Origin: a virus
Lineage: Duplodnaviria; Caudoviricetes
DNA length: 64,000 bases
Reading direction: 5' to 3' (one strand)
Virus record (IMG/VR): IMGVR_UViG_3300037422_000298
In this document: in pieces, positions 1 to 64,000 of the stretch
Layout: the number at the start of each line of letters is the position of its first letter
How positions within the stretch are numbered: position 1 is the stretch's first letter
Notes under the pieces: model-generated
Told to the model about the DNA's origin: nothing
Databases searched by the model: none
What the model saw: the letters and a program-made list of their open reading frames with translations, nothing else
Program-made: the position numbers and the translations under genes

Positions 1-135
1 GAACGTCTTGTCGTACCGGATGTTCCACACCCGTCGCGCAACCCAGTTCGGATCCGGATCGCTGTTGGGACTGTTGGAAGTTGCCCCCGTCGACGACGGC
101 ACGGAGGATCCTGGGAACGGGATGACGTTCGACAT
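1..135 (-). CDS. partial CDS (N-terminus MSNVIPFPGSS...), runs off the window edge
   Basis: ATG at 135 with GAGG SD upstream; open frame to position 1. Confidence 0.6.
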   Translation of the reverse strand, partial: MSNVIPFPGSSVPSSTGATSNSPNSDPDPNWVARRVWNIRYDKTF

Positions 136-195
136 GATCCTCTAGAGGCTCGTGGCCCTGTGCGAGTTGTGAGCGTTCGCGATCGGCTTCATGTT

Positions 196-438
196 CTATC
201 CCGCCGCCGCCTGTCGACGCTTGCGTTGCGTCGCCTCCACCTCGAACCGATCAAAGACGGTCCGTCCAAGAACACGACGGCCTGTCAAGAGGCCTTCGCT
301 TCGCATCCGCCAGACGGTCGCGACCGAGACGGCAAGTGCAGTAGCCACCTGTTCGGCCGTCATCAGGTTGTCGATGTTCTTCGTGCGACTGATGTGTCTC
401 ATGGGCTTCATCGCACGCTGAGCGTGTTCGCGCATCAC
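196..438 (-). CDS. small helix-turn-helix DNA-binding protein (excisionase/MerR-like)
   Basis: LMTAEQVATALAVSVATVWRMRSEGLL...GRTVF pattern typical of HTH_17/Xis proteins; start uncertain. Confidence 0.75.
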   Translation of the reverse strand: MMREHAQRAMKPMRHISRTKNIDNLMTAEQVATALAVSVATVWRMRSEGLLTGRRVLGRTVFDRFEVEATQRKRRQAAAG

Positions 439-541
439 TACACGTCCACATGTCGCTCGTCAAGTTCTTGCCGGATGCCGCGCCGGGATCTCTCGTCGAG
501 AAATGAGGAGGATCGGGAGGATCGCGATCGAAGATCAGAGC

Positions 542-562
542 TTATTCACAGGCTGTGGATTT
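542..562. promoter_or_regulatory. pair of inverted DnaA-box-like 9-mers
   Basis: TTATTCACA-ggc-TGTGGATTT in a divergent intergenic region, with 7 GATC between 487 and 596. Confidence 0.4.
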
Positions 563-622
563 GCGTGCTCGACGGGAGCGATCTCAACGCACGATCGCGT
601 GTGACGTTGGCGCGTGATTGAC

Positions 623-651
623 TTGACAGATTCGCAGCGGCCACCTAGCGT
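623..651 (+). promoter_or_regulatory. sigma70-like promoter of the replication operon
   Basis: TTGACA-17 bp-TAGCGT upstream of the helicase start. Confidence 0.6.
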
Positions 652-678
652 GCCAGGTGCAGAGCTAGGGGTTTGACA

Positions 679-2472
679 ATGAGAGCACGGGCAGCGGCCC
701 AGGCGGCGGAGAGCGCCGTCGTCCTGACCGCGCATCCAAAACGACGCGACTGGTACGCGATTCCGACGGCATGGGCCCCGGAAATCGCGGTTGCGCCGTC
801 GATCGGCTACGACCCGAAGTTCGGGGCGCTTGCCCACCGATCGCATCTGCCGTTGCTCGCGAAGAACCACCCCGAGGTCGAAAATTTTTTGGCCGAGTGC
901 GGATCGCGTGAGCGACTGGAAAGTAATCGCAGCAGCGATCGCGCCAATTTCGACGCGACAACGGAACCTAACGGTTGGAAATTACGTAACTATCAGCACG
1001 AGGGCCGTGAATTCATCCGCGCCCGGCGCGGCACGCTACTCGCGGACGCGATGCGTGTCGGCAAGACCGGTCAGGCGATCAGCTCACACGATCCCGAGCT
1101 GGGTCCGATGCTCGTCGTCGCACCGCTCGCGACACGTGAGGTCTGGCTGTCGTGGTTTCGTCGACGCTGGCCTGATGTTCGTCCAGTCGTTCTGAACGGT
1201 CGGACGATCAACAAGACCGATCCCAAGAAACCGGCCCGCCCTCGTCGAGACCGCGGTTTCGATCTTCTCGAAGGTGCGCGATTCGATCCGACGGTGCTCG
1301 CCGACGCGAAGTTGATCTTCTGCAACTACGACATCGTCGGTGCATGGAAGGATCTCAACGGTCGACGTATCGGCACGCTCGTGTTCGACGAGATCCATCT
1401 CGTCTCGGAGCGCGTCTCGCGCCGCGCGGAAGCCGTCACGTTTATCTCGAACATCGCCGAGCGCGTGATCGCCGCGACGGGAACGCCGATCTGGAATAAG
1501 CCGTCGGGGTTGTTCACGACGTTGTCGTGCATCGCGCCTGCGGCCTTCGGCAAGTTCTTCGACTACGCCGTGCGCTACTGCAACGCGCATCCCGGTTCAC
1601 ACGGCTACATCTACGACGGTTCCTCGAACGAAGAGGAATTCAAGCAACGCATGTCGGAAGTCATGATCCGACGTACGTGGCAGGACGTCTCCGGCGAGCT
1701 GCCCGCGATCGAACGCTCCGTCGAAGCAGTTGTCCTCAGCGAGACCCAGCAATTCGAGATCGAGAAGGAAGCCGAGCGTCTTCGCGATCACAAAAAGCGC
1801 GCGACCGCGATCGGTGTCATGGCGCGGTTTCGACGTCTGTTGGCGAGGCACAAGGTTCCTGTCGCCGTCGACGCCGCACGTCGGATTCTTCAGAGCGGCG
1901 AAAAGGTCGTCATCTGGTCGTGGCACCGCGACGTCGCGCTGACGATCGAAGAGAAGCTCGCCAAGGAAGGGTTTCCAGGCGTCGTCGTCTCCGGCTCGAC
2001 GCCAATGAGCACGCGCGAGGACATCTTTGATCATTGGCGGAGATACCCAGAACCCGCACCACTCTGCGTCACGCTGTCGGTTGGTCAGGTCGGCATCGAT
2101 CTCAGCGCTGCACGGCACACTGTATTCGCCGAGCTGGACTTCACACCGTCGGTGGTCGCGCAGGCAGAGATGCGCACGTTCTCGCCGCTGCGCCCGATGG
2201 CCGCGACGTACATCATCATCGACGACGACATCGATCGGAGCATCCTCGCCGCACTTCAAGACAAGTGCGACGTCGCCTTCCGTATGGGTGTTCCTGCGGC
2301 CGAGTCAACGATCGGTGTGCTCGCAGCTGCGTTCGCACGGATCACCGACGGCCCCGACGATTTCGAGGCGCTTGCCAAGGCGATCATGATGGATCACCCC
2401 GACCTCGATGGCGACGGCGACGATGACTACCACGGCGCGCTGTGGGACTACGACTGGGAGAAGGGCACGTGA
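679..2472 (+). CDS. SNF2-like superfamily 2 helicase
   Basis: LRNYQ Q-motif, LADAMRVGKT Walker A, DEIH, ATGTP, C-terminal GQVGIDL...QAEMR. Confidence 0.9.
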   Translation: MRARAAAQAAESAVVLTAHPKRRDWYAIPTAWAPEIAVAPSIGYDPKFGALAHRSHLPLLAKNHPEVENFLAECGSRERLESNRSSDRANFDATTEPNGWKLRNYQHEGREFIRARRGTLLADAMRVGKTGQAISSHDPELGPMLVVAPLATREVWLSWFRRRWPDVRPVVLNGRTINKTDPKKPARPRRDRGFDLLEGARFDPTVLADAKLIFCNYDIVGAWKDLNGRRIGTLVFDEIHLVSERVSRRAEAVTFISNIAERVIAATGTPIWNKPSGLFTTLSCIAPAAFGKFFDYAVRYCNAHPGSHGYIYDGSSNEEEFKQRMSEVMIRRTWQDVSGELPAIERSVEAVVLSETQQFEIEKEAERLRDHKKRATAIGVMARFRRLLARHKVPVAVDAARRILQSGEKVVIWSWHRDVALTIEEKLAKEGFPGVVVSGSTPMSTREDIFDHWRRYPEPAPLCVTLSVGQVGIDLSAARHTVFAELDFTPSVVAQAEMRTFSPLRPMAATYIIIDDDIDRSILAALQDKCDVAFRMGVPAAESTIGVLAAAFARITDGPDDFEALAKAIMMDHPDLDGDGDDDYHGALWDYDWEKGT

Positions 2473-2666
2473 ACAAAAAAGAAATCCATCGTGGTTGTGG
2501 CGGCGACGTCGAGACGATCTATCGCAAACAAGATCTCGACGGCGATGGTGTACGCCGCATGCACCCCGAGTACGAGTGCGATTGTTGTGGATGGATCGCG
2601 CCTAGCGAGGTGCAGATCGTCGACGGCGAATCGAAATACCCCAAGGCCAGGATGATCCATCCATGA
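2469..2666 (+). CDS. small Cys-containing (zinc-ribbon-like) hypothetical protein
   Basis: GTGA overlap with upstream stop and ATGA overlap downstream; HRGCGG...CDCCG. Confidence 0.6.
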   Translation: MNKKEIHRGCGGDVETIYRKQDLDGDGVRRMHPEYECDCCGWIAPSEVQIVDGESKYPKARMIHP

Positions 2667-4942
2667 ATCTCAACGGCGGTAACGATCTGATCAGCCTCAT
2701 GCCGCGCGAAGACATCCGCGGCGTCGACGACGCGTTCAACGAGATCTTCGATCGCCACAAGATGGATCGTCTTGGCGGCGCCTCCGGTCGCGGCTGGTCG
2801 TCGTACGCGACGTTCCAACGTTGCCCGTATCTCTACAAGGTGACGTACATCGACGGTCAGCGCGGAACGGCCGCGCCTGCACTCGAAACTGGATCGATCT
2901 TCCACACGTTCATGGCACTCCACTATTTGTGGATGCTCGACGAGAACCTCTCGCTCACGCCTGACGTGTGCCGCGAAGAGCTGATGGTCAGCGGCGTTCG
3001 CGTCGAGTCGATCATCGCTGGCTGGCGTTGCTACGACTCGTACCGTATGCACTACGAAGCCGACTATCTGTACCCACTCGCGATCGAGGCGTGGGCTCAA
3101 GGCGATCGCGGCAACACATGCCGCTACGACTTGATCGCGCACATCGAGGAGCCCCAGCCCGGCATCGTGCCCGGCACCTGGATCATCGAGCACAAGTGCC
3201 TCCACGCCGACGAGAAGATCTTCGACTACACGACGGGCGAGCTGCTGACGATCGCCGAGCTGGCCGCACGCAAGCAGGAACCTGTCGTGCTCGCGTACGA
3301 TGAGACGACACGGCGTATGGTCAAGACGCGCGCGGGCGCGCCCACACCGACGACGGTCCGTGACGTCTATGAAGTCGTGCTCGAATCCGGTCGCCGTCTA
3401 CGCACGTCCGATAACCATCCGTTCCTGACCGCGCGTGGCTGGGTACCAGCTGCAGCGCTCACGCGTGAGGACTGGGTCGCGCTCGCGCCATCGACGCGCG
3501 GATGGGAGCAGCTCGGCAAGTACACCGACGCGCAAGTCGAGTTCGTCGGGTTCATGCTCGGCGACGGCTGCATGACCAACGGCAAGTTCACGAACACGAA
3601 CGAGGCGATCCTCGAACGCTTCAAGGACGTCGCGACTACCATCGGCGCCAAGCCGACGCTTCTACGGAGCGAAGATCGCGCTCCGACGGTGACCACTTCG
3701 ACGGCTACCGACGGTCCGGCGCGAGCACTTCTCGACGAGCTTGGGCTGTCAGAGTGTCTCGCCGCGACGAAGTTCGTTCCTGATCAACTCTTGGAGTGTC
3801 CGGATCGCCAAGTCGAGATCCTGCTCGGCGCGCTCTGGAACACGGATGGTTGCGTCGACACGTTCGACGAAATCAAGCTAGGCAGCGACGGGCAGCAACC
3901 GCGCCAAAACAAAATCCGCATCGCGTACGTCTCGCGGAGCCGCGCGCTCTGCGACGGCGTACAGACACTCCTACAGCGTTGCGGCATCCCGTCGACAGTC
4001 ACCGAGTCCTCGGTGGAATACGACGGTGAACGTCGTGACGTCTATACGACGAAGGTCGTGACGCGCGAAGGCAAGCGCCGTTTCCTCAAGGCAATTGTCG
4101 ACGGGCGCATCCCGTTCCTCAAGTACGACATCAAGCCCGCCATCGACATGATCAAGCCCGGCGACGATGCATACGTACCGTCGGCGTACATCAAGCATCA
4201 CGTCCCCATCGAGGACCAGCCTGGTGCGCTGCGGCAGCAACTCAAGAACCGCGCCGTCGAGCGCGAAACGCTCAAGAAGTACTACGACAAGAAGCCGAGC
4301 GAAGCGCTCAAGCGCGTCATCGACGCCGACCTTGCCTGGGACCGCGTGAGTCACGTCGTCGTTAGCGATCGCGCGATGATGTACGACATCACGGTCCCGC
4401 GGGCGCACAACTTCGTCAGCAACGGGATCATCACGCACAACACGGCCTCGCGTTTCACCGCCGACCTCCTCGAAGGCTGGCACAACGACGGCGAAATCTT
4501 GGGCCAGATCATGGTCTGGAAGCAGGCCAAGCTCGACAAGAAGTACGGCAAGCTACGCGGCACGATCGTCAACATCGTCGGCAAGCAGAAGATCCCACAG
4601 TTCCAACGCGTGATCGTCCCGGCGCAACGTTGGCACGTCAGCGGCCACGACGAAGACCTCAAGGTCTGGGCGGCGCTCCAAGAGATGTATCGCGCGACGA
4701 ACACGTGGCCCAAGGCGCGTAACAACTGCGTGCATCGCTACGGGCTGTGTCAACTCTTTCAGCACTGCTCGTCGAATGAAAAACTCACGCCGCTTCGGCA
4801 ACTCGAAAAGGCCGTGAAGTCCGCAAGGTCTGAGCAGTCAGCGATCGCAGCAGCGACTGAGTCGCCGTTGGGACTTGCATCTGTATCGACTCCGAGTGAT
4901 ATGGCAAACGGCGCAGCAGCTGCCGTGACCGAGAGCGAATAA
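2663..4942 (+). CDS. Cas4/RecB-like PD-(D/E)XK exonuclease containing an intein
   Basis: N-terminal Cys (QRCPY), RYDLI...IEHK|T nuclease motif, C-terminal CxxxxxxCxxxxxC cluster. Confidence 0.85.
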   Translation: MNLNGGNDLISLMPREDIRGVDDAFNEIFDRHKMDRLGGASGRGWSSYATFQRCPYLYKVTYIDGQRGTAAPALETGSIFHTFMALHYLWMLDENLSLTPDVCREELMVSGVRVESIIAGWRCYDSYRMHYEADYLYPLAIEAWAQGDRGNTCRYDLIAHIEEPQPGIVPGTWIIEHKCLHADEKIFDYTTGELLTIAELAARKQEPVVLAYDETTRRMVKTRAGAPTPTTVRDVYEVVLESGRRLRTSDNHPFLTARGWVPAAALTREDWVALAPSTRGWEQLGKYTDAQVEFVGFMLGDGCMTNGKFTNTNEAILERFKDVATTIGAKPTLLRSEDRAPTVTTSTATDGPARALLDELGLSECLAATKFVPDQLLECPDRQVEILLGALWNTDGCVDTFDEIKLGSDGQQPRQNKIRIAYVSRSRALCDGVQTLLQRCGIPSTVTESSVEYDGERRDVYTTKVVTREGKRRFLKAIVDGRIPFLKYDIKPAIDMIKPGDDAYVPSAYIKHHVPIEDQPGALRQQLKNRAVERETLKKYYDKKPSEALKRVIDADLAWDRVSHVVVSDRAMMYDITVPRAHNFVSNGIITHNTASRFTADLLEGWHNDGEILGQIMVWKQAKLDKKYGKLRGTIVNIVGKQKIPQFQRVIVPAQRWHVSGHDEDLKVWAALQEMYRATNTWPKARNNCVHRYGLCQLFQHCSSNEKLTPLRQLEKAVKSARSEQSAIAAATESPLGLASVSTPSDMANGAAAAVTESE
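3197..4441 (+). mobile_element. intein with LAGLIDADG homing endonuclease (415 aa)
   Basis: starts CLHAD, block B TSDNHPF, GFMLGDG and GALWNTDG motifs, ends ITHN followed by Thr. Confidence 0.92.
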
Positions 4943-4968
4943 CAAACCAAAGAGCAGGGAGAGCAAGC

Positions 4969-5856
4969 ATGCGCGTCATAGATGTATCAAAACCGGAGAA
5001 GCTGCAGCGGATCACCGCGCTGTCTTACGGCGCATCCCGCAGTGGCAAAACGCGCTTCGCGGGCAGTTGGCCACGGCCGCTGTTTCTCGCCGACGCGACC
5101 GAATCCGGCTGGACCACGCTGAGCAACATGGATCCAGCGATCCTGTTCGAGGCAGGTCGCGCACCGACTGTGTGGGCGATCGAGAAGGTCCAAGACATGT
5201 TTCAGGCGATCAAGGACAGCGAGCCGCTACTCAAACGCGGCGACGTCCACACGATCGTCATCGACTCGCTCACGTTCTACTCGGATCTGTTCTTCAACTA
5301 CGCCGAGCGCGTCGGCGGCGTGAAAGATCCGCGACAGCTCTACCAGAAGCTCGCCGCGCACCTCAAGGAGCTGCGCGAGCAGGTTCACCTACTCGGCTGC
5401 AACGTCGTGTGGCTCTGCCTCGCCAAGGATCCGGGCGAAGAGCAGCCGGTCGGCGGTCCGATGCTGTCGGGGCAGAACGCGGCGAAGTTCGCCGCGGGAT
5501 GCGACTACGTGCTCTACCACCGGAGCCACCAACAGACGTCGACGTCGCCGCTGCAGTGGGAAATCCGTACGAGGAAGTACCAGAACTACGCGGCGGGCGG
5601 TCGCGATGAAGGACGCCTTCCCGATCCGCTCGGCTACGTCACGAGCACCGACGAAGGGAAAGAACTGTTCGTTCCCGACTGCACGTACCGCACGCTCGCC
5701 GAGTCGCTCGGCATTATTCAGCCAGTCGCTGTTGCGACTGCACCAGTCGAAACAGTCGCTCCAGCGACTGCGTCGGCTCCCAACGGTAAGGGCACGACCT
5801 CATCGCGCCCGACACCGTCATCCGCTGCTCAACCGGGGCGATCCACGCCCCGGTAG
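4969..5856 (+). CDS. AAA_24/Sak4-like phage ATPase (single-strand annealing recombinase)
   Basis: YGASRSGKT Walker A, TIVIDSLT Walker B; lies between the exonuclease and the SSB. Confidence 0.8.
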   Translation: MRVIDVSKPEKLQRITALSYGASRSGKTRFAGSWPRPLFLADATESGWTTLSNMDPAILFEAGRAPTVWAIEKVQDMFQAIKDSEPLLKRGDVHTIVIDSLTFYSDLFFNYAERVGGVKDPRQLYQKLAAHLKELREQVHLLGCNVVWLCLAKDPGEEQPVGGPMLSGQNAAKFAAGCDYVLYHRSHQQTSTSPLQWEIRTRKYQNYAAGGRDEGRLPDPLGYVTSTDEGKELFVPDCTYRTLAESLGIIQPVAVATAPVETVAPATASAPNGKGTTSSRPTPSSAAQPGRSTPR

Positions 5857-5890
5857 CTGTAACCGCAACCAAAGCTAGGGAGAGAGTCAA

Positions 5891-6484
5891 ATGGCAGAGT
5901 ACGTCGATCTCATCAGCATGAACCTGAACGACCCGAACCTCCGTCCGAACGACGGCGGGTTCCAGGCTGTCGAGCCCGGAACCTACGAGTTCGAGATCGA
6001 GAAGCAGGCGACCGGCACCAGCAACGCTGGCAACAACGTCCTGAAGATCACCGGTCGCGTCGTCGGCCCCGAGGGCAACCCGATGATGGGTCGCACGATG
6101 GTGAACCCGTACACCATCCAAGACACCGACTTCGCGCGCGGTCGCATGTTGTCGTTCCTCAATGGCTGCGGCGCACCGATCGATCAGAACGGCTCGTTCT
6201 CGCGCGACGCGCTCGTCGGACTTCGCTTCGAGGCGGATGTCGAGAAGCGCGCGGGCACGACCGTCGACAAGATGGGCAACGAGGTGAGCCGCGACTTCAC
6301 ATCGTGGGTTCGCGAGCGCCCGGTGGGCAGTGGCCCCGCTGTCGTCGTGCCGCAGCAAACGCAGCAGCAGCAGACGCAGCAGGCCGCACCGCCGAAGGCG
6401 CCCGCGAACACCTCGACGGGCAACGCTCCGCGTCGTCCGCAGGCGCCGCCCAACGGCAACGGTCAGCGTCGTCCGCAGCAGTAG
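5891..6484 (+). CDS. DUF669-like phage single-stranded DNA-binding protein
   Basis: GFQAVEPGTYEFEI...SNAGNNVLKI pattern, low-complexity Q/P tail, synteny with Sak4. Confidence 0.7.
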   Translation: MAEYVDLISMNLNDPNLRPNDGGFQAVEPGTYEFEIEKQATGTSNAGNNVLKITGRVVGPEGNPMMGRTMVNPYTIQDTDFARGRMLSFLNGCGAPIDQNGSFSRDALVGLRFEADVEKRAGTTVDKMGNEVSRDFTSWVRERPVGSGPAVVVPQQTQQQQTQQAAPPKAPANTSTGNAPRRPQAPPNGNGQRRPQQ

Positions 6485-6532
6485 TTCAGGCTCACGCCGC
6501 AATCAAACCGATCATGCGCACACGTGTGGTCG

Positions 6533-6582
6533 GCCCGCGGGCTCGTAAGAGTGCAACGTAGGTTCGAACCTGCGCCGCGGAC
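6533..6582 (+). ncRNA. possible tRNA-like mini structure (three-way junction)
   Basis: CCGCGG/CCGCGG closing stem, GCTC-GTAA-GAGT hairpin, CGTAGG-TTCGAA-CCTGCG T-arm-like hairpin. Confidence 0.35.
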
Positions 6583-6629
6583 TTCGTCGTCTCAAGACCA
6601 AAACCAACCGCACCAGGAGTGCAGTTCCG

Positions 6630-9600
6630 ATGATCGAACCCTCACTGACCGAGATCTCGCAGAGCATCCTCGCCAAGCGGTATCTGATCCGCAACGCACA
6701 GAAGGAAGTCGTCGAGACCCCGAAGGGTCTTTTTCAACGTGTCGCCAGGGCTATCGCATCCGTCGAGCAGGGTCCTGCCGAGCGCGAGAAGTGGGAATCG
6801 ATCTACTACACGATGATGGCCTCGTGCGACTTCGAGCCGAACACGCCGTGCCTCGTCAACGCGGGTCGTCCTGACGGCACCGGCCAGCTCAGCGCGTGTT
6901 TCGTGATCCCGGTGCACGACTCGATGGACGGCATCTTCACCGCACTGCACCACGCCGCGATGATCTTCAAGAGCGGCGGCGGCGTCGGCTACTCGTTCTC
7001 GCGCCTTCGCCCCGAGGGCGACTTCGTCGCCAGCACCTCTGGCATCGCGTCGGGACCGTGCTCGTTCATGGAAGTCTTCGACTTCGCCACCGAGCGCATC
7101 AAGCAAGGTGGTGTGCGCCGCGGCGCGAACATGGGCATCCTGCGCATCGATCACCCCGACATCCTGCGGTTCATTCGACTCAAGCAGGATTCTGCGAAGA
7201 TGCAGAACTTCAACGTGTCGGTCGCGATCACCGACGCGTTCATGCTCGCGCTCGAAGCGGGCAAGGACTACGACCTCGTGCATCCGACGAGTGGCAACGT
7301 CGTCGGGCAGCTGAACGCGCCGACCGTGTGGCGCGAGATCGTTCACTGTGCACACGTGATCGGCGACCCGGGGCTGTTCTTCATCGATCGCGTGAACGCT
7401 GCCGATCCATTGAGCGCTGCGCTCGGTCCGATCGAAGCAACTAACCCTTGCGGCGAGGTGCCGCTTCGTCCCTTCGACGCGTGCTGCCTCGGTTCGATCA
7501 ACCTCGCGAAGTTCTACGTCGAGAAGCAGAACGGCAACGCGCGACACAGCAACGTGACGCTGCGCCACGGGTCGATCGATTTCGATCGGCTGCAGAAGAC
7601 CGTCACGAACAGCGTGCGCTTCCTCGACAACATGCTGTCGATCAACAGGTACCCGATCCCCGAGATCGCAGATGTCACTTCGAAGTGTCGCAAGATCGGC
7701 CTCGGTGCGATGGGCTGGGCCGATCTTCTGATCCAGCTCGGCATTCCGTACGGTTCACCCGAAGCGCGTGAGCTGGGCGGTCACGTACAGAAGCTCGTCA
7801 ACGGTTGGGCCGTCGATGCGAGCGAAGGCCTCGCCGAGGAGCGCGGCCCGTTCCACTACTGGGACGTCTCCACGTGGAAGAAGAATGGCGACAAGCCGCG
7901 CCGTCACTCAACGGTCTCCGTGATCGCGCCAACTGGAACGATCAGCATGATCGCCGGTTGTTCGTCGGGCATCGAGCCGCTGTATGCGCTTTCGATGACG
8001 CGCGAGCAAGCAGGACTGTCACTTCAAGAAGTCAGCCCGCTCGTCGAGAAGATCGCCAAGCGCGAAGGTTTCTGGTCGGATCAGCTCGCCGAGAGCGTTC
8101 GCCAAACGGGCTCGCTCAAGACCGCCCCCGGCGTCCCGGATCACTGGCGCGCAGTGTTCGCGACCGCGAACGAGCTGGACATGGAAGCCCACGTCGGCAT
8201 GCAGGCCGCGTTTCAAGCACACGTCGAGGACGGTGTCAGCAAGTGCCTCGCGGCAGGTACGCTGCTGCCGACATCGCGTGGCCTCATGCGCATCGAGGAC
8301 TTCTCGACCGTCGAAAGCGACGACACGTTTGTCGCACTCGATGGCAGCATCACGACCGGAGGTCATCGCATCGTGCAGCACTACCGTGCGGGGCTCAAAC
8401 CGTCGACGCGTGTCGTGTTCGACAGCGGCGCGCAGCTCGTCGGAGCGACAGCCTCACATCGCGTGATGACGATCGACGGCTGGAAGCTCATGAGTGAGCT
8501 ACGTCCCGGCGACAAGGTCATTGGACGGTTCGAGGAGTCACACAGCGCGGGCAGCGAGCCGCTCGACGGTGACGACACGTGGCGCACCAACGCCAAACAG
8601 ATTCCGTTCCCGAAATACATGAGTCCGAGCCTTGCCGAGTGGCTCGGCATGTTGTGCGCCGACGGACACATCATCGAGTCGACAGGTAACGTCGGTCTCA
8701 CGTGCGCAAACGATATCGTCGAACAACGCTTCATCGATCTGTCGCAGCTTCTCTTCGACATCACGCCGCGCGTGACGCGCGACGACCGTACCGAGAACGT
8801 TCGCTACGTCTCAATCACGTCTCGCAATCTCGTTCGGCGCGTGCATAGCCTCATCGGTTCTGGCGCGTACGGCAAGCACGCGCCAGACGCGATCCTTCGC
8901 GGCAGCTCGATCGAGAAGCGCGCGTTCCTTCGTGGCATCACGCTCGATGGATTCATCACGGACGATCACGGCCTCTGTGTCTATGGCGGCATGTCTGAGA
9001 CGCTTGCGTACCACGTCGCGGAGATCTGTCGTAGCTTCGGCTTGCCGAAGGTCTACCAAGGTTCGAAGACGGTCGTTGGCGCATCGTTGCCAGGGGCACG
9101 CTGCTACAACGTCTACGTCAGCGGTCTAATGCAGGCGCAGATCGACTGCGTCGAGCCACACAAGAACCGCGCGCCAGCCGACGTCTCGTGGTCAGTGCAC
9201 GTCGATCGCGAGATGGTCGAACGTACGACGGTTCCCGTCGACCACCCCAACTACGGCGCGCTGCGCAGCCTCAAGCAGGACACCTCACGGCGGTACTGCA
9301 CAAGCCGTGTCGCTGAAGTGTTCAGCTGGCCGACTGATCGGATCGTTCTGACGGCTCGGTCTGTCGAAGACGCCGGGCTGGTCGAGCTATACGACGTCGA
9401 GGTCGAGCATTCACACGAGTACGTCGTCAACGGTGTGGTCTCGCACAACACTGTCAACCTGCGTAACGCGGCAACCGAGACGGACGTCGAACAGGCGTAT
9501 CTCGCGGCATGGCAGAAAGGCTGCAAGGGCATCACCGTCTATCGCGACGGTTGTCGAAGCGGTCAAGTGCTCACGGCCGGTGTTGCTGTCAAGCCTGCCG

Positions 9601-10235
9601 AAGTGAACACACCGAGTGCAGTTCCTGTCGGCACGCCGCTCTTTCCTGCCGTCAAGCGTCGCGTTCCCGCCAGCGGCATTCGAGGCGGTGTGACGCTCAC
9701 CAAGTCCACGCCGTACGGTTCTGTTCACATGACACTCAACAACCACCCCGACGACGGCAAGCCGTTCGAGCTGTTCGTGCGCGTCGGCAAGAGTGGCTCG
9801 GAAGTCATGGCGTGGGCTGAAGCGTTCGGACGCGTCGTCAGCTACACGCTGTCGATTCCGTCGCCGTTCTCGCCGCAAGCACGCCTCGAAGAGATCGCGC
9901 GTCAGCTGGAGAACATCGGCGGCGGCGACGTCTGGGTCGCTGGCCAAGAACGCGTCGTATCGGCGCCCGACGCGATCGCGAAAATGCTGTTGCACTACCT
10001 CCAACACGGAGTCCAGCCCGTCGTGGTGTTGCCGCCGAGTGCGCCGTCGATTCCGGTCGTCGTGTCGACACCCGTAGCAGCGCTCGCTGCAGGTAGTGAC
10101 GTCGTTCCTGTGCAGGCGACGGGACGCGCAAAGTCGAGATCGCTGAGCGACCTGTGCCCAGCCTGCGGCAAGGCAACGTTCACGTACCAACAACGCTGCG
10201 GGCTCTGCACCAACTGTGGGCACTCCAAGTGCTGA
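6630..10235 (+). CDS. nrdJ: class II (adenosylcobalamin) ribonucleotide reductase with intein, C-terminal TSCPD-like domain and zinc ribbon
   Basis: PNTPCLVNAG, SACFV, ATNPCGE, IAPTGTIS, KGITVYRDG; C-terminal CPAC...CTNCGHSKC. Confidence 0.93.
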   Translation: MIEPSLTEISQSILAKRYLIRNAQKEVVETPKGLFQRVARAIASVEQGPAEREKWESIYYTMMASCDFEPNTPCLVNAGRPDGTGQLSACFVIPVHDSMDGIFTALHHAAMIFKSGGGVGYSFSRLRPEGDFVASTSGIASGPCSFMEVFDFATERIKQGGVRRGANMGILRIDHPDILRFIRLKQDSAKMQNFNVSVAITDAFMLALEAGKDYDLVHPTSGNVVGQLNAPTVWREIVHCAHVIGDPGLFFIDRVNAADPLSAALGPIEATNPCGEVPLRPFDACCLGSINLAKFYVEKQNGNARHSNVTLRHGSIDFDRLQKTVTNSVRFLDNMLSINRYPIPEIADVTSKCRKIGLGAMGWADLLIQLGIPYGSPEARELGGHVQKLVNGWAVDASEGLAEERGPFHYWDVSTWKKNGDKPRRHSTVSVIAPTGTISMIAGCSSGIEPLYALSMTREQAGLSLQEVSPLVEKIAKREGFWSDQLAESVRQTGSLKTAPGVPDHWRAVFATANELDMEAHVGMQAAFQAHVEDGVSKCLAAGTLLPTSRGLMRIEDFSTVESDDTFVALDGSITTGGHRIVQHYRAGLKPSTRVVFDSGAQLVGATASHRVMTIDGWKLMSELRPGDKVIGRFEESHSAGSEPLDGDDTWRTNAKQIPFPKYMSPSLAEWLGMLCADGHIIESTGNVGLTCANDIVEQRFIDLSQLLFDITPRVTRDDRTENVRYVSITSRNLVRRVHSLIGSGAYGKHAPDAILRGSSIEKRAFLRGITLDGFITDDHGLCVYGGMSETLAYHVAEICRSFGLPKVYQGSKTVVGASLPGARCYNVYVSGLMQAQIDCVEPHKNRAPADVSWSVHVDREMVERTTVPVDHPNYGALRSLKQDTSRRYCTSRVAEVFSWPTDRIVLTARSVEDAGLVELYDVEVEHSHEYVVNGVVSHNTVNLRNAATETDVEQAYLAAWQKGCKGITVYRDGCRSGQVLTAGVAVKPAEVNTPSAVPVGTPLFPAVKRRVPASGIRGGVTLTKSTPYGSVHMTLNNHPDDGKPFELFVRVGKSGSEVMAWAEAFGRVVSYTLSIPSPFSPQARLEEIARQLENIGGGDVWVAGQERVVSAPDAIAKMLLHYLQHGVQPVVVLPPSAPSIPVVVSTPVAALAAGSDVVPVQATGRAKSRSLSDLCPACGKATFTYQQRCGLCTNCGHSKC
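8244..9449 (+). mobile_element. intein with LAGLIDADG homing endonuclease (402 aa)
   Basis: GVSK|CLAAGT...VVSHN|TVNL; LGMLCADG and FLRGITLDG motifs. Confidence 0.92.
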
Positions 10236-10254
10236 GCTGAAAGGATCGAAGACC

Positions 10255-10797
10255 ATGCAGAACGGAAAGCATCACGTGATCGCTCGCGAGCCCTTCTCGC
10301 GTAGCGGTGAAGTCGTCGTCCGTGCGCCGCGCAAGGACGACGGCATCCCCAACAAGGGCTACGTCATCCCCGACAAAGCCAGCACGCACAGCATGGATCG
10401 GGACTTCGAAGTCACGCACCTCACGTTCAAGCTCACTGCGCTCGCTGAAGGTGCGGTGACCGATCCGCAACCGACCGTGCTCGATCGGCTGATCCAGATC
10501 CATCTGCTGAGCAATCACAACATGCAGATCATCGGCAACGCCGTGCCGTTGCAGGCTGTCGACGGCGGGAGCGTCTTCTGCTGGGCACCCGAGAAGCCCG
10601 TAACGATGCGGCGAGGCGACGCGTGGACGGTCTCGATCGACGGTCGCGAGTCGTTCGACATCGCGTTCGATGGTCAGCGCAAGCGCATCGACGCGATTCG
10701 TGTCGAGGTCACGTTCGAGGGTGAGCTGCTCACGTACGGCACGCCCGAACACGTCGTCGAACCAGCACGCGACGGCGTTGAATCCCCACTGGGGTAG
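10255..10797 (+). CDS. hypothetical beta-rich protein
   Basis: ATG with AGGA upstream, in operon orientation; alternating hydrophobic pattern. Confidence 0.7.
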   Translation: MQNGKHHVIAREPFSRSGEVVVRAPRKDDGIPNKGYVIPDKASTHSMDRDFEVTHLTFKLTALAEGAVTDPQPTVLDRLIQIHLLSNHNMQIIGNAVPLQAVDGGSVFCWAPEKPVTMRRGDAWTVSIDGRESFDIAFDGQRKRIDAIRVEVTFEGELLTYGTPEHVVEPARDGVESPLG

Positions 10798-10848
10798 CAC
10801 AACCGCGCCGTGAGTTACGGCGCATAACCTCGTCATTAGGGAGACGAG

Positions 10849-12612
10849 ATGCCGCGACAGAATCCGTCATTAGGAACCGACTGCCCGATCGATGTCGATA
10901 AGCTGATCGAGTCGAAGCTCTTGATCCAAGCCAACAGTGGTGCGGGCAAGAGCTGGGCGATTCGGCGTCTCGCCGAACAAACGTATGGGCACGCGCAGCA
11001 GATCATCATCGACCCCGACGGCGAGTACTACACGCTGCGCGAGAAGTTCGACTTCGTGCTCGCTCGTAAGGGCGGCGAAGCGCCCGTCGACATCAAGAGT
11101 GCTGCGTTGCTCGCGCGGCGGCTCCTAGAGCTGAACGTCTCGGCGGTCGTCGACATCTACGAGTTGGGTACTCAGCGCGCCGAATTCGTCAAGCGCTTCC
11201 TCGACGCGCTAGTGAACGCACCCCGCGATCTCTGGCACTCGTGTCTCGTCATTCTCGACGAGGCGCACATGTTCTGTCCCGAGGTCGGCAGCGCCGTCAG
11301 CTCCGACGCCGTCAAGAATCTGATGGCGCTCGGGCGCAAGCGCGGCTTTGCTGGCGTGCTCGCGACGCAGCGAATCGCGAAGCTGTCCAAGGATGCAGCA
11401 GCAGAAACCAACAACAAGCTGATCGGCCGATCAGCGCTCGATGTCGACATGAAGCGCGCCGCCGACGAGTTGGGGTTTGCTGCGAAAGAAGATCGTCAAG
11501 GACTGCGCAAGCTGCAATCGGGACAGTTCTATGCGTTCGGCCCGGCGATCTCCGACGAGGTTCGCTTGATCAAAGTCGGCCCGGTGCAGACAACGCACCT
11601 GCGTGCCGGTCAGCGAACGGCGCCCGCAACGCCACCGCGCGAGCGCGTCAAGAAAGTCCTCGCGCAGCTCGCGGACCTGCCGCACGAGGCCGACGAAGAA
11701 GCGAAGTCGATCAACGAGCTGCGCACGCAGGTCAAGCAGCTCAAGGGCGAGCTGACGCGCGCCAAAGCTGCGCAACCGAAGACCGAGACCAAGATCGAGA
11801 CGAAGATCGTCGAGAAGCCGATGGTCAAAGCTGCTGACCTGAAGCGTCTCGAAGCACTGCTCAAGCGCGCGGAGACAGCTGGCGGCGGCTTTCTCGCGCT
11901 CGACAAGAAGTTCTACACGATGCTGGAGAGCTTTGGGAGGACCGTCGGCGATTGGCACAGCGCGCTCACAACGCTCAACCTTGCCGTCAACATCGTACGC
12001 AATCCGACGCCGTCGAAGGCAAACCCGATCGTCCTGCCTGTGAAACAGCCGACGAAGCCACCGAAGGGCTTCATGCTCAAGCATCTGCCCCAACCGCTGC
12101 CCAAGACGACACCGCCGAAGCCGACAAATGGCCACACCAACGGCGAGATCAAGATCCCGAAAGGCGAAGCGGCCGTGCTACGTGCCGCGATCCAGTTCAC
12201 TGACGGTCTCTACAAGAAGCAGCTGACCGTGCTCACGAGCTACAAACGCTCGACGCGCGACGCGTACATCCAGCGACTGCGCGAGAAGGGCTTGGTCGTC
12301 GAACAAGGCGACAAGATCTTCGCGACCGACGAAGGTCGCGCAGCGATGCCGAATGCCGAGCCACTGCCAACCGGCGAGGCGCTGCGAGAATTCTGGTATC
12401 GCGAGCTGCCGAGTGGCGAGTGTCAGATCCTGAAGATGCTCGTCGATGTCTATCCCGAGGGCGTTCTGAAGCCGACGATCGACGAGGTGACGGGCTTCAA
12501 ACGCTCGACGCGCGATGCGTACCTACTGCGTCTCGGCGCGAAAGAGCTGGTCGTTGAATGCGGCGTGGCGGAGGTGACTGCAAGTCCGACGCTGTTCGAG
12601 GTCGATGCGTGA
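10849..12612 (+). CDS. HerA/FtsK-like (DUF87) ATPase with coiled coil and duplicated C-terminal winged-HTH-like units
   Basis: IQANSGAGKS, IIIDPDGEY, ILDEAH, GRKRG..LATQR; KRSTRDAY occurs twice. Confidence 0.85.
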   Translation: MPRQNPSLGTDCPIDVDKLIESKLLIQANSGAGKSWAIRRLAEQTYGHAQQIIIDPDGEYYTLREKFDFVLARKGGEAPVDIKSAALLARRLLELNVSAVVDIYELGTQRAEFVKRFLDALVNAPRDLWHSCLVILDEAHMFCPEVGSAVSSDAVKNLMALGRKRGFAGVLATQRIAKLSKDAAAETNNKLIGRSALDVDMKRAADELGFAAKEDRQGLRKLQSGQFYAFGPAISDEVRLIKVGPVQTTHLRAGQRTAPATPPRERVKKVLAQLADLPHEADEEAKSINELRTQVKQLKGELTRAKAAQPKTETKIETKIVEKPMVKAADLKRLEALLKRAETAGGGFLALDKKFYTMLESFGRTVGDWHSALTTLNLAVNIVRNPTPSKANPIVLPVKQPTKPPKGFMLKHLPQPLPKTTPPKPTNGHTNGEIKIPKGEAAVLRAAIQFTDGLYKKQLTVLTSYKRSTRDAYIQRLREKGLVVEQGDKIFATDEGRAAMPNAEPLPTGEALREFWYRELPSGECQILKMLVDVYPEGVLKPTIDEVTGFKRSTRDAYLLRLGAKELVVECGVAEVTASPTLFEVDA

Positions 12613-13220
12613 CACTGACGTCGCCCACTGGAAGCGACATCGAGGTTAGCGATATCAGCCACCGGTTGATGAACGTTCCCCTCGGGACGACACTACGCGT
12701 GCCCGATCGCCACGAGTGGTACATCACGGGCGTTGCTATTATGCCGACGCGCGGATACACGCCGCCGCTCGGCGCTGGTGAAACACGCGATGCACGCGCG
12801 TGGGGCGACTTGCAGATCCGCGTGAACGATCAGCCCGACGCGCATTTTCGCGCCAACGTTCTGACGTTGATCGATCGGTACTGGGGGCGTTTCAACCTGA
12901 ACCCGTCGCTGCCAGAGTTGGTCGCGAAGCTGACCGAAGCACAGCAGGTGATGTTTACCGCACCGAAGCTCTCCGAGTTGTACACGCTGATGGACCATCT
13001 CGTGATCAAGCACATGGAGTACATCGACGCCGCGGCACCGCGACTCGATAAGCCAGTAGTGCTGCAGGGCGGCGTGCAGTGCATGATCGAGCACGTTCCA
13101 TCCGACGGTCCAGCGGTCGCTGAGGTCATGACCGATACACAGCTCGGAAATTTCGACATCAAGATCCTACGCGCTCTCGACGTCGAGCTGTCGGTGATCG
13201 TCAAGAGGCCTGTCTCGTGA
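12609..13220 (+). CDS. hypothetical protein
   Basis: overlaps both neighbouring genes by 4 bp. Confidence 0.65.
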   Translation: MTLTSPTGSDIEVSDISHRLMNVPLGTTLRVPDRHEWYITGVAIMPTRGYTPPLGAGETRDARAWGDLQIRVNDQPDAHFRANVLTLIDRYWGRFNLNPSLPELVAKLTEAQQVMFTAPKLSELYTLMDHLVIKHMEYIDAAAPRLDKPVVLQGGVQCMIEHVPSDGPAVAEVMTDTQLGNFDIKILRALDVELSVIVKRPVS

Positions 13221-15841
13221 CCCTAACCGTCGCTGATATGCCCGCGCTCGATCGCGAGATCGCGGAGGACGCGCCCAAAACGATTCGAGGCAATGCGCAC
13301 GGCGCGGACTGTGCGAACTGTCCATTCGGTCGACTGGGTCGACCGAACCAGCCCGTGTTCGGCGAAGGATGGGAACGCCCCAACTGGATCGTCGTCGGTG
13401 AGGGTCCGGGGCAGAACGAGGTGATCCAACAACGTCCGTTCGTCGGCAGCTCAGGACGTCTCGTCAACGAAGCGCTCTCGAAACTCGGCGTCGCCCGCGA
13501 GTCGCTGTTCGTCACGAACAGCATGCTCTGTCAGCCGCCGCACGGCACAACCGATCACGTCAAGAAGCTCGCACGTCAGGCGTGCGGCCCACGGCTGAAA
13601 CAGGAGCTAGCTAAATTTCCCGGCGTCCCCGTTCTCGCACTCGGCGCCCACGCAGCACAGCAGCTCACGGGCAACGAGAAGTTCTCGATCACGCAGATGG
13701 CGGGCGCGTACTACGAGGTCGACGTCGACGACAGCGGTACCAAGCGCTCCGTGATCCCGAGTATTCACCCCGCAGCCATTCTCCGTGGCGGTTCCGGTGG
13801 CGGTGGTGGCGGTAGCCATACCGTGGATCTCGCGTTCTGGAATCTGCTCTACGACGCACAGAAGGTGAATCTTCTCTCGCAAGGGCGCGACATCAAGTTC
13901 ACCGACGATATCGACGTTGAACAGGAGAGCGTCGATCGTGCTCGGCAGCTGATCGCCGACTTCGTTGCCGACGCCCGTTGTTTGAAGCGGTTCGCGTGTG
14001 ACACCGAAACGTACGTTCCGAATCCCAAAGCGCAAACAGCACTGTCGCCCGTGAACGCGCATATGTCGGCGCTCGGGCTCGCGACCGTCGAACGCGCGGT
14101 CAGCATCGCGTGGGACTTGTGTATCCCCGACGTTATCGCACCGCTCGATGCACTGTTTGCCGACCCCGAGATCGTCAAGGTGTTTCACAACCGGATCTAC
14201 GACGTACCCGTGCTCGAACGGCACGGCTTCGTGATCAATGGCGAGATCCACTGCACGATGCTCATGCATCACAACGCATTTCCGGGTCTTGCTCACAACC
14301 TGCAGCGCGTGCTGACGCAGTTCTTCGCTGCGCCGCCGTGGAAAGCCGAATACCGCCACGGTCAGGGCACGCTGACCGAGCTACTGCCGTACAACGCGCG
14401 CGACACACTCGCGACCGCGCGGATCGAGGAGCCGATCCACAAGGTCATGATCAACACGCGCGCCGACCAGACGTACAAGGTCGATCTGGCGATGGCGCAC
14501 GCGGCCAGCGTGATGCACGTGAAGGGCGTCCCGATCGACCGCGAGATCAACGAACAGCTCCGCGTCGGCTTCCGTACGAACATCGACAAGGCGCGGCAGG
14601 AACTCGACGACAAGATCCGCGACCCCGGCATCTTCGCGCGATTCAAGGAGCGTCTCGCGTTCGAACAGGCCCGACGTACGCGCAAGCACGACCCGGTCGA
14701 TCCCGACGAGCGTATCTCTGCACGATTGAGTGAGATCGAATCCAAGAGTCACTTCAACTTCATGGTCGACTCCGGCGATCACATCGTCGCGTTCCTGAAG
14801 GCGTGTGGCGTCCCGTTGAGCCTTCAGACGCCGAGTGGACGCATCTCGACGAAGAAAGATGTTCTCGAAGCGTTCGTCGACTATCCCGAAATCCGTGCGC
14901 TGCTTTCGTACCGCGAGAACGCCAAGCTGCTCAGCACCTTCTGCGAGCGCATGTTCACGCGTCAGATCGGCAATCGGATCTACTTCGGATTCGCCGACGA
15001 GAACGGCCGCGTCCATCCGCGCTGGAGTGTTCACGCGATCACCGGACGCTGGCGTTCTGAGGGTCCTCAAGCGCAGAACTGGCCCAAAGCTGACAAGAAG
15101 AAGGGACGCCCCAACCTCCGCAGTCAAGTTGTCGCGCCCTACGGGCGTGCCTTCGTGGCGTTCGACGCGAAGCAGCTCGAAGCGCGTCTCATCGCGCTCA
15201 TGTCGGGCGACCCGTTCCTGCTCGACATCTTCTACAACGACCGCGACATCCACACCGAGTTTGCGAAGATCGTCTGGCCAGAGTGGGACACCGTTCCCGT
15301 CGACGAGCGCAAGGTCCGTCGCGACCTGATCAAGCGTCCTGAATACGGCGCGTTCTACGCAGGCTCGATCGAGACGCTGTGGAAGTCCGTCGTGCGCGAC
15401 TACCCGAGCGTCACGATCGGCATGATCGGCAAGATGGTGCAGGTGATGAAGACCCGGATGCCGGGCGTCACCGCGTGGCACCAGAACATGATGCGGACGG
15501 CGGATCAGCAAGGCGAGATCCGCAGCATGATTCTCGGCCGTCGGCGCTGCTTCCCGATCAAGCAGTTTGACCTGTCCGAGGTCGTCAATTTCCCGATTCA
15601 GTCGTCGGGTGCCGACCTGATCAACCTCGGGCTCATGGAGATCATGCTGCTACTGCCCGAGGACGCCTTCCCGATTCTTCAGATCCATGACGCCGTCGTC
15701 TTCGAATGCGACGAGGACGATCAGGATCTCATGAAGCAGCTCGTCGTGAAGAGCTTCACGCGAGACGTCACGTACAACGGCCACACGATGCACTTCCCGG
15801 TCGACGCCAAGTCGGGCAAATCGTGGGCGGAAGTCAACTAG
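13217..15841 (+). CDS. polA: family A DNA polymerase with N-terminal family-4 uracil-DNA glycosylase domain and 3'-5' exonuclease
   Basis: UDG: CANC, VGEGPG..E..RPFVG, HPAAILR; exonuclease: DTET, HNRIYD, YNARD; polymerase: DAKQLEAR, KRPEYGAFY, QIHDA. Confidence 0.92.
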   Translation: MTLTVADMPALDREIAEDAPKTIRGNAHGADCANCPFGRLGRPNQPVFGEGWERPNWIVVGEGPGQNEVIQQRPFVGSSGRLVNEALSKLGVARESLFVTNSMLCQPPHGTTDHVKKLARQACGPRLKQELAKFPGVPVLALGAHAAQQLTGNEKFSITQMAGAYYEVDVDDSGTKRSVIPSIHPAAILRGGSGGGGGGSHTVDLAFWNLLYDAQKVNLLSQGRDIKFTDDIDVEQESVDRARQLIADFVADARCLKRFACDTETYVPNPKAQTALSPVNAHMSALGLATVERAVSIAWDLCIPDVIAPLDALFADPEIVKVFHNRIYDVPVLERHGFVINGEIHCTMLMHHNAFPGLAHNLQRVLTQFFAAPPWKAEYRHGQGTLTELLPYNARDTLATARIEEPIHKVMINTRADQTYKVDLAMAHAASVMHVKGVPIDREINEQLRVGFRTNIDKARQELDDKIRDPGIFARFKERLAFEQARRTRKHDPVDPDERISARLSEIESKSHFNFMVDSGDHIVAFLKACGVPLSLQTPSGRISTKKDVLEAFVDYPEIRALLSYRENAKLLSTFCERMFTRQIGNRIYFGFADENGRVHPRWSVHAITGRWRSEGPQAQNWPKADKKKGRPNLRSQVVAPYGRAFVAFDAKQLEARLIALMSGDPFLLDIFYNDRDIHTEFAKIVWPEWDTVPVDERKVRRDLIKRPEYGAFYAGSIETLWKSVVRDYPSVTIGMIGKMVQVMKTRMPGVTAWHQNMMRTADQQGEIRSMILGRRRCFPIKQFDLSEVVNFPIQSSGADLINLGLMEIMLLLPEDAFPILQIHDAVVFECDEDDQDLMKQLVVKSFTRDVTYNGHTMHFPVDAKSGKSWAEVN

Positions 15842-15850
15842 GGGGACACG

Positions 15851-17929
15851 ATGAAGAGCGACTACATCAACGACATGTTCGACGATCACACGGGCGCGCT
15901 CGCGACGGTGATTCCCGGCTACGCCCAGCGCGATGGTCAAGTGCAGCTTGCACGTGCCGTCGACGACGCGATCGAGGAGCGGCTCGTCTTGCTCGGCGAG
16001 GCGCCAACCGGAACCGGCAAGACGATGGCGTACCTCGTACCGGCGATCCGTCACGCGGTTCGCGACGGACGAAACGTCCTCGTCGTAACGGCCAACAAGG
16101 CGTTGCAGGAGCAGCTGATCGAGAAAGATCTGCCGCTGCTCACCAAGGCCTTTCAAGTCAAGGAAGGCCTCTCGTTCAGCTACGCGCTCCTCAAGGGCCG
16201 CGCGAACTATCTCTGTCGGCGCGAACTCGACATGTTCGACGCAGGCGCGCCTGTTCCCGGACTCGGTCTCGACGAGCTGAACGAAGCACAAGCGCTCAGC
16301 GCATGGGCCGTCACGACATTCACGGGTGACCAGTCGGACGCACCTGCGGCCGTCTCACAGAAAACGTGGAACGCGTTCTCGGTTTCCGGCGAGCGGTGTG
16401 GACGGCGCGCGTGTCCGTACTTCGAGTCGTGCTTCGCCGAGCGTGCGCTCGACGAAGCAACCGGCGCGCATGTCGTGGTGGTCAACTACGACTTGTTCTT
16501 CTCGAAGCTGATCCACGCCAACGAACCCATGTGGACCAAGTTCGGCACGATCATCTTCGACGAAGCGCACGAAGCGGCCAACGTTGCGCGTCGTTGCTTC
16601 GGCCGCGAGCTGGGACTGACACACTTCAACCAACTCGCGAGCGACTTCTCGAAGTACATCGGCGATTCAGGGCTCGCCAAGGCTCTGCGCGGTGTCGCCG
16701 CGGCTTTCTTCGAGGACGTCGCGCGATACGCCCTCAACATGGAGACGCCTCGCGTCTGTGAACACGACTGCGTCGCGACGATCGAAATCGTCGACGTGCT
16801 CGACGACGTTGCCCGCGCCGCGAAGGGCTTGTGCGGCTGCGGTACACCCGCGCTCTGCGGCACGTGCACCATGCGCGTTCGCATCAACGAGCGCGCGACG
16901 ACCTTCATCGAACAGATCAAGGAATTCTCGGGACAGCTCAACGACGCGACGGCGTACTGGATCGACAAGCCCGCCGATGACAATCGTGTGACGCCTGCAA
17001 CCGTTCGCCTGCGCGCGGTGCCGTATCGCGTCGGTCAGCATCTCTCGGAGCGCGTGTTCCTGCGTTACCCGGCAGTCATCTGTGTTTCTGCCACGCTGAC
17101 TTCGGGCGGCTCGTTCGATTTCATCCGCGACGAGCTTGGTCTCGTCCATCAACCGATCGCTCCGGCGCTCCCTGTCGACGGCGACTTCGAACAGATCGAA
17201 GGCGCCAAGACGAGCAGCTGGAAGTTCGGCCTGCACGGTGCCAAGACCAACACGCACGACACGAACGTCCTCGGACTTCGCGTGCCGAGCCCGTTCGACT
17301 TCGCCAAGCAGGCCAAGTTCATCGTGCCACTCGGCATCCCGTTCCCGATCCCTGAGAACGACGCGATCTACAACCAAGCCGCCGCCAACGCACTCAAGAC
17401 GCTGATCCACGACTGTCGTGGACGGACACTCGCGCTGTTCACCTCGTGGCGCCGTCTCAAGTACGTCGCCGAACAGCTTGCAGGCAAGATCGACTACCCG
17501 CTGCTTGTACAGGGCGACGCGCCGAACAAACTGCTCGCGCAAATGTTCCGCGAGCAGACCGACTCGGTGCTGCTCGCGACGAAGAGCTTCTGGGTCGGTC
17601 TCGATGTCCAAGGCGAATCACTGTCGTGCCTCGTGATCGACAAGCTCCCGTTGGAATCGTTCGGCGATCCGCTGATCGACATGATGAAGCAGCGCCACCC
17701 GGAGACGTTCTGGGACGACTTCTACTTCCCGCGCGCCGCCATCGAGCTGGCGCAGGGCGCCGGACGCCTGATCCGGAGTACGCACGACCGGGGCGTGTTC
17801 GTTCTGCTTGACGCGCGAATCCTCGCCAAGGCATACGGCGGCATGATGCGTCGATCGTTGCCTTTCGTCGGCTTCTCGAAGAGCCTCGCCGACGCAGGCA
17901 AGTTCCTCGCAGCAGGAGGCGCGCGGTGA
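15851..17929 (+). CDS. DinG/YoaA-family Fe-S helicase
   Basis: EAPTGTGKT, KGRANYLC, CPYFESC, DEAH, SATL, QGAGRLIR. Confidence 0.92.
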   Translation: MKSDYINDMFDDHTGALATVIPGYAQRDGQVQLARAVDDAIEERLVLLGEAPTGTGKTMAYLVPAIRHAVRDGRNVLVVTANKALQEQLIEKDLPLLTKAFQVKEGLSFSYALLKGRANYLCRRELDMFDAGAPVPGLGLDELNEAQALSAWAVTTFTGDQSDAPAAVSQKTWNAFSVSGERCGRRACPYFESCFAERALDEATGAHVVVVNYDLFFSKLIHANEPMWTKFGTIIFDEAHEAANVARRCFGRELGLTHFNQLASDFSKYIGDSGLAKALRGVAAAFFEDVARYALNMETPRVCEHDCVATIEIVDVLDDVARAAKGLCGCGTPALCGTCTMRVRINERATTFIEQIKEFSGQLNDATAYWIDKPADDNRVTPATVRLRAVPYRVGQHLSERVFLRYPAVICVSATLTSGGSFDFIRDELGLVHQPIAPALPVDGDFEQIEGAKTSSWKFGLHGAKTNTHDTNVLGLRVPSPFDFAKQAKFIVPLGIPFPIPENDAIYNQAAANALKTLIHDCRGRTLALFTSWRRLKYVAEQLAGKIDYPLLVQGDAPNKLLAQMFREQTDSVLLATKSFWVGLDVQGESLSCLVIDKLPLESFGDPLIDMMKQRHPETFWDDFYFPRAAIELAQGAGRLIRSTHDRGVFVLLDARILAKAYGGMMRRSLPFVGFSKSLADAGKFLAAGGAR

Positions 17930-18525
17930 TCCGACTCGGCCCGTACGAAGGTCGACTGACGGACGCTGAGGGTCGCGAAGCGTGGCGCTTCACGAATTAC
18001 ATGAAGCGTAAGCCGAACGTCGCCGCGTACGAGGCGCGCCGTGTCGTGCCGTTCAGTGGCATTGCACGCGATCGGACGCGTGCACGCGCCAAGATGTCGG
18101 AGATCTTCATCCGGGAGCTATTCGGCGTTCCAATCGACATGGAGATCCACGACCGGGACGATTGCGGTGTCGACACGATCTGGAACGGCTACTGGGTGCA
18201 GATCAAGCGCTTTGGTACGCAGACCATGAAGCGCGGTAACGTTTGTTTCGTGATGGAGACCAACGATCCGTACGCGGGCAAGCCGCCATGGGACTTGGGC
18301 TTCGTCGTCGAAGATGACGCGCGCGATCCTCGCATCTGGCGCCTGGCGGGCTTCGTCACGCGAAAGAAGTGGCTGCTCGAAAGCCGCCTTCTCGAACATC
18401 TGCCAGTACCTTGTTGGGGCGTCACGAAGCCCTACCCACCAGCATTGCTGGACATCATCAAACTGCCGTACGGACGTCCGCGTAATCCCCCGCGGCCATG
18501 GCCACCGACGCGCGACAACATCTAG
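17926..18525 (+). CDS. hypothetical protein, possibly PD-(D/E)XK-fold
   Basis: GTGA overlap; E...DCGVD...VQIK spacing. Confidence 0.55.
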   Translation: MIRLGPYEGRLTDAEGREAWRFTNYMKRKPNVAAYEARRVVPFSGIARDRTRARAKMSEIFIRELFGVPIDMEIHDRDDCGVDTIWNGYWVQIKRFGTQTMKRGNVCFVMETNDPYAGKPPWDLGFVVEDDARDPRIWRLAGFVTRKKWLLESRLLEHLPVPCWGVTKPYPPALLDIIKLPYGRPRNPPRPWPPTRDNI

Positions 18526-18533
18526 AGGAATTC

Positions 18534-19154
18534 ATGAGAGGCAAGTACGTTCTATTCGAAGGTCCCGACGGTTCTGGCAAGAGCACGCTCGCCGAAGCGT
18601 TCGGCACCGCGCTTCAGCACGCACGGCAGAGCGTACGGCGCTTGGCGTTCCCGAGCCACGAGTCGGCTGTCGGTCGACTGATCCGCGACACGTTCGAGGG
18701 TCGTGCCACGGTCAACCCAGAAGCGATGATGTGGCTGTTCGCAGCCGAGGGCAAAGATCTCGAACCGCAAATCCGGCGACACGTGTCTGAGGGCGACTGG
18801 ATCGTCTGCGATCGTCACTTCATGGCTTCTGGGCTTGTCTACCAAGGCGAAGTCCACGGTCCAGATCGCGTCGCGGCCGTCACGCAGCCTGCGAACTTCA
18901 TCGTTCCCGATCGGATCTACCTCGTCGACGTTCCGGCCAAGGTAGCGATGGAGCGTCGAATGGCGCGGGGCGGATCGCGCAACGTCCTCTACGAACCCGA
19001 GAAGCTCGAACGACTCGACGCGATGTGCAAGGCGTATCGCGCACTGTGCGAACGGTTCCCCTCCAGCGTGATCCTCGACGGCACCAGGCCGATCATCGAG
19101 AACGTGAAGTGGATCTGGAGCAATCTCGGCCTAGAAGGTGCGCCGCCGTCGTGA
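18534..19154 (+). CDS. tmk: thymidylate kinase
   Basis: FEGPDGSGKST P-loop, AFP, VCDRH..SGLVYQG, PD..YLVD. Confidence 0.9.
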   Translation: MRGKYVLFEGPDGSGKSTLAEAFGTALQHARQSVRRLAFPSHESAVGRLIRDTFEGRATVNPEAMMWLFAAEGKDLEPQIRRHVSEGDWIVCDRHFMASGLVYQGEVHGPDRVAAVTQPANFIVPDRIYLVDVPAKVAMERRMARGGSRNVLYEPEKLERLDAMCKAYRALCERFPSSVILDGTRPIIENVKWIWSNLGLEGAPPS

Positions 19155-19420
19155 GCGATCTCGTCGAGCAGGCGCACGCCGAACAGCTCATGGCCGCGTT
19201 CGCGGTGGTGCTCACGCATCCCGCTGGCTTTGGCATCGAGCTATTTGCCGATCTATGGATCGACCGTCTCGAAGACGGTCGGTTCCGTGTTGCGCGCTAC
19301 GACACCGCAGGGAAGTCCACGCACGAGGAGCTGTTCGACGATGTTCGGTCTGCGGTTGGGTACTACCTCGATCTGCGCGACAACTTGAAGCTGGGCGCCG
19401 ATTACGAGGTCGTCGTATGA
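19151..19420 (+). CDS. hypothetical protein
   Basis: 4-bp overlaps with both neighbours. Confidence 0.6.
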   Translation: MSDLVEQAHAEQLMAAFAVVLTHPAGFGIELFADLWIDRLEDGRFRVARYDTAGKSTHEELFDDVRSAVGYYLDLRDNLKLGADYEVVV

Positions 19421-19584
19421 AGCTCAGCCGTGTGACACGCGATCGATTGTTGCGGGAGCTACTCGTACGGAGCGCTGCTCCGCGCGAGCCGCGCGAACAA
19501 CGTGACCGTGTGTCATCGGTTCTTACCGCAGCAGCGAGCTTGCTGCTGACGATCCTCGCGCTGTATCTGTTCGCGAGGCTCTAG
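19417..19584 (+). CDS. small protein with C-terminal transmembrane helix
   Basis: VLTAAASLLLTILALYLFA hydrophobic stretch. Confidence 0.55.
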   Translation: MKLSRVTRDRLLRELLVRSAAPREPREQRDRVSSVLTAAASLLLTILALYLFARL

Positions 19585-19591
19585 GGGGATT

Positions 19592-20569
19592 ATGGAGATC
19601 ACAGAAGATCAACTGGTTGATGTGATGCTGCCTGCACATGCTGAGACAGAAAAACGGCACAGCGATCAGGTTGTTATGTCGAAGGAAGTCATCGTTCCAT
19701 CGCAGCTGAACGTGCCGAGTACGGCACCACTGCTTCCACCGCGCGCAGGCTGCACGCCTCCGCTCAAGTGGGTCGGCAGCAAGCGTTGGCTCGTGCCGAT
19801 GCTCGCACCGGCCATCTATGAACGCCTCGCCGTCACGCGCGGACGCTACATCGAACCGTTTCTCGGCGGTGGCGCGATCGCGCTCGATCTCGGGTTGCCC
19901 GGTATGATCCTCGGCGACACCTGCAAGCCGTTGATCACGACGTACCAGGCGATTCGGAAGAGCCCCGCGGCCGTGGCATGGGCGCTCAAGGCGCTCGTCG
20001 ACAAGGGCACCGACAAGGAAAGCTACCTGCGCGTGCGCGCGTCCGAGTCATCGAGCCCCGTACTCGCGGCTGCACGGTTTCTCTACCTGAACCGGTTCGG
20101 GTTCAACGGTCTCTATCGCGAGAACAGTAAGGGCAAGTTCAACGTCCCTCACGGCGGCGATCGCTCGAATGCGAGCGTGCCCGGCGTCGAGATGCTCGAA
20201 GCCGTTGCGCAAGCGCTCAAGGGCGCTGACCTGCGTGTCGCCGACTTTCGTGAAACGATCGCGAAGGCTACACAGGGCGACGTTGTCTACGCCGACTCGC
20301 CGTACTACGAGACATTCAGCGACTACACCGCCGGGGGCTTCGGTGAAGACGAACACTTCGCGCTCGCAACGGCGCTATTTGACGCCTGCGAACGCGGCGC
20401 CGTCGTGATCGCATCCAACAGCGACCACGAGCGCATCCGTGAGTTCTACGCATGGGCTTTTGTCACGCCGGTTCATGAACGACACGCCGTGGGCGCAACG
20501 GCGGAGCGGCGCGGACTCCGCGACGCCGTCTTGATCGTCTCTGACGAAACCATTCTACGAGGAGCGTGA
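19592..20569 (+). CDS. dam: Dam-family (D12) DNA adenine methyltransferase
   Basis: PLKWVGSK, YIEPFLGGGA, FLYLNRFGFNGLYREN..GKFNVP; catalytic motif reads DSPY. Confidence 0.88.
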   Translation: MEITEDQLVDVMLPAHAETEKRHSDQVVMSKEVIVPSQLNVPSTAPLLPPRAGCTPPLKWVGSKRWLVPMLAPAIYERLAVTRGRYIEPFLGGGAIALDLGLPGMILGDTCKPLITTYQAIRKSPAAVAWALKALVDKGTDKESYLRVRASESSSPVLAAARFLYLNRFGFNGLYRENSKGKFNVPHGGDRSNASVPGVEMLEAVAQALKGADLRVADFRETIAKATQGDVVYADSPYYETFSDYTAGGFGEDEHFALATALFDACERGAVVIASNSDHERIREFYAWAFVTPVHERHAVGATAERRGLRDAVLIVSDETILRGA

Positions 20570-20570
20570 G

Positions 20571-20840
20571 ATGCCGGTTCGCACGGTTTATCCCGACGGT
20601 CATGTCTTTAGAGACGGCATGACGTTTCAAAATGTCCGCGACGCAATCGTCGCGGCGGGCAAAGCGAACATGTGGCACATCGCGCACGAGATGGCGCAAC
20701 GCTACCGTGTGCAAGACATGATCTGCCTCAAGTGCGGCGTACCGAACTTGGTCTCGTCGCAGCACACCTACTTCACGTATCGCGACAAGGCGATTCGCAT
20801 CTGTCTCAAGTGCAACGGTGGCAACATCACGCTGCGCTAG
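20571..20840 (+). CDS. small zinc-finger protein
   Basis: two CLKC motifs. Confidence 0.65.
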   Translation: MPVRTVYPDGHVFRDGMTFQNVRDAIVAAGKANMWHIAHEMAQRYRVQDMICLKCGVPNLVSSQHTYFTYRDKAIRICLKCNGGNITLR

Positions 20841-21547
20841 CGACGCCGATCCTGACGAAGCCACCAGAAGCTCGTGATGCTATCGAGCGACGCCGGATTG
20901 AGTTGCCCGCGCGACGCCGCTTGGCGTGTTCCGTCTTCAGACAGTCCAAACAGATCGGACAGCTCGCGGTAACCATACGACCATCGATTTCGTCGCGACG
21001 ATCGAACGTGAACGTCGGCAGGGATCACTAGGTTGTCTGGGTGGTTGTTCCACGAGTTGCGATCGATGTGCTCGACCGCGCCTGAACCGATAACGCCGAA
21101 CACCACGCAGCAGATCGGCGTGTACTCGCGTCCGGTCCAGACCATGAAGTGATCGCCGTTGATCTTCGCGAACGGCTGCAGCGGACCGCCGTGCTGATCG
21201 CAGAGACTCGGTTCGAGGAGCGCCGTCTCGCAGCCTGGGAAACCGCACCGATAGAGATCGAAGCGTGGCCATCGTTCACGCCACTCCTTCAACGTCGCTT
21301 CGCCGCGAAGCGCCTGTACGACTTCCTCGTCGGTCAGCTTCATCGACCGTCGTGTGAGTGCTTCGACAACATAGAGCGCGGCCGTTCGTGCGTCGGTCGT
21401 CGTGCGAAGTTTCTTGCGCGTTGTCGACGGTGCTTCGTCAGCCGCGGCGGCGAGATCATCGAACGTGAAAAGTCGACAAGGTCCGCGTTCGCGATGCCGT
21501 TGTCCGAACGTCTTTCGCGGATTCTCGTTGGGTTTGAGAGTTGGCAT
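20837..21547 (-). CDS. HNH-motif protein with HTH-like segments
   Basis: VEHIDRNSWNNHPDNL (HNH_3-like); CGFPGC..LCDQH; start uncertain. Confidence 0.6.
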   Translation of the reverse strand: MPTLKPNENPRKTFGQRHRERGPCRLFTFDDLAAAADEAPSTTRKKLRTTTDARTAALYVVEALTRRSMKLTDEEVVQALRGEATLKEWRERWPRFDLYRCGFPGCETALLEPSLCDQHGGPLQPFAKINGDHFMVWTGREYTPICCVVFGVIGSGAVEHIDRNSWNNHPDNLVIPADVHVRSSRRNRWSYGYRELSDLFGLSEDGTRQAASRGQLNPASLDSITSFWWLRQDRRR

Positions 21548-21607
21548 CGCGTGTCGGTCGCGAGTGTACTTCAAACGTGACCGGGCGCGACGTGAAAGCA
21601 TGACGTC

Positions 21608-21653
21608 GATCGCGCCAGCGATCATCTTGACGACGTGGATCGCTCATGGGATC
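21608..21653. promoter_or_regulatory. two tandem GATC-N8-GATC elements
   Basis: GATCGCGCCAGCGATC (21608) and GATCGCTCATGGGATC (21638) upstream of the Arg-rich operon. Confidence 0.6.
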
Positions 21654-21717
21654 GTCTTTACGTCACACCCGATAGAAGGCCGTCGCCGACTTGAGGGACA
21701 ACCCGCAACAAGAGGAA

Positions 21718-21921
21718 ATGATCATGATCGCAGCAAACCTGGGTGACGGTCTCGGCCGTCGTCGTCGTCGCCGTCGCTCTCGCGGCATGGGCGCGCTCCC
21801 CACCCTCGTCGGCCGTCGCCGCCGGGGCAAGGGCAAGCGCCGCGGTCGCAAGATCTGCATCCGCACGGCCGCGGGCAACAAGGTCTGCGGCACCCGGTGG
21901 CGCCGCCGTCGCCGGAAGTAG
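21718..21921 (+). CDS. protamine-like Arg-rich protein (putative DNA-condensing core protein)
   Basis: AGAGG SD; LGDGLG-R7-SRGMG...VG-R4...R5K; followed by a terminator. Confidence 0.75.
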   Translation: MIMIAANLGDGLGRRRRRRRSRGMGALPTLVGRRRRGKGKRRGRKICIRTAAGNKVCGTRWRRRRRK

Positions 21922-21949
21922 GCCCAGCGTTCCGGCGCTAGCCTGAGAG

Positions 21950-21985
21950 AGGGCCGCGTGCGATACGTCGTACGCGGCCCTTTTT
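21950..21985 (+). terminator. intrinsic terminator
   Basis: AGGGCCGCGTGCGA-tacg-TCGTACGCGGCCCT hairpin followed by a T run. Confidence 0.85.
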
Positions 21986-22016
21986 CGTCGATCCACCTTC
22001 CCGCGCGGGAGATCTG

Positions 22017-22307
22017 ATGCCCACCAAGAAAGTGTCCGCAGCCGACCGGCGACACGCCGACTTCATGATCAAGACGCTCGCGCCTGATTTGAAGGCGAGC
22101 GGGCGCACGCACACCGCCAAGGATGTCGCACGCTGCGGGCGCCTCATGAAGTCGGGTGGCCGCGATCGCGGCTACGCCAACTGGCTCAAGCGCACGTTGA
22201 TCCCAGATCTGCGGGCTTCGGGACAGAAGTACACCGCGAACGATCTCGCACGCTGCGCGCGTACGATCTCGAATCAGCGCAAGCGCCGGAAGCGAAGGGC
22301 GCGCTAA
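22017..22307 (+). CDS. small basic protein with internal duplication and Arg tail
   Basis: TL(A/I)PDL(K/R)ASG...TA.D.ARC twice; ends RKRRKRRAR. Confidence 0.8.
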   Translation: MPTKKVSAADRRHADFMIKTLAPDLKASGRTHTAKDVARCGRLMKSGGRDRGYANWLKRTLIPDLRASGQKYTANDLARCARTISNQRKRRKRRAR

Positions 22308-22537
22308 TGTCGAAGCGCGTCGAGTTCGCTGACCTGCCTGTCGGCTCCTGCTTCGCGTACGACGCGAGCAGCAAGCACGCCACACGGCGCAAGGTCGACG
22401 AGCGCCACACCGTCGTGATCCCCGGCAGTAAGAAGCCGTTTCGCGTCGACGACGTCGAGACGCGTGTCTTCACGAAGGCCTGTCCCGTCAACTTCGGCCG
22501 TCGTCGCAAGCGGCGCCGCACCAAGAGGAGTCGCTAG
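22307..22537 (+). CDS. small basic protein with FG-poly-Arg tail
   Basis: TAATG coupling; ends NFGRRRKRRRTKRSR. Confidence 0.75.
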   Translation: MSKRVEFADLPVGSCFAYDASSKHATRRKVDERHTVVIPGSKKPFRVDDVETRVFTKACPVNFGRRRKRRRTKRSR

Positions 22538-22539
22538 TC

Positions 22540-22818
22540 ATGGCGAAGAGGAAACGGCGCAGGTCTCTGCGCGGCAGCGAAGATCGCTACGTCGTCAGTG
22601 GCCCCGCCACGTGGCGACGCAGCCTCCACGCGTCGAAGAGTGCAGCGATCGATCAGGCGAAGGCCTGCTCGAAGAAGCATCCCAACGCGGTCTGTAAGGT
22701 CACGCAGGGCCTACCCGGCCTGCAGCGCACCGTCGCCGAGTGCAACCGCAACGAGTGCTGGTCCGCTGATGGCGGCGTCGGCAAGCGTCGGCGTCGTCGG
22801 CGCAAGGCGAGGCGCTAG
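22540..22818 (+). CDS. small basic Cys-containing protein with Arg tracts at both ends
   Basis: MAKRKRRRSLRG...GGVGKRRRRRRKARR; GAGGAG SD. Confidence 0.75.
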   Translation: MAKRKRRRSLRGSEDRYVVSGPATWRRSLHASKSAAIDQAKACSKKHPNAVCKVTQGLPGLQRTVAECNRNECWSADGGVGKRRRRRRKARR

Positions 22819-22820
22819 TC

Positions 22821-23153
22821 ATGGCGGGGCGCAAGCGTCGTCGCCGTGGGCTCGGTAGCTCCGAGGCGATCCACACCAAGAAGATGTCCGAAGCGTCGTC
22901 GGAGATCGGACATATGGTCGCGCTCGTCACCAACAAGGCGCGCAACGGCCGGTGTGGTGCCGCGTCGAACGCGTACGGCTCGATGATGACCGCCTATGGC
23001 GAGTACCTCGCACACCAGGGCGCAGGCGGTCGCGCGAGTGCGCCTTCGCATGCTGCATCGATCCGCAAAGCCGCGACCGAGTTCAACAGCGCGTGCCTCG
23101 TCAACCACAGCCACACGATGACCGGACGTCGGCGTCGCAAAGCACGGAGGTAG
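22821..23153 (+). CDS. small basic protein with Arg tracts at both ends
   Basis: MAGRKRRRRGLG...MTGRRRRKARR. Confidence 0.75.
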   Translation: MAGRKRRRRGLGSSEAIHTKKMSEASSEIGHMVALVTNKARNGRCGAASNAYGSMMTAYGEYLAHQGAGGRASAPSHAASIRKAATEFNSACLVNHSHTMTGRRRRKARR

Positions 23154-23156
23154 GTC

Positions 23157-23420
23157 ATGAGCCAACTGCCGGGATCACCCACGTACCGTCTGCGCATTCA
23201 CACTGGTCCGGTGAAGGAAGCGCGGCGTGGATTCGCGCGCGCCCTCAAGCGCGCCAAGGTCAAGGTCGTCGATACGGGCACCGAGCACGTGACCGTCGAC
23301 GTCAAAGCGAACAGCTGCGACGACGCACAGTACCGTGTTGCGAAGGCACTACAAACGAAGGGTCTTCGTCGCATGTCGACGATGGCGTGGAGCGCGAGCT
23401 GTCAGCGGAGGAAGTCGTAA
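23157..23420 (+). CDS. small basic protein
   Basis: GGAGG SD, operon spacing of 3 bp. Confidence 0.7.
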   Translation: MSQLPGSPTYRLRIHTGPVKEARRGFARALKRAKVKVVDTGTEHVTVDVKANSCDDAQYRVAKALQTKGLRRMSTMAWSASCQRRKS

Positions 23421-23424
23421 AGCC

Positions 23425-23778
23425 ATGGCCAAGACACTCGTCAGCGTCATCCGCCCCGGTGACAAAGTCACGATCGTCACGCCGCAGGGTCAACAACGTA
23501 CCGGTCGCGCCGTTATGCGTTCATCGCACGGCGGTTGGGTGCTCAACATGGGCGGCAAGCACGGCACGCCCGGCATCGCCGACGACAGCAACATCGTCGC
23601 GGTCCGCGTTCGTGGAAGTTTCGGCGCCGTCACAAAACGCTGCGAGGTCTTTGCGACAGCCAAGCCGCGCGCGAAGCGTATGGAGTACGCAGGCAGCTTC
23701 GAGTCATGCTCGGCCGCCGAAGACTACGCTGAATACCTGCGCAAGGGTGGTCACAGAGCCCGTGTGAAGAGGCGCTAA
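23425..23778 (+). CDS. small basic two-part protein
   Basis: GGAGG SD; SH3-like first half, GSFG linker. Confidence 0.7.
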   Translation: MAKTLVSVIRPGDKVTIVTPQGQQRTGRAVMRSSHGGWVLNMGGKHGTPGIADDSNIVAVRVRGSFGAVTKRCEVFATAKPRAKRMEYAGSFESCSAAEDYAEYLRKGGHRARVKRR

Positions 23779-23780
23779 CG

Positions 23781-26231
23781 ATGGCCGCGATCATTCCACA
23801 CCTCGAAGTACCGTCCGATATCACGCCACTCGAACGTGCGTACGACATCTGCGCCGGTTCGATCAACGGCGCGTCGCTCGGCGAAGATTTACCATCCTGC
23901 CCGTCGCCAAACGCGGTCCTCGCGGACGCACATGCTGGCTTGCTCGGCATGGTGTACGTGCGTGAGGCCGTGTTCCAGAGCTTGATGACCAAGCAGTTCG
24001 TCGTGCGTCCCGGCGACATCAAGGGCAAGGACACGCGGAACGTTTACCTCGTGCTCGATCAACCGATCGGTCCCGGCCCAGCGTGGAACCCGGCGACGAA
24101 CCCCAATGTGCAGCAATACCAGCTGCTGTCGTGGACGTCGAAGATGAACACGCCGTCGTGGTCATTGCCTGCAGGCTCGCCGCAGATCGGCGGCGCGTGT
24201 CCTGGCGCCGTTGCTGGACAGAGCATCGTGCCGGAGAGCGCGCTGCGTGCAGCCGCACGCCACGTCAACCGCGGGCTCGGGCGTTCCAGCGAGACACCCG
24301 TCAACCTCGCACAGTGTATCTGCGAATTCTGTGTGACCGGTGACACGAAGGTACTCGTCGAGGGTCGTGGTTGGATTCCGATCGAAGAGCTTGTCGGCGC
24401 CAACGTTCGCGTCTGGTCGGGTATCGGTTGGCGCGACACGCATGCTGTGTTTCGCGGCGTCAAACCTACCGTTCAACTGACGACGTCGTGGGGGCACACG
24501 ATCCGCGCGACGGCAGATCACAAGATCTTGACGGTCGATCGCGGCATGGTGCCGATCGAAGAGCTGAAGGAAGGCGATCGTCTCGTTTTCCAGCCGCCTG
24601 AGGAAGGCCGGTGGCCGACAGTGGCGCCGATCGTTGGTTACACGCCGTCAGGACATCACAACGAGATCGACTACGAGAACATGCCGCGTGAGTGGACATT
24701 CCAAGTCGGGCTGTTTGCGGGCTACGTACTCGGCGATGGGAACATTTACGGAGGCAAACACCCAACGGTCAGTCTCGTAGCGTCCGAAGCCGATCGCGAC
24801 GACCTCGAACGTCTGCGCAACGTCGTGAATCGTTGGTGTGAGACCGACGCTTCGGTTACCGTGCGCGAGCACGCGCCCAACGGATTTACATCCAAGTTGA
24901 CGCGTTCGGCGCATCTCGCCTTCCGTGTAAAGGCCATCGCGCAACTGCTCACGGCGATCGGGCTCGACAAGTCCGTACCGCCGGAGGCGCGCCGCGTCCC
25001 GAACACGTTATGGACGGCGACACAGGAGGGCGTTCGCGGATTCCTCTGCGGGCTCTTCTCGACTGACGGGTCAGTGAGCCTCTCCAGTTCCAAGTTCGAG
25101 CTGTCTCTCGCGTCCGTCTCCGAGACATTGCTGCGCGATGTTCAGCTATTGCTCATGAGCTTCGGTATCCGCTCGACGATCTGCGCCTACGAAACTTCGA
25201 ACAGGCGGCGGGTCGTACAAGGTTACCGCCCGCTCTATAAGCTCTCGATCAGTAGCATCGGACACGTTCGACTGTTCGCAGATCGCATCGGTTTTTGGAA
25301 TGCGCGCAAGCACGCCAAGCTCCTCGAAGGCCTCGAACAGAACGCTGACGTCACAACGCAGCAGAAGTACCCCAAGGTTGAGGCAATCACCTGGCTCGAT
25401 GAAGAAGAGGCCGTCTACGACCTCATCAACGTCGGTGAAGAGCATCACTTCGTCGCCAACGGCATTACCGTGTCGAACTGCTACGCAACAGGCGGCCAGT
25501 ACAGCACCGGCCAAGTTCAGTTCGCGCAGTTGTTGCGCTTTCTGTGGGCACGTCAGGCGATCAACTTTCCGGCGCAGGCACCGGACGGCTCGATGTCGAC
25601 GGCGTTCGTCGAGACGATGGTCTACGCGATCAACAGCGCGGACTACAAGCTCGGTGGTGGCACCGTCAAAGGCGAGGGTGCCGAGGCGACGCAGGATCTG
25701 CCGCCGGAACCGAGCGGGCGACGCTTCTTCCGCATTCACGACTCCGGTGACTTCTTCGAAGAGGAGTATCTTCGGCAGTGGAAGGCCGTCGCCGATCGAC
25801 TGCCCGACATCACATTCTGGGCACCGTCGCGCATCTGGGCCACGAGCTGGGGCACCGACGCCGTCAACCGCTACAACCGTGACCAACGAAACCTGATCAT
25901 TCGACCGAGCGCCTACGAAGTGAACGAGCACGGTCCCGAGAACCTCGGGCCAGGCTGGGCAGGTCCGACGACGGTGATCGCTGTGCAGCAGAACCTCGGC
26001 ATGACGCCGGAGCGCGAACAGTACGTCTACGATCGCGCCGCGCGTTTCCCGCCAAAGATGACCGGTCCGGATCCGCGCTACACCTGGAACTGTCAGGCAT
26101 ACGCAACCGAGGATCAGAAGCACACGTGCCGCAAAGCCGTCGCACCGCCCGGCTTTGGCGGCCCTGACGGCAAAGGCTGTCGTGCGTGTTGGGTCGCGAC
26201 CGACGAAATCGTCAACTACTCACTGCACTGA
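23781..26231 (+). CDS. phage GP88-like protein (radical-SAM-like Cys motif) containing an intein
   Basis: SKM..SWSLPAG..CPGA, spliced CEF|CYA, FRIHDSGDFF, C-terminal C..C..CRAC. Confidence 0.75.
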   Translation: MAAIIPHLEVPSDITPLERAYDICAGSINGASLGEDLPSCPSPNAVLADAHAGLLGMVYVREAVFQSLMTKQFVVRPGDIKGKDTRNVYLVLDQPIGPGPAWNPATNPNVQQYQLLSWTSKMNTPSWSLPAGSPQIGGACPGAVAGQSIVPESALRAAARHVNRGLGRSSETPVNLAQCICEFCVTGDTKVLVEGRGWIPIEELVGANVRVWSGIGWRDTHAVFRGVKPTVQLTTSWGHTIRATADHKILTVDRGMVPIEELKEGDRLVFQPPEEGRWPTVAPIVGYTPSGHHNEIDYENMPREWTFQVGLFAGYVLGDGNIYGGKHPTVSLVASEADRDDLERLRNVVNRWCETDASVTVREHAPNGFTSKLTRSAHLAFRVKAIAQLLTAIGLDKSVPPEARRVPNTLWTATQEGVRGFLCGLFSTDGSVSLSSSKFELSLASVSETLLRDVQLLLMSFGIRSTICAYETSNRRRVVQGYRPLYKLSISSIGHVRLFADRIGFWNARKHAKLLEGLEQNADVTTQQKYPKVEAITWLDEEEAVYDLINVGEEHHFVANGITVSNCYATGGQYSTGQVQFAQLLRFLWARQAINFPAQAPDGSMSTAFVETMVYAINSADYKLGGGTVKGEGAEATQDLPPEPSGRRFFRIHDSGDFFEEEYLRQWKAVADRLPDITFWAPSRIWATSWGTDAVNRYNRDQRNLIIRPSAYEVNEHGPENLGPGWAGPTTVIAVQQNLGMTPEREQYVYDRAARFPPKMTGPDPRYTWNCQAYATEDQKHTCRKAVAPPGFGGPDGKGCRACWVATDEIVNYSLH
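24330..25478 (+). mobile_element. intein with LAGLIDADG homing endonuclease (383 aa)
   Basis: starts CVTGDT, TADHKI block B, GYVLGDG and FLCGLFSTDG, ends TVSN followed by Cys. Confidence 0.9.
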
Positions 26232-26236
26232 TCATC

Positions 26237-26731
26237 ATGCCGAAGAAGAAATCAACCAAGCCGACCGTGAAGCCTGCAAAGCCTGCGAAGGCTGCGAAGG
26301 TGCCAAAGGCGCCGAAGTCCAATGCGACTGACGTTCCGTGCCTTCGCGTCGTCGTTGGTGGTCGACAAGGCAAGACCGGCCAGACCGACGCGAATACGTG
26401 CGCGATCGTCGGTGAGAGTCGCGGAAGCGTCACGAAGTTCGATCTCAGACGCGAATACGGCTCGACCAGCAAGACTGTCGCGACGCCGAAGAAGAACAAG
26501 CCGTGCTTGAACGCGCTCAAGCGTAAGGGTTGTCCGGTACAGCTCGCGTTCGACGACGGTCAGCCATTTCTGCGCTTCTGTCGCGCGAACGGCGAAGCGG
26601 GCTACCGTGTCGACGTCAACTCGCCTGCGGAAGCCGTCGAGAAAGCCAATGCAGCCTGTGGTACTTGGACGGCCACCGGCAAGTTCGATTTCCCGCCCGA
26701 GACGCCGTTGCGGGGACGGCGACGTAAGTAA
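26237..26731 (+). CDS. basic protein with histone-H1-like K/P/A-rich N-terminus and LRG-RRRK tail
   Basis: KPAKPAKAAKVPKAPK; ends PLRGRRRK. Confidence 0.75.
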   Translation: MPKKKSTKPTVKPAKPAKAAKVPKAPKSNATDVPCLRVVVGGRQGKTGQTDANTCAIVGESRGSVTKFDLRREYGSTSKTVATPKKNKPCLNALKRKGCPVQLAFDDGQPFLRFCRANGEAGYRVDVNSPAEAVEKANAACGTWTATGKFDFPPETPLRGRRRK

Positions 26732-26758
26732 CGATCGCGTGCGCGATCGTGGTACGTT
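26732..26758 (+). promoter_or_regulatory. GATC-N8-GATC palindrome followed by -10-like TACGTT
   Basis: CGATCGCGTGCGCGATCG in a 51-bp intergenic gap. Confidence 0.6.
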
Positions 26759-26782
26759 GTAGCTACCGAAGGAGCTGACCCA

Positions 26783-27238
26783 GTGCCACACGTGTTCACC
26801 CTAGAAGGCGCCAACCTCGGTGCAGAGCCCGTGAACTTTCCCGAGGCCGGTCAGCCCATCGCACCACATCAGGCGATCGTCGGTCCGACGCGCGTCGCGC
26901 CCATGGTCTACGGCCCCGGCGGTACACCGATCATGTATCGGCGTCGCTATCCAGCACGCGGTCCCGTCTGCGACTACTGCGACCCCGACTACTTCACCGT
27001 CATGAACGGAGGACAGACCGTGATTCCATACCGTCAACAGCAGCTCGGTGACAGCGTCGAGGCCTTTCTGGAGCGTCAGTCCGATACCAGCCGGACTGTC
27101 ATGGTCGTAGGCGGCGCACTTGGCGTTGGTGCAGCTCTCGCGACGCTCGGCGTGTGGCTGTACTACAAGATCGGCTACAAGCCGAAGCGCAGCGCAAGCG
27201 GCTGGGGCGATAGTGGTTGGGGCGGATGGAAGTGGTGA
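26783..27238 (+). CDS. membrane protein (single C-terminal TM helix)
   Basis: AAGGAG SD; VMVVGGALGVGAALATLGVWLYY followed by a basic tail; NLGA and QLGD motifs. Confidence 0.75.
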   Translation: MPHVFTLEGANLGAEPVNFPEAGQPIAPHQAIVGPTRVAPMVYGPGGTPIMYRRRYPARGPVCDYCDPDYFTVMNGGQTVIPYRQQQLGDSVEAFLERQSDTSRTVMVVGGALGVGAALATLGVWLYYKIGYKPKRSASGWGDSGWGGWKW

Positions 27239-27239
27239 C

Positions 27240-27557
27240 GTGCCACAGCGCATTTCACTGATCGTCAAGGGTCCGCTCAAGAGCGCGCGTCGTGCGGCGC
27301 AACGTCACGGCGTAACGGTAGAGTCGTGCCGTGTCGTCGGCTCTGGCGCCGCGCTTCCCAAGCTCGCAGGCGATGTGCAGTGCTACGCGAAGTGCAGTAC
27401 GTCGATGAACCGTAAAGTCGTCGACTGGTTCAGTGATCGCGCACGCGCCAAGGCAGGTCGCGGCCACCCACCAGGGACGTTGCTGTATCACGGCAGCCTC
27501 TGCGAAGAGGATTTCGGTCGCCGCAAGAAGTCGCGCAAACGTCGCCGCCGTCGTTGA
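27240..27557 (+). CDS. small basic protein with FG-poly-Arg tail
   Basis: ends EDFGRRKKSRKRRRRR. Confidence 0.7.
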   Translation: MPQRISLIVKGPLKSARRAAQRHGVTVESCRVVGSGAALPKLAGDVQCYAKCSTSMNRKVVDWFSDRARAKAGRGHPPGTLLYHGSLCEEDFGRRKKSRKRRRRR

Positions 27558-27561
27558 TCGC

Positions 27562-28089
27562 GTGCTGCAGCGTTTGACACTTGCACTTCCCGAACGCGAG
27601 CGCGTCGCGCTCCGTGACGAAATTCTTCGTCGGTCCCAGCACGTCCCCAGCTACACACGCACGCACGCGACCAATGCTTGGCGTTCCGCGAGCGATTTGC
27701 ACACGTGGCCCACAGCAGCCGTCTTCTGCAACAGTCTCATTCAACTCCTGCAGGCGAGCGCGAGGCTCCCCATTGAACCGAAGACTCTTCGTGCATGGGC
27801 CATCGTTAGTCGTCGAGGTTCAGCACACGGTCGGCACATTCATCCTCAGCGCTTTGCGTGGTCCGGTGTCTACTATCTCGAACCCGGCGGTGCTGACAGC
27901 GCGCGGACCGTGTTCGAGACAGCCGAAGGTCTTGTGCCTATTGCACCCGAACGCGATCTCGCGATCGTTTTCCCCGCCGATTTGTGGCATTCAGTAGAGC
28001 CGCATCCCAACGACGACATGCGCGTCACGATCGCCTTCAATATAGAAGCCAAGCCGGGTTGCGTTGATCGCGCGAGCGATCGGGTGTAG
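27562..28089 (+). CDS. 2OG-Fe(II) oxygenase (TIGR02466-like)
   Basis: HIHP..WSGVYYL, IVFPADLWHSVEP, RVTIAFNI; start uncertain. Confidence 0.85.
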   Translation: MLQRLTLALPERERVALRDEILRRSQHVPSYTRTHATNAWRSASDLHTWPTAAVFCNSLIQLLQASARLPIEPKTLRAWAIVSRRGSAHGRHIHPQRFAWSGVYYLEPGGADSARTVFETAEGLVPIAPERDLAIVFPADLWHSVEPHPNDDMRVTIAFNIEAKPGCVDRASDRV

Positions 28090-28092
28090 GTT
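28065..28092 (+). promoter_or_regulatory. GATC-N8-GATC palindrome followed by -10-like TAGGTT
   Basis: TGATCGCGCGAGCGATCG, exact reverse complement of the copies at 29187 and 31908. Confidence 0.65.
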
Positions 28093-28142
28093 TTGATCTA
28101 CCTCGTCTCGTCAAGAGACCCCGGCCACGGCTAGGAGGACAC

Positions 28143-28538
28143 ATGGGTACGAAAGCTGGAACACTTCTCTGGAACCGTCAGCGGCTCACGCTGGATGCAG
28201 GCCTCACATCGATCGACACCCGTCTGCAGCAGGTCAACAAGAGCTTCGCCGACATGTCGCCGAACGAGCCGCCGCTCGGTGTGACGATCGCACCGCCAGG
28301 GCCACCCGATGGCACACCGCCAGCGTCCCGTATCCAGGTCATTCCCATGTCGCCGATCCCTCTGTGGACGGACATCACGCACGGTGAACCGTTCGTGAAT
28401 CCTGCGACGGGTACCGTCTGGGTGACGTTCAACAACGGCGGCAAGACGCCAGTCGAAATCAATGTCCTGTTCTGGGATCCGCACTCGGCCATCGGCCCCG
28501 GCCAAGCCAGCACGTACAACGTCCTCATCGAGGGCTGA
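28143..28538 (+). CDS. hypothetical (probably virion) protein
   Basis: AGGAGG SD; Pro/Thr/Gly and beta-rich. Confidence 0.75.
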   Translation: MGTKAGTLLWNRQRLTLDAGLTSIDTRLQQVNKSFADMSPNEPPLGVTIAPPGPPDGTPPASRIQVIPMSPIPLWTDITHGEPFVNPATGTVWVTFNNGGKTPVEINVLFWDPHSAIGPGQASTYNVLIEG

Positions 28539-28541
28539 CCG

Positions 28542-29147
28542 TCAGCTCTGCGGCGCGGGCGGTTTTTTCTTCTCCGTGAACGCCGCAAATTTGACGATGC
28601 GCTCGCGTGCGAGCAGCACCCAGTCGACGTACTTGATCGCGGCGACGTTCGCGACGCCTGCGTTCCCAGCAGCATGTCCTGCGAGCGCGCAGCGCAGCCG
28701 TCCCGTGCCTGTGCGGTCTCGGCAACGCTTGTCGTTGAGCCAAGTCGCCAGCTCCTTCGCGCCCGCGCGATAGCCATACGCGACGTCCGTACGCATCCGC
28801 TGGCATTCCGTCCACGAGACGTAGCCGCCCGCCTGTAGCGGACCACAGTACCAACTGGGCCGCGCCTTCGGCGGCGGCTTCGCTGGCGCCCACACACCGG
28901 TCTTTCGTGTGCAGCTTGCCGGATCATCAGACTCGCATTCGAGACGGCTCAACGCGCGTTGATCGAACCGCGACTCGACGTAGGCGACACCAAGCAGTAG
29001 CGTGACTGGATCATCGACGCCCAACTCGTCGAGTTTGTATTCAGCAGCTGCGGCGATGGCCGCCTCGACGTGAATCCGCGCTTGATCCGACGGTAGTTGG
29101 AACGAGATCGCGATGATTGCGGCGATGAGCGCTTCGAGAGTCATCAT
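28542..29147 (-). CDS. secreted lytic-transglycosylase-like protein
   Basis: hydrophobic N-terminus; LLGVAYVESRF catalytic Glu-Ser, CGPLQ, GAKEL, ALAGHAAG. Confidence 0.65.
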   Translation of the reverse strand: MMTLEALIAAIIAISFQLPSDQARIHVEAAIAAAAEYKLDELGVDDPVTLLLGVAYVESRFDQRALSRLECESDDPASCTRKTGVWAPAKPPPKARPSWYCGPLQAGGYVSWTECQRMRTDVAYGYRAGAKELATWLNDKRCRDRTGTGRLRCALAGHAAGNAGVANVAAIKYVDWVLLARERIVKFAAFTEKKKPPAPQS

Positions 29148-29186
29148 GGCCGCGAACCTACTACGAGCGCGTCTGTATGGAAGCGT

Positions 29187-29213
29187 CGATCGCTCGCGCG
29201 ATCATGATAGGCT
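29187..29213 (+). promoter_or_regulatory. GATC-N8-GATC palindrome followed by -10-like TAGGCT
   Basis: CGATCGCTCGCGCGATCA in a divergent intergenic gap. Confidence 0.65.
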
Positions 29214-29219
29214 AAGTGC

Positions 29220-29909
29220 GTGTTGACACTCTCGGCGTGGCCCACGGTGGCTTCTCAACAAGCCGAATTCGACCTCCATCAGCGGTTGAATCGGCTCCCG
29301 TGGTACGCACCGTCGGGTGCGAGTCTCGGCGCTGCCTCGTGGCCACGCATCTGGTCGACGGAAGCTGAAGTAGATCTGCAGTCACGCTTGAGCCGTTTGC
29401 CGTTCTACGCGCCGACAGGGCTCGGCGACATCGTTTCCGACGTTCAAAACCTCCTGCAGCAGCTCCAGTCGGGCGCTCTTGGACAGAAAGCAACCGAGGC
29501 GCTCCAAAAGCTCAACGCGATCATCGATCAAGCCGGGCCGCATCTCGACACCGTCATGCAGCTGCTGCAGGACCCGGCACTTCCGCAGGTGGTCGATCGT
29601 CTCAAGACACTGCAAACAATGTCCGCGACGCCGACGACGCCGACGGACACAACGACACCGACGGAGACAACACCGGCAACTCCACAGCCTACTGCCGCAG
29701 CCAAGCTGGTTCCGGTGCTGGATGCGGCGATCTTTGTCGAGCAGCATCCTGCAGCAAAGTTCGCGCTCGAACACCCAATCCTCGTCGGTGTCGGTGCTGC
29801 TGTCGTGTTAACTGGACTCGGTTTTGGTATCGGCTACGGCGTCTCGCGCGCTCGTGCGAAGCGTACGATGACGCCTGCTGCTTTCGGTCGTCGCTATCGA
29901 CGACGTTAA
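29220..29909 (+). CDS. membrane protein with tandem N-terminal repeat and FG-Arg tail
   Basis: WP...AE.DL..RL.RLP.YAP..(S)LG twice; TM ILVGVGAAVVLTGLGFGIGYGV; ends FGRRYRRR. Confidence 0.75.
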   Translation: MLTLSAWPTVASQQAEFDLHQRLNRLPWYAPSGASLGAASWPRIWSTEAEVDLQSRLSRLPFYAPTGLGDIVSDVQNLLQQLQSGALGQKATEALQKLNAIIDQAGPHLDTVMQLLQDPALPQVVDRLKTLQTMSATPTTPTDTTTPTETTPATPQPTAAAKLVPVLDAAIFVEQHPAAKFALEHPILVGVGAAVVLTGLGFGIGYGVSRARAKRTMTPAAFGRRYRRR

Positions 29910-30217
29910 GTTCCGCGCGTTCGCGTACGCGGCGGAGGCGGTGGTAGCAGCGCTGCATCAATTGCAGGCGTCGACGTCGACGGCGCGATCGACGGATCAG
30001 CAATCACAGCGACATCGTCGGCCGCCTCGAAGAACTTGATGATCTCGTGCGCCTGTTCGTAAGAGACCTCGACGAACGCACGTTGTTGAACAGCCCAGCG
30101 TTGCGCGAACACGATCCGATACTTCTGCGTCGTGGGGATCCGAACGAGATCGAGGCTGTGGTACGGCGAGAGGTGGATGATCAAGACGTCGGGGCTGGGA
30201 CGTTCGATCTCCGCCAT
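29906..30217 (-). CDS. hypothetical protein
   Basis: ATG 4 bp after the upstream stop; protein-like composition. Confidence 0.6.
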   Translation of the reverse strand: MAEIERPSPDVLIIHLSPYHSLDLVRIPTTQKYRIVFAQRWAVQQRAFVEVSYEQAHEIIKFFEAADDVAVIADPSIAPSTSTPAIDAALLPPPPPRTRTRGT

Positions 30218-30221
30218 GTGC

Positions 30222-30545
30222 TCACAGCAGTGGCGCGATGGTTGCCGTAACAGGTCCCGTGATCGCGACTGGACACACACCCGTGACGATGACTTGTTCA
30301 CCCGTCGGCATCCGGATCGTGAACTGACAGTTGTTGGTCGGCTGCACGACGACGACTTCAGGGCCGTATCCGTAGTAGTTGGGCCACCAACCACCGCCAC
30401 GGCGCCAACCCCCACCACGACGCCAGCCGCCGCCGTGATGATGTCCACCGCCGCCATGGCGCCAACCGCCACCGCGTCCTCCTCCGCCGCCTCCGCCGCG
30501 TCCGCCGCCTCCTCCACGTGGTCCGCTCAATGTCACCGCCAGCAT
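30222..30545 (-). CDS. Gly/Arg-rich (RGG-like) protein
   Basis: AAAGGA SD; GGGWRR repeats. Confidence 0.65.
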   Translation of the reverse strand: MLAVTLSGPRGGGGGRGGGGGGGRGGGWRHGGGGHHHGGGWRRGGGWRRGGGWWPNYYGYGPEVVVVQPTNNCQFTIRMPTGEQVIVTGVCPVAITGPVTATIAPLL

Positions 30546-30567
30546 ATCGTGATCCTTTCGTGGAACG

Positions 30568-31011
30568 TTAGGTGCCGATCGCGCCCGGGACTTCGACGTC
30601 GAGGAAACAGACGCCTGCTACTGCCTGCGACGTGATCTGCAGGATGGCGTTTCCAACGCCGTCTTCGCTGGCGGTAATGACCCACCCAGGAGTCGCGCCC
30701 GAGTTCGGCGTGAGGATACAACGCGCCATCGGCGTCTTCTCGTTGCCGAAGTTCGACGGTGGGAACCACGCGGACAGCCACAGAGCGCGTGCTTGCACGG
30801 CCGTGAGTCCGCCAGGCCCGCACTTGCCGTAGCCGTCTTGACGCGCTCGCGCGATCTTCTTGATCGGTCCGGCAAGCGAGTCGGTCAGGAGATCGGGCGT
30901 GGGCGCGCCTGTCGTGGTGATTGTTGCTGTAGTGCCTGCCAGGCCGTCTTGCGTCAGACGGTAGGTCAAGCGGTTCTTTCCTTGGAACGCCAATACAACC
31001 GCGATCGCCAT
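30568..31011 (-). CDS. putative virion protein, paralog 1
   Basis: NRLTY.L.QDG.AGTT..IT.TGA..PDLLTD shared with 31383..31841. Confidence 0.8.
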   Translation of the reverse strand: MAIAVVLAFQGKNRLTYRLTQDGLAGTTATITTTGAPTPDLLTDSLAGPIKKIARARQDGYGKCGPGGLTAVQARALWLSAWFPPSNFGNEKTPMARCILTPNSGATPGWVITASEDGVGNAILQITSQAVAGVCFLDVEVPGAIGT

Positions 31012-31020
31012 CGAGGGCTC

Positions 31021-31374
31021 CTATGCTGCAAGAGTGTGCCGGAATTCGAGCGCGACGATCGCCGTCGCGCCTGGTTCGGCCATGATTTTGAGCGCGACAG
31101 CCGCGCCTTCGGACTCGGCTCCGACAGCGACACGCTCGAACGACTGCGGCGTGACAAACGCGCGCATTGATGGATTGCACAGCAGGTAGCGGCAAGCCGC
31201 TTCCGCATCGGCGATCCGTACGCCGCGTTCGATGTACTTCCGCAGTGGGCCGTTCACCGTGTCGCGCACGAGATCGTCACGGCTCAACACGATCGCGCCG
31301 CCTTCTCGATCGGCGACCACGCTGTACTTGAGCAAGTTCGGGGTCGCGCCTTCACGATTGATTTTCAGGGCCAT
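31021..31374 (-). CDS. putative virion protein, divergent paralog
   Basis: AGGAG SD; N.L.Y...D...DL..D..GPLRK pattern aligns with neighbours. Confidence 0.7.
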   Translation of the reverse strand: MALKINREGATPNLLKYSVVADREGGAIVLSRDDLVRDTVNGPLRKYIERGVRIADAEAACRYLLCNPSMRAFVTPQSFERVAVGAESEGAAVALKIMAEPGATAIVALEFRHTLAA

Positions 31375-31382
31375 GGTCGCTC

Positions 31383-31841
31383 CTATACTCCGTCCACGCC
31401 GGGCACGAACACGTCGAGGTAGGCCTGCGCCGCGAGCGGCGGACCGACGATCGCAAGCAGCATGTTGCTGCCCGACACGTTGGCGTCGACCAACCAGGGT
31501 GCCCCCTGCCCGACACGATCGGTGACTTCGGCGCGCGCTGTGGGGAAAGCGCCGGAGTTTGCGGGCGTCGAGCCTGACGGCGACGCGCCGGAGTAGTCCG
31601 ATAGCAGAATCGCGCGAGCTTTCGCTTGGGTCATCGGCGTCGCAATCCTGCCGTAGCCGAGCGTGTTGGCCTTGGCGATGTTGCGGAGCGCCCCGACGCG
31701 ACCGGCGGTGTCGGTCAACAGATCCGGCGACGCCGCCCCCGTGGCCGTGATGTTGAGCGTGGTACCTGCAGCGCCGTCCTGGTTCAGGAGGTATGTCAGG
31801 CGATTGCCGGTAGCGCGAACGAGTGTCGCTGTGACAGCCAT
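31383..31841 (-). CDS. putative virion protein, paralog 2
   Basis: clear end-to-end similarity to 30568..31011. Confidence 0.8.
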   Translation of the reverse strand: MAVTATLVRATGNRLTYLLNQDGAAGTTLNITATGAASPDLLTDTAGRVGALRNIAKANTLGYGRIATPMTQAKARAILLSDYSGASPSGSTPANSGAFPTARAEVTDRVGQGAPWLVDANVSGSNMLLAIVGPPLAAQAYLDVFVPGVDGV

Positions 31842-31907
31842 TTGAATCCCTTCCTTGCCGTAAACCGGACCCGGAATTTCCGAGCGAGGTACTGTAGACG
31901 GTACCCG

Positions 31908-31927
31908 CGATCGCTCGCGCGATCAAC
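31908..31927. promoter_or_regulatory. GATC-N8-GATC palindrome in a divergent intergenic region
   Basis: CGATCGCTCGCGCGATCAAC, 20/20 identical to the reverse complement of 28063..28082. Confidence 0.65.
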
Positions 31928-31984
31928 TCGCTTCCCGTGCGCGATCAGTGGTATGGATAGGTCAAGCTCGAAGAAAGGGACGCT

Positions 31985-32242
31985 ATGGCGAAGAGTAGAA
32001 GGCGCCGTCGGTGGATTGGCGCGAAGCGTGGCAAGTCGGCTTACTGCCGAACACTCACCGCAAGTGACTGTGCGGTGAAGATCGGTGGCCGGAAGTACAA
32101 GGGCAAGGGTCGCTACTGCCCCGTCGGCAAGATCAAAGTCTGCCCATTCCGGCGCGGTCGCAAGACGACCTACAAAGCGCTCGGTCCCAAGGGCAAACTG
32201 AGGACCCTGCGCAAGGTGTCTCGTCGGCGTCGTCGACGGTAG
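31985..32242 (+). CDS. very basic small protein with Arg tracts at both ends
   Basis: MAKSRRRRRWIG...VSRRRRRR, 4 Cys. Confidence 0.75.
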   Translation: MAKSRRRRRWIGAKRGKSAYCRTLTASDCAVKIGGRKYKGKGRYCPVGKIKVCPFRRGRKTTYKALGPKGKLRTLRKVSRRRRRR

Positions 32243-32251
32243 GTCACGGCC

Positions 32252-32644
32252 ATGGCGGAGTCGCAATACGAGTACGAGATCCGCGAAATCCGGCGAGCAC
32301 AGCGCAGAGCGGACGAGGTCCGTAATGCGCCGCTCGCTGATCGTCGAGAAGCGCAAGCTGCATTCTTCGACGCGATTCGCGATCAACCGGATCACGTTGG
32401 CGACGTCGTTGGCTGGTTGCTCAATGGCAGCTACGGCTACGGCGAGCAGCAACTTGCCTTGCGCATACTCAACAGCCCTCGCATGAATCGCGTCGCCGCG
32501 CTCACGCAGATGGCTGCCGTCTTCGAGTGGCAGTGCCCAGAGGATCGGGCACGGCAAGCATGGAAGCGACTGACCGCACCCGAGAAGGCGCAGCTCGCGT
32601 ACGCAGTCCAAGACGCGATCCGCGATGCTGAAGAAGAGGCCTGA
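32252..32644 (+). CDS. hypothetical helical protein
   Basis: operon position, SD-like AGGT. Confidence 0.7.
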   Translation: MAESQYEYEIREIRRAQRRADEVRNAPLADRREAQAAFFDAIRDQPDHVGDVVGWLLNGSYGYGEQQLALRILNSPRMNRVAALTQMAAVFEWQCPEDRARQAWKRLTAPEKAQLAYAVQDAIRDAEEEA

Positions 32645-32874
32645 TGAAGAGACGTTGGAAAGCGGCGGGTCCACTCGGGCCGGGCGCTTACCACCGACGC
32701 TTCGGTAGCTGCCTACTTGTGGTCGGACGACTGCAGGGCGATAGCAGTGGTACACGCGCGCGATGGGCGATTCGCAGCAAGGATCTAGTTCAGCTACTGG
32801 ATACGGGAACTGCCAGAACGGAGCGCGCTGCGAAGGCAACGGCAGTCTCTCGTGCGCGACGGTTCTGCAAATGA
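32644..32874 (+). CDS. small basic hypothetical protein
   Basis: TGATG coupling. Confidence 0.55.
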   Translation: MKRRWKAAGPLGPGAYHRRFGSCLLVVGRLQGDSSGTRARWAIRSKDLVQLLDTGTARTERAAKATAVSRARRFCK

Positions 32875-32922
32875 GAGACACGTATTGCGCGTTGCGCGCG
32901 GTCCAAGTTTTCGGCAGATCGC

Positions 32923-33501
32923 CTAGCCGTTGTTCTTCGCGCCGAACGATGTCGGCACGAACATATCCGCGAGCGTGCGCGGGTAGACAACAACTGGCGT
33001 TCCCTGCTGAGCACGCTCGGCGACGACCACGCACGCCTGGCGCAACGTTCGACATACCGGCACCTGCGGATATGACAGTGTCAAGCGGCGCTGCAGGTAC
33101 GGGCCGCCTGTGAAACCGCGCTCGATGCCGACGACAAGCCGCGCGAGGCCCGCCCCAGCTTTCGTGACCCATTCGCCCAGCTCGAACCGTTGTTGTGCTG
33201 CGAACGTGCTGTCGCAGCGATGCTTAGTTTCTTTTGCGAGCCAGAACAGAATCGCGCCGTCGCGAGCGGCGCGTTCACTGAAGGCCTGCTCCCAGGTCAT
33301 GTGCAGTTCAGGACCGCCTGCGAAGTTGCGCCCGCGCGCGGACGCAACGTGCAAATCAGGCGCGACTTCACCAAGGATAGCGATCGCTTCGGCCTGCCAG
33401 TTGCCGGTGCCCTTGATGGGACCGTTCAGGTAGACAAGCGGACCCTCGATCTGGTTCACAGCGTCGAGATGGGTCGGCGCCGTGATGATCTGGCGCGGCA
33501 T
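32923..33501 (-). CDS. nucleoside 2-deoxyribosyltransferase-like protein
   Basis: VYLNGPI...NWQ, WE, ILFW, FELGEW pattern. Confidence 0.7.
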   Translation of the reverse strand: MPRQIITAPTHLDAVNQIEGPLVYLNGPIKGTGNWQAEAIAILGEVAPDLHVASARGRNFAGGPELHMTWEQAFSERAARDGAILFWLAKETKHRCDSTFAAQQRFELGEWVTKAGAGLARLVVGIERGFTGGPYLQRRLTLSYPQVPVCRTLRQACVVVAERAQQGTPVVVYPRTLADMFVPTSFGAKNNG

Positions 33502-33528
33502 CCCTACATGATACCATCCTAGACCACG

Positions 33529-34158
33529 ATGCTCGCGCAGCAGTACACACCCGGTTTCGGCGGTGATCTCTACGACGTCGAGCCATACCAACAGCTCGAA
33601 AAGTATTCGTGTGGGGCTGCTGCGTTCAAGGCAGTCGCACAACACTGGGGCGATCGCATCGACGAGCGGACACTCATCAAAGAGATCGGCATCGATCCGG
33701 AAGCGGGCTCCACCGCGGGTCAAGTTGCCGACGCTGCACAACGACGCGGCTATCCAGCACTCGTGCACCAGTTCTCGTCGATCGACGAGCTAGGACGGTA
33801 CACGGCACGCGACATCCCGGTGATCGTCGCGATTCGCAGCTTCATACGACCGAACCAAGGTCACTTCGTCGTCGCTACGAAGGTCACGCCGACCGACGTC
33901 CACGTCATGGATCCCAACGTTCGAGGAAACCGCCGCACGATTCCGCGTCCCGACATGGTCCGGCGTTGGCGCTTTCGTGAAAACGTCGGCGTCATCATCC
34001 TGCCACGGCGCAGGCGTACGACGCTCGGACAAGACACGAGCACGCCAAAGAAGCTCGAAGGCAAGCAGATCTTCGCGCTCGCGACGGCCGGACTGTTCGT
34101 CGCAATCACGGCCGTGAGTGCAGGAATCGCGATCTATCGTCGGCGCAAAGCGAGCTAG
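33529..34158 (+). CDS. C39-like cysteine peptidase with C-terminal membrane anchor
   Basis: YQQ...YSCGAAA (Gln/Cys), GHFVV (His), VMDPN (Asp); TM IFALATAGLFVAITAVSAGIAIY followed by RRRK. Confidence 0.88.
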   Translation: MLAQQYTPGFGGDLYDVEPYQQLEKYSCGAAAFKAVAQHWGDRIDERTLIKEIGIDPEAGSTAGQVADAAQRRGYPALVHQFSSIDELGRYTARDIPVIVAIRSFIRPNQGHFVVATKVTPTDVHVMDPNVRGNRRTIPRPDMVRRWRFRENVGVIILPRRRRTTLGQDTSTPKKLEGKQIFALATAGLFVAITAVSAGIAIYRRRKAS

Positions 34159-34308
34159 GCCCAGCGCGGCGCGCCACGCCCGGCGATGATCCAGTTGCGC
34201 GGGTTTCCGTTCGAGCGCGTCTTGCCTGGAAACCAGACAAACCAACGACAGCCTCCGCGGCGCACGCAACAGTGCGCGAGCATGGCCATGTCCGAATGCG
34301 GCTGCACA

Positions 34309-35163
34309 CTACCAGCGTAGCGCGGCGCGTTCCGAGTCGTTGAGCCGGTTCCACATCTTGAGATCGTCGTCGGTGAGCCGCGTCTCCTGCTTGTAGCTGC
34401 GACCCTGACGGCACTGCTTGATCTTCTGCTCGCGATAGTAGATTCGGACGCCGTCCTTCACTTCGCTATACAGCTCGGCCTTCTCGATCGCGAGCAGCTT
34501 CTCCGGTCTGCTGACGGCGACGCGCTTGGTCGCCTCGCGATGCTCGGTCTGTTTGCAAAGCAAGCCGCGACTCCAGCGGCGATTGCTGTAGTAACCGCAC
34601 TCGCGCCACGCAGCGTCTGCAGGCACCATCCAGAACAGCGTCGTGCCGTAGTCCATCACGCGACGTCCAGCAACCCAGCCGTTGATCTCGTCCGCGCTCG
34701 GATGGCTGCGATCTCGATAGCGCGCCCTGCGATTCCAGCTGTTGTGCGGGTGCAACCGCAAGATCCCGTGCGGGTCAACGTAGAAGTTGCCCCAATAGCG
34801 CTCGCGCGCATCCGTTGGCTGCAGCGTGACGTCGCTCAGCAGGTGACTGAACACGACGTGGCGACCTGCAACGGTGCGTGTGTCGAACTTTGCTACCAGC
34901 TCGGCGTAGATCTTGTGCCACGCGCGACCGACCTGCGACTTCAGCCAGCGATACATCGGGCTGAGCTTGTCTCGGAAGTCTTTGCCGACCTTCTTGCGCT
35001 TGGGCGCGACGTCGGCGTCGTCGGTGTCGGTCAGGTTCGCCACGTCGTGACAGAACGCGCGCGACTGCGCCCGATGCATCTCGTTCGACGCGTAGCGCTC
35101 GCGCTTGTTGTACGAACCACGACCGCCCTCGATCACGGTACGCGATAGATCCTTCGTCGCCAT
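34309..35163 (-). CDS. hypothetical protein
   Basis: AAGGGG SD, CTCTTGAC promoter-like box upstream, 284 codons. Confidence 0.75.
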   Translation of the reverse strand: MATKDLSRTVIEGGRGSYNKRERYASNEMHRAQSRAFCHDVANLTDTDDADVAPKRKKVGKDFRDKLSPMYRWLKSQVGRAWHKIYAELVAKFDTRTVAGRHVVFSHLLSDVTLQPTDARERYWGNFYVDPHGILRLHPHNSWNRRARYRDRSHPSADEINGWVAGRRVMDYGTTLFWMVPADAAWRECGYYSNRRWSRGLLCKQTEHREATKRVAVSRPEKLLAIEKAELYSEVKDGVRIYYREQKIKQCRQGRSYKQETRLTDDDLKMWNRLNDSERAALRW

Positions 35164-35243
35164 GCGATGCCCCTTGTAACAGTATCCCCAGAAACTAGTC
35201 AAGAGTTACTTGCTTCATGTGGTTGCGACACGGCTGCGACAGG

Positions 35244-35591
35244 TCACACCGTCGCTTCTACAGCGTGCTGCCGACCGCCGTACGTTTTCGCATTGCGCGC
35301 ACGTTGCTGGATCATCTCGATCTGCGTGAGCAGGTCGTGGACTTCACCGGGCGCGAGCGTCACGGTACCAAAGCCCTTGATGCGCAGCTCCAGCTCGGGC
35401 ACGAGTTGGTCTCCGTACGCGGCGTTCTTTTCGGCAGCCATACGCAGCTCGCCGTGCTTGATTGCGAATCGGTGCCGGTCGTCGGCAGGATCATCGTCAT
35501 CCGATCCGGCCCGCGCGTCGTCGGCAATACGGATACGAACACTCGCGCGAACCGGCATGAATTCTTGTTTGGTCTTTCGCTTGATCATCAT
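35244..35591 (-). CDS. hypothetical protein
   Basis: member of a tightly packed minus-strand run; GGAGG SD. Confidence 0.65.
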   Translation of the reverse strand: MMIKRKTKQEFMPVRASVRIRIADDARAGSDDDDPADDRHRFAIKHGELRMAAEKNAAYGDQLVPELELRIKGFGTVTLAPGEVHDLLTQIEMIQQRARNAKTYGGRQHAVEATV

Positions 35592-35594
35592 GGT

Positions 35595-35966
35595 CTAGCC
35601 CTCCAGCTCGTGCTTGCGTGTCGTGGTCTCGCCAGTCGCGACGTCCTTGCGAACGAATTCCAGGCCGTCGACGGAAAGTGTCAGCCCGAAGTACTCGCAG
35701 ATCATCTTGACCTCGGCTGCCGATGCAGGCGTGCACGTACGCTTGCCCTTGTAGCAAAGCGGCACGAGGAAGCCGTGCGTATCGACTTTGATCGGCCGCG
35801 TGCTGTCGAGGTAGAGAATCCCGTCGTCGGTTGAATCGGGCGTGTTGCCTGAATCGTCGGCGACCGCGATCAGGCCCGTCTGTTCCTCTCGGAAGAACTG
35901 ATGCCCGCGTGGTGCACGAAACAGAAACTCCCACTGGTGGCGAAACTTGGTCTTGGTCTTGATCAC
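35595..35966 (-). CDS. hypothetical protein
   Basis: 4-bp overlap with upstream gene. Confidence 0.65.
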   Translation of the reverse strand: MIKTKTKFRHQWEFLFRAPRGHQFFREEQTGLIAVADDSGNTPDSTDDGILYLDSTRPIKVDTHGFLVPLCYKGKRTCTPASAAEVKMICEYFGLTLSVDGLEFVRKDVATGETTTRKHELEG

Positions 35967-36220
35967 GGTGTTGCTTCTTTCTGCGGTTCTGCGAGCGAGC
36001 AGAGCGCCGCGGTGAGGGTGTCGCGTAGCTTTCGAGCGGCATCGAGACGACGCAGCATCGCGTCGGCTTCGACGGCACCGAACGTGCGGCGCGCGTCGCC
36101 GTCGTGTAGCTCGTCTTCGATGTCTTCGGTGTTCATCACGTACTGATCGAGCGCTTCTTCGAGCGCGAAGAACTCGTCAGTACTCGTGATGCGAAGCGTG
36201 AACAGCATGTCAGTCATCAA
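35963..36220 (-). CDS. hypothetical acidic protein
   Basis: overlapping run. Confidence 0.6.
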   Translation of the reverse strand: MMTDMLFTLRITSTDEFFALEEALDQYVMNTEDIEDELHDGDARRTFGAVEADAMLRRLDAARKLRDTLTAALCSLAEPQKEATP

Positions 36221-36413
36221 GTACTCGCGTGTTCGTCATGCGCTTGCACAACTCATGAAGGTACTGTGCGTGCTTCGCAAGCCAGCGCTGTTCATCGGGC
36301 GATGCTTCGATGCTTGTGGAACGTTCCTTTGTGGCGATCGCGGCATCAGTGACCAACGACATGATCACTTCGGCGTCCTCGTCGCTGACTGTGAAGTTGA
36401 AGTGCACAGTCAC
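36210..36413 (-). CDS. hypothetical protein
   Basis: GTGA overlap, GGAG SD. Confidence 0.55.
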   Translation of the reverse strand: MTVHFNFTVSDEDAEVIMSLVTDAAIATKERSTSIEASPDEQRWLAKHAQYLHELCKRMTNTRVLDD

Positions 36414-36967
36414 GATGGAAACTCCACGTTGAAGATCACGAGGCCGTTCTTCTGGCAGAACTTCTCGGCGAGCTTGAACGCCAACTCGGGCGTCGTGCGC
36501 AGCTGAGAGCCGTCGAGCAACAGCCCGTTGTCGGCGTTGCGGTAGACCTTGACGACGTATCGATCGGCCGTCTTCCTGAGAAAGCCGTGACGATCGAGAC
36601 CGCGGATCCTCGCGACGCGTACTCGCACACGCAGGTTCAACGGATCGGCTTCGAGCGGATCGATCTCCGTGCCAAACACGTGACACGTCGAGCCGCGCCC
36701 GTTTTGCTTGACGTACCACTCGGGCGGCGCGAACGGCGTCACGAGCAGCCCGAGGAAGTTGTGCTCGACGAAGTAGCGCTCGACGCGCGCCGGGCCGATG
36801 CGGTTGATACGCACGCGGATGATTTCGCCGATCGCAGGTACGGGTGTCGTGACGTTGGACCACTTGATGTCGATTGGGATCTCGTCGATCGGCGTGTTCT
36901 GTTTCGCGACGTGCACGATGTGCGGCGGGATCGTGGTCATCTGACGGTAGTTGGCTTGCGTGGTCAT
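36410..36967 (-). CDS. hypothetical protein
   Basis: GAGGA SD, 185 aa. Confidence 0.7.
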   Translation of the reverse strand: MTTQANYRQMTTIPPHIVHVAKQNTPIDEIPIDIKWSNVTTPVPAIGEIIRVRINRIGPARVERYFVEHNFLGLLVTPFAPPEWYVKQNGRGSTCHVFGTEIDPLEADPLNLRVRVRVARIRGLDRHGFLRKTADRYVVKVYRNADNGLLLDGSQLRTTPELAFKLAEKFCQKNGLVIFNVEFPS

Positions 36968-36974
36968 GGTGTCC

Positions 36975-37268
36975 TCAGATGTTGAAGTCGGGATGCTTCC
37001 ACATGCCCGACGAAGTCTTGTGAAAGCCCGCGCTGCGCAAGCAGAGCAAGCCCGCTTCCGAGATGATGAAGTTGCCGAAGCCCGAGTCCTGCAGTGCGCT
37101 CGCCCGTGCGAGCGAACGTAGCCTTCGATTGACGCTGGCGACGCGCGTGCGATAGGTCTTGCTGAGCCGCGCAGTTCGTTTGGGCGCCGCGACGAAATCG
37201 CCGACGGACACGCTTCCGTACGACGCAGCGATCGCGAGCACCTTCAAGTCGTGGCGATTGAGCTGCAT
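36975..37268 (-). CDS. small winged-helix-like protein
   Basis: LNRHDLKVL...RLRSL...FIISEAG pattern. Confidence 0.55.
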   Translation of the reverse strand: MQLNRHDLKVLAIAASYGSVSVGDFVAAPKRTARLSKTYRTRVASVNRRLRSLARASALQDSGFGNFIISEAGLLCLRSAGFHKTSSGMWKHPDFNI

Positions 37269-37270
37269 GA

Positions 37271-37798
37271 CTACTTGACCTTCGGTTGGTACTTGGCGAG
37301 CAGCGCCTCGTAGACCTCTGGTGCGACCTTCGCGCGAAGCGCCTGGATCATGTCCCAGTGACGATCGCTAGCTGCGCACACGCCGTAGTCGTCGGAGTTG
37401 TGCGCGAACCAGTCGTGTGACTTGAGTAGCGTCTCCAGTGCGTACGCTGGATCCGCCAGCACACGTTCGTACTCGGCGCGAAGCTCGCGAGCGCGTGTAC
37501 GTACCGCCTCGACGGCCTCTTCGATCGTCGCGTGCTCCCCCGCGACGTAGCTCGCGCCGTCTGCATCGCCGAGAAGCGGCACGATGCCACCCCACTGCGT
37601 CTTCGGCGTCCATGTCACGAGCCCGACGAGGTCTTCACGCCCGACCAGTTCGAGGCAGTGCTGACGATCGGTCACGTGGACGATCTTGTGCTCGAACACG
37701 AGCGCGAACGCGTGACCGGGCTTGCCGACGAAGTAGTTCACGTGTCGCGTGATGTAGCCGATGTTGCGGTTCACGGGTTTTCTCCTTCGATCTTCCAA
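37271..37798 (-). CDS. hypothetical protein
   Basis: C-terminal LLKSHDWFAHNSDD motif; true start may be GTG near 37774. Confidence 0.65.
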   Translation of the reverse strand: MEDRRRKPVNRNIGYITRHVNYFVGKPGHAFALVFEHKIVHVTDRQHCLELVGREDLVGLVTWTPKTQWGGIVPLLGDADGASYVAGEHATIEEAVEAVRTRARELRAEYERVLADPAYALETLLKSHDWFAHNSDDYGVCAASDRHWDMIQALRAKVAPEVYEALLAKYQPKVK

Positions 37799-37977
37799 CG
37801 GTGGTCGATGCCGCAGGCGTATTCGCGCTCGGGCAGCACCATCGTGTGACTTGCACGCTCGACCTTGCCGAGGGAGCCATCAAGTTCGAAACGGATCATC
37901 ACGGTCGCTCGTCCGCGGACGTAGCGCGCAGGGCACCCACACTTCGGACACAACGGTCGCTGATCGGTCGTCGTCAC
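37771..37977 (-). CDS. small zinc-ribbon protein
   Basis: CPKCG...CGIDHRW. Confidence 0.65.
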   Translation of the reverse strand: MTTTDQRPLCPKCGCPARYVRGRATVMIRFELDGSLGKVERASHTMVLPEREYACGIDHRWKIEGENP

Positions 37978-38195
37978 GACTTCACCTCGCTGCGTCCATA
38001 CGACGCTGCGCGATCCTTGGCGCGTGTCTGTGTGTCGTACGTTCCCAAGTCCTCGCGTTTACCGTCGACGACCAGGTACAAACGAAACAGCTGTGGCTTG
38101 GTGCAGCCAAGAAACATCGGCTCGATCGACCACTGCCCGTCGTGGCTGTCGACGGCGCCGTCGACACTGCGCTTCCAGCGGATCGCGCTCTTCAC
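37974..38195 (-). CDS. hypothetical protein
   Basis: 4-bp overlaps on both sides. Confidence 0.6.
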   Translation of the reverse strand: MKSAIRWKRSVDGAVDSHDGQWSIEPMFLGCTKPQLFRLYLVVDGKREDLGTYDTQTRAKDRAASYGRSEVKS

Positions 38196-38974
38196 GACTG
38201 CACCAGCACCTTCGCGAGCGCCGCGGTCTGCATGGCGTTCAACGGCCCGAGGGTCACGCGCCGCGACGTGGCCTCGGCGAACGCGCGCACCGTGTTGTCG
38301 ACGTAGCCCTGCCAGTGCGCGAGCAGCCGCGTAGCGGGCGTGATCGTCTCGTCGGCCGCGATGCTGTGCTCGCCGACGCCGCCCGAGAACACGAACCGGT
38401 CACCGCGCAGCTCGGTCACGAGCTGGAAGCGGCCCGCGTCGTCCGTGAACTGCAGCAGGCCCCAGTGGTCGACCGAGATCTGGCAGTAGTTGTGACCCTG
38501 ACCGGCGTGGATGCGAGCAGCGAGCTTGGGTGCCTTCATGACGATGATCTCCTTCTTGGGGGTGTTGAGAGCAACCGCGCGAAGCGCGAGAGAAACGACC
38601 TGACGAACGACCGAGCGCAGCGCCTTGCGCGCCTGACGCGCCGCCTCGCGTGCAACCTTGCGCGCCGCGTTCGCAACCTGCGCCTTGCGCAGTGCCGCCG
38701 CGCCGTTCACCGCCCGAGCGATCGAGCGACCGATCGCTGCGAGCGCCGCGAGACCCTGCTTCGCAAGGTTGCGCGCGGTGCGCGGCACGCGTGGCGCGGG
38801 AAGCGGAAGACCCGCACGAACCGCCTGCAGCTGACGCAGGCAACGCTCCGAGACCTTCGCGCGGCGATACGCTTGCGCGAGAGTCGCTGCGTTTTCCTCC
38901 GCGCGAATCGCACGGTCGTACGCCCTCTCCAGGCGGCGGATGAGCTTCTCGTGGCTTTTGGACGGGGTGTTCAT
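38192..38974 (-). CDS. hypothetical protein with Ala/Arg-rich helical N-half
   Basis: AAGGA SD; first gene behind the leftward promoter. Confidence 0.7.
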   Translation of the reverse strand: MNTPSKSHEKLIRRLERAYDRAIRAEENAATLAQAYRRAKVSERCLRQLQAVRAGLPLPAPRVPRTARNLAKQGLAALAAIGRSIARAVNGAAALRKAQVANAARKVAREAARQARKALRSVVRQVVSLALRAVALNTPKKEIIVMKAPKLAARIHAGQGHNYCQISVDHWGLLQFTDDAGRFQLVTELRGDRFVFSGGVGEHSIAADETITPATRLLAHWQGYVDNTVRAFAEATSRRVTLGPLNAMQTAALAKVLVQS

Positions 38975-39006
38975 GGGGTGTTCCTTCCGTTCCCTGACCA
39001 GACGTA

Positions 39007-39050
39007 CGGATAGCCGCGACTATTCAGCAAAGCAAGAGCAAGTTGATAAA
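39007..39050 (-). promoter_or_regulatory. leftward promoter-like element
   Basis: TTGCTT-17 bp-TATCCG; inverted copy of 39340..39383. Confidence 0.55.
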
Positions 39051-39168
39051 CGGGCTTACAAGCTAGGGTAAACCTGACGATCCCCGCGATCTCCGATTTG
39101 CCTGTGCAGGTCATAGATAGAGATCCCAGCAGCGATCGACCTGCACCCAAGGCTCGTTTTCGGAGCCC

Positions 39169-39192
39169 AATTCACGTGAATTCACGTGAATT
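39169..39192. repeat. perfect 24-bp palindrome made of tandem AATTCACGTG units
   Basis: AATTCACGTGAATTCACGTGAATT followed by a degenerate third unit. Confidence 0.9.
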
Positions 39193-39339
39193 TCACGTTA
39201 ATTCAGTATCTTAGCTCTCCCGCGCGAGGTTCCCTCGCGCGAAGAAATGATACGGCTCAAGTCGAACGGCCGGAGATCCCTCCCGGGATCGGCTCCGTAA
39301 GCCCTGGGAATCGCCTGGAAAGCCTCGTAAATCCGCATG

Positions 39340-39383
39340 TTTAGCAACTTACTCTTGCTTTGTGAATAGTCCGGGCGTATCAA
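39340..39383 (+). promoter_or_regulatory. rightward promoter-like element
   Basis: TTGCTT-17 bp-TATCAA. Confidence 0.55.
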
Positions 39384-39396
39384 ACGTCGTACCGAC

Positions 39397-40455
39397 ATGC
39401 AGAACAAACACCCCGGAAACTGCGAGACCTGCCGGACGCGCGTCCCCGCCGGTCAGGGCGAGCTTCGCAAGGTCGCTGGCCGCTGGATCGTGCTCTGCGC
39501 CGCGCACGGCACGGCCCCCGCCGTTACGGCCGCTCAGGCGGTCCTGTCGCTCGTGATTCGCGTGTGGCTCGCTGCGGGCCGCGTGCTCTGCGCGCCGGTC
39601 TCGCGGCTGAACGGCTCGTTCGACCGCTACCTCGCGGCGACGCGCTCGGCTGGCTACATCTTCCGCCAGGAGCACAACGCGCAGATCGGCGCGCTCGACC
39701 AGGCACCCGCGCTGCTCGATGCGCTCCGTGCGGCAGGCTTCACGCCGGACGTCTCGCCCGAGCTGCTCGGGATGTTGCAGACGCGCGAGGCGCAAGCGGT
39801 CAACGAAGTGCAGGCAGCTGGTGTGCGCACGGCCGAAGTCGACGCACGCCTCCGCGAGCGCGGACTGTCGCTGTTCCAGTTCCAGGCGAACGGTGTCGAG
39901 TGGCTCGCACCGCGCCGCAAGGCGGTACTCGGTGATGACATGGGGCTCGGTAAGACGATCCAAGCGCTCACCGCCGTGGCGGCGAACACGCCGATCGTCG
40001 TGGTGTGCCCCGCTGTCGCCAAGGGCGTGTGGGTCCGCGAGATCTCGCGCTTCCGTCCTGACCTGACGCCGGTTGCGCTGACCGGACGCGGCACGTTCCG
40101 CTGGGCGCAGCCGGGCGAGGTTGTGATCGTCAACTACGACATCCTTCCCGGCGAGAAGGCTGCGAAGAAGGGTTTCCCGGCGACGCTGCCCGCGAACCTG
40201 GCGACGGCGCCGACCGGCACCGTGCTGATCGCCGATGAAGCACACGCGCTCAAGGCGAGCGACACGCTCCGCACGAGCCAGTTTCGCGCGCTGCGCGAAG
40301 CGACGCTGACGGCGAACGGTCGCGTGTGGCTGCTGACGGCGACGCCGATCCTGAACCGTCCGACGGAGCTGTGGGCGTTGCTGCAGGCGATGAACGCGGG
40401 TTTCGGTTGTGATTGCAACGGCTGCGAATGGTTTCGCGCCGAACACGGATCCTGA
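39397..40455 (+). CDS. SNF2-family ATPase N-terminal lobe only (truncated helicase)
   Basis: LFQFQ, GDDMGLGKT, IADEAH, LTATPILNRPTELW, then a stop; no helicase C domain downstream. Confidence 0.8.
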   Translation: MQNKHPGNCETCRTRVPAGQGELRKVAGRWIVLCAAHGTAPAVTAAQAVLSLVIRVWLAAGRVLCAPVSRLNGSFDRYLAATRSAGYIFRQEHNAQIGALDQAPALLDALRAAGFTPDVSPELLGMLQTREAQAVNEVQAAGVRTAEVDARLRERGLSLFQFQANGVEWLAPRRKAVLGDDMGLGKTIQALTAVAANTPIVVVCPAVAKGVWVREISRFRPDLTPVALTGRGTFRWAQPGEVVIVNYDILPGEKAAKKGFPATLPANLATAPTGTVLIADEAHALKASDTLRTSQFRALREATLTANGRVWLLTATPILNRPTELWALLQAMNAGFGCDCNGCEWFRAEHGS

Positions 40456-40457
40456 CC

Positions 40458-40694
40458 ATGCCCTACGTCGAGATCATCTCACGCGACAACGAGTTCGAGA
40501 TCCGTCCCATGTCCGACGCGAGTGCAGACTCGCGGGAGATGCAAGGCGGTGAGACGATCTACATCGAGAACGATGTCTACGACGCGTGGGTTGCGCACAT
40601 GAAACAGCACGCCGTGTTCAAGGCGCTGTGGATCCAGCTGCAGAACGACCTTCGTCGTCGCGAGGCACGCAACCGAGGTGAGGTGTTGCCATGA
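40458..40694 (+). CDS. hypothetical protein
   Basis: operon packing. Confidence 0.6.
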   Translation: MPYVEIISRDNEFEIRPMSDASADSREMQGGETIYIENDVYDAWVAHMKQHAVFKALWIQLQNDLRRREARNRGEVLP

Positions 40695-41089
40695 AGAGCC
40701 GCGCGTCCAAGCGCCACACAACGCATTACGTGAAGCCCGCAGAGAGCGACGCGGATCGTATTCATCGACAGCTCGACGAGATCGTGCGTACGTATCGTCA
40801 CGGTGCATATCACTATCAATTCGCGCGTGCGCTTATCATGCGGCTGCACGCGATGCGGCTCTCACCCGCAACGCTGTTGACGTCTGAGGGTGTAGATGCG
40901 GTCACCGCCATCGCGATGGCACTCGAAGACTGGGACGAGCTAGCACGATCGACGGCACAGCAACCATCGAGGGCGTGGCTGGACGTGCTTCGTCACGTCG
41001 GTGGAAAAGCCCCGTATGACTGGCGCAACACGAGAGACCTCAGAGAGAGCACATCTTCGCACTTCACCAACGGCATCCGAATCAAATGA
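40691..41089 (+). CDS. hypothetical protein
   Basis: ATGA overlaps, GAGGTG SD. Confidence 0.6.
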   Translation: MKSRASKRHTTHYVKPAESDADRIHRQLDEIVRTYRHGAYHYQFARALIMRLHAMRLSPATLLTSEGVDAVTAIAMALEDWDELARSTAQQPSRAWLDVLRHVGGKAPYDWRNTRDLRESTSSHFTNGIRIK

Positions 41090-42843
41090 CCAAAGCTACC
41101 GAACACACCGCGCACTTTCAGATGTCAGGCGCCGACTTCACGCGTATCGCGCGCGAGCGCGTTCTCGACGACGCTCCTGGACACGCGTGGCGCATCGCCA
41201 GCTGCCTCGGCAACGACGAAGGCGACGAACGCGACGCGGGCGTCGCCGACGCGGCGCTCGCGATCTTGAAGGGCACCAAGAAGCTCGTCGGCAACGAGAA
41301 AGGCATGAAGCTCGTCAAGGAGCACGCGAAGGTCACCGAGAAGTACTTGAAGGACGTGCAGTACGTATACGCCGGGCGCATCCGCGTCTTCGACAGGTGG
41401 TACGCGCCCGTCGCGTACGTCAGCGACATGGGCCCGCGCGACATGCGCAACGATCATGGCAAACCCGTCGTGCGGCTGCCCAACCACAAGGGCTACTCCA
41501 ACCGCGCGTGGCACTACTGCGGTTACGACGAGATCGTCGTCGATCAGGCGAGCTGTCCAGATCCGGAGATGCCGACGATCAAGCGTGAAGTCATCTTTCG
41601 CGCGTGTGGTGAACGCCCGCACTGGTTCGAGGTACCGCTCACGCCACAAGCCGCGCTCGACGAGTTTCTCGCGGCGGGACACTTTCTCGAAGAGCGCAGT
41701 CACACGAAGTTGTACGGCAGCGACGAGCCTCGCCACTGGAGCGATGCGTCTGGGCACGACCTGAGTAGCTCCGAATACGCAGAACGAGTCACGCGCGAAC
41801 GCAAAGCACTCAAGAAGGGCGACGTCGGCCCGATGAACGCACGGCTCAACGCCGAGCTGGAGTTGGCGAACGAGCTGGACGAAGACGATCGCCCCGAGGT
41901 GCAAGAGCTTCGCGACGATCTACAGAAGGGCACGCGCGCCGAGATCATCAAGCGCGCCTACAAGACCGGTCCCGGCGTCGGTGCACTCGCCGAGATGCTC
42001 GACGAGCACGATCCCGAGGCGCTCCTTCGAATGGAAGCGGAAACGCCAATCCAGCAAGCTGCCGAACAACTCCGTGTCGAAGCCAAGCTCGCCGAAGAGA
42101 TCAAAGACGAGGCCGCTCGCGAGGCCGCCCTCGAACAGATCGATGCCGAACGTGAGACTCTACGCCTTCGGCGGCTGGCTGACCTGCGCGCGATGATTTT
42201 GAAGCAGGCGGGCGACGACCTGATCGATCTCAGTTGGGATGCGGTCATGAACCACGACGGAACCGAAGTTCGTGTTCCTGCGGGCTCCGCGAAAGTTCCG
42301 CGTGCGCCGTTCCTGCACTGGGCGTTCTCGCGCATGAAGATGTTCGAGGATCAGTTGCCGCCGTGGCAGAACATCTGCCCGCCAGGCATGAAGATGCAGA
42401 TGGACGATCCGAACCACACGGACTGGATCGTCGGTGCTGGGCTCGACCCGCAAGATCGCGAGTTGCTCTACTACCCCGGCCCGCTCGCCGAGGCAGCGAT
42501 GAAGCTCTCACACGAATTCCAGGACAAGTTCGACAAGCCATCGCACGTGCACGTCCTCGTTGACGGTCCCGTCGTTAGCGGTCAGGTGTTTCACGGCAAG
42601 CGCAACAAGCCTTGCCCGCCTGGCTCGGTGGTTGTCTTGCCGGATCTGCGTCCGCAGTACCTCGAAGCGATCGAAGATGCGGTTGCGGTCATCACCGAGC
42701 AGGGCGGTGAGACGGCCCACTTGACTCAGGTTGGTCGCGAACGCGCACTGCCGATCGTCCGCGTCGAGAATGCACGCGAGCGCTATCAAGAGGGCTGCAT
42801 GCTCCTGATCAACACGAGCGAACGTACGGTGATGGGGTTGTAG
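41086..42843 (+). CDS. large protein with C-terminal PEP-utilising mobile (phospho-His swivel) domain
   Basis: VVVLPDLRP...AVITEQGGETAHLTQVGRERALPIV. Confidence 0.75.
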   Translation: MTKATEHTAHFQMSGADFTRIARERVLDDAPGHAWRIASCLGNDEGDERDAGVADAALAILKGTKKLVGNEKGMKLVKEHAKVTEKYLKDVQYVYAGRIRVFDRWYAPVAYVSDMGPRDMRNDHGKPVVRLPNHKGYSNRAWHYCGYDEIVVDQASCPDPEMPTIKREVIFRACGERPHWFEVPLTPQAALDEFLAAGHFLEERSHTKLYGSDEPRHWSDASGHDLSSSEYAERVTRERKALKKGDVGPMNARLNAELELANELDEDDRPEVQELRDDLQKGTRAEIIKRAYKTGPGVGALAEMLDEHDPEALLRMEAETPIQQAAEQLRVEAKLAEEIKDEAAREAALEQIDAERETLRLRRLADLRAMILKQAGDDLIDLSWDAVMNHDGTEVRVPAGSAKVPRAPFLHWAFSRMKMFEDQLPPWQNICPPGMKMQMDDPNHTDWIVGAGLDPQDRELLYYPGPLAEAAMKLSHEFQDKFDKPSHVHVLVDGPVVSGQVFHGKRNKPCPPGSVVVLPDLRPQYLEAIEDAVAVITEQGGETAHLTQVGRERALPIVRVENARERYQEGCMLLINTSERTVMGL

Positions 42844-43065
42844 ATGTGGCTGTCGGAGTTCTGGACGTGCGGGAACTGCCAAGCGCAGAACACGAGCGAC
42901 GTGTTCAGCGATCCGTGCTGGAAGTGTGGCGTCGGTGGTAGTGACAAACCTCCGGCGATCGAAACCGATCCGACGATGTGCCCCGACTGCAAAGCGACCG
43001 ACGGCTTCCACAAGATCAACTGCCCGACACATCCGTTGCCTAAAGACTGGATCAAGAAGCCGTGA
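42844..43065 (+). CDS. small zinc-finger protein
   Basis: WTCGNC..CWKC, CPDC..H..C. Confidence 0.65.
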   Translation: MWLSEFWTCGNCQAQNTSDVFSDPCWKCGVGGSDKPPAIETDPTMCPDCKATDGFHKINCPTHPLPKDWIKKP

Positions 43066-43232
43066 ACCTGTTCCAGATCGGTGCGTGGATTGAAAAACAC
43101 GACCCTCGGCGCTACATGACGCGCGTACAGCACGAGGTCATCGTCTCGTGCCTGCAGCGCGACGACACGGACAAGGCCAAGAAGATGCTGGTCGACTGGA
43201 AGATCCCACAGGAACCTTATGAACCTCGATGA
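43062..43232 (+). CDS. small hypothetical protein
   Basis: GTGA overlap, fills the gap. Confidence 0.45.
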   Translation: MNLFQIGAWIEKHDPRRYMTRVQHEVIVSCLQRDDTDKAKKMLVDWKIPQEPYEPR

Positions 43233-43503
43233 AATGAAAGCGCTCTACAAGAACAAGATGGGGTTCGCGCACGAGTTGGAAACTGCGCCGTCATTCACGC
43301 TGCGCGTCTGGGACGGCATGGACGGTTGTTGGACTGATGTCGTTGCCGGTGTCGATCTCGCGTTCGCGTTGCGTGCGTGGTGCGAGCGGACCAAGGACGG
43401 CGCGCACAACACGGCGTACAAGGACATCGACTACTACAAGATCTTCCCGGCGGACACGAAGATGCTTTACAGCGACGACTTCACGATGCGCGGCGACGAC
43501 TGA
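43219..43503 (+). CDS. hypothetical protein
   Basis: AGGA SD. Confidence 0.65.
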   Translation: MNLDEMKALYKNKMGFAHELETAPSFTLRVWDGMDGCWTDVVAGVDLAFALRAWCERTKDGAHNTAYKDIDYYKIFPADTKMLYSDDFTMRGDD

Positions 43504-44246
43504 TGAAGATCTTGAAGGGCCACGTTCGTTGGGGTGAAGGCGATCATCGTCCGAGCGTGTTTCTGCTCGTCGACGACGTACCGAACGTCGGCCTGCGCTA
43601 TGTCGAACGCGGCGGGAACTACTACGCCGAGCGCGACGGATTCTGCTCGATCTTCCGTTGCGCTGTCCCCGGGGCTGCCGACCCTCTCGAACTGATCAAC
43701 ATGGCCGATGGGTCGCAACGTGCCGTGCGGCGTCACGACGTCAGTGCATCTCGACTGAACGAGCTAGGCTTTGGGCCGTGCGTCGAAGTCCACTACACGC
43801 TCAGTGAACGTACCTACGCTGAAGGCTACACGTTTTGGTTTGGCGCCGTACTCGTGTCGGTGCTGCGCGAGTACGCGAGTGTGATCGACGTTGGTCAGGG
43901 CTACACCTGGCGTCCGGGTTCGCGTTACGCCGCCGAAGTTGTCTTCCCACGTGGAAGTCAGTTCGCGCTTGCCTGCACGGGAACCGCGACGCTGTATCGC
44001 CGCGATCATCGCGATCATCGTTTCATGTCGCGGCCAGAGTTGTTTCCCGACGGAACGCGCGTCCATGATGTCCGCGCCGCAGTTCAGGCTGCGCTCGACG
44101 CGAACGAGCACGATACGGCGAACGAAATCGCTCGACGTTATACCCGTCACCTGCCCGGTGGCGACGTAGATGCACTGCTAGCCTTGTCAGGATACGAAGC
44201 TGCCGTCAAGCTGCCCGACGGGTCGTTTTGGACCAAACCGGCGTGA
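43503..44246 (+). CDS. hypothetical protein
   Basis: TGATG coupling. Confidence 0.65.
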   Translation: MKILKGHVRWGEGDHRPSVFLLVDDVPNVGLRYVERGGNYYAERDGFCSIFRCAVPGAADPLELINMADGSQRAVRRHDVSASRLNELGFGPCVEVHYTLSERTYAEGYTFWFGAVLVSVLREYASVIDVGQGYTWRPGSRYAAEVVFPRGSQFALACTGTATLYRRDHRDHRFMSRPELFPDGTRVHDVRAAVQAALDANEHDTANEIARRYTRHLPGGDVDALLALSGYEAAVKLPDGSFWTKPA

Positions 44247-44268
44247 TCCTCGACGGTGAAATAAACTC

Positions 44269-44335
44269 GATCGCTCATGCGATAAAGCTCTTGACAAGTC
44301 GCTGGAGCGATCGGAAACTGATCGCGTACAGGATC
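44269..44335 (+). promoter_or_regulatory. sigma70-like promoter overlapped by three GATC-N8-GATC-like elements
   Basis: TTGACA(44291)-17-GAAACT; GATCGCTCATGCGATA, AGTCGCTGGAGCGATC, GATCGCGTACAGGATC. Confidence 0.6.
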
Positions 44336-44369
44336 GAGCATCTGAGAAACTAGGGAGCCACGAAAGAAC

Positions 44370-46499
44370 ATGACGCTGTCGTTCGAGAAGACCAAGCAGG
44401 CCTTGAGTGCCTGCATCACCGCCAAGATCACCCCACTGCTCGTCGGACCGCCCGGCGTGGGAAAATGTCTGGGAGCAGGCACACCCGTCTTGCTCGCCGA
44501 TGGCCGTACCTTACCCGTCGAACAAATTCTCGTTGGCGACCGACTCATGGGACCAGATGGGCGTACCCGAACTGTCCTGTCGACCACAACTGGGCGTGCG
44601 CCACTCTACCGCATCGAACCCATCAAGGGCGAAGCCTGGGTCTGTAACGACGTGCATGTGCTGACGCTCGTCAACACGGACAGCGACGAAGTCATCGACA
44701 TTCCACTCGACAAGTGGCACGCAGCCTCGCAATGGTTCCGTGATCGCCACAAGCAGTTCAGCGTCGGCATCGAAAATTTCGATAACGTGTACGATCGTGC
44801 GGGCGCTCAGCCGATCGATCCGTACTTCTTGGGAGCGTGGTTCGGTGACGGTTCCAAGTCGCTTCAGAATCAAGCGCGTGCAGGTGCGGTTCTGTCGAAG
44901 GTGGCGTTATCCAAGCCTGACCCCGAGATTCGTGCGCTCTGTGAAGAACAGGCACGTAAGTGGGAACTGCACGTGCATACGTACGAGAGCGAAAACAAGT
45001 GCCCAACGCACGCGCTCGTATCGGATGAATGGTGCGGTCAATGGCGAGTCAACCGGTTGCTGCAAACGCTGCGTGATCTCATCGGTCCCGAGATCAAGAT
45101 CCCTGACGCCTACCTTCTCGGTCCGCGAGACGTTCGTCTGCAGTTCTTGGCTGGGCTGTTGGACACGGATGGCGAGCTTTCCAACAACTGTTTTGTGATC
45201 TCGCAGAAGCGCGAAGACTGGGCACGTGCCGCCTGGCGGCTTGCACGTTCACTTGGGTTCTGCGCCACGATCACGACACGTACGGCGCGTGATCAGAACG
45301 GGTTCGAAGGTACGTACCATGTCGTCTCGATCAGTGGCGACACGGATCGAATCCCGACACGCATCCCGCGGAAGCAGGCGCAGCCGCGTCAGCAAAAGAA
45401 GATCGCGACGCGTACGGGGTTTGTCGTGACAGAACTCGGCGAAGGTGACTATTACGGCTTCACTCTCGACGGCGACGGACGATTCCTACTCGGCGACTTC
45501 ACGGTCACGCACAACACGTCTATCGTTCGCGCTGTCGCCGCCGAGGTCGACCTGCCGTGTCACGAGCTGCTCGCATCGAACTGCGACGCCGTCGACATCG
45601 CCGGGCTGCCGTACGTACACGACGGCATCCTGAAGCGAGCGCTGCTCAAGCAGATCAAGGCCTGCGTCGACGCCCCCGGTATCCTATTCCTCGACGAGTT
45701 GACGGCTGTTCCGCCGAGCGTTCAGGCGCCGCTGATGCGCCTCCTGCTCGAACACGTGGCAGGCGAGACGCACCTGCACCCCGACAGCTGCGTCATCGGC
45801 GCGGCCAACCGCCCCGAAGAGTGCCCCGGCGGTATCGAGCTGTCGGCCGCGTCCATCAACCGCGTCATCAAGATGGTCGACTTCCTGCCGACCCTCGACG
45901 AGATCCGTGGCTACTTCGACGGCGTCGGCGATGTCGGTACGCGCCTCCACGAAGAGTTCATCGACTTCTCGGCGACGCTCGCAGTCAACGGCGACCTGCT
46001 CGACATGACGCCGCCGCGTCCCGCGCTCGACGCGGGTGCGCCGTTCGCGAGCCCCCGTGCGTGGGAGCGCGGTCTGCGCGCCTATGCCGCGTACTGCGAT
46101 GCCGCCAAAGTCGGCTACAACGTCGGCAAGGAAGAGGACGACATCGGCTACGCGCTGCTCTCGGGCGCCGTCGGCGAGCACAAGGCGGTCGCGTTCCTCG
46201 GGATCCGCAAGATGCGCAAGCACCTGCCGAGCGTCGACGAGATTCTGCACGACCCGGTCAAGGCCAAGGTGCCCGAGCAGAAGGACCGCCAGATCGCAGC
46301 CGTCGGACTTCTCGCGCGCGTCGCCGACAAGGATCTGTGGGCGTCGTGGATCTACACCGAGCGCCTACTCCCCGAGATCAGCGCCGCGTGTGCACGCGTT
46401 CTGATGACGCGTCAACCGCAAGGCACCTCGAAGTGGTTCCAGGCGGGCAAGAAGGCCCAAATCGACGGACTCGCGAAGGTCCGCCGCGCGATGCAGTAA
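44370..46499 (+). CDS. MoxR-like AAA+ ATPase containing an intein in Walker A
   Basis: GPPGVGK|T after splicing, ILFLDEL, GAANRPE, SPRAWE. Confidence 0.88.
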   Translation: MTLSFEKTKQALSACITAKITPLLVGPPGVGKCLGAGTPVLLADGRTLPVEQILVGDRLMGPDGRTRTVLSTTTGRAPLYRIEPIKGEAWVCNDVHVLTLVNTDSDEVIDIPLDKWHAASQWFRDRHKQFSVGIENFDNVYDRAGAQPIDPYFLGAWFGDGSKSLQNQARAGAVLSKVALSKPDPEIRALCEEQARKWELHVHTYESENKCPTHALVSDEWCGQWRVNRLLQTLRDLIGPEIKIPDAYLLGPRDVRLQFLAGLLDTDGELSNNCFVISQKREDWARAAWRLARSLGFCATITTRTARDQNGFEGTYHVVSISGDTDRIPTRIPRKQAQPRQQKKIATRTGFVVTELGEGDYYGFTLDGDGRFLLGDFTVTHNTSIVRAVAAEVDLPCHELLASNCDAVDIAGLPYVHDGILKRALLKQIKACVDAPGILFLDELTAVPPSVQAPLMRLLLEHVAGETHLHPDSCVIGAANRPEECPGGIELSAASINRVIKMVDFLPTLDEIRGYFDGVGDVGTRLHEEFIDFSATLAVNGDLLDMTPPRPALDAGAPFASPRAWERGLRAYAAYCDAAKVGYNVGKEEDDIGYALLSGAVGEHKAVAFLGIRKMRKHLPSVDEILHDPVKAKVPEQKDRQIAAVGLLARVADKDLWASWIYTERLLPEISAACARVLMTRQPQGTSKWFQAGKKAQIDGLAKVRRAMQ
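44466..45515 (+). mobile_element. intein with LAGLIDADG homing endonuclease (350 aa)
   Basis: CLGAGTPVLLADG...YFLGAWFGDG, FLAGLLDTDG...YYGFTLDGDGRFLLGDFTVTHN followed by Thr. Confidence 0.93.
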
Positions 46500-46515
46500 C
46501 CTGGGAGCGAAGGTC

Positions 46516-47841
46516 ATGGCGAGCCGCAAGAGCCCACACCAAGTCGACACGTCGAACGGCAAGTCTCGCCTCGGCGGACCTGTCGATCCCGAAGTCGCCG
46601 CAGCGTTGATCCGACGCTGCAAGGCGCAAGCGATGTCGCTCGGTTGGAAGTTTCCGTTCTTCCTGCCGTCGATTGCTCGCATCGAGTTCCGCGTCGACAC
46701 GCGACGTCCGACGGCGTGTGTGGACCTTCGCGGGCGCATCTACATCAACCCGGATTTCGCCGCGACGCTGAAAGACAGCGAGCTGCAGTTCGTGATCGCA
46801 CACGAGCTGATGCACCTGCTGATGCTCCACCACGATCGCCGCGGGCACCGTGATCCGTTGCGATGGAACATCGCGACCGACCTGATCATCAACCGTACGC
46901 TCAAGAACGTCTCGGACGCGGCGGGTGCGGGCGCGTTCACGATGCCCAAGAACGAGAAGGGCGACGTCGGTATCATCGCTGACGAGAATCAGGCCGAGAT
47001 GACGGCCGAGCAGCTCTACAGCGAGATCTCCGAGCCGCCGCAGTGGCTCAAAGATCTCTTCAGCCAGGGTGCGGTTCCCGTCGGCCACGGCTGCGGTCCC
47101 GAGCAGGACGGCGGCAATGGTGATGACGCGGACAAGGACGACAAAGACGGCGACGGCGCCGGTAAGACCGAAGATCAGCTGCGCCGTGAATGGCGCGAGT
47201 GTGCTGCGCAGTCGCAGATGGCGGGCCGCCAAGCTGGGACACAAGAAGGCAACATGCTGGCCGACCTGCTCGACATCCCGCCACCGAAGGTACGGTGGTC
47301 GGAGGTGCTCCGTGGTGCGCTCTATCGCGCCATCGCAGAAGCGGGCCGCGACGACGTCGCTTGGACTCGACGTTCGCGGCGCAGTACGCCCGAGATCATC
47401 CTGCCCGGCGGTATCACGTACCGCTGCAAGGCGGCCGTCGTGATCGACACGTCGGGCTCGATGTCCGACGAGGATCTGAGTCGCTGCGTCGCCGAGACGA
47501 CGGCCATCGTCAATAACGCCCGCGTGCCGGTGTTCCTTGTCGCACACGACCATGCCGTGCAGGAAGCCTGTTGGATTCGCCCCGGCGCGAAGTCGCAGGT
47601 TCACTCGAACATCAAGAAGCGGATGAAGGGTCGCGGCGGGACGAGCTTCGACGCGGCCTACGAGCGCGTCGAGGAGGAGCCGGGCAAGTTCAACGTGCTC
47701 GTCCATCTGACCGACGGCGAAATCTACAGCGACTGGCCCGATCGCCCGGCGTCGGTGCGGCGCTTGGTCGTCGCGCTCGTCGGGTCGGCCAACAAGACTG
47801 ACGTACCGGCTGATGCGCGTTGCATCGAAGTCGAGATTTGA
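46516..47841 (+). CDS. DUF2201-type metallopeptidase-like plus vWA domain protein
   Basis: AHELMH (HExxH), WNIATDLIIN, IDTSGSMS MIDAS, GRGGTSF, LTDG. Confidence 0.88.
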   Translation: MASRKSPHQVDTSNGKSRLGGPVDPEVAAALIRRCKAQAMSLGWKFPFFLPSIARIEFRVDTRRPTACVDLRGRIYINPDFAATLKDSELQFVIAHELMHLLMLHHDRRGHRDPLRWNIATDLIINRTLKNVSDAAGAGAFTMPKNEKGDVGIIADENQAEMTAEQLYSEISEPPQWLKDLFSQGAVPVGHGCGPEQDGGNGDDADKDDKDGDGAGKTEDQLRREWRECAAQSQMAGRQAGTQEGNMLADLLDIPPPKVRWSEVLRGALYRAIAEAGRDDVAWTRRSRRSTPEIILPGGITYRCKAAVVIDTSGSMSDEDLSRCVAETTAIVNNARVPVFLVAHDHAVQEACWIRPGAKSQVHSNIKKRMKGRGGTSFDAAYERVEEEPGKFNVLVHLTDGEIYSDWPDRPASVRRLVVALVGSANKTDVPADARCIEVEI

Positions 47842-47881
47842 GCTGGCGCGCTATCGCGTCGATACTTACTAGGGGACAATC

Positions 47882-48700
47882 ATGAGCAAGAGCAAGAGCA
47901 AGGGTTCGAGCGAGCGAGTCTTTCACTTTCAGCCGGGTTGGATGATCGTCGACTGTTCCAGCGCGAGCGGCGGGATTCGATACGACCGCGAGCTGCTGAA
48001 GGAGAAGACGATCAACAAGGGCAACGGGCTGCAGGCCGACCACAAGACCCGCAAGACCGTCGACAACGTCGAGTTCTGCGCGGCGATCGACGCTGTCGTG
48101 AAGAAGATCGACTACGTGTTGCGCAAGCACTGTGCGCGCACGGACATGGGTTGGTTTGCCAACGATGCGGCGCTGCACAAGGTCAAGGCCGAGGTCGCCG
48201 AGATCGAATGCGAAGCTGCCGAGCTGAATACCTCGGCGGCTAAGAAGGCGCGGAGTGCGCGTCGGGCGAAGATCCGCGTGGTGCCGCTCAAGCTCGACCT
48301 CGCGAAGCCCGAAGCCGTGCAGGAGATCGCGCACACGATCCGGAGCGTGCTCTCCGAATTGCGCGATGCGCTCAAGACAGGCAACCTCGCTGACCTGCAC
48401 AAGCTCCGCATTCGCTCGAAGAACCTCGAACAGCTCGCCGTCGGCTTCCAGCAGGACGCGATTCGCTTCGCGCTGGAGCGCGTACCGCTCGCGGCGAACG
48501 AGATCCGCGAAGCGGTCAAGAACGCCAAGCGCGCCGCGCAGAACGACGGCGCGAAGAAGGAAGAAATCGAGGCAGTCATCGAGGCTGCTGCGAAGCGCGC
48601 GGGCGGCAAGGTCGACGTCGAGGCGATCGAAGCAGCGATTGCGCACTTCGAGGACTCGCCGCTTGCGGGTACGACGATCGCCGACGACGAAGCGGCGTAG
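47882..48700 (+). CDS. hypothetical helical protein, third gene of the MoxR/vWA operon
   Basis: AGGGG SD; 272 aa. Confidence 0.75.
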   Translation: MSKSKSKGSSERVFHFQPGWMIVDCSSASGGIRYDRELLKEKTINKGNGLQADHKTRKTVDNVEFCAAIDAVVKKIDYVLRKHCARTDMGWFANDAALHKVKAEVAEIECEAAELNTSAAKKARSARRAKIRVVPLKLDLAKPEAVQEIAHTIRSVLSELRDALKTGNLADLHKLRIRSKNLEQLAVGFQQDAIRFALERVPLAANEIREAVKNAKRAAQNDGAKKEEIEAVIEAAAKRAGGKVDVEAIEAAIAHFEDSPLAGTTIADDEAA

Positions 48701-48702
48701 GC

Positions 48703-48870
48703 GTGTCGCAGACTGCCAAGATCAAGCGGCTGGAGGCTACGATCAGACGGCTGCGCAAGCGGCTTCTCGACGAACGGCGGGCAAACGCGCCACTAGACGG
48801 TCCAGGTGGGACCGACGATTGGCGCATTCACTTCGAGTACGAACAGGAAACCAAGCGGCTGTTGAGATGA
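48703..48870 (+). CDS. small hypothetical protein
   Basis: fills the gap, ATGA overlap downstream. Confidence 0.45.
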   Translation: MSQTAKIKRLEATIRRLRKRLLDERRANAPLDGPGGTDDWRIHFEYEQETKRLLR

Positions 48871-49196
48871 GCGACGACGAGAAGCCCGACAACCAGTGGC
48901 TCGCGGACGCCATCAACCAAGCGAAGCAGAGTGCTCTGCCGTTGCTTCTCCAGTCGTTCGTCGAAGAAGAAGGCGCCGATGTCGACGCGATGTGTGACGC
49001 CGTCGAACTGGCGCTGCTCTCGATCACAGGCGACGTGACGGAAGAGAAGCTCCGTAACGCGCTGCGGTCCGTTGCCGAGCCCTACGCCGAGTCAATCGGC
49101 GCGAAGTGGGAGAACGTCGCGGACGCGATCCTGGGAACGCTCGAATGGTTGCCGCCGGACAAGTCGACGCACATTCTGGACAGCTGGGGACGCTGA
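48867..49196 (+). CDS. hypothetical acidic protein
   Basis: operon packing. Confidence 0.6.
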   Translation: MSDDEKPDNQWLADAINQAKQSALPLLLQSFVEEEGADVDAMCDAVELALLSITGDVTEEKLRNALRSVAEPYAESIGAKWENVADAILGTLEWLPPDKSTHILDSWGR

Positions 49197-49197
49197 T

Positions 49198-49866
49198 ATG
49201 ACACACGAAGCGCTTTTCGCGATCCTCGACAACATCAAGATCCTCGACCGTCGTTTCATCGCGACGCCGACGAGCCACGGCTGGCACCTGCAGGTCACGT
49301 ACAACGAAACCGACATCGACACCGGCAAGCTCGAACAACAGTGCTCGCGCAAGTGGTTCATCTCCGACGAAGCGACCGAATCCGATGTCGTCGACACGGC
49401 GTTTGCTGCGGTGATGCGCAGCTACGATCACGTCGTGCAGGAGCACTTTACGTACAAGGGCAAGCGCGTGTTCTCGCCGCACTTCACGATTGGTCAGCGG
49501 CTCGCGATGGCGACGTCGTGCCCGGTCTGCGAAGGGCCGCATGACGATGTCAAGCATCGCGAAGTGCGCAAGCTCGAAGTGATGACGCTGGAACAACGTG
49601 AGCAGAAACAAGCCGAGAATGCCGTTGCAGGTTTCGAGCACTGGCTGCATCAGGACATGTTCACGCAGGCGGACGAGTTGCTGATGCTCTATAAGAACAA
49701 GATCGAGAACTGGCCTCCGGTCGTACTTCTCGGAATCTTGTCGATCACGTTTCCCGCCAAGGATCGGCTCAAGAACCATGACGATTTCCTGCGGCGTGCC
49801 GAGGCGAAGCTGCGCGCTGATCTCGGCGACGTCCGCGCGAACGATCTCTTGCGGCATCGACGATGA
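49198..49866 (+). CDS. hypothetical protein
   Basis: GGGGA SD; SRKWFIS...EHFTYKGKRVFSPH. Confidence 0.7.
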   Translation: MTHEALFAILDNIKILDRRFIATPTSHGWHLQVTYNETDIDTGKLEQQCSRKWFISDEATESDVVDTAFAAVMRSYDHVVQEHFTYKGKRVFSPHFTIGQRLAMATSCPVCEGPHDDVKHREVRKLEVMTLEQREQKQAENAVAGFEHWLHQDMFTQADELLMLYKNKIENWPPVVLLGILSITFPAKDRLKNHDDFLRRAEAKLRADLGDVRANDLLRHRR

Positions 49867-50081
49867 AAGAACGGGCGCTGTCTCGAACGCAGCTTCGCAT
49901 GCTGCGTCTCGTCCGCGACGGCGAACCATACGACCTCTTCGCCTATGGCATGTCCGAACGTGCAGGCATCAAAACGACCATGGACTCGCTCGTGCGTCGG
50001 GAGTTGCTCACGTGGCACGATGACGACCTCGTGATCACGGCGTTCGGGCGCGAAACACTTCGAAAGCTCGACGAGGACTGA
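49863..50081 (+). CDS. small winged-helix-like protein
   Basis: LSRTQLRML...MDSLVRRELL...ITAFGR. Confidence 0.6.
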   Translation: MKERALSRTQLRMLRLVRDGEPYDLFAYGMSERAGIKTTMDSLVRRELLTWHDDDLVITAFGRETLRKLDED

Positions 50082-50109
50082 CGAGATCACTCGCCTTGCT
50101 ACGTTACTC

Positions 50110-50138
50110 TTGACTTGCTAGGCTCGAATGCAGTAACT
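50110..50138 (+). promoter_or_regulatory. sigma70-like promoter
   Basis: CTCTTGACT-17-GTAACT. Confidence 0.45.
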
Positions 50139-50150
50139 GAGGGTGCATCC

Positions 50151-50417
50151 ATGCCGTTCTCGCGCCTCTACACAACCGAAGCTGACGGTCCCGAGATCAT
50201 CACGGACTCGTGTATGCCGCCGTTCGGTGTCGCTGAAGTGCTTCTTGGCACCCAGCCAGATCTGTTTCAGTTCTGGCTGTTAACGCATCGTCAAGACATC
50301 GCACTCGTGACCGGTCCCATGTTCTGGCGTACGGCTGTGTTGCGCGAGTGTCTGCCCCGCGAAATCGACGTCGCGGCCGGGTTACAGTTTACGGCACTCG
50401 CGGAGCCGCTCAGATGA
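50151..50417 (+). CDS. hypothetical protein
   Basis: GAGG SD. Confidence 0.55.
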   Translation: MPFSRLYTTEADGPEIITDSCMPPFGVAEVLLGTQPDLFQFWLLTHRQDIALVTGPMFWRTAVLRECLPREIDVAAGLQFTALAEPLR

Positions 50418-50725
50418 CACTGCGCAGACGCAAGAAGGTCGCGAACGTGCTCCGACGGCTCGTCAAGGCCGAGGCGCCCAACGCGTCGTGGAGCCGCGTC
50501 TGGCTGACGAGCGGGCTACGGCAGCTCGTCGCACAAGCGGATCGCATGAAGCTAACGCCCGAGGACGTCCTGACGCCCACAGGCCGCGACGCGTTCATCG
50601 CGATCGCGCGCGCGATCGTGTTCAACAAGACGGCGCTCCCAACAGTCGGCGCCGAGTGGCAACTCGTGCTTGCCCTCGCCACGCCCGACTTCTCGATCGA
50701 AGAACGAGAACTGTTTGCGTCATGA
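50414..50725 (+). CDS. hypothetical protein
   Basis: ATGA overlaps. Confidence 0.6.
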   Translation: MTLRRRKKVANVLRRLVKAEAPNASWSRVWLTSGLRQLVAQADRMKLTPEDVLTPTGRDAFIAIARAIVFNKTALPTVGAEWQLVLALATPDFSIEERELFAS

Positions 50726-51678
50726 CGCTCGAACGCACAAATCGCCTGAGCCGTAGCGGCAGCCCGTTGTGGCGAATGGAGATGGCCGAACGCGAATTCC
50801 GCGGCTACGGCGCAACCAAGCGCTTTCTGATCTTGGCGCCGTACAGCTGTCCGAATCCCGACCGTGGCGGCGAGCTTCATACCTGGTTTGAAGAAGAGCG
50901 CGGACGCTACCACTGGGTTTCCAATTCGATGACTTCACGCAAGCCGAGAGGCGCACCTACATTCTCGGTCGACTTGATCGAGATCGAAAAGTCGCAACGA
51001 ACTGCGCGCCCCAAACACGCGTTGGAGTACACGATCCTCAAGGCGCTCATGTGCGGTGATCTTCACGGCGAGTCCGCCAACGGTGTGATGCACACGCTGT
51101 TCTGGATGCACTTCGTCGAGGATGACGACGGACTGACGTATCTCCACAAGTACGCGCCACGCGAGTCCGCCAATTTTTATGCTCGCCAGCGGCTGCGCGA
51201 CTTCACCGAATTCGTCGATCGCACTTCAAATCGATCAGGCGCCTGGGATGCTCGACACAGGGTCGAAGACGCGATGAAACCCGTCGGTGGCCGCCCACGA
51301 AACTACGACCACGAACTGGGCGAACGATTCAGCCGACGATTCCTCACCGATCGTAATCTCTGCGACGCGATCGCGGCTGTGATGACGGCAGATTTCCCAC
51401 AGGAGGAACAGCTTCGGCAGGTTCGTCAAATCGTCGAGCTGAACGCGACACGAATGGATCACGTCATTGCCGCTGTCGTGCACGCCACCTGGGAGGACAG
51501 TGCGTTGCTCGGCCTGCGTGCGTGTCAACGCCTCGAAGCCGAACCGAAGTCCGACTTCTTCAAAGCCGTCGACGCGTACGTCCTCGCCCACGCCGACACA
51601 CAAGGGTTGAAGACGTTCCTCAAACCGCATTTCAAGTTGCCCAAGCTCAAGGTGCTCAACGATGTCCGAGAACCGTGA
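50722..51678 (+). CDS. hypothetical protein
   Basis: ATGA overlap, 318 aa. Confidence 0.7.
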   Translation: MTLERTNRLSRSGSPLWRMEMAEREFRGYGATKRFLILAPYSCPNPDRGGELHTWFEEERGRYHWVSNSMTSRKPRGAPTFSVDLIEIEKSQRTARPKHALEYTILKALMCGDLHGESANGVMHTLFWMHFVEDDDGLTYLHKYAPRESANFYARQRLRDFTEFVDRTSNRSGAWDARHRVEDAMKPVGGRPRNYDHELGERFSRRFLTDRNLCDAIAAVMTADFPQEEQLRQVRQIVELNATRMDHVIAAVVHATWEDSALLGLRACQRLEAEPKSDFFKAVDAYVLAHADTQGLKTFLKPHFKLPKLKVLNDVREP

Positions 51679-52504
51679 ATATCCGCCGTGCGTGCAGAAG
51701 TTGATCGACTCAGCGCGCGCACAAGGCGCTGAGCTAGTCGACGTCGCGTACGACTCAGAAGGCGGCATCGCGAACTGCGGTTACGCAAGCGTGTCGGTCC
51801 GTAAGGACGGGCGTGTGTTCTCGAACAGCGGCTCGTTGATGCGCATCGGCGGTAAAATCGAATTCGCGGCGTTGATGTCGTCGTCGGTGACGGAGGAGGA
51901 GTGGCGTAAACGACACGGCGACTTCCAGATGTCCGTCGACAAGCCGTTCGAGATCCCTCGCACGGTCCGCGAGATGATCGAGCAGAAACGCGCCGCGGGT
52001 CACGACGGTGTCTTCAACGATCCAGAAGCCGTTGCCGCGATCGAGGCAGTCAAAGACGCGCCGATCAGCCTCGCAGCAGCGGCCAAAGCCCGTGACCTCG
52101 TCGAGCTGCCGACCAAGATCAATCACCACACACGCACGCCGAATCAACCAACCGAAGCAACCATCGTCGAGGGCGAGTACTGCAACGCGAACAACGATCT
52201 GGGCGCGCCCGTACCGTACAGCATCAAGCTCACGTGCAAAGCACCAGGCACCGTCGAGTTCACGCTCACGATCGACAATCACGTTCACGGGCGGTTGCCG
52301 TTCGACAATCTCGTGAAGGCCGCGACGCGCGTCGACCCAGATCACGCCATCGGTCCTGAGAGACAGATCCGCGGGCTGCGCCAAGAGGTCGCCGACGCGA
52401 ACGCTCGAATGTACGAGTGGCAGAGCCGCGCGATCCTCGCCGAGGAGCGCGTCGCAGTCCTCGAAGGTCAGCTCAAAGCGTTTCAAGAGGCATCGAAGGC
52501 TTGA
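51662..52504 (+). CDS. hypothetical protein with C-terminal coiled coil
   Basis: long ORF in operon. Confidence 0.7.
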   Translation: MSENREYPPCVQKLIDSARAQGAELVDVAYDSEGGIANCGYASVSVRKDGRVFSNSGSLMRIGGKIEFAALMSSSVTEEEWRKRHGDFQMSVDKPFEIPRTVREMIEQKRAAGHDGVFNDPEAVAAIEAVKDAPISLAAAAKARDLVELPTKINHHTRTPNQPTEATIVEGEYCNANNDLGAPVPYSIKLTCKAPGTVEFTLTIDNHVHGRLPFDNLVKAATRVDPDHAIGPERQIRGLRQEVADANARMYEWQSRAILAEERVAVLEGQLKAFQEASKA

Positions 52505-52507
52505 ACG

Positions 52508-53158
52508 ATGGCGCGCACGGACACCACACCGTTCCGCGACCCGCGGAACGCCGTCGGACTCCTGACCGACGTGCTCGATCTGGCCCTCACGGGCCCGACA
52601 CTCACTGGCGGTCTGTTCACGGTTCCGCGTGAGGTGAAACAGAAACCGCCCGCGCTGTACAAGTTCGATCCCGACGAGGCTATTTCGCCCGTCATCGCTT
52701 CACGCGACCTCGGACGCGAATTCGCGAAGGCACCGCGGCGCGTGTTCAATGGCTACCGTCGAAAAGGCACCGCTGACCTCTATCAGCGTGTGAAGGCCGC
52801 GTACGAAGAACTGCCCAGTGACATGTGGCTCTACGGAGACTCGAAACGCGAGTTACACACGACATTGCGCTCACTCGCCGAGCGCGGACTCAAGATCGTC
52901 ATCGCGTCGATGGAGGATGTCGCACATTGGCAACGGTTTCCGTCCGAAGAAGGACATGGGTGGCATCGCTGGTGGCACGACCACGTCAGTAGCGCGCTCC
53001 GTCTCGGCGTTTGTCAGAACGACATCGCGAACGCCGAGTGTGGATGGCGTTTCCGCGATCTGACCGAACGCAGTCATCGCGGTCGGAACATGCGCGCCGC
53101 CTTCGAAGCTGCGTGGCTCGCAGGCCAATACAAATTCGCGCGGAGCCTCGTCGAATGA
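52508..53158 (+). CDS. hypothetical protein
   Basis: operon packing. Confidence 0.7.
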   Translation: MARTDTTPFRDPRNAVGLLTDVLDLALTGPTLTGGLFTVPREVKQKPPALYKFDPDEAISPVIASRDLGREFAKAPRRVFNGYRRKGTADLYQRVKAAYEELPSDMWLYGDSKRELHTTLRSLAERGLKIVIASMEDVAHWQRFPSEEGHGWHRWWHDHVSSALRLGVCQNDIANAECGWRFRDLTERSHRGRNMRAAFEAAWLAGQYKFARSLVE

Positions 53159-54180
53159 CGATCGCAAACCTCTCGCTCGCTGGTACGCCGCTCGAAAACA
53201 CGCCGTTCGAAGAACGGCTGCATCGGCTTCAACGACATCGCGACCACGCGCTCCGTGGGTACGAAAGGAAAGGCATGACACCGCAACTCGCAGAAGCGCT
53301 CCGTTCCGAGATTCGCACGGCCCTCGAAGCCGACGGCAAACCGTTCGACGGCAACGTCGCGCGACGCGTTTACGACCTCGCGATCGCGGCACGCGACATG
53401 TGCGTGGCAGCGACCAGCGGCGTCAAGGAAGCGATCGCGACGATCAAGGACGTCGGCGGCCCGATCGAGTCGCTCGATTCGGAGGACACGCCCGAATCGC
53501 AGGTGCAAGCATCCGAGTCGTTCGGTGCACGTCTCTTGCGCGAGCTGATGGCGACGCTGCCAATGATGCAACAGCGGCGTGACGGCGACGACCCGAAGCA
53601 GCTCGTGCATGCGCTCGCGGAAGCACGCCGTACGGGCATGCACGATGTCGCTGAGGAGCTGGAGAAGAAGTTGTTCGGCCGCGTGATCTTGGGTTCGCGT
53701 CCCGTCGGTACCGGAATCGAAGTCCCCGAGGGTAGCTTCGAGCACGGCTTTGCTGACGGGCGCGCCAACTCGCCGCCCTTCACGAAAGACGGCGACTACC
53801 ACGCGGGGTATCTCAAAGGCCTCGAATCGCGTTACTTGACGCCTGTCGAAGCAACGTTCGACCACAGCAAGCGAACCGTGAAGCACTTCGATCGCGACGC
53901 GGGATTCTGCGTCTGTCGTGACTGCATGAAGTTGCCGGAGCACGAGCCCATCACGGTTCAGTCACTGACGTCCAGCACCGACAGTGGGCATGCGTCGAAC
54001 TGCCTCGCACGTTCGTTCGGTGAGGATCGCGAGTGCAACTGTCACCGTTCGAAGCGGCTCGTCCCGCGTTATGACGATGATGGCAACGTGCCACGTTACG
54101 ACGACACCGAACTTCGCGGTCGGCCAAGCAACCGCGTGCCGATGGATCCGATCGAACGCGAAGAGCTGGAGGGCAAGTAG
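53155..54180 (+). CDS. hypothetical protein
   Basis: ATGA overlap; Cys/His clusters near the C-terminus. Confidence 0.7.
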   Translation: MTIANLSLAGTPLENTPFEERLHRLQRHRDHALRGYERKGMTPQLAEALRSEIRTALEADGKPFDGNVARRVYDLAIAARDMCVAATSGVKEAIATIKDVGGPIESLDSEDTPESQVQASESFGARLLRELMATLPMMQQRRDGDDPKQLVHALAEARRTGMHDVAEELEKKLFGRVILGSRPVGTGIEVPEGSFEHGFADGRANSPPFTKDGDYHAGYLKGLESRYLTPVEATFDHSKRTVKHFDRDAGFCVCRDCMKLPEHEPITVQSLTSSTDSGHASNCLARSFGEDRECNCHRSKRLVPRYDDDGNVPRYDDTELRGRPSNRVPMDPIEREELEGK

Positions 54181-54182
54181 CT

Positions 54183-55058
54183 ATGCGCACGTGGTTTCTG
54201 CCCTCGTTCAACGGCGACTTCCGTCTGACGGCAGGCGACGACGACAAGACGTCCAAGCTCCTCGTGATGGCGCCGACGCCACACGAGATCCAGTTGCTCA
54301 ACAAGTTCCTGACGCAGGCCCACAAGAAGAAGTGGACCAACGAGCTACTGTCCGACGATGACGCCAACGATACCCGGACGATCATTCTCAAGGCGCCGCT
54401 CGCGAAGGTTGGTCCCGTGCTCGTCAAGGCAGCAAAGCCTGCCGATCGAACGCTGACGGCAGTCTCGTTCGCCGACGGCAAGCTCGAAGTCGCCGAGACC
54501 GGTGCCCTCGAAACGCTCGTCGCAAAAGCCGAAGGCGACAAGGAAGCCAAAGCCGTGTCCGTCGCGCGACCGACGCCGTGCTGCCCACGATGCGCGGTCG
54601 GCGCGATCGCGCCTGCACGTGACGTCCTGCTCGCGTTCCTGAACGAGCAGGAGCATGCCGACTGGGCCGAGCATCGCGCGATCATCGTTCGTGGCGGACT
54701 GTCCGGCCATCAGTACCTGCTCGCGCACCGCCACACGCCGACGGCCGCGCGGCTCGGCAAGATCTGTTACGACCTCGAAGAACGGTTCGTGCTGCACTTC
54801 CACGCGAGCGACGTTCCGCCCGAGGAAGAGATCCTCGCCGCGAAGCTCATCCTTGAACATCGCGAGCCGTGGCTTCGCAACGAAGCGACCGTCATCCAAC
54901 AGACCAAAGACGGGCGCTGGCACGACCTCGGGTTCATGCGCTACAAGAATCCGTTCGGCGACATTCGTGACGGACGCATCGACGCGGCGATCACCGCGAC
55001 ATTCGGCATCGGCGCCGAAGCGATCTGGCGGGCCCTACGTCCGAGGAGCGACGCGTGA
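54183..55058 (+). CDS. hypothetical protein
   Basis: GGAGG SD; PTPCCPRC motif. Confidence 0.75.
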   Translation: MRTWFLPSFNGDFRLTAGDDDKTSKLLVMAPTPHEIQLLNKFLTQAHKKKWTNELLSDDDANDTRTIILKAPLAKVGPVLVKAAKPADRTLTAVSFADGKLEVAETGALETLVAKAEGDKEAKAVSVARPTPCCPRCAVGAIAPARDVLLAFLNEQEHADWAEHRAIIVRGGLSGHQYLLAHRHTPTAARLGKICYDLEERFVLHFHASDVPPEEEILAAKLILEHREPWLRNEATVIQQTKDGRWHDLGFMRYKNPFGDIRDGRIDAAITATFGIGAEAIWRALRPRSDA

Positions 55059-55240
55059 CGATTTCCGACGAACGTCTCCAAGAGCTTCGCGACTCTCGTG
55101 CGCGCTACGCGCGCGAAGCTGGCGAGGAGTGGGTCGCCGAACACGAGGTCCACGCGATGGCTGAAGAGCTGCTCAAATCGCGCAAAGAGCTGAAGTACTA
55201 CCGCGACAACAATCGCCACACCACCGACGAGTACGACTGA
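55055..55240 (+). CDS. small hypothetical protein
   Basis: GAGGAG SD; ISDERLQEL...MAEELL. Confidence 0.6.
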   Translation: MTISDERLQELRDSRARYAREAGEEWVAEHEVHAMAEELLKSRKELKYYRDNNRHTTDEYD

Positions 55241-55473
55241 TGCAATCCACGATCGTCAAAGTTCAGATCAGCCTCAGCACGACGCACAACGAACCGCAGG
55301 TGATGATCTACGACGAGCCACGTGAGATCTTCGAGATCCTGCCGCTGTCGAAGTGTCCCGGGCTCGAAGATGCGATGGCTGATGCAGGTCCGTTGAAGCG
55401 CGCGTACTTTCGTGCGCGGATCCAGAACGGCAAGGTTCAGCTCGATCAACGCATGCCGGAGCAAGACTGGTGA
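55240..55473 (+). CDS. small hypothetical protein
   Basis: TGATG coupling. Confidence 0.65.
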   Translation: MQSTIVKVQISLSTTHNEPQVMIYDEPREIFEILPLSKCPGLEDAMADAGPLKRAYFRARIQNGKVQLDQRMPEQDW

Positions 55474-55817
55474 GCGCTACCTGTCAGATGATGCCGCGGC
55501 CGTGGGACATCGACACGTTGTGCGGCAAGCCTGCCATCGGCATTCACGAGCACACGGTCCATGTTTGTCTCGACTGCGCGACGGGGCTCCTTCGTGAAGA
55601 GTTCGAGATCATCTGGGACGACCAGACACCCGCGCAGCTCGGTGATCGCTACCAGTTCATTTACCCAGCGCGTGATCGGCAGTTCGATTGCGAGCTGACC
55701 GTGGTGCGCCTATCGCGCCTCGACGGTGAACCGGACGGCGAGGAGCTGGTGTTCTTCGACGACGGCTCGCACAGCAAGCAGAAGAACCTCACGAAAGTCA
55801 GGAAGCTGCCAGCATGA
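55470..55817 (+). CDS. hypothetical protein
   Basis: 4-bp overlaps. Confidence 0.6.
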   Translation: MSATCQMMPRPWDIDTLCGKPAIGIHEHTVHVCLDCATGLLREEFEIIWDDQTPAQLGDRYQFIYPARDRQFDCELTVVRLSRLDGEPDGEELVFFDDGSHSKQKNLTKVRKLPA

Positions 55818-56137
55818 CCGAGAAGCTCGTCCGCAACGGTCCTGGTTTTCGCATTCGCGCCGAAGGCGGCCAAATTCGCGTTGCCGAGCGCCACGAGCTG
55901 CAGGTGCTTCTGGCACAGAAGCTCGTCGAAGAGGCGCAAGAAGTCCTCGCCGTCATTCAGAACGAGCGCGGTTCCCACGCTGACACCGTCGCTGAGCTAG
56001 CCGACGTCACCGAGGCGATCCGCGGCCTGCGTCGCGCCGCGAATATTCGAAAGGACGACATCCGTGCCGCGCGCCGCGCGAAACGCCTTCGCGAGGGCGA
56101 TTTCAGCGAGCGTTTGGTATGGATGCAGGATGGCTGA
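55814..56137 (+). CDS. MazG-like/PRA-PH all-alpha NTP pyrophosphohydrolase
   Basis: KLVR, KLVEEAQE, ELADVTE, KRLREGDF. Confidence 0.8.
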   Translation: MTEKLVRNGPGFRIRAEGGQIRVAERHELQVLLAQKLVEEAQEVLAVIQNERGSHADTVAELADVTEAIRGLRRAANIRKDDIRAARRAKRLREGDFSERLVWMQDG

Positions 56138-56369
56138 TGCGCTGCCGAACCCGCAGGAACTCGATGAGAACCTCACCATCGAGGGCGTCGAGCGCTACAA
56201 GCGCCATGACTGTCGACAGTACGTCAAATGCCTCAACGTCGCCGCCGATGCGGGTTGGCAGCAGTTTCACTGCAACGCATGCAACGCGTACGAGCAGATT
56301 CCTCGCGACGATCCGTCGCAACGCGTCTTCACACAGATCGGACGCAAGCTGATCAAGAACAACGACTAG
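56130..56369 (+). CDS. small Cys-rich protein
   Basis: C..Y..CL...W..F.C..C..Y. Confidence 0.65.
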   Translation: MADALPNPQELDENLTIEGVERYKRHDCRQYVKCLNVAADAGWQQFHCNACNAYEQIPRDDPSQRVFTQIGRKLIKNND

Positions 56370-56377
56370 GGGGTCGA

Positions 56378-56677
56378 ATGAGCTATCAGTATCCCATCAC
56401 GACGGCGTTGCAGTTCTTAGCGTCGTTTCACAGTGCGCGCGTGACCGGCGTTGGCCACGTCACCAACATCTGTTGGATCGAGGCGTTCGTCGACGAGGAC
56501 GGTACAGAAGAACAGCACTTCCTCGTGCTGGAACGCAGCAAGCAAGGCGAAGCTGCGCCCCAACTGAAAGTGTTCCAGAACCTGTCGGGCGTCGACTTGC
56601 ACCAAGTCATCACGCAGCCGCACGTTCACTGGGAACGCGGCCACACGCCACAACACGGAGACGACTGCGCATGGTGA
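56378..56677 (+). CDS. hypothetical protein
   Basis: AGGGGG SD. Confidence 0.6.
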   Translation: MSYQYPITTALQFLASFHSARVTGVGHVTNICWIEAFVDEDGTEEQHFLVLERSKQGEAAPQLKVFQNLSGVDLHQVITQPHVHWERGHTPQHGDDCAW

Positions 56678-57975
56678 ACAAGAAAATTTTGGTGACGTCC
56701 GGGATCGTCTACGGCCCACTCGACGACAACAAGCTCGTCGGCAACCGCGTACGCGGCATTTGGGCCACACGCTTCGCGCGTTGGCTCGTCAAGCGCGGTC
56801 ACTACGTCACGCTGCTCGTCGCTGATATCCAAGAGGAGGCGGCGTACAAGCACTGGACCGACGGTATGAATGGCATCCCCAGCGGCGCCGACGCGCAGCT
56901 CATCACGCACAAGGGCTTCTGGGACTACCAAGAGCAGTGCCACATGCTGGCAAAGACGCATGACGCTGCCGTGATGGCTGCGGCCGTCGTCAACTGGATC
57001 CCGAAGACGGCGTTCCCCGGCAAGATGCCAACGACAGGCTACAAGCCCGGCGACGAGCTGAACGTCCCGTTCATTCTCGCGCCACGCGTGATCGACGGCA
57101 TGCGTAAAGAGAACCCGAAGCTGACGCTGATCGGCTGCAAGATGACGATCGGCGCGACGCGCGACGAGATGATCGAGTACGCGTACAAGACGCTTCACGA
57201 TGCCAAGTGCCATGCAGTCATCGCCAACGACATGAAGGGTCTGCGTGCGAAGACGGTGCTGTATCCCGACCGCGCGCAGTTCGACTTCGACATCGGTGCC
57301 GAAGAGGGCGTCAACTTCTACAAGCACCTCGAAGCGGTGATCTGCGACGAGCATTTCACGACCGTCGGTGTCGCGCCGAAACAGGCCTACGAAGAAGCGC
57401 GGCTATCGAACTACCGCTACGTCAACGGCAGCTACGAGGAGTGTGAAGACTTGTTCGACGCGATCGTCGACAAGTACCGTCTCCGCTTCGTTCACAAGGT
57501 TCCCATCAACGGGCGGGTGTTCAACGACTGGGTGTTCGGCTCCGTCGCCGTACGCACCGGGACGGGCGCGCTTGTCTCGCCGCGCGAGAAGAGCGCTTTG
57601 TTCTCAAAGCGGGATGCCATCGACGTTCTGTATCCAACCGACGACGATCTCAAACAGCGTCGCGTGCGCGTGATCCACCACGGCATGCACGAGATGCAGG
57701 ACGGGAAGTGGGTCGAGAGCGGTCGGCCGGTTCCCAAAGCGTCGATGAACGCGTTGCTGCTCTTGCGGCACCTACAAGCGCACCCGAGCGCAACAGCCGT
57801 CTTGCATCTGCACGAACAGCTTCCGGATCGTCCAACGGTGCCATACGCGCCGCCGGGGACGGTCCGCGACAACCTACGCGAGATCGCGCATCTCCCCGCG
57901 TACAACATCGAAGGCCACGGCTGCGTGATCGCACTCGACGAACGCGGCGAGATGTGCGGAAAGTGGCAACAGTGA
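56671..57975 (+). CDS. CoaB (phosphopantothenate-cysteine ligase)-like domain fused to a class II aldolase-like domain
   Basis: KILVTSG...D...GNRVRG, MAAAV.NW.P, LIGCK, VIAND; C-terminal AVLHLH...YAPPGT...GHGC. Confidence 0.7.
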   Translation: MVNKKILVTSGIVYGPLDDNKLVGNRVRGIWATRFARWLVKRGHYVTLLVADIQEEAAYKHWTDGMNGIPSGADAQLITHKGFWDYQEQCHMLAKTHDAAVMAAAVVNWIPKTAFPGKMPTTGYKPGDELNVPFILAPRVIDGMRKENPKLTLIGCKMTIGATRDEMIEYAYKTLHDAKCHAVIANDMKGLRAKTVLYPDRAQFDFDIGAEEGVNFYKHLEAVICDEHFTTVGVAPKQAYEEARLSNYRYVNGSYEECEDLFDAIVDKYRLRFVHKVPINGRVFNDWVFGSVAVRTGTGALVSPREKSALFSKRDAIDVLYPTDDDLKQRRVRVIHHGMHEMQDGKWVESGRPVPKASMNALLLLRHLQAHPSATAVLHLHEQLPDRPTVPYAPPGTVRDNLREIAHLPAYNIEGHGCVIALDERGEMCGKWQQ

Positions 57976-58238
57976 TCGATCAAGCACTCGTCTCGAACCT
58001 GCTCGGCAACCGTGTTGAGGCTCAATCGCGTCCACGTTGGAATCCACCAGAGCAGGAACTCGCGACGCTAAAAGGCGGATACAGCCTCGACTCTCGGCAG
58101 GTCGACAACGAACCGGTCACAGGAGTCATCCGGTCGATCGCTGCCACAACTGACGGCTTCATGTTCCACATCGAGACCGACGACGGGCGTCTCGTCGTGA
58201 AAACGTCGATCGCCAGCAACTTGCGGGTGCTTCGATGA
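57972..58238 (+). CDS. hypothetical protein
   Basis: GTGA overlap. Confidence 0.6.
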   Translation: MIDQALVSNLLGNRVEAQSRPRWNPPEQELATLKGGYSLDSRQVDNEPVTGVIRSIAATTDGFMFHIETDDGRLVVKTSIASNLRVLR

Positions 58239-58389
58239 AGACATCGGCGGTTCTCGCCAAGGCCGTCGTGGCAGCGTTGGTCCTGGCAAGGCTCTGCGGG
58301 TCAGGGCGCGGCAGTCATGGCTAGGCTCCGCGCGGCAGTGCTTCGTGTCGCACGACGAAGGCATGGCAAGGCAGGCATGGAGATCAATC

Positions 58390-58785
58390 ATGTTCGGTGA
58401 ACCAAAAGACGTCGACGGTGAGTGCAACGCGTGCTTGTTCATCGGCGACATCTACGGTGATGGGCACGCGACGATGCGCTGTCAGCTGCCGCTGAACCAC
58501 GAAGGACTTCACCAAGAACAGTTCGAACGGCGAGGTCACGCCGTCACGATCACGTGGGTCGTCGACGAACGTGAGAAGTGCGATCACGGTTGCGGTCAGT
58601 GGAAACATGCGCATCGTGACGAGACCGTCGAGTGCCTCAAGGATGCCGATGATCACAACTCCAGCACGTGCGCGCGCTGTCATCCCGATCGAGAGCCGCA
58701 TCCCTGTCCAGATTGCGGCATCGCGATCTACACGTCGCGGCACTACTACAATTGTCCAAACAAGAATCGGAGCACCGAACCATGA
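58390..58785 (+). CDS. Cys/His-rich hypothetical protein
   Basis: GGAG SD; several CxxC and CxLxxxH motifs. Confidence 0.6.
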   Translation: MFGEPKDVDGECNACLFIGDIYGDGHATMRCQLPLNHEGLHQEQFERRGHAVTITWVVDEREKCDHGCGQWKHAHRDETVECLKDADDHNSSTCARCHPDREPHPCPDCGIAIYTSRHYYNCPNKNRSTEP

Positions 58786-59501
58786 ACCAAGGAGCAATCA
58801 TGCGTCCGTTCCACTCGCGTAACGACCGCGCCCCCAACGACTACAAACGCAAGTTCACGATCAGCGCGCATGCCCTCGAACGGTTTCGAGAACGTGTCGA
58901 CGAAGAATTTCGATCGCGGCCCGACTTGGATCTTGGGAACTTGCTCGACGAGCGGCTGCGCCACGCAGAGCGGCAGTACACGGTGCGCGATCCGCGGGCG
59001 CCTGAGGAGATCACGTACCTGTACGCGATTGCGACGCGGCGGGGTGATTCGTTCTACGTCGTGGTGCGCAACGAGACTGCTGTGACTGTTCTCGATCCGG
59101 ACATGGCCCAGAAGAATTTTCAGGGCACGTGGACTTCGACGATGAACACACCGTTCACCGCAGACTCGCTGCGAGACGTCGCGAAGGCGATCCAGAGCGC
59201 GCCGAAGATCAAGCTGACGCCGCGCGATCAAGCTGTACTACGCGGCGACTTGCCGCCGCTGCCGTCGACGCCGGAGGTTGCACTACCTGCACACGGAGCC
59301 GCGCCAGAATTTACGCCGCTCGAACTGGCGGGTCTTCGGCATGCACGGGCGCTCAAGAACTACCGTGAATGCGAGTTGGCGGTCGAACGGGCGAAGCGCG
59401 CTGTCTTTGACGCCGAAACAGCGTTACAGCTCGCCCATGACGAGCGCGTGGCTGCACTGGAAGAGCTGACCATGCTTGCACAAGGGCCGTCGGATGAGTA
59501 G
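58782..59501 (+). CDS. hypothetical protein with RelE-like ISAHALERF start and coiled-coil tail
   Basis: TISAHALERFRERV...YVVVRNETAVTVL. Confidence 0.65.
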   Translation: MNQGAIMRPFHSRNDRAPNDYKRKFTISAHALERFRERVDEEFRSRPDLDLGNLLDERLRHAERQYTVRDPRAPEEITYLYAIATRRGDSFYVVVRNETAVTVLDPDMAQKNFQGTWTSTMNTPFTADSLRDVAKAIQSAPKIKLTPRDQAVLRGDLPPLPSTPEVALPAHGAAPEFTPLELAGLRHARALKNYRECELAVERAKRAVFDAETALQLAHDERVAALEELTMLAQGPSDE

Positions 59502-59634
59502 CGACCCGCGCTGTTGCGCTTGCGGCGAACCCTTCTCGGAACACGTACCGACAAGCCAAGGTCCGCGTACGTGTCCGCGCGTCGCGCGCGGCGAGGGCAC
59601 GTACGTCTTCGTGTGCACGTCCCGGTGCTGCTAG
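59494..59634 (+). CDS. tiny Cys-rich protein
   Basis: CCACGEPFSEH; fills the gap. Confidence 0.4.
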   Translation: MSSDPRCCACGEPFSEHVPTSQGPRTCPRVARGEGTYVFVCTSRCC

Positions 59635-59644
59635 GGGCGGGCGA

Positions 59645-60007
59645 ATGCACGTGAAGATGGGCTACGCGAACGCGACAGATCGCGTAGCGGCGGCGGTGAT
59701 CGAAGCCGCGCGACCGTGGTTCGACAGGGTCGTCGTGACTCATGCGAGCCTGGAGCAAGGGCACGCCAGCGCCCGTTCACAAGGCATCCTGCGGCTGATT
59801 CGTCAGATTGCCAAGCAGGGTTTGTCACCGAGCGACTGCGACAGCGCCGAAGGCTCAGCGGCGTTTCGTGCGATCGCGGACGCGATCTTTTCTGGCAAGA
59901 CGAATACGGCCTTCCAAGCGTCGATGACGGTCGAGTGGAAGCATGTCTACGAAGCTGCGCGACGGATTCTCGATCGCGAAGAGGTACAAGCACGCGTGAA
60001 GCGATGA
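59645..60007 (+). CDS. hypothetical protein
   Basis: operon packing. Confidence 0.6.
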   Translation: MHVKMGYANATDRVAAAVIEAARPWFDRVVVTHASLEQGHASARSQGILRLIRQIAKQGLSPSDCDSAEGSAAFRAIADAIFSGKTNTAFQASMTVEWKHVYEAARRILDREEVQARVKR

Positions 60008-60396
60008 CTGAGGTCGTTCGAAGTTCGCGGCAGACCGTTCAGCTTGTCGCTCGACGGTTGAAGCGTGCAGCGCGGCATCTCTCGCCGTATTTGTCGCTTC
60101 GCGGTCGTGTCGAGCTGCTGATCCACTACGTACAGCAACAGGGTCTTGGTCCGCCGGACTTCGCGCGTGCAGGCGGCGAAGATGCGCTCGTCGCGATCGC
60201 GCAGGCGTTGCCCGGACGCGGTCTGGCGATCGATACGGAGACGGGTGCACTGCTCCGTCGTTTTTGCGTCGATAGTTTCGGCGTCGATAGCTGGGCATCT
60301 GAGATCGCGACGCGCGGTTCGCTACCGGTACCCAAAAAGACCCTCTCACCCGACTGGCAGCGCGTTCTCAACCACGCGTTCAGCGTCCCGAGGTAG
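60004..60396 (+). CDS. hypothetical protein, possibly paralogous to 59645..60007
   Basis: ATGA overlap; both have LI....QGL.P.D....G..A..AIA.A. Confidence 0.6.
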   Translation: MTEVVRSSRQTVQLVARRLKRAARHLSPYLSLRGRVELLIHYVQQQGLGPPDFARAGGEDALVAIAQALPGRGLAIDTETGALLRRFCVDSFGVDSWASEIATRGSLPVPKKTLSPDWQRVLNHAFSVPR

Positions 60397-60408
60397 AATC
60401 GCCGTGTC

Positions 60409-61056
60409 ATGGCACCTGTCTTCCCGAACGGCGGCGCACTCACCGAACGCTGGCGAAAGCCGATCTCGAAGATCGCCGACTGGGTGCCGGTCGATGCGTT
60501 GCTGGCTTGGATCGACACCGAATCCGGCGGCATTCCGACGATCACGACGAGTCTCGGCGAACGCGGACTGTTTCAAGTCCATCCCGACGAGCGTGAATTT
60601 CTAGGATTGTCCGAGGACGAATTCCAGAAGCTGACGACGGATCTGAATCTCGCGCTACGGACGGGCGTGAAGCAGGCCAAGATGTTCGCGTTCCAAACCA
60701 AGAAGACGCTCAACGCCGTCGGCTCGGAGTGGCACGGACGCGACTTCTGGAAGCTGACGAAGCTATTCCACGGCGCGTTCGGTATGCCGGGCGCAGCCGT
60801 CAACGCGTTTCAGCGCGTAAAGGGACGCGGTCCCGAGAACTGGCGCGAGCTGCAGGAGTTCGCGCTTGCAGAAGCCGCTGCAGGACGGGATCTCGTTCCC
60901 GGCAACACGCGATTTTCTGCTGTGCTGCGCGGACTGACGAAGAACATCTTGGCGAACGCCGAGAAGACCGGCGAGGCTTCTGGACTACCGGAAATCAATC
61001 GCGGCACCGTCGCGATCGTGACACCGATCTTGCGCTCGTTCGGCTTGATGCTCTAA
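60409..61056 (+). CDS. lytic transglycosylase (SLT)-like protein
   Basis: LLAWIDTESGG, ERGLFQV; TAGAAT just upstream. Confidence 0.7.
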   Translation: MAPVFPNGGALTERWRKPISKIADWVPVDALLAWIDTESGGIPTITTSLGERGLFQVHPDEREFLGLSEDEFQKLTTDLNLALRTGVKQAKMFAFQTKKTLNAVGSEWHGRDFWKLTKLFHGAFGMPGAAVNAFQRVKGRGPENWRELQEFALAEAAAGRDLVPGNTRFSAVLRGLTKNILANAEKTGEASGLPEINRGTVAIVTPILRSFGLML

Positions 61057-61066
61057 ATCTTCGAGG

Positions 61067-61741
61067 ATGGCGCGCCGTTCACGCAGCGCTCGACTGACGT
61101 CACGTAGACGTCAGCGGCAGCATGTCGCGTCGCGCACCGCGCCGAACGACAACAGTACCGGCGGCTTGGCGGTGCTAAGCTGGCTTCGCACGGGCGACAT
61201 CGTGCGGGATCTGGAGAGCTACATGGCACACGAGCGCGAGATTGGCGTCTGGGGGTTTCCGCACTTCGTTCGGTACCTGCAGGCGATCATCGTCAAGTTG
61301 ACGCCACAACCGCATCGCTGCACCGAAGCGGTCCTCGACGCCGCCGCGGAAGTCCTAGCTTCGAACAAGCCTGGATTGCTGCAGCGATTCATGACGACGC
61401 CGCCGCATACACATCCGAAGACGCGCGCTGTGGTGTCACGTGAAGCCGCGAACGCGATCTGCGAAATCGTCGGTTGTTGGGCGGGCTGGGACGGTACGAA
61501 TCGCGCCAAGCATCGCGATGGGCATGGGTACGAACAGGCGAAGGCAGCAGTGCGCGGGATCGAGAGCGCCGCACTCGACGTCGGCCTGACGGTGAATGAT
61601 CTCATGGAGTGTGCCGTCGACGCGCACGGCGCCGAAGAGATCGACGCGAATCGGCGTGACGCCGCGATCGCCGCGATGACCGCAGGGCATTTCAAGCTCG
61701 CGCACGAGATTGCCACGGACGCGCCGCGCGAGAAGAACTGA
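61067..61741 (+). CDS. hypothetical protein with Arg-rich N-terminus
   Basis: GAGG SD, 224 aa. Confidence 0.65.
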   Translation: MARRSRSARLTSRRRQRQHVASRTAPNDNSTGGLAVLSWLRTGDIVRDLESYMAHEREIGVWGFPHFVRYLQAIIVKLTPQPHRCTEAVLDAAAEVLASNKPGLLQRFMTTPPHTHPKTRAVVSREAANAICEIVGCWAGWDGTNRAKHRDGHGYEQAKAAVRGIESAALDVGLTVNDLMECAVDAHGAEEIDANRRDAAIAAMTAGHFKLAHEIATDAPREKN

Positions 61742-61983
61742 TGCCGCTCATCGGAACCGGCGCGCCGACGCAGGTGCTGATCCAGAAGGCGTTGACCAAC
61801 GCAGGTGCCGCCTCGCTCGAAGACTGGGTCGTGCAGCATCCCGGCGAGCATTTGTGGGTCGAAATGCCGTTCGACGGCTACACGGTTCCGGCGTGCGCCG
61901 CCTGCACGCATATTCGTTTCGGCCGCGACGGCAAGAAGAACAAGCCGTGCCGGGGGATCGCCCCGCCCGTTCGGTTCGCCTAG
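61741..61983 (+). CDS. small hypothetical protein
   Basis: TGATG coupling; CAAC...KPCRG. Confidence 0.6.
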   Translation: MPLIGTGAPTQVLIQKALTNAGAASLEDWVVQHPGEHLWVEMPFDGYTVPACAACTHIRFGRDGKKNKPCRGIAPPVRFA

Positions 61984-61999
61984 CGTGTAGAATGTAGGC

Positions 62000-62542
62000 A
62001 TGACCATCGGCACGTTCGGCGCGGACGCGCCCGTCGCTAAGACTTGTAAAGACTGCGGCGCCACGAAAGCGTTGACGGAGTTCTACGTCAACCCAAAGTC
62101 GGGGCCGATTGCTTGTTGTAAGCCTTGCGCAGTTGAACGCGCCACACGACAGGCTGCGCAACTGGATCCTGAACTTCGACGTCAACGATCTCGCGAATCG
62201 GCCCGACGAAATCCGGTGAGTCGCCGTGCGAATCACGATCGTTGGAAGTACGGCGTCCTGTGGGGATTCCGTCAAGCGCTTTGGAGTTCCCAAAACGGAC
62301 AGTGCGCCATCTGTTCATGCGCGATCGAAGTACTAGGCGGCCACATCGATCACGATCACGCTACTGGCCGAATTCGCGGCATGCTGTGTCGTGATTGCAA
62401 CAACGGCCTGGGAGCTTTCAAGGATTCCGTCGATAACCTTGCCATTGCTGTTGAATACCTCAAGCGCACGGACGATCTACGAACGTCGATTCAGCCTGTC
62501 GACATCAACTACAAAAACCGAATCAAACCGCAGGGAGCCTAA
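62000..62542 (+). CDS. recombination endonuclease VII-like HNH nuclease
   Basis: QNGQCAIC, HIDHDHATGRIRGMLCRDCNNGLG.FKD; N-terminal CKDC..CKPC. Confidence 0.9.
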   Translation: MTIGTFGADAPVAKTCKDCGATKALTEFYVNPKSGPIACCKPCAVERATRQAAQLDPELRRQRSRESARRNPVSRRANHDRWKYGVLWGFRQALWSSQNGQCAICSCAIEVLGGHIDHDHATGRIRGMLCRDCNNGLGAFKDSVDNLAIAVEYLKRTDDLRTSIQPVDINYKNRIKPQGA

Positions 62543-62544
62543 CA

Positions 62545-63261
62545 ATGTTCGAAGGAAAACCGACGACCGACTGGAATGACGAGATCGACTTCTGGAGCCG
62601 ACAGCTCTCGGAGCACGCATTGTTCGTGCACCTCGGGCTGCTCGACTTGCCGTTGCGGATGCGTGCGCAGGAACTGCACGAGCAGTGGGAGCTGTACCGC
62701 CAGTCGCGCAAGGGACTGCCTACCCGCGAGGTCGCCGGTCGCGCACTCGGGCTCGCACTCGACACGAGGAGCTTCTTGGGACACGTCTACGATCGGCTCG
62801 GGAAGGGTCAGTGGATCGGCTGGCTGTTCCCACTGTTCATCGACCACATCCGTCGCGAGGGCGACTACTTCATCGAGGTGCTGCAGCACAAACCGCAGGA
62901 GCCCGAGGTCGTGTGCAAGAACTGGCTCGTGTTCATGGCCGAACACGCCGCGTTCGCCGCGCACCTGCTCGACCCGGTGGAGTCGGCGAAGATCCGACAA
63001 GCGACGCAGTTCATCGGGCAGTTCGAGAAGCTCCATGCGGGCTGCGCGGCGATGAACGAGCAGCTGTTGTCGCTGACCGAGAGGACCGGCAAGGAGCTGG
63101 ATCAGTACTTCGCCGGTCTCGGCGTCGGCACACCGAAGCTCAAGTCGATCATTCACCCGGCGCTCGCCGAACACGTCCTGCGCGAGGGGCGCCGCTTCCT
63201 GATGATCGTCGATCGACTCAAGACCGAGATCGCACCGACCGCGCACCCGTCGTTGGCGTGA
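62545..63261 (+). CDS. DUF2935-like protein (two repeats)
   Basis: FW.RQL.EHALF...DHIRREGDYF and WL.FMAEHA.F...EHVLREG. Confidence 0.8.
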   Translation: MFEGKPTTDWNDEIDFWSRQLSEHALFVHLGLLDLPLRMRAQELHEQWELYRQSRKGLPTREVAGRALGLALDTRSFLGHVYDRLGKGQWIGWLFPLFIDHIRREGDYFIEVLQHKPQEPEVVCKNWLVFMAEHAAFAAHLLDPVESAKIRQATQFIGQFEKLHAGCAAMNEQLLSLTERTGKELDQYFAGLGVGTPKLKSIIHPALAEHVLREGRRFLMIVDRLKTEIAPTAHPSLA

Positions 63262-63310
63262 CCTCAAGACGCTCTTGACAAGCGTCACATGAACCGGGTA
63301 CGACGCTCAC

Positions 63311-63514
63311 GTGAGCCGTCCGAACGTCACCGACGAGATCGTCGACGGTCTCGGGTTCGCGCGTGCGTGTGTACTCGATCAACGTGTCGCGTCACACAAC
63401 CGCAACGACCACGGTTGGGACAAGCGCTACGCCGCCGCGCTCGCGGCTATCGACAGCATCGTGAACGCGCACAAGAAAGCCGCCAAGACGAAGGTGACCC
63501 GTGCCAAACGATGA
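63311..63514 (+). CDS. small hypothetical protein
   Basis: follows the CTCTTGACA box at 63272. Confidence 0.5.
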   Translation: MSRPNVTDEIVDGLGFARACVLDQRVASHNRNDHGWDKRYAAALAAIDSIVNAHKKAAKTKVTRAKR

Positions 63515-64000
63515 CATCCGCGCGCCGCGCGGCCCCGACACGGATTGGCGTAACGTAGGCCGACCGGGCTACTTCGGCAAACGTCGCGACGCGATTCATG
63601 TTCGCTACGACGTCGAGTACGGCGCCGGTAACTGGCGCCTCGTTTGGATCGTTCCAGGCTTTCAAGACGCGCCAGACCTCACGTTCGACTTCGCGCAGGC
63701 TTGCAAAGTCCTCTACGAAGAAAGCTACGTGCGGTACCTAATCGATCGTCCGAGCGATCTCGACTTCATCTGCGAGTTCGTCAACTGCATCGACAATTCG
63801 CCGACGAACGTTCACAGCGGGCTCGACTACACGATTCAAGAAGCCAGCTCGACGCACATCCAGGACATCGCGGTCCGCAACGTCCTCGATCGACTGGGCC
63901 GCAAGTTCACCGGCAAGCGCGAAGAGCTGTTGATCATCCGATCGGCTGACTCGAATGGTTTTTGCTTCGGGCCTGGCAACGTACCGTTCTACGCGCGCGA
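63501..64000 (+). CDS. partial hypothetical protein (GRPGYFGKRRD...), runs off the window edge
   Basis: GTG with AAGGTG SD; frame open to the end. Confidence 0.65.
   Translation, partial: MPNDDIRAPRGPDTDWRNVGRPGYFGKRRDAIHVRYDVEYGAGNWRLVWIVPGFQDAPDLTFDFAQACKVLYEESYVRYLIDRPSDLDFICEFVNCIDNSPTNVHSGLDYTIQEASSTHIQDIAVRNVLDRLGRKFTGKREELLIIRSADSNGFCFGPGNVPFYAR

Follow-up and report, generated by a model that had tools for sequence, protein, structure and literature searches.

Why do some ten small proteins of one locus in a large uncultured bacterial virus carry runs of arginine at their ends, and would the cysteine peptidase encoded beside them cut these runs off? The window, which is the whole stretch of 64,000 nucleotides analysed here, holds 16 Arg/Lys tracts (runs of at least four R/K including at least three R) in 10 proteins between 21691 and 34158, and only two in its remaining ~50 kb. 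The tract-bearing proteins (~10) are small and have unrelated bodies, and the tracts sit at protein ends. The block contains the following features.

21608..21623, no strand: palindrome GATCGC-N4-GCGATC, upstream of protein A; more copies at 26733, 28066, 29188 and 31909
21718..21921, plus: protein A, 67 aa, almost all basic; leader MIMIAANLGDGLG, R7-SRGMG-ALPTLVG-R4..., C-terminal Cys pair, end W-R5K
22017..22307, plus: protein B, 96 aa; C-tail ..SNQ-RKRRKRRAR, without Gly
22307..22537, plus: protein C, 76 aa; end ..CPVNFG-RRRKRRRTKRSR
22540..22818, plus: protein D, 92 aa; N-leader MAKRKRRRSLRG, body SEDRYVVSGP..., C-tail ..GGVG-KR6KARR
22821..23153, plus: protein E, 110 aa, helical; N-leader MAGRKRRRRGLG, body SSEAIHT..., C-tail ..MTG-RRRRKARR
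23157..23420, plus: protein F, 87 aa, small and conserved; end ..CQRRKS
23425..23778, plus: protein G, 117 aa; small beta domain GDKVTIVTPQGQQRTG..., then ..GSFG-AVTKR..., end ..HRARVKRR
23781..26231, plus: GP88-family protein (PF17338 profile match) split by a LAGLIDADG intein; synteny anchor of the block
26237..26731, plus: protein I, 164 aa; end ..TPLRG-RRRK
26783..27238, plus: protein J, 151 aa, membrane protein with a single helix near the C-terminus; palindrome 35 bp upstream
27240..27557, plus: protein K, 105 aa; end ..EEDFG-RRKKSRKRRRRR
27433..28089, plus: 2OG-Fe(II) oxygenase ORF (PF13759 at 1.3e-14; phrog_81)
28143..28538, plus: protein M, 131 aa, conserved untagged family with 2-3 paralogs in relatives
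28542..29147, minus: conserved 201-aa protein with the motif ..GVAYVESRF..
29220..29909, plus: protein O, 229 aa; repeated ..YAP(S/T)G..LG modules, body from LG-DIVSD, C-terminal membrane helix, end ..AFG-RRYRRR
30222..30545, minus: Gly/Arg/His/Trp-rich protein, 107 aa, start MLAVTLSG; homolog in L014 at 8384-8641
30568..31011, minus: protein Q, 147 aa, paralog of protein R (41% identity)
31021..31371, minus: conserved 116-aa protein, ..REGATPNLLKYS..ALEFRH..
31383..31841, minus: protein R, 152 aa, predicted beta-sandwich (AF2 pLDDT 86)
31985..32242, plus: protein S, 85 aa; MAKSRRRRR-WIG-AKRGK... to end ..KVS-RRRRRR
33529..34158, plus: stand-alone C39 peptidase, 209 aa (PF03412, alignment, AF2 model, Foldseek)

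A comparison of the block genes with known structural proteins gave no match. Nothing convincing was found for protein R in the PDB (Foldseek E>0.1, best VIA Z 5.2), and a PHROG search with the 116-aa protein returned no match. The real start of the 2OG-Fe(II) oxygenase probably lies just past 27557, and its orthologs are 167 aa long.

The tags are real and conserved. Every junction quoted in an earlier, sequence-only reading of this DNA is present (GLG-R7, LVG-R4, NFG-RRRKRRR, MAKRKRRR-SLRG, GVG-KR6K, R4-GLG, MTG-R4K, LRG-RRRK, DFG-RRKK..R5, AFG-RRYRRR, R5-WIG, GFGG and RRRRTT-LG), and the Gly motif lies beside the tracts more often than composition predicts. When non-tract residues were shuffled within each protein for 20,000 rounds, Gly at -1 was found in 7/15 tracts against 1.76 expected (P=5.5e-4), and hydrophobic-(x)-Gly ended at -1 in 7 tracts against 0.76 expected, a count that no shuffle reached. 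All three N-terminal tracts are followed within 4 residues by hydrophobic-(x)-Gly (0.27 expected, P=9e-4), and across seven genomes 8 of the 29 families with a basic C-terminal tail have Gly at -1 in most members (binomial P=1.3e-3). About half of the tails lack Gly at -1; Gly is missing at 22017 (..SNQ-RKRRKRR), in front of the final tract of 21718 (..TRW-R5K) and in front of the C-terminal tail of 31985 (..KVS-R6). Hydrophobic-Gly at residues 10-13 shows no enrichment over the whole genome (0.025 vs 0.020), and the motif is informative only beside terminal extensions. The sequence-only reading had also seen LG[DAE] at domain boundaries of the proteins at 23781, 26783 and 29220; the motif is there, but the signal is weak, and the protein at 23781 is almost invariant and so uninformative.

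Spurious Arg-rich ORFs in a 62% G+C genome, with Gly neighbours by chance, are almost certainly not the explanation, even though the window's off-frame ORFs are full of Arg runs. The GC3 is 0.72-0.87, the tag genes are tightly coupled, and more than 10 contigs carry orthologs; the dN/dS of the small tag ORFs against these orthologs (0.22-0.51, purifying selection) and the shuffle tests, which reject chance, refute this artefact. Because the Arg codons of the tracts are mixed (CGT, CGC, CGG and AGG) and dN/dS is 0.22-0.51, the tracts are features of the proteins rather than repeats in the DNA. An example of sequence running across a tag junction is ..RRGLGSSEAIHTK.

The tags, the Gly junction and the gene order recur in at least 10 related metagenomic contigs, with the tags kept at 40-85% identity, and in most relatives an intact C39 peptidase accompanies the motif in the same syntenic block. 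Protein A orthologs (G001, L002, L013, L014 and L015) keep GDGLG-(K)R5-7, ..[ML]G, PTLVG-R and CGTRWR(K/R)RR (dN/dS = 0.26). The FG-RRRKRR junction of protein C is kept in G001, L002, L017, L029 and L031, with LLG-R5 and GVG-R6 variants in L014 (dN/dS = 0.32-0.44). Among six aligned protein E orthologs, L11 and G12 are invariant and the C-tail Gly is kept in 4/6, and the MTG of 22821 is lost in an ortholog. Gly precedes a variable basic tail in 7/7 orthologs of protein I. Protein K orthologs show GLG-KRK, NLG-RS.., ALDG-AR.. and SGLS-RRR, short protein O orthologs start MLTLQRADGLG-DTISD or MLALTRTTQFG-DVVDD, and L033 has FTA in place of the WIG of 31985. The protein B ortholog in L017 ends ..APQ-RKRRKRRAR, protein F has the orthologs L017_8215 (..CQ-RRKR) and L014_19325, and the GP88-family orthologs have no intein. 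Domain fusions occur: protein D (dN/dS = 0.22) is fused in relatives to the C or G domains, and the G domain is found in fused form in L013 and L014 and by itself, with leader MAKRRRKRAQMAG, in G001 (69093). The folds do not include the basic tracts, which are appendages: the L016 fusion joins the C and D domains through AGAGG and drops both tracts, and in other fusions the tract is retained as a linker.

The peptidase, judged by sequence and model, is a true C39 double-glycine-type domain that stands alone with a C-terminal membrane anchor. It matches PF03412 at 51.6 bits (cut-off 22) and the ComA PEP domain at 2.7e-10, and Foldseek of its AF2 model retrieves PCAT1, ComA and LahT (TM 0.84-0.89 normalised to target). 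With Gln22, Cys28, His112 and Asp128 in a catalytic domain of about residues 17-160, it is predicted from these residues to be active. The leader MLAQQYTPGFG(11)-G precedes the domain; P-RRRR-TT-L166-G167, a disordered linker, a membrane helix (179-203) and YRRRKAS follow it. The model (pLDDT >94 at 21-160; <50 at 1-12 and most of 168-185) indicates an intact domain with accessible flanks. In some 24 homologs the domain is flanked on either side by a disordered segment with a hydrophobic-Gly pair; ML..[LF]G stands immediately before the domain, and a membrane helix plus YRRR(K/R) forms the end of the protein. Only [LF]G is conserved at the two places; neither RRRR nor GFGG is kept in that exact form.

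Could the enzyme instead serve lysis or entry, cutting host-wall peptide links, or act on a host protein, with the tags unrelated to it? The pseudomurein endoisopeptidase PeiR is among its matches (E=5e-5 by sequence; TM 0.55-0.60 by fold), and the block encodes several single-helix membrane proteins and the 201-aa protein, which looks lytic transglycosylase-like by its ES motif alone, an HMM search having given no match. However, leader peptidases are by far the best matches, a signal peptide is absent, and the predicted tail-anchor topology would leave the domain facing the cytoplasm or interior. This role would also leave the flanking motif shared with other viral proteins unaccounted for, and we regard it as quite improbable.

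Another answer, which follows the sequence-only reading, is that the hydrophobic-Gly pairs are C39 cut sites with Gly at P1, such that leaders and poly-Arg tags are removed from core proteins and the peptidase is freed from its anchor in the style of adenovirus pVII/pX. The motif is enriched and directional: in N-terminal leaders and C-terminal tails alike, hydrophobic-Gly always lies N-terminal of the junction, which fits a P2-P1 protease rule better than a symmetric hinge. The same pair occupies both disordered flanks of the ~24 peptidases, the inter-domain linkers of fused relatives retain 'basic + GLG/MLG' or GG, as polyprotein sites would, three conserved sites in protein A bound short Arg peptides, and peptidase and tags occur together in the block of the window and of at least 12 related contigs. 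The more distant, C39-less G009 has no such tags near GP88. Set against this, G003, the complete genome of a relative (137.9 kb, terminal repeat of 123 bp, CheckV 100%), has no C39 gene by profile search, hmmsearch --max on six frames or PF13529, and yet keeps five poly-Arg C-tails with Gly within 3 residues in 5/5, displaced by 1-2 residues, and basic leaders whose last residues are LG, FG or VG (MAKRHKRRSGLG-, MARRRKKQLADFG- and MARRRKYVG-). The tags thus do not depend on the C39 protease. Exact Gly at -1 was found only in the genomes with C39 (20/45 soluble tails vs 0/5 in G003; Fisher P=0.075), a trend expected if a protease selects the exact position. The characterised C39 enzymes (ComA, LahT and PCAT1) are known to need Gly at P2, whereas this position is Leu, Phe, Val or Met in the candidate sites, which are not Gly-Gly; moreover, about half of the tails lack the -1 Gly. 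Trimming of the poly-Arg tags by C39 is therefore possible but doubtful. The core-processing scheme is supported in part, by a motif that is non-random, directional and conserved, and neither the composition test nor the comparison with homologs refuted it; 'virion', 'packaging' and 'self-release from the membrane' are what we infer at most.

Known systems resemble the locus in part. C39 double-glycine leader peptidases cut short N-terminal leaders (15-30 residues) after Gly. The viral enzyme shares the fold and Gln/Cys/His/Asp set of ComA/PCAT1/LahT150 (PF03412), and short N-terminal leaders with a final Gly occur on it and on its putative substrates; it differs in being virus-encoded and stand-alone, without ABC exporter fusion and with a C-terminal membrane helix, in its hydrophobic-Gly rather than Gly-Gly/Ala/Ser candidate sites, many of them C-terminal, and in leaders of 8-13 rather than 15-30 residues. 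Adenain (MEROPS C5), the adenovirus protease, cuts at (M/L/I)XGG-X and (M/L/I)XGX-G in the basic core proteins pVII and pX (Mu). Both systems have a cysteine protease encoded by the virus and small Arg-rich proteins in which hydrophobic motifs containing Gly adjoin Arg runs, and protein A resembles pX in layout; however, the clan is CA/C39 here and CE in adenovirus, and the motif of the putative cleavage is P1 Gly with hydrophobic P2 rather than hydrophobic P4 with Gly P2. A Ulp1-like (clan CE) protease gave no match in G001 or G003 (PF02902).

We favour a third answer, with a probability of roughly 45%: the Arg runs are retained polyanion-binding handles on a Gly hinge, and C39 acts mainly on ML leaders. 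The block would encode small and very basic proteins that evolve fast, are specific to the clade and have unrelated folded bodies, each bearing a terminal poly-Arg/Lys extension through a short Gly-containing, usually hydrophobic-Gly, junction. The runs would stay on and bind viral DNA or another polyanion electrostatically, condensing or neutralising the ~240-kb genome or carrying the proteins along with it, and Gly would be the hinge where the folded part ends. DNA binding by the tags, virion association and substrate identity are what we infer here. The direction of the junction speaks against a hinge, since hydrophobic-Gly precedes the boundary for both tag types and a symmetric hinge needs no such direction, as does the -1 Gly trend above. 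Poly-Arg trimming at hydrophobic-Gly may occur additionally but would be unnecessary for the tags to exist.

Alternatively, the tags could be targeting signals only, with an assembly or packaging factor recognising the poly-Arg and hydrophobic-Gly end (cf. encapsulin cargo peptides and T4 capsid-targeting sequences), with or without later removal by another protease. One short end on unrelated bodies, tracts that are strictly terminal and lost on domain fusion, and a promoter element in common with membrane proteins agree with this. In T4, capsid-targeting sequences of internal proteins are removed by the prohead protease gp21 at (L/I)XE; phiKZ gp175 is a further case. The likeness is that unrelated small proteins have a short terminal tag in common, which closes with a fixed two-/three-residue motif; T4 tags, however, are N-terminal only, not poly-basic, and cut after Glu by a serine protease, and a search here for a head protease and tailed-phage hallmark genes detected none. 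No receptor or shell protein was identified, and tail length and sequence differ widely between orthologs, which fits charge better than specific docking. Targeting alone is unlikely.

Under the retained-handle reading, the likeliest C39 substrates would be short N-terminal 'ML...(Y/H)...GFG' leaders on the clade's tail-anchored membrane proteins, its own leader included, in keeping with the N-terminal, Gly-ended substrates of C39 enzymes. At least six tail-anchored proteins of G001 share both peptidase-type ends, with leaders MIVSSYGNGFG-, MLIQAHSGGNGFG-, MLQTQYYGNGFG-, MLIAHYGAFG- and MLFTTTISGAFG- and a final ... RRKR, and no tail-anchored proteins of the ML-leader type were found in the C39-less G003, a comparison of two genomes with C39 and one without. 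Staphylococcus Prp is likewise a cysteine protease that removes a ~9-13-residue 'ML...'-type N-terminal leader common to several proteins, ribosomal protein L27 and the capsid and scaffold proteins of phage 80alpha; it is, however, a host enzyme of another fold and cuts after Phe rather than Gly. Tag genes, many membrane-anchored proteins and the tail-anchored C39 peptidase also share a palindromic promoter element. The palindrome has 14 matches at up to one mismatch against 1.6 expected. G001 has 44 copies, located in front of tag genes and of genes with ML leaders, and one of them is 30 bp upstream of where the C39 gene begins.

The poly-Arg tags are a real, conserved and so far undescribed feature; neither poly-Arg-tagged phage proteins nor a C39 maturation protease of a phage turned up in our literature searches. 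With genes called by codon usage and the window scanned for Arg/Lys runs, the stretch 21691-34158 holds 16 runs, spread over 10 proteins, and the other ~50 kb of the window holds two; almost all of them sit at the extreme N- or C-terminus.

Genes of the tag block referred to by letter or name (window coordinates)
21718..21921, protein A
22017..22307, protein B
22307..22537, protein C
22540..22818, protein D
22821..23153, protein E
23425..23778, protein G
23781..26231, GP88
26237..26731, protein I
26783..27238, protein J
27240..27557, protein K
28143..28538, protein M
29220..29909, protein O
30568..31011, minus strand, protein Q
31383..31841, minus strand, protein R
31985..32242, protein S
33529..34158, plus strand, C39 peptidase

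The sequence-only reading had proposed that Arg tracts are joined to protein bodies through a hydrophobic-Gly junction, and this association exceeds compositional expectation on both sides. In 20,000 shuffles that permuted the non-tract residues inside each protein, glycine at position -1 was expected at 1.76 and observed at 7 of 15 tracts (P=5.5e-4), a hydrophobic-(x)-Gly whose glycine is at -1 was observed 7 times against 0.76 expected, a count reached by 0/20,000 shuffles, and hydrophobic-(x)-Gly followed 3/3 N-terminal tracts (0.27 expected; P=9e-4). Across seven genomes, 8/29 families with basic C-tails have glycine at -1 in most members (P=1.3e-3). A DNA-repeat origin of the runs was ruled out because their Arg codons are mixed. 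The tag proteins show dN/dS values of 0.22-0.51 against orthologs and their genes have high GC3; that the tags are an artefact is extremely improbable. Hydrophobic-Gly at residues 10-13 was also considered as a leader code for the whole genome and rejected, as it showed no enrichment.

The peptidase, protein I, GP88 and one neighbouring protein served as queries to retrieve related contigs: G001 (195.8 kb, used over its full length), L002, L013-L017, L029, L031, L033, L035, G006, G007 and G008. The gene order small basic genes, GP88, I, J ... C39 is preserved in them, as are the junctions FG-RRRKRR of protein C, GG(V/M)G-KR5-6 of protein D, GDGLG-(K)R5-7 of protein A and TPL(R)G ahead of the variable tail of protein I. 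Protein E carries (S/G/T/F)LG-S behind a basic leader, with L11 and G12 invariant. Among the N-terminal tags, the sequence directly after the glycine is, for example, SSEAIHTK.. or SEDRYVVSGPATWR. MTG of E and WIG of S are each missing from an ortholog. The glycine is absent from the tail of B, from A's final tract and from the C-terminal tail of S.

The junction is directional: N-terminal tags read M-(A)-basic-x-hydrophobic-Gly and then body, C-terminal tags read body-hydrophobic-Gly and then basic, and a mirror-symmetric hinge would not yield such a pattern. Several relatives carry fusions of these proteins. The C and D domains are fused via AGAGG with neither basic tract left (L016:4501-4944), G and D via ..KRPRTGRMLG|AGTEHYVVSGP (L014:18836-19321), and G and C via ..ARKRKGLG|FSW (L013:10462-10887). 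The small basic proteins behave as shuffled modules whose basic tract is either lost or retained as a linker; from these fusions it follows that the tracts are appendages of free ends or linkers, and that hydrophobic-Gly marks domain borders.

The assignment of the peptidase to the C39 family is well founded, with a match to PF03412 of 51.6 bits (cut-off 22, E=1.1e-13) and to PF13529 of 42 bits. Across 26 sequences Gln22, Cys28, His112 and Asp128 vary little or not at all; in the alignment with the ComA peptidase domain 3K8U they fall on its conserved Gln, Cys-Gly, His and Asp-Pro, and a profile of 26 homologs retrieves the ComA peptidase domain (2.7e-10), PCAT1 and LahT150. The AF2 model (pLDDT >94 over residues 21-160) has a papain-like C39 fold whose best Foldseek matches are PCAT1, ComA and LahT150 (E 1.6e-8 to 3.6e-7, target-normalised TM 0.78-0.89, rmsd ~2 A). 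A single-sequence query with the peptidase gave no IMG/VR relative, whereas profile and neighbour searches did retrieve relatives.

The viral enzyme differs from C39 leader peptidases of the PCAT/AMS type, which form the N-terminal domain of an ABC exporter, in that it is not fused to one: its 209 residues end in a single membrane helix followed by YRRRKAS, with no ABC domains, and the ~60 homologs, from a search of the shorter forms, are 170-270 aa long. That it is a lysis or host-directed enzyme is very unlikely. Leader ends cut by known C39 leader peptidases are Gly-Gly/Ala/Ser, whereas P2 of the viral candidate junctions is Leu, Phe, Val, Met or Arg; GG occurs among the candidate sites only in GFG-G of the enzyme itself and in AGAGG of the one fused relative. 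Some 24 viral homologs start with ML..(L/F)G abutting DVEPYQQ, and behind the domain they continue with P-(K/R)-x-(K/R)-..-(L/F)-G, then linker and helix. Both (L/F)G pairs lie in largely disordered segments of the model (residues 1-12, and 161-170 around L166-G167 with a mean pLDDT of 61). Of the flanking motifs noted earlier for the window's enzyme, only the (L/F)G pairs are conserved; GFGG and RRRR are local variants. A predicted complex of peptidase residues 1-168 with protein E (score 0.01, mark 0.32) weighs neither way.

A second class of leaders occurs on membrane proteins. In G001, at least six tail-anchored proteins carry the leaders MIVSSYGNGFG-, MLIQAHSGGNGFG-, MLQTQYYGNGFG-, MLIAHYGAFG- or MLFTTTISGAFG-, with a C-terminus of membrane helix and (Y/F/L)RRKR, and the leaders of this class end in the same hydrophobic-Gly pair as the tags. 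The peptidase has both ends of these ML-leader proteins, because it starts with ML..(L/F)G and ends with a helix and YRRRKAS. Our preferred reading, held tentatively at a probability of about 45%, is that the Arg runs would be permanent polyanion-binding handles on a Gly hinge, and that the C39 enzyme would act chiefly on N-terminal ML...GFG leaders, its own included. If the tags are left uncut, unrelated proteins in a poorly known group of large phages would share a poly-Arg end-tag that is conserved and portable, likely a means to neutralise or organise a very large packaged genome, and a test case for tag evolution, since tags are gained, lost or retained as linkers upon domain fusion.

The sequence-only reading had the C39 enzyme cutting every hydrophobic-Gly junction, for which the preserved block order with C39 in related contigs speaks; the related genome G003, which has tags without the peptidase, speaks against it. 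G003 is complete at 137.9 kb (123-bp terminal repeat; CheckV) and has 44/199 proteins in common with G001 at 44% mean identity. A profile search, hmmsearch --max in six frames and PF13529 found no C39 gene in it (positive control G001, 4e-93), and ML...GFG leaders were not found there. It retains five poly-Arg C-tails (..LSGA|R5, ..TGAS|R5K, ..LGRA|RRKRRRK, ..KGT|RRKR and ..RGLI|KRRRKK), a protein I ending in ..QQLG-RRK, and the basic leaders MAKRHKRRSGLG-, MARRRKKQLADFG- and MARRRKYVG-, which end in hydrophobic-Gly. Tags and a nearby glycine therefore do not need this protease. Cleavage at every junction is rather unlikely. The exact placement of the glycine may differ in this respect from the tags: under a strict tail definition, soluble tails have Gly at -1 in 20/45 cases in C39 genomes and 0/5 in G003 (Fisher P=0.075, with a C39-less sample of n = 1-2 genomes), and in G003 a glycine lies at most 3 residues away in 5/5 tails, so that a P1-like position may need the protease. 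The more distant G009, complete at 82.7 kb, is also without C39 and shows no such tags near GP88. Were the tags cut, no C39 maturation protease encoded by a virus would precede this one, the C39 family would gain a new Gly-P1/hydrophobic-P2 specificity, and a bacterial parallel to adenovirus core-protein processing would exist.

Tag genes and ML-leader genes share a DNA motif. The palindrome GATCGC-N4-GCGATC has 14 matches in the window against 1.6 expected; it is mostly intergenic, 10-90 bp upstream of starts on either strand, and in the block precedes A, J, M, N/O and R/S.

Perfect palindromes GATCGC-N4-GCGATC in the window
21608
26733
28066
29188
31909
50602
59872

In G001 its 44 copies lie upstream of tag genes and ML-leader genes, one of them 30 bp ahead of the peptidase start. 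The palindrome would join the tag genes, the ML-leader membrane genes and the C39 gene in one putative regulon; timing and virion association are inferred.

At E<=1, Phage_capsid, Terminase_6N, Terminase_6C, TerL_ATPase and Phage_portal were unmatched in the 90%-complete G001, as were Terminase_6C, TerL_ATPase and Phage_portal in the complete G003, and the largest G001 proteins matched no head or tail PHROG. These missing matches are consistent with a non-tailed particle, without proving one. T4-type capsid targeting uses an N-terminal tag that ends in the motif of the head protease, and it comes with a prohead protease and a head of the HK97 type; for this comparison too, the missing matches to the models just named do not prove absence. 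That the tags serve targeting only is distinctly unlikely. It is unlikely that this clade of uncultured bacterial viruses of 140-240 kb, which has no detectable terminase, portal or HK97 capsid, matures its particles via the membrane-anchored C39 enzyme, cutting after hydrophobic-Gly and so stripping DNA-condensing core proteins and membrane proteins of ML-type and poly-basic leaders and of poly-Arg tails. If true, the scheme would be the bacterial equivalent of core processing in adenovirus, poxvirus or ASFV, derived from a bacteriocin-leader peptidase. Adenovirus-type core maturation uses a clan CE cysteine protease (adenain/Ulp1-like) and has basic core proteins cut at Gly motifs within the particle; PF02902, searched for this clan, was unmatched in G001 and G003.

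The window has a G+C content of 62% and phage-like content, the contig bearing the peptidase measures 241 kb, and megablast gave no DNA-level similarity of the block to GenBank phages.

Other features of the window
0.6-20 kb, replication module with SNF2 helicase, ribonucleotide reductase, HerA-like ATPase, family-A polymerase, DEAD helicase and Dam-type methylase
2663-4942, PD-(D/E)XK nuclease, intein-bearing
6630-10235, ribonucleotide reductase large subunit, intein-bearing
23781-26231, GP88-family protein, intein-bearing
44370-46499, AAA ATPase, intein-bearing, the last of four such genes in the 64-kb window
30568-31011, 31021-31371 and 31383-31841, minus strand, cluster of three conserved small proteins, Q and R being paralogs
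51522-51597, minus strand, single tRNA-Phe (GAA)

GP88 orthologs lack the intein in every relative examined. The HerA/DUF87 ATPase (10849-12612), between reductase and polymerase, hits a PHROG annotated as terminase large subunit (5e-18) and was considered for the role of a packaging ATPase of the PRD1 type; G001 has it, yet tblastn did not find it in G003, and so it is not a clade hallmark. Pfam and PHROGs left the small basic proteins unmatched, and gave no match for I, J, K, M, N, O, Q, R, a 116-aa protein and 34309-35202. Protein M (28143-28538) belongs to a family, MS(T/K)KAGALLWNR...NVLFWDPH..GPG.AD.Y, present once in the window and two or three times in relatives (G001 26396-27545; L014 14480-15266 and 8641-8991), which matched no known family. 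The three-gene cluster at 30568-31841 has at least 37 metagenomic homologs. Protein R, modelled in search of a capsid-like jelly roll, gave a confident beta-sandwich (pLDDT 86) with no convincing relative in the PDB, only generic beta-sandwich matches (best Z 5.2); viral coat proteins appear at Z 3.5-4.3 amid many CBM and cupin rows. The 107-aa protein at 30222-30545 (minus strand) consists in its first half almost entirely of Gly, Arg, His and Trp (GGGGGRGGGGGGGRGGGWRHGGGGHHHGGGW...), and a small beta domain comes next; the L014 homolog of this protein carries GGGHPHGGG repeats. A 789-aa vWA protein of G001 (130533-132902; L009:10533-12902) is 33-34% identical end to end to a conserved protein found in 503 GenBank phage records, from Ackermannviridae-type phages and other large ones, and so ties this clade to cultured phages, which few of its features do.
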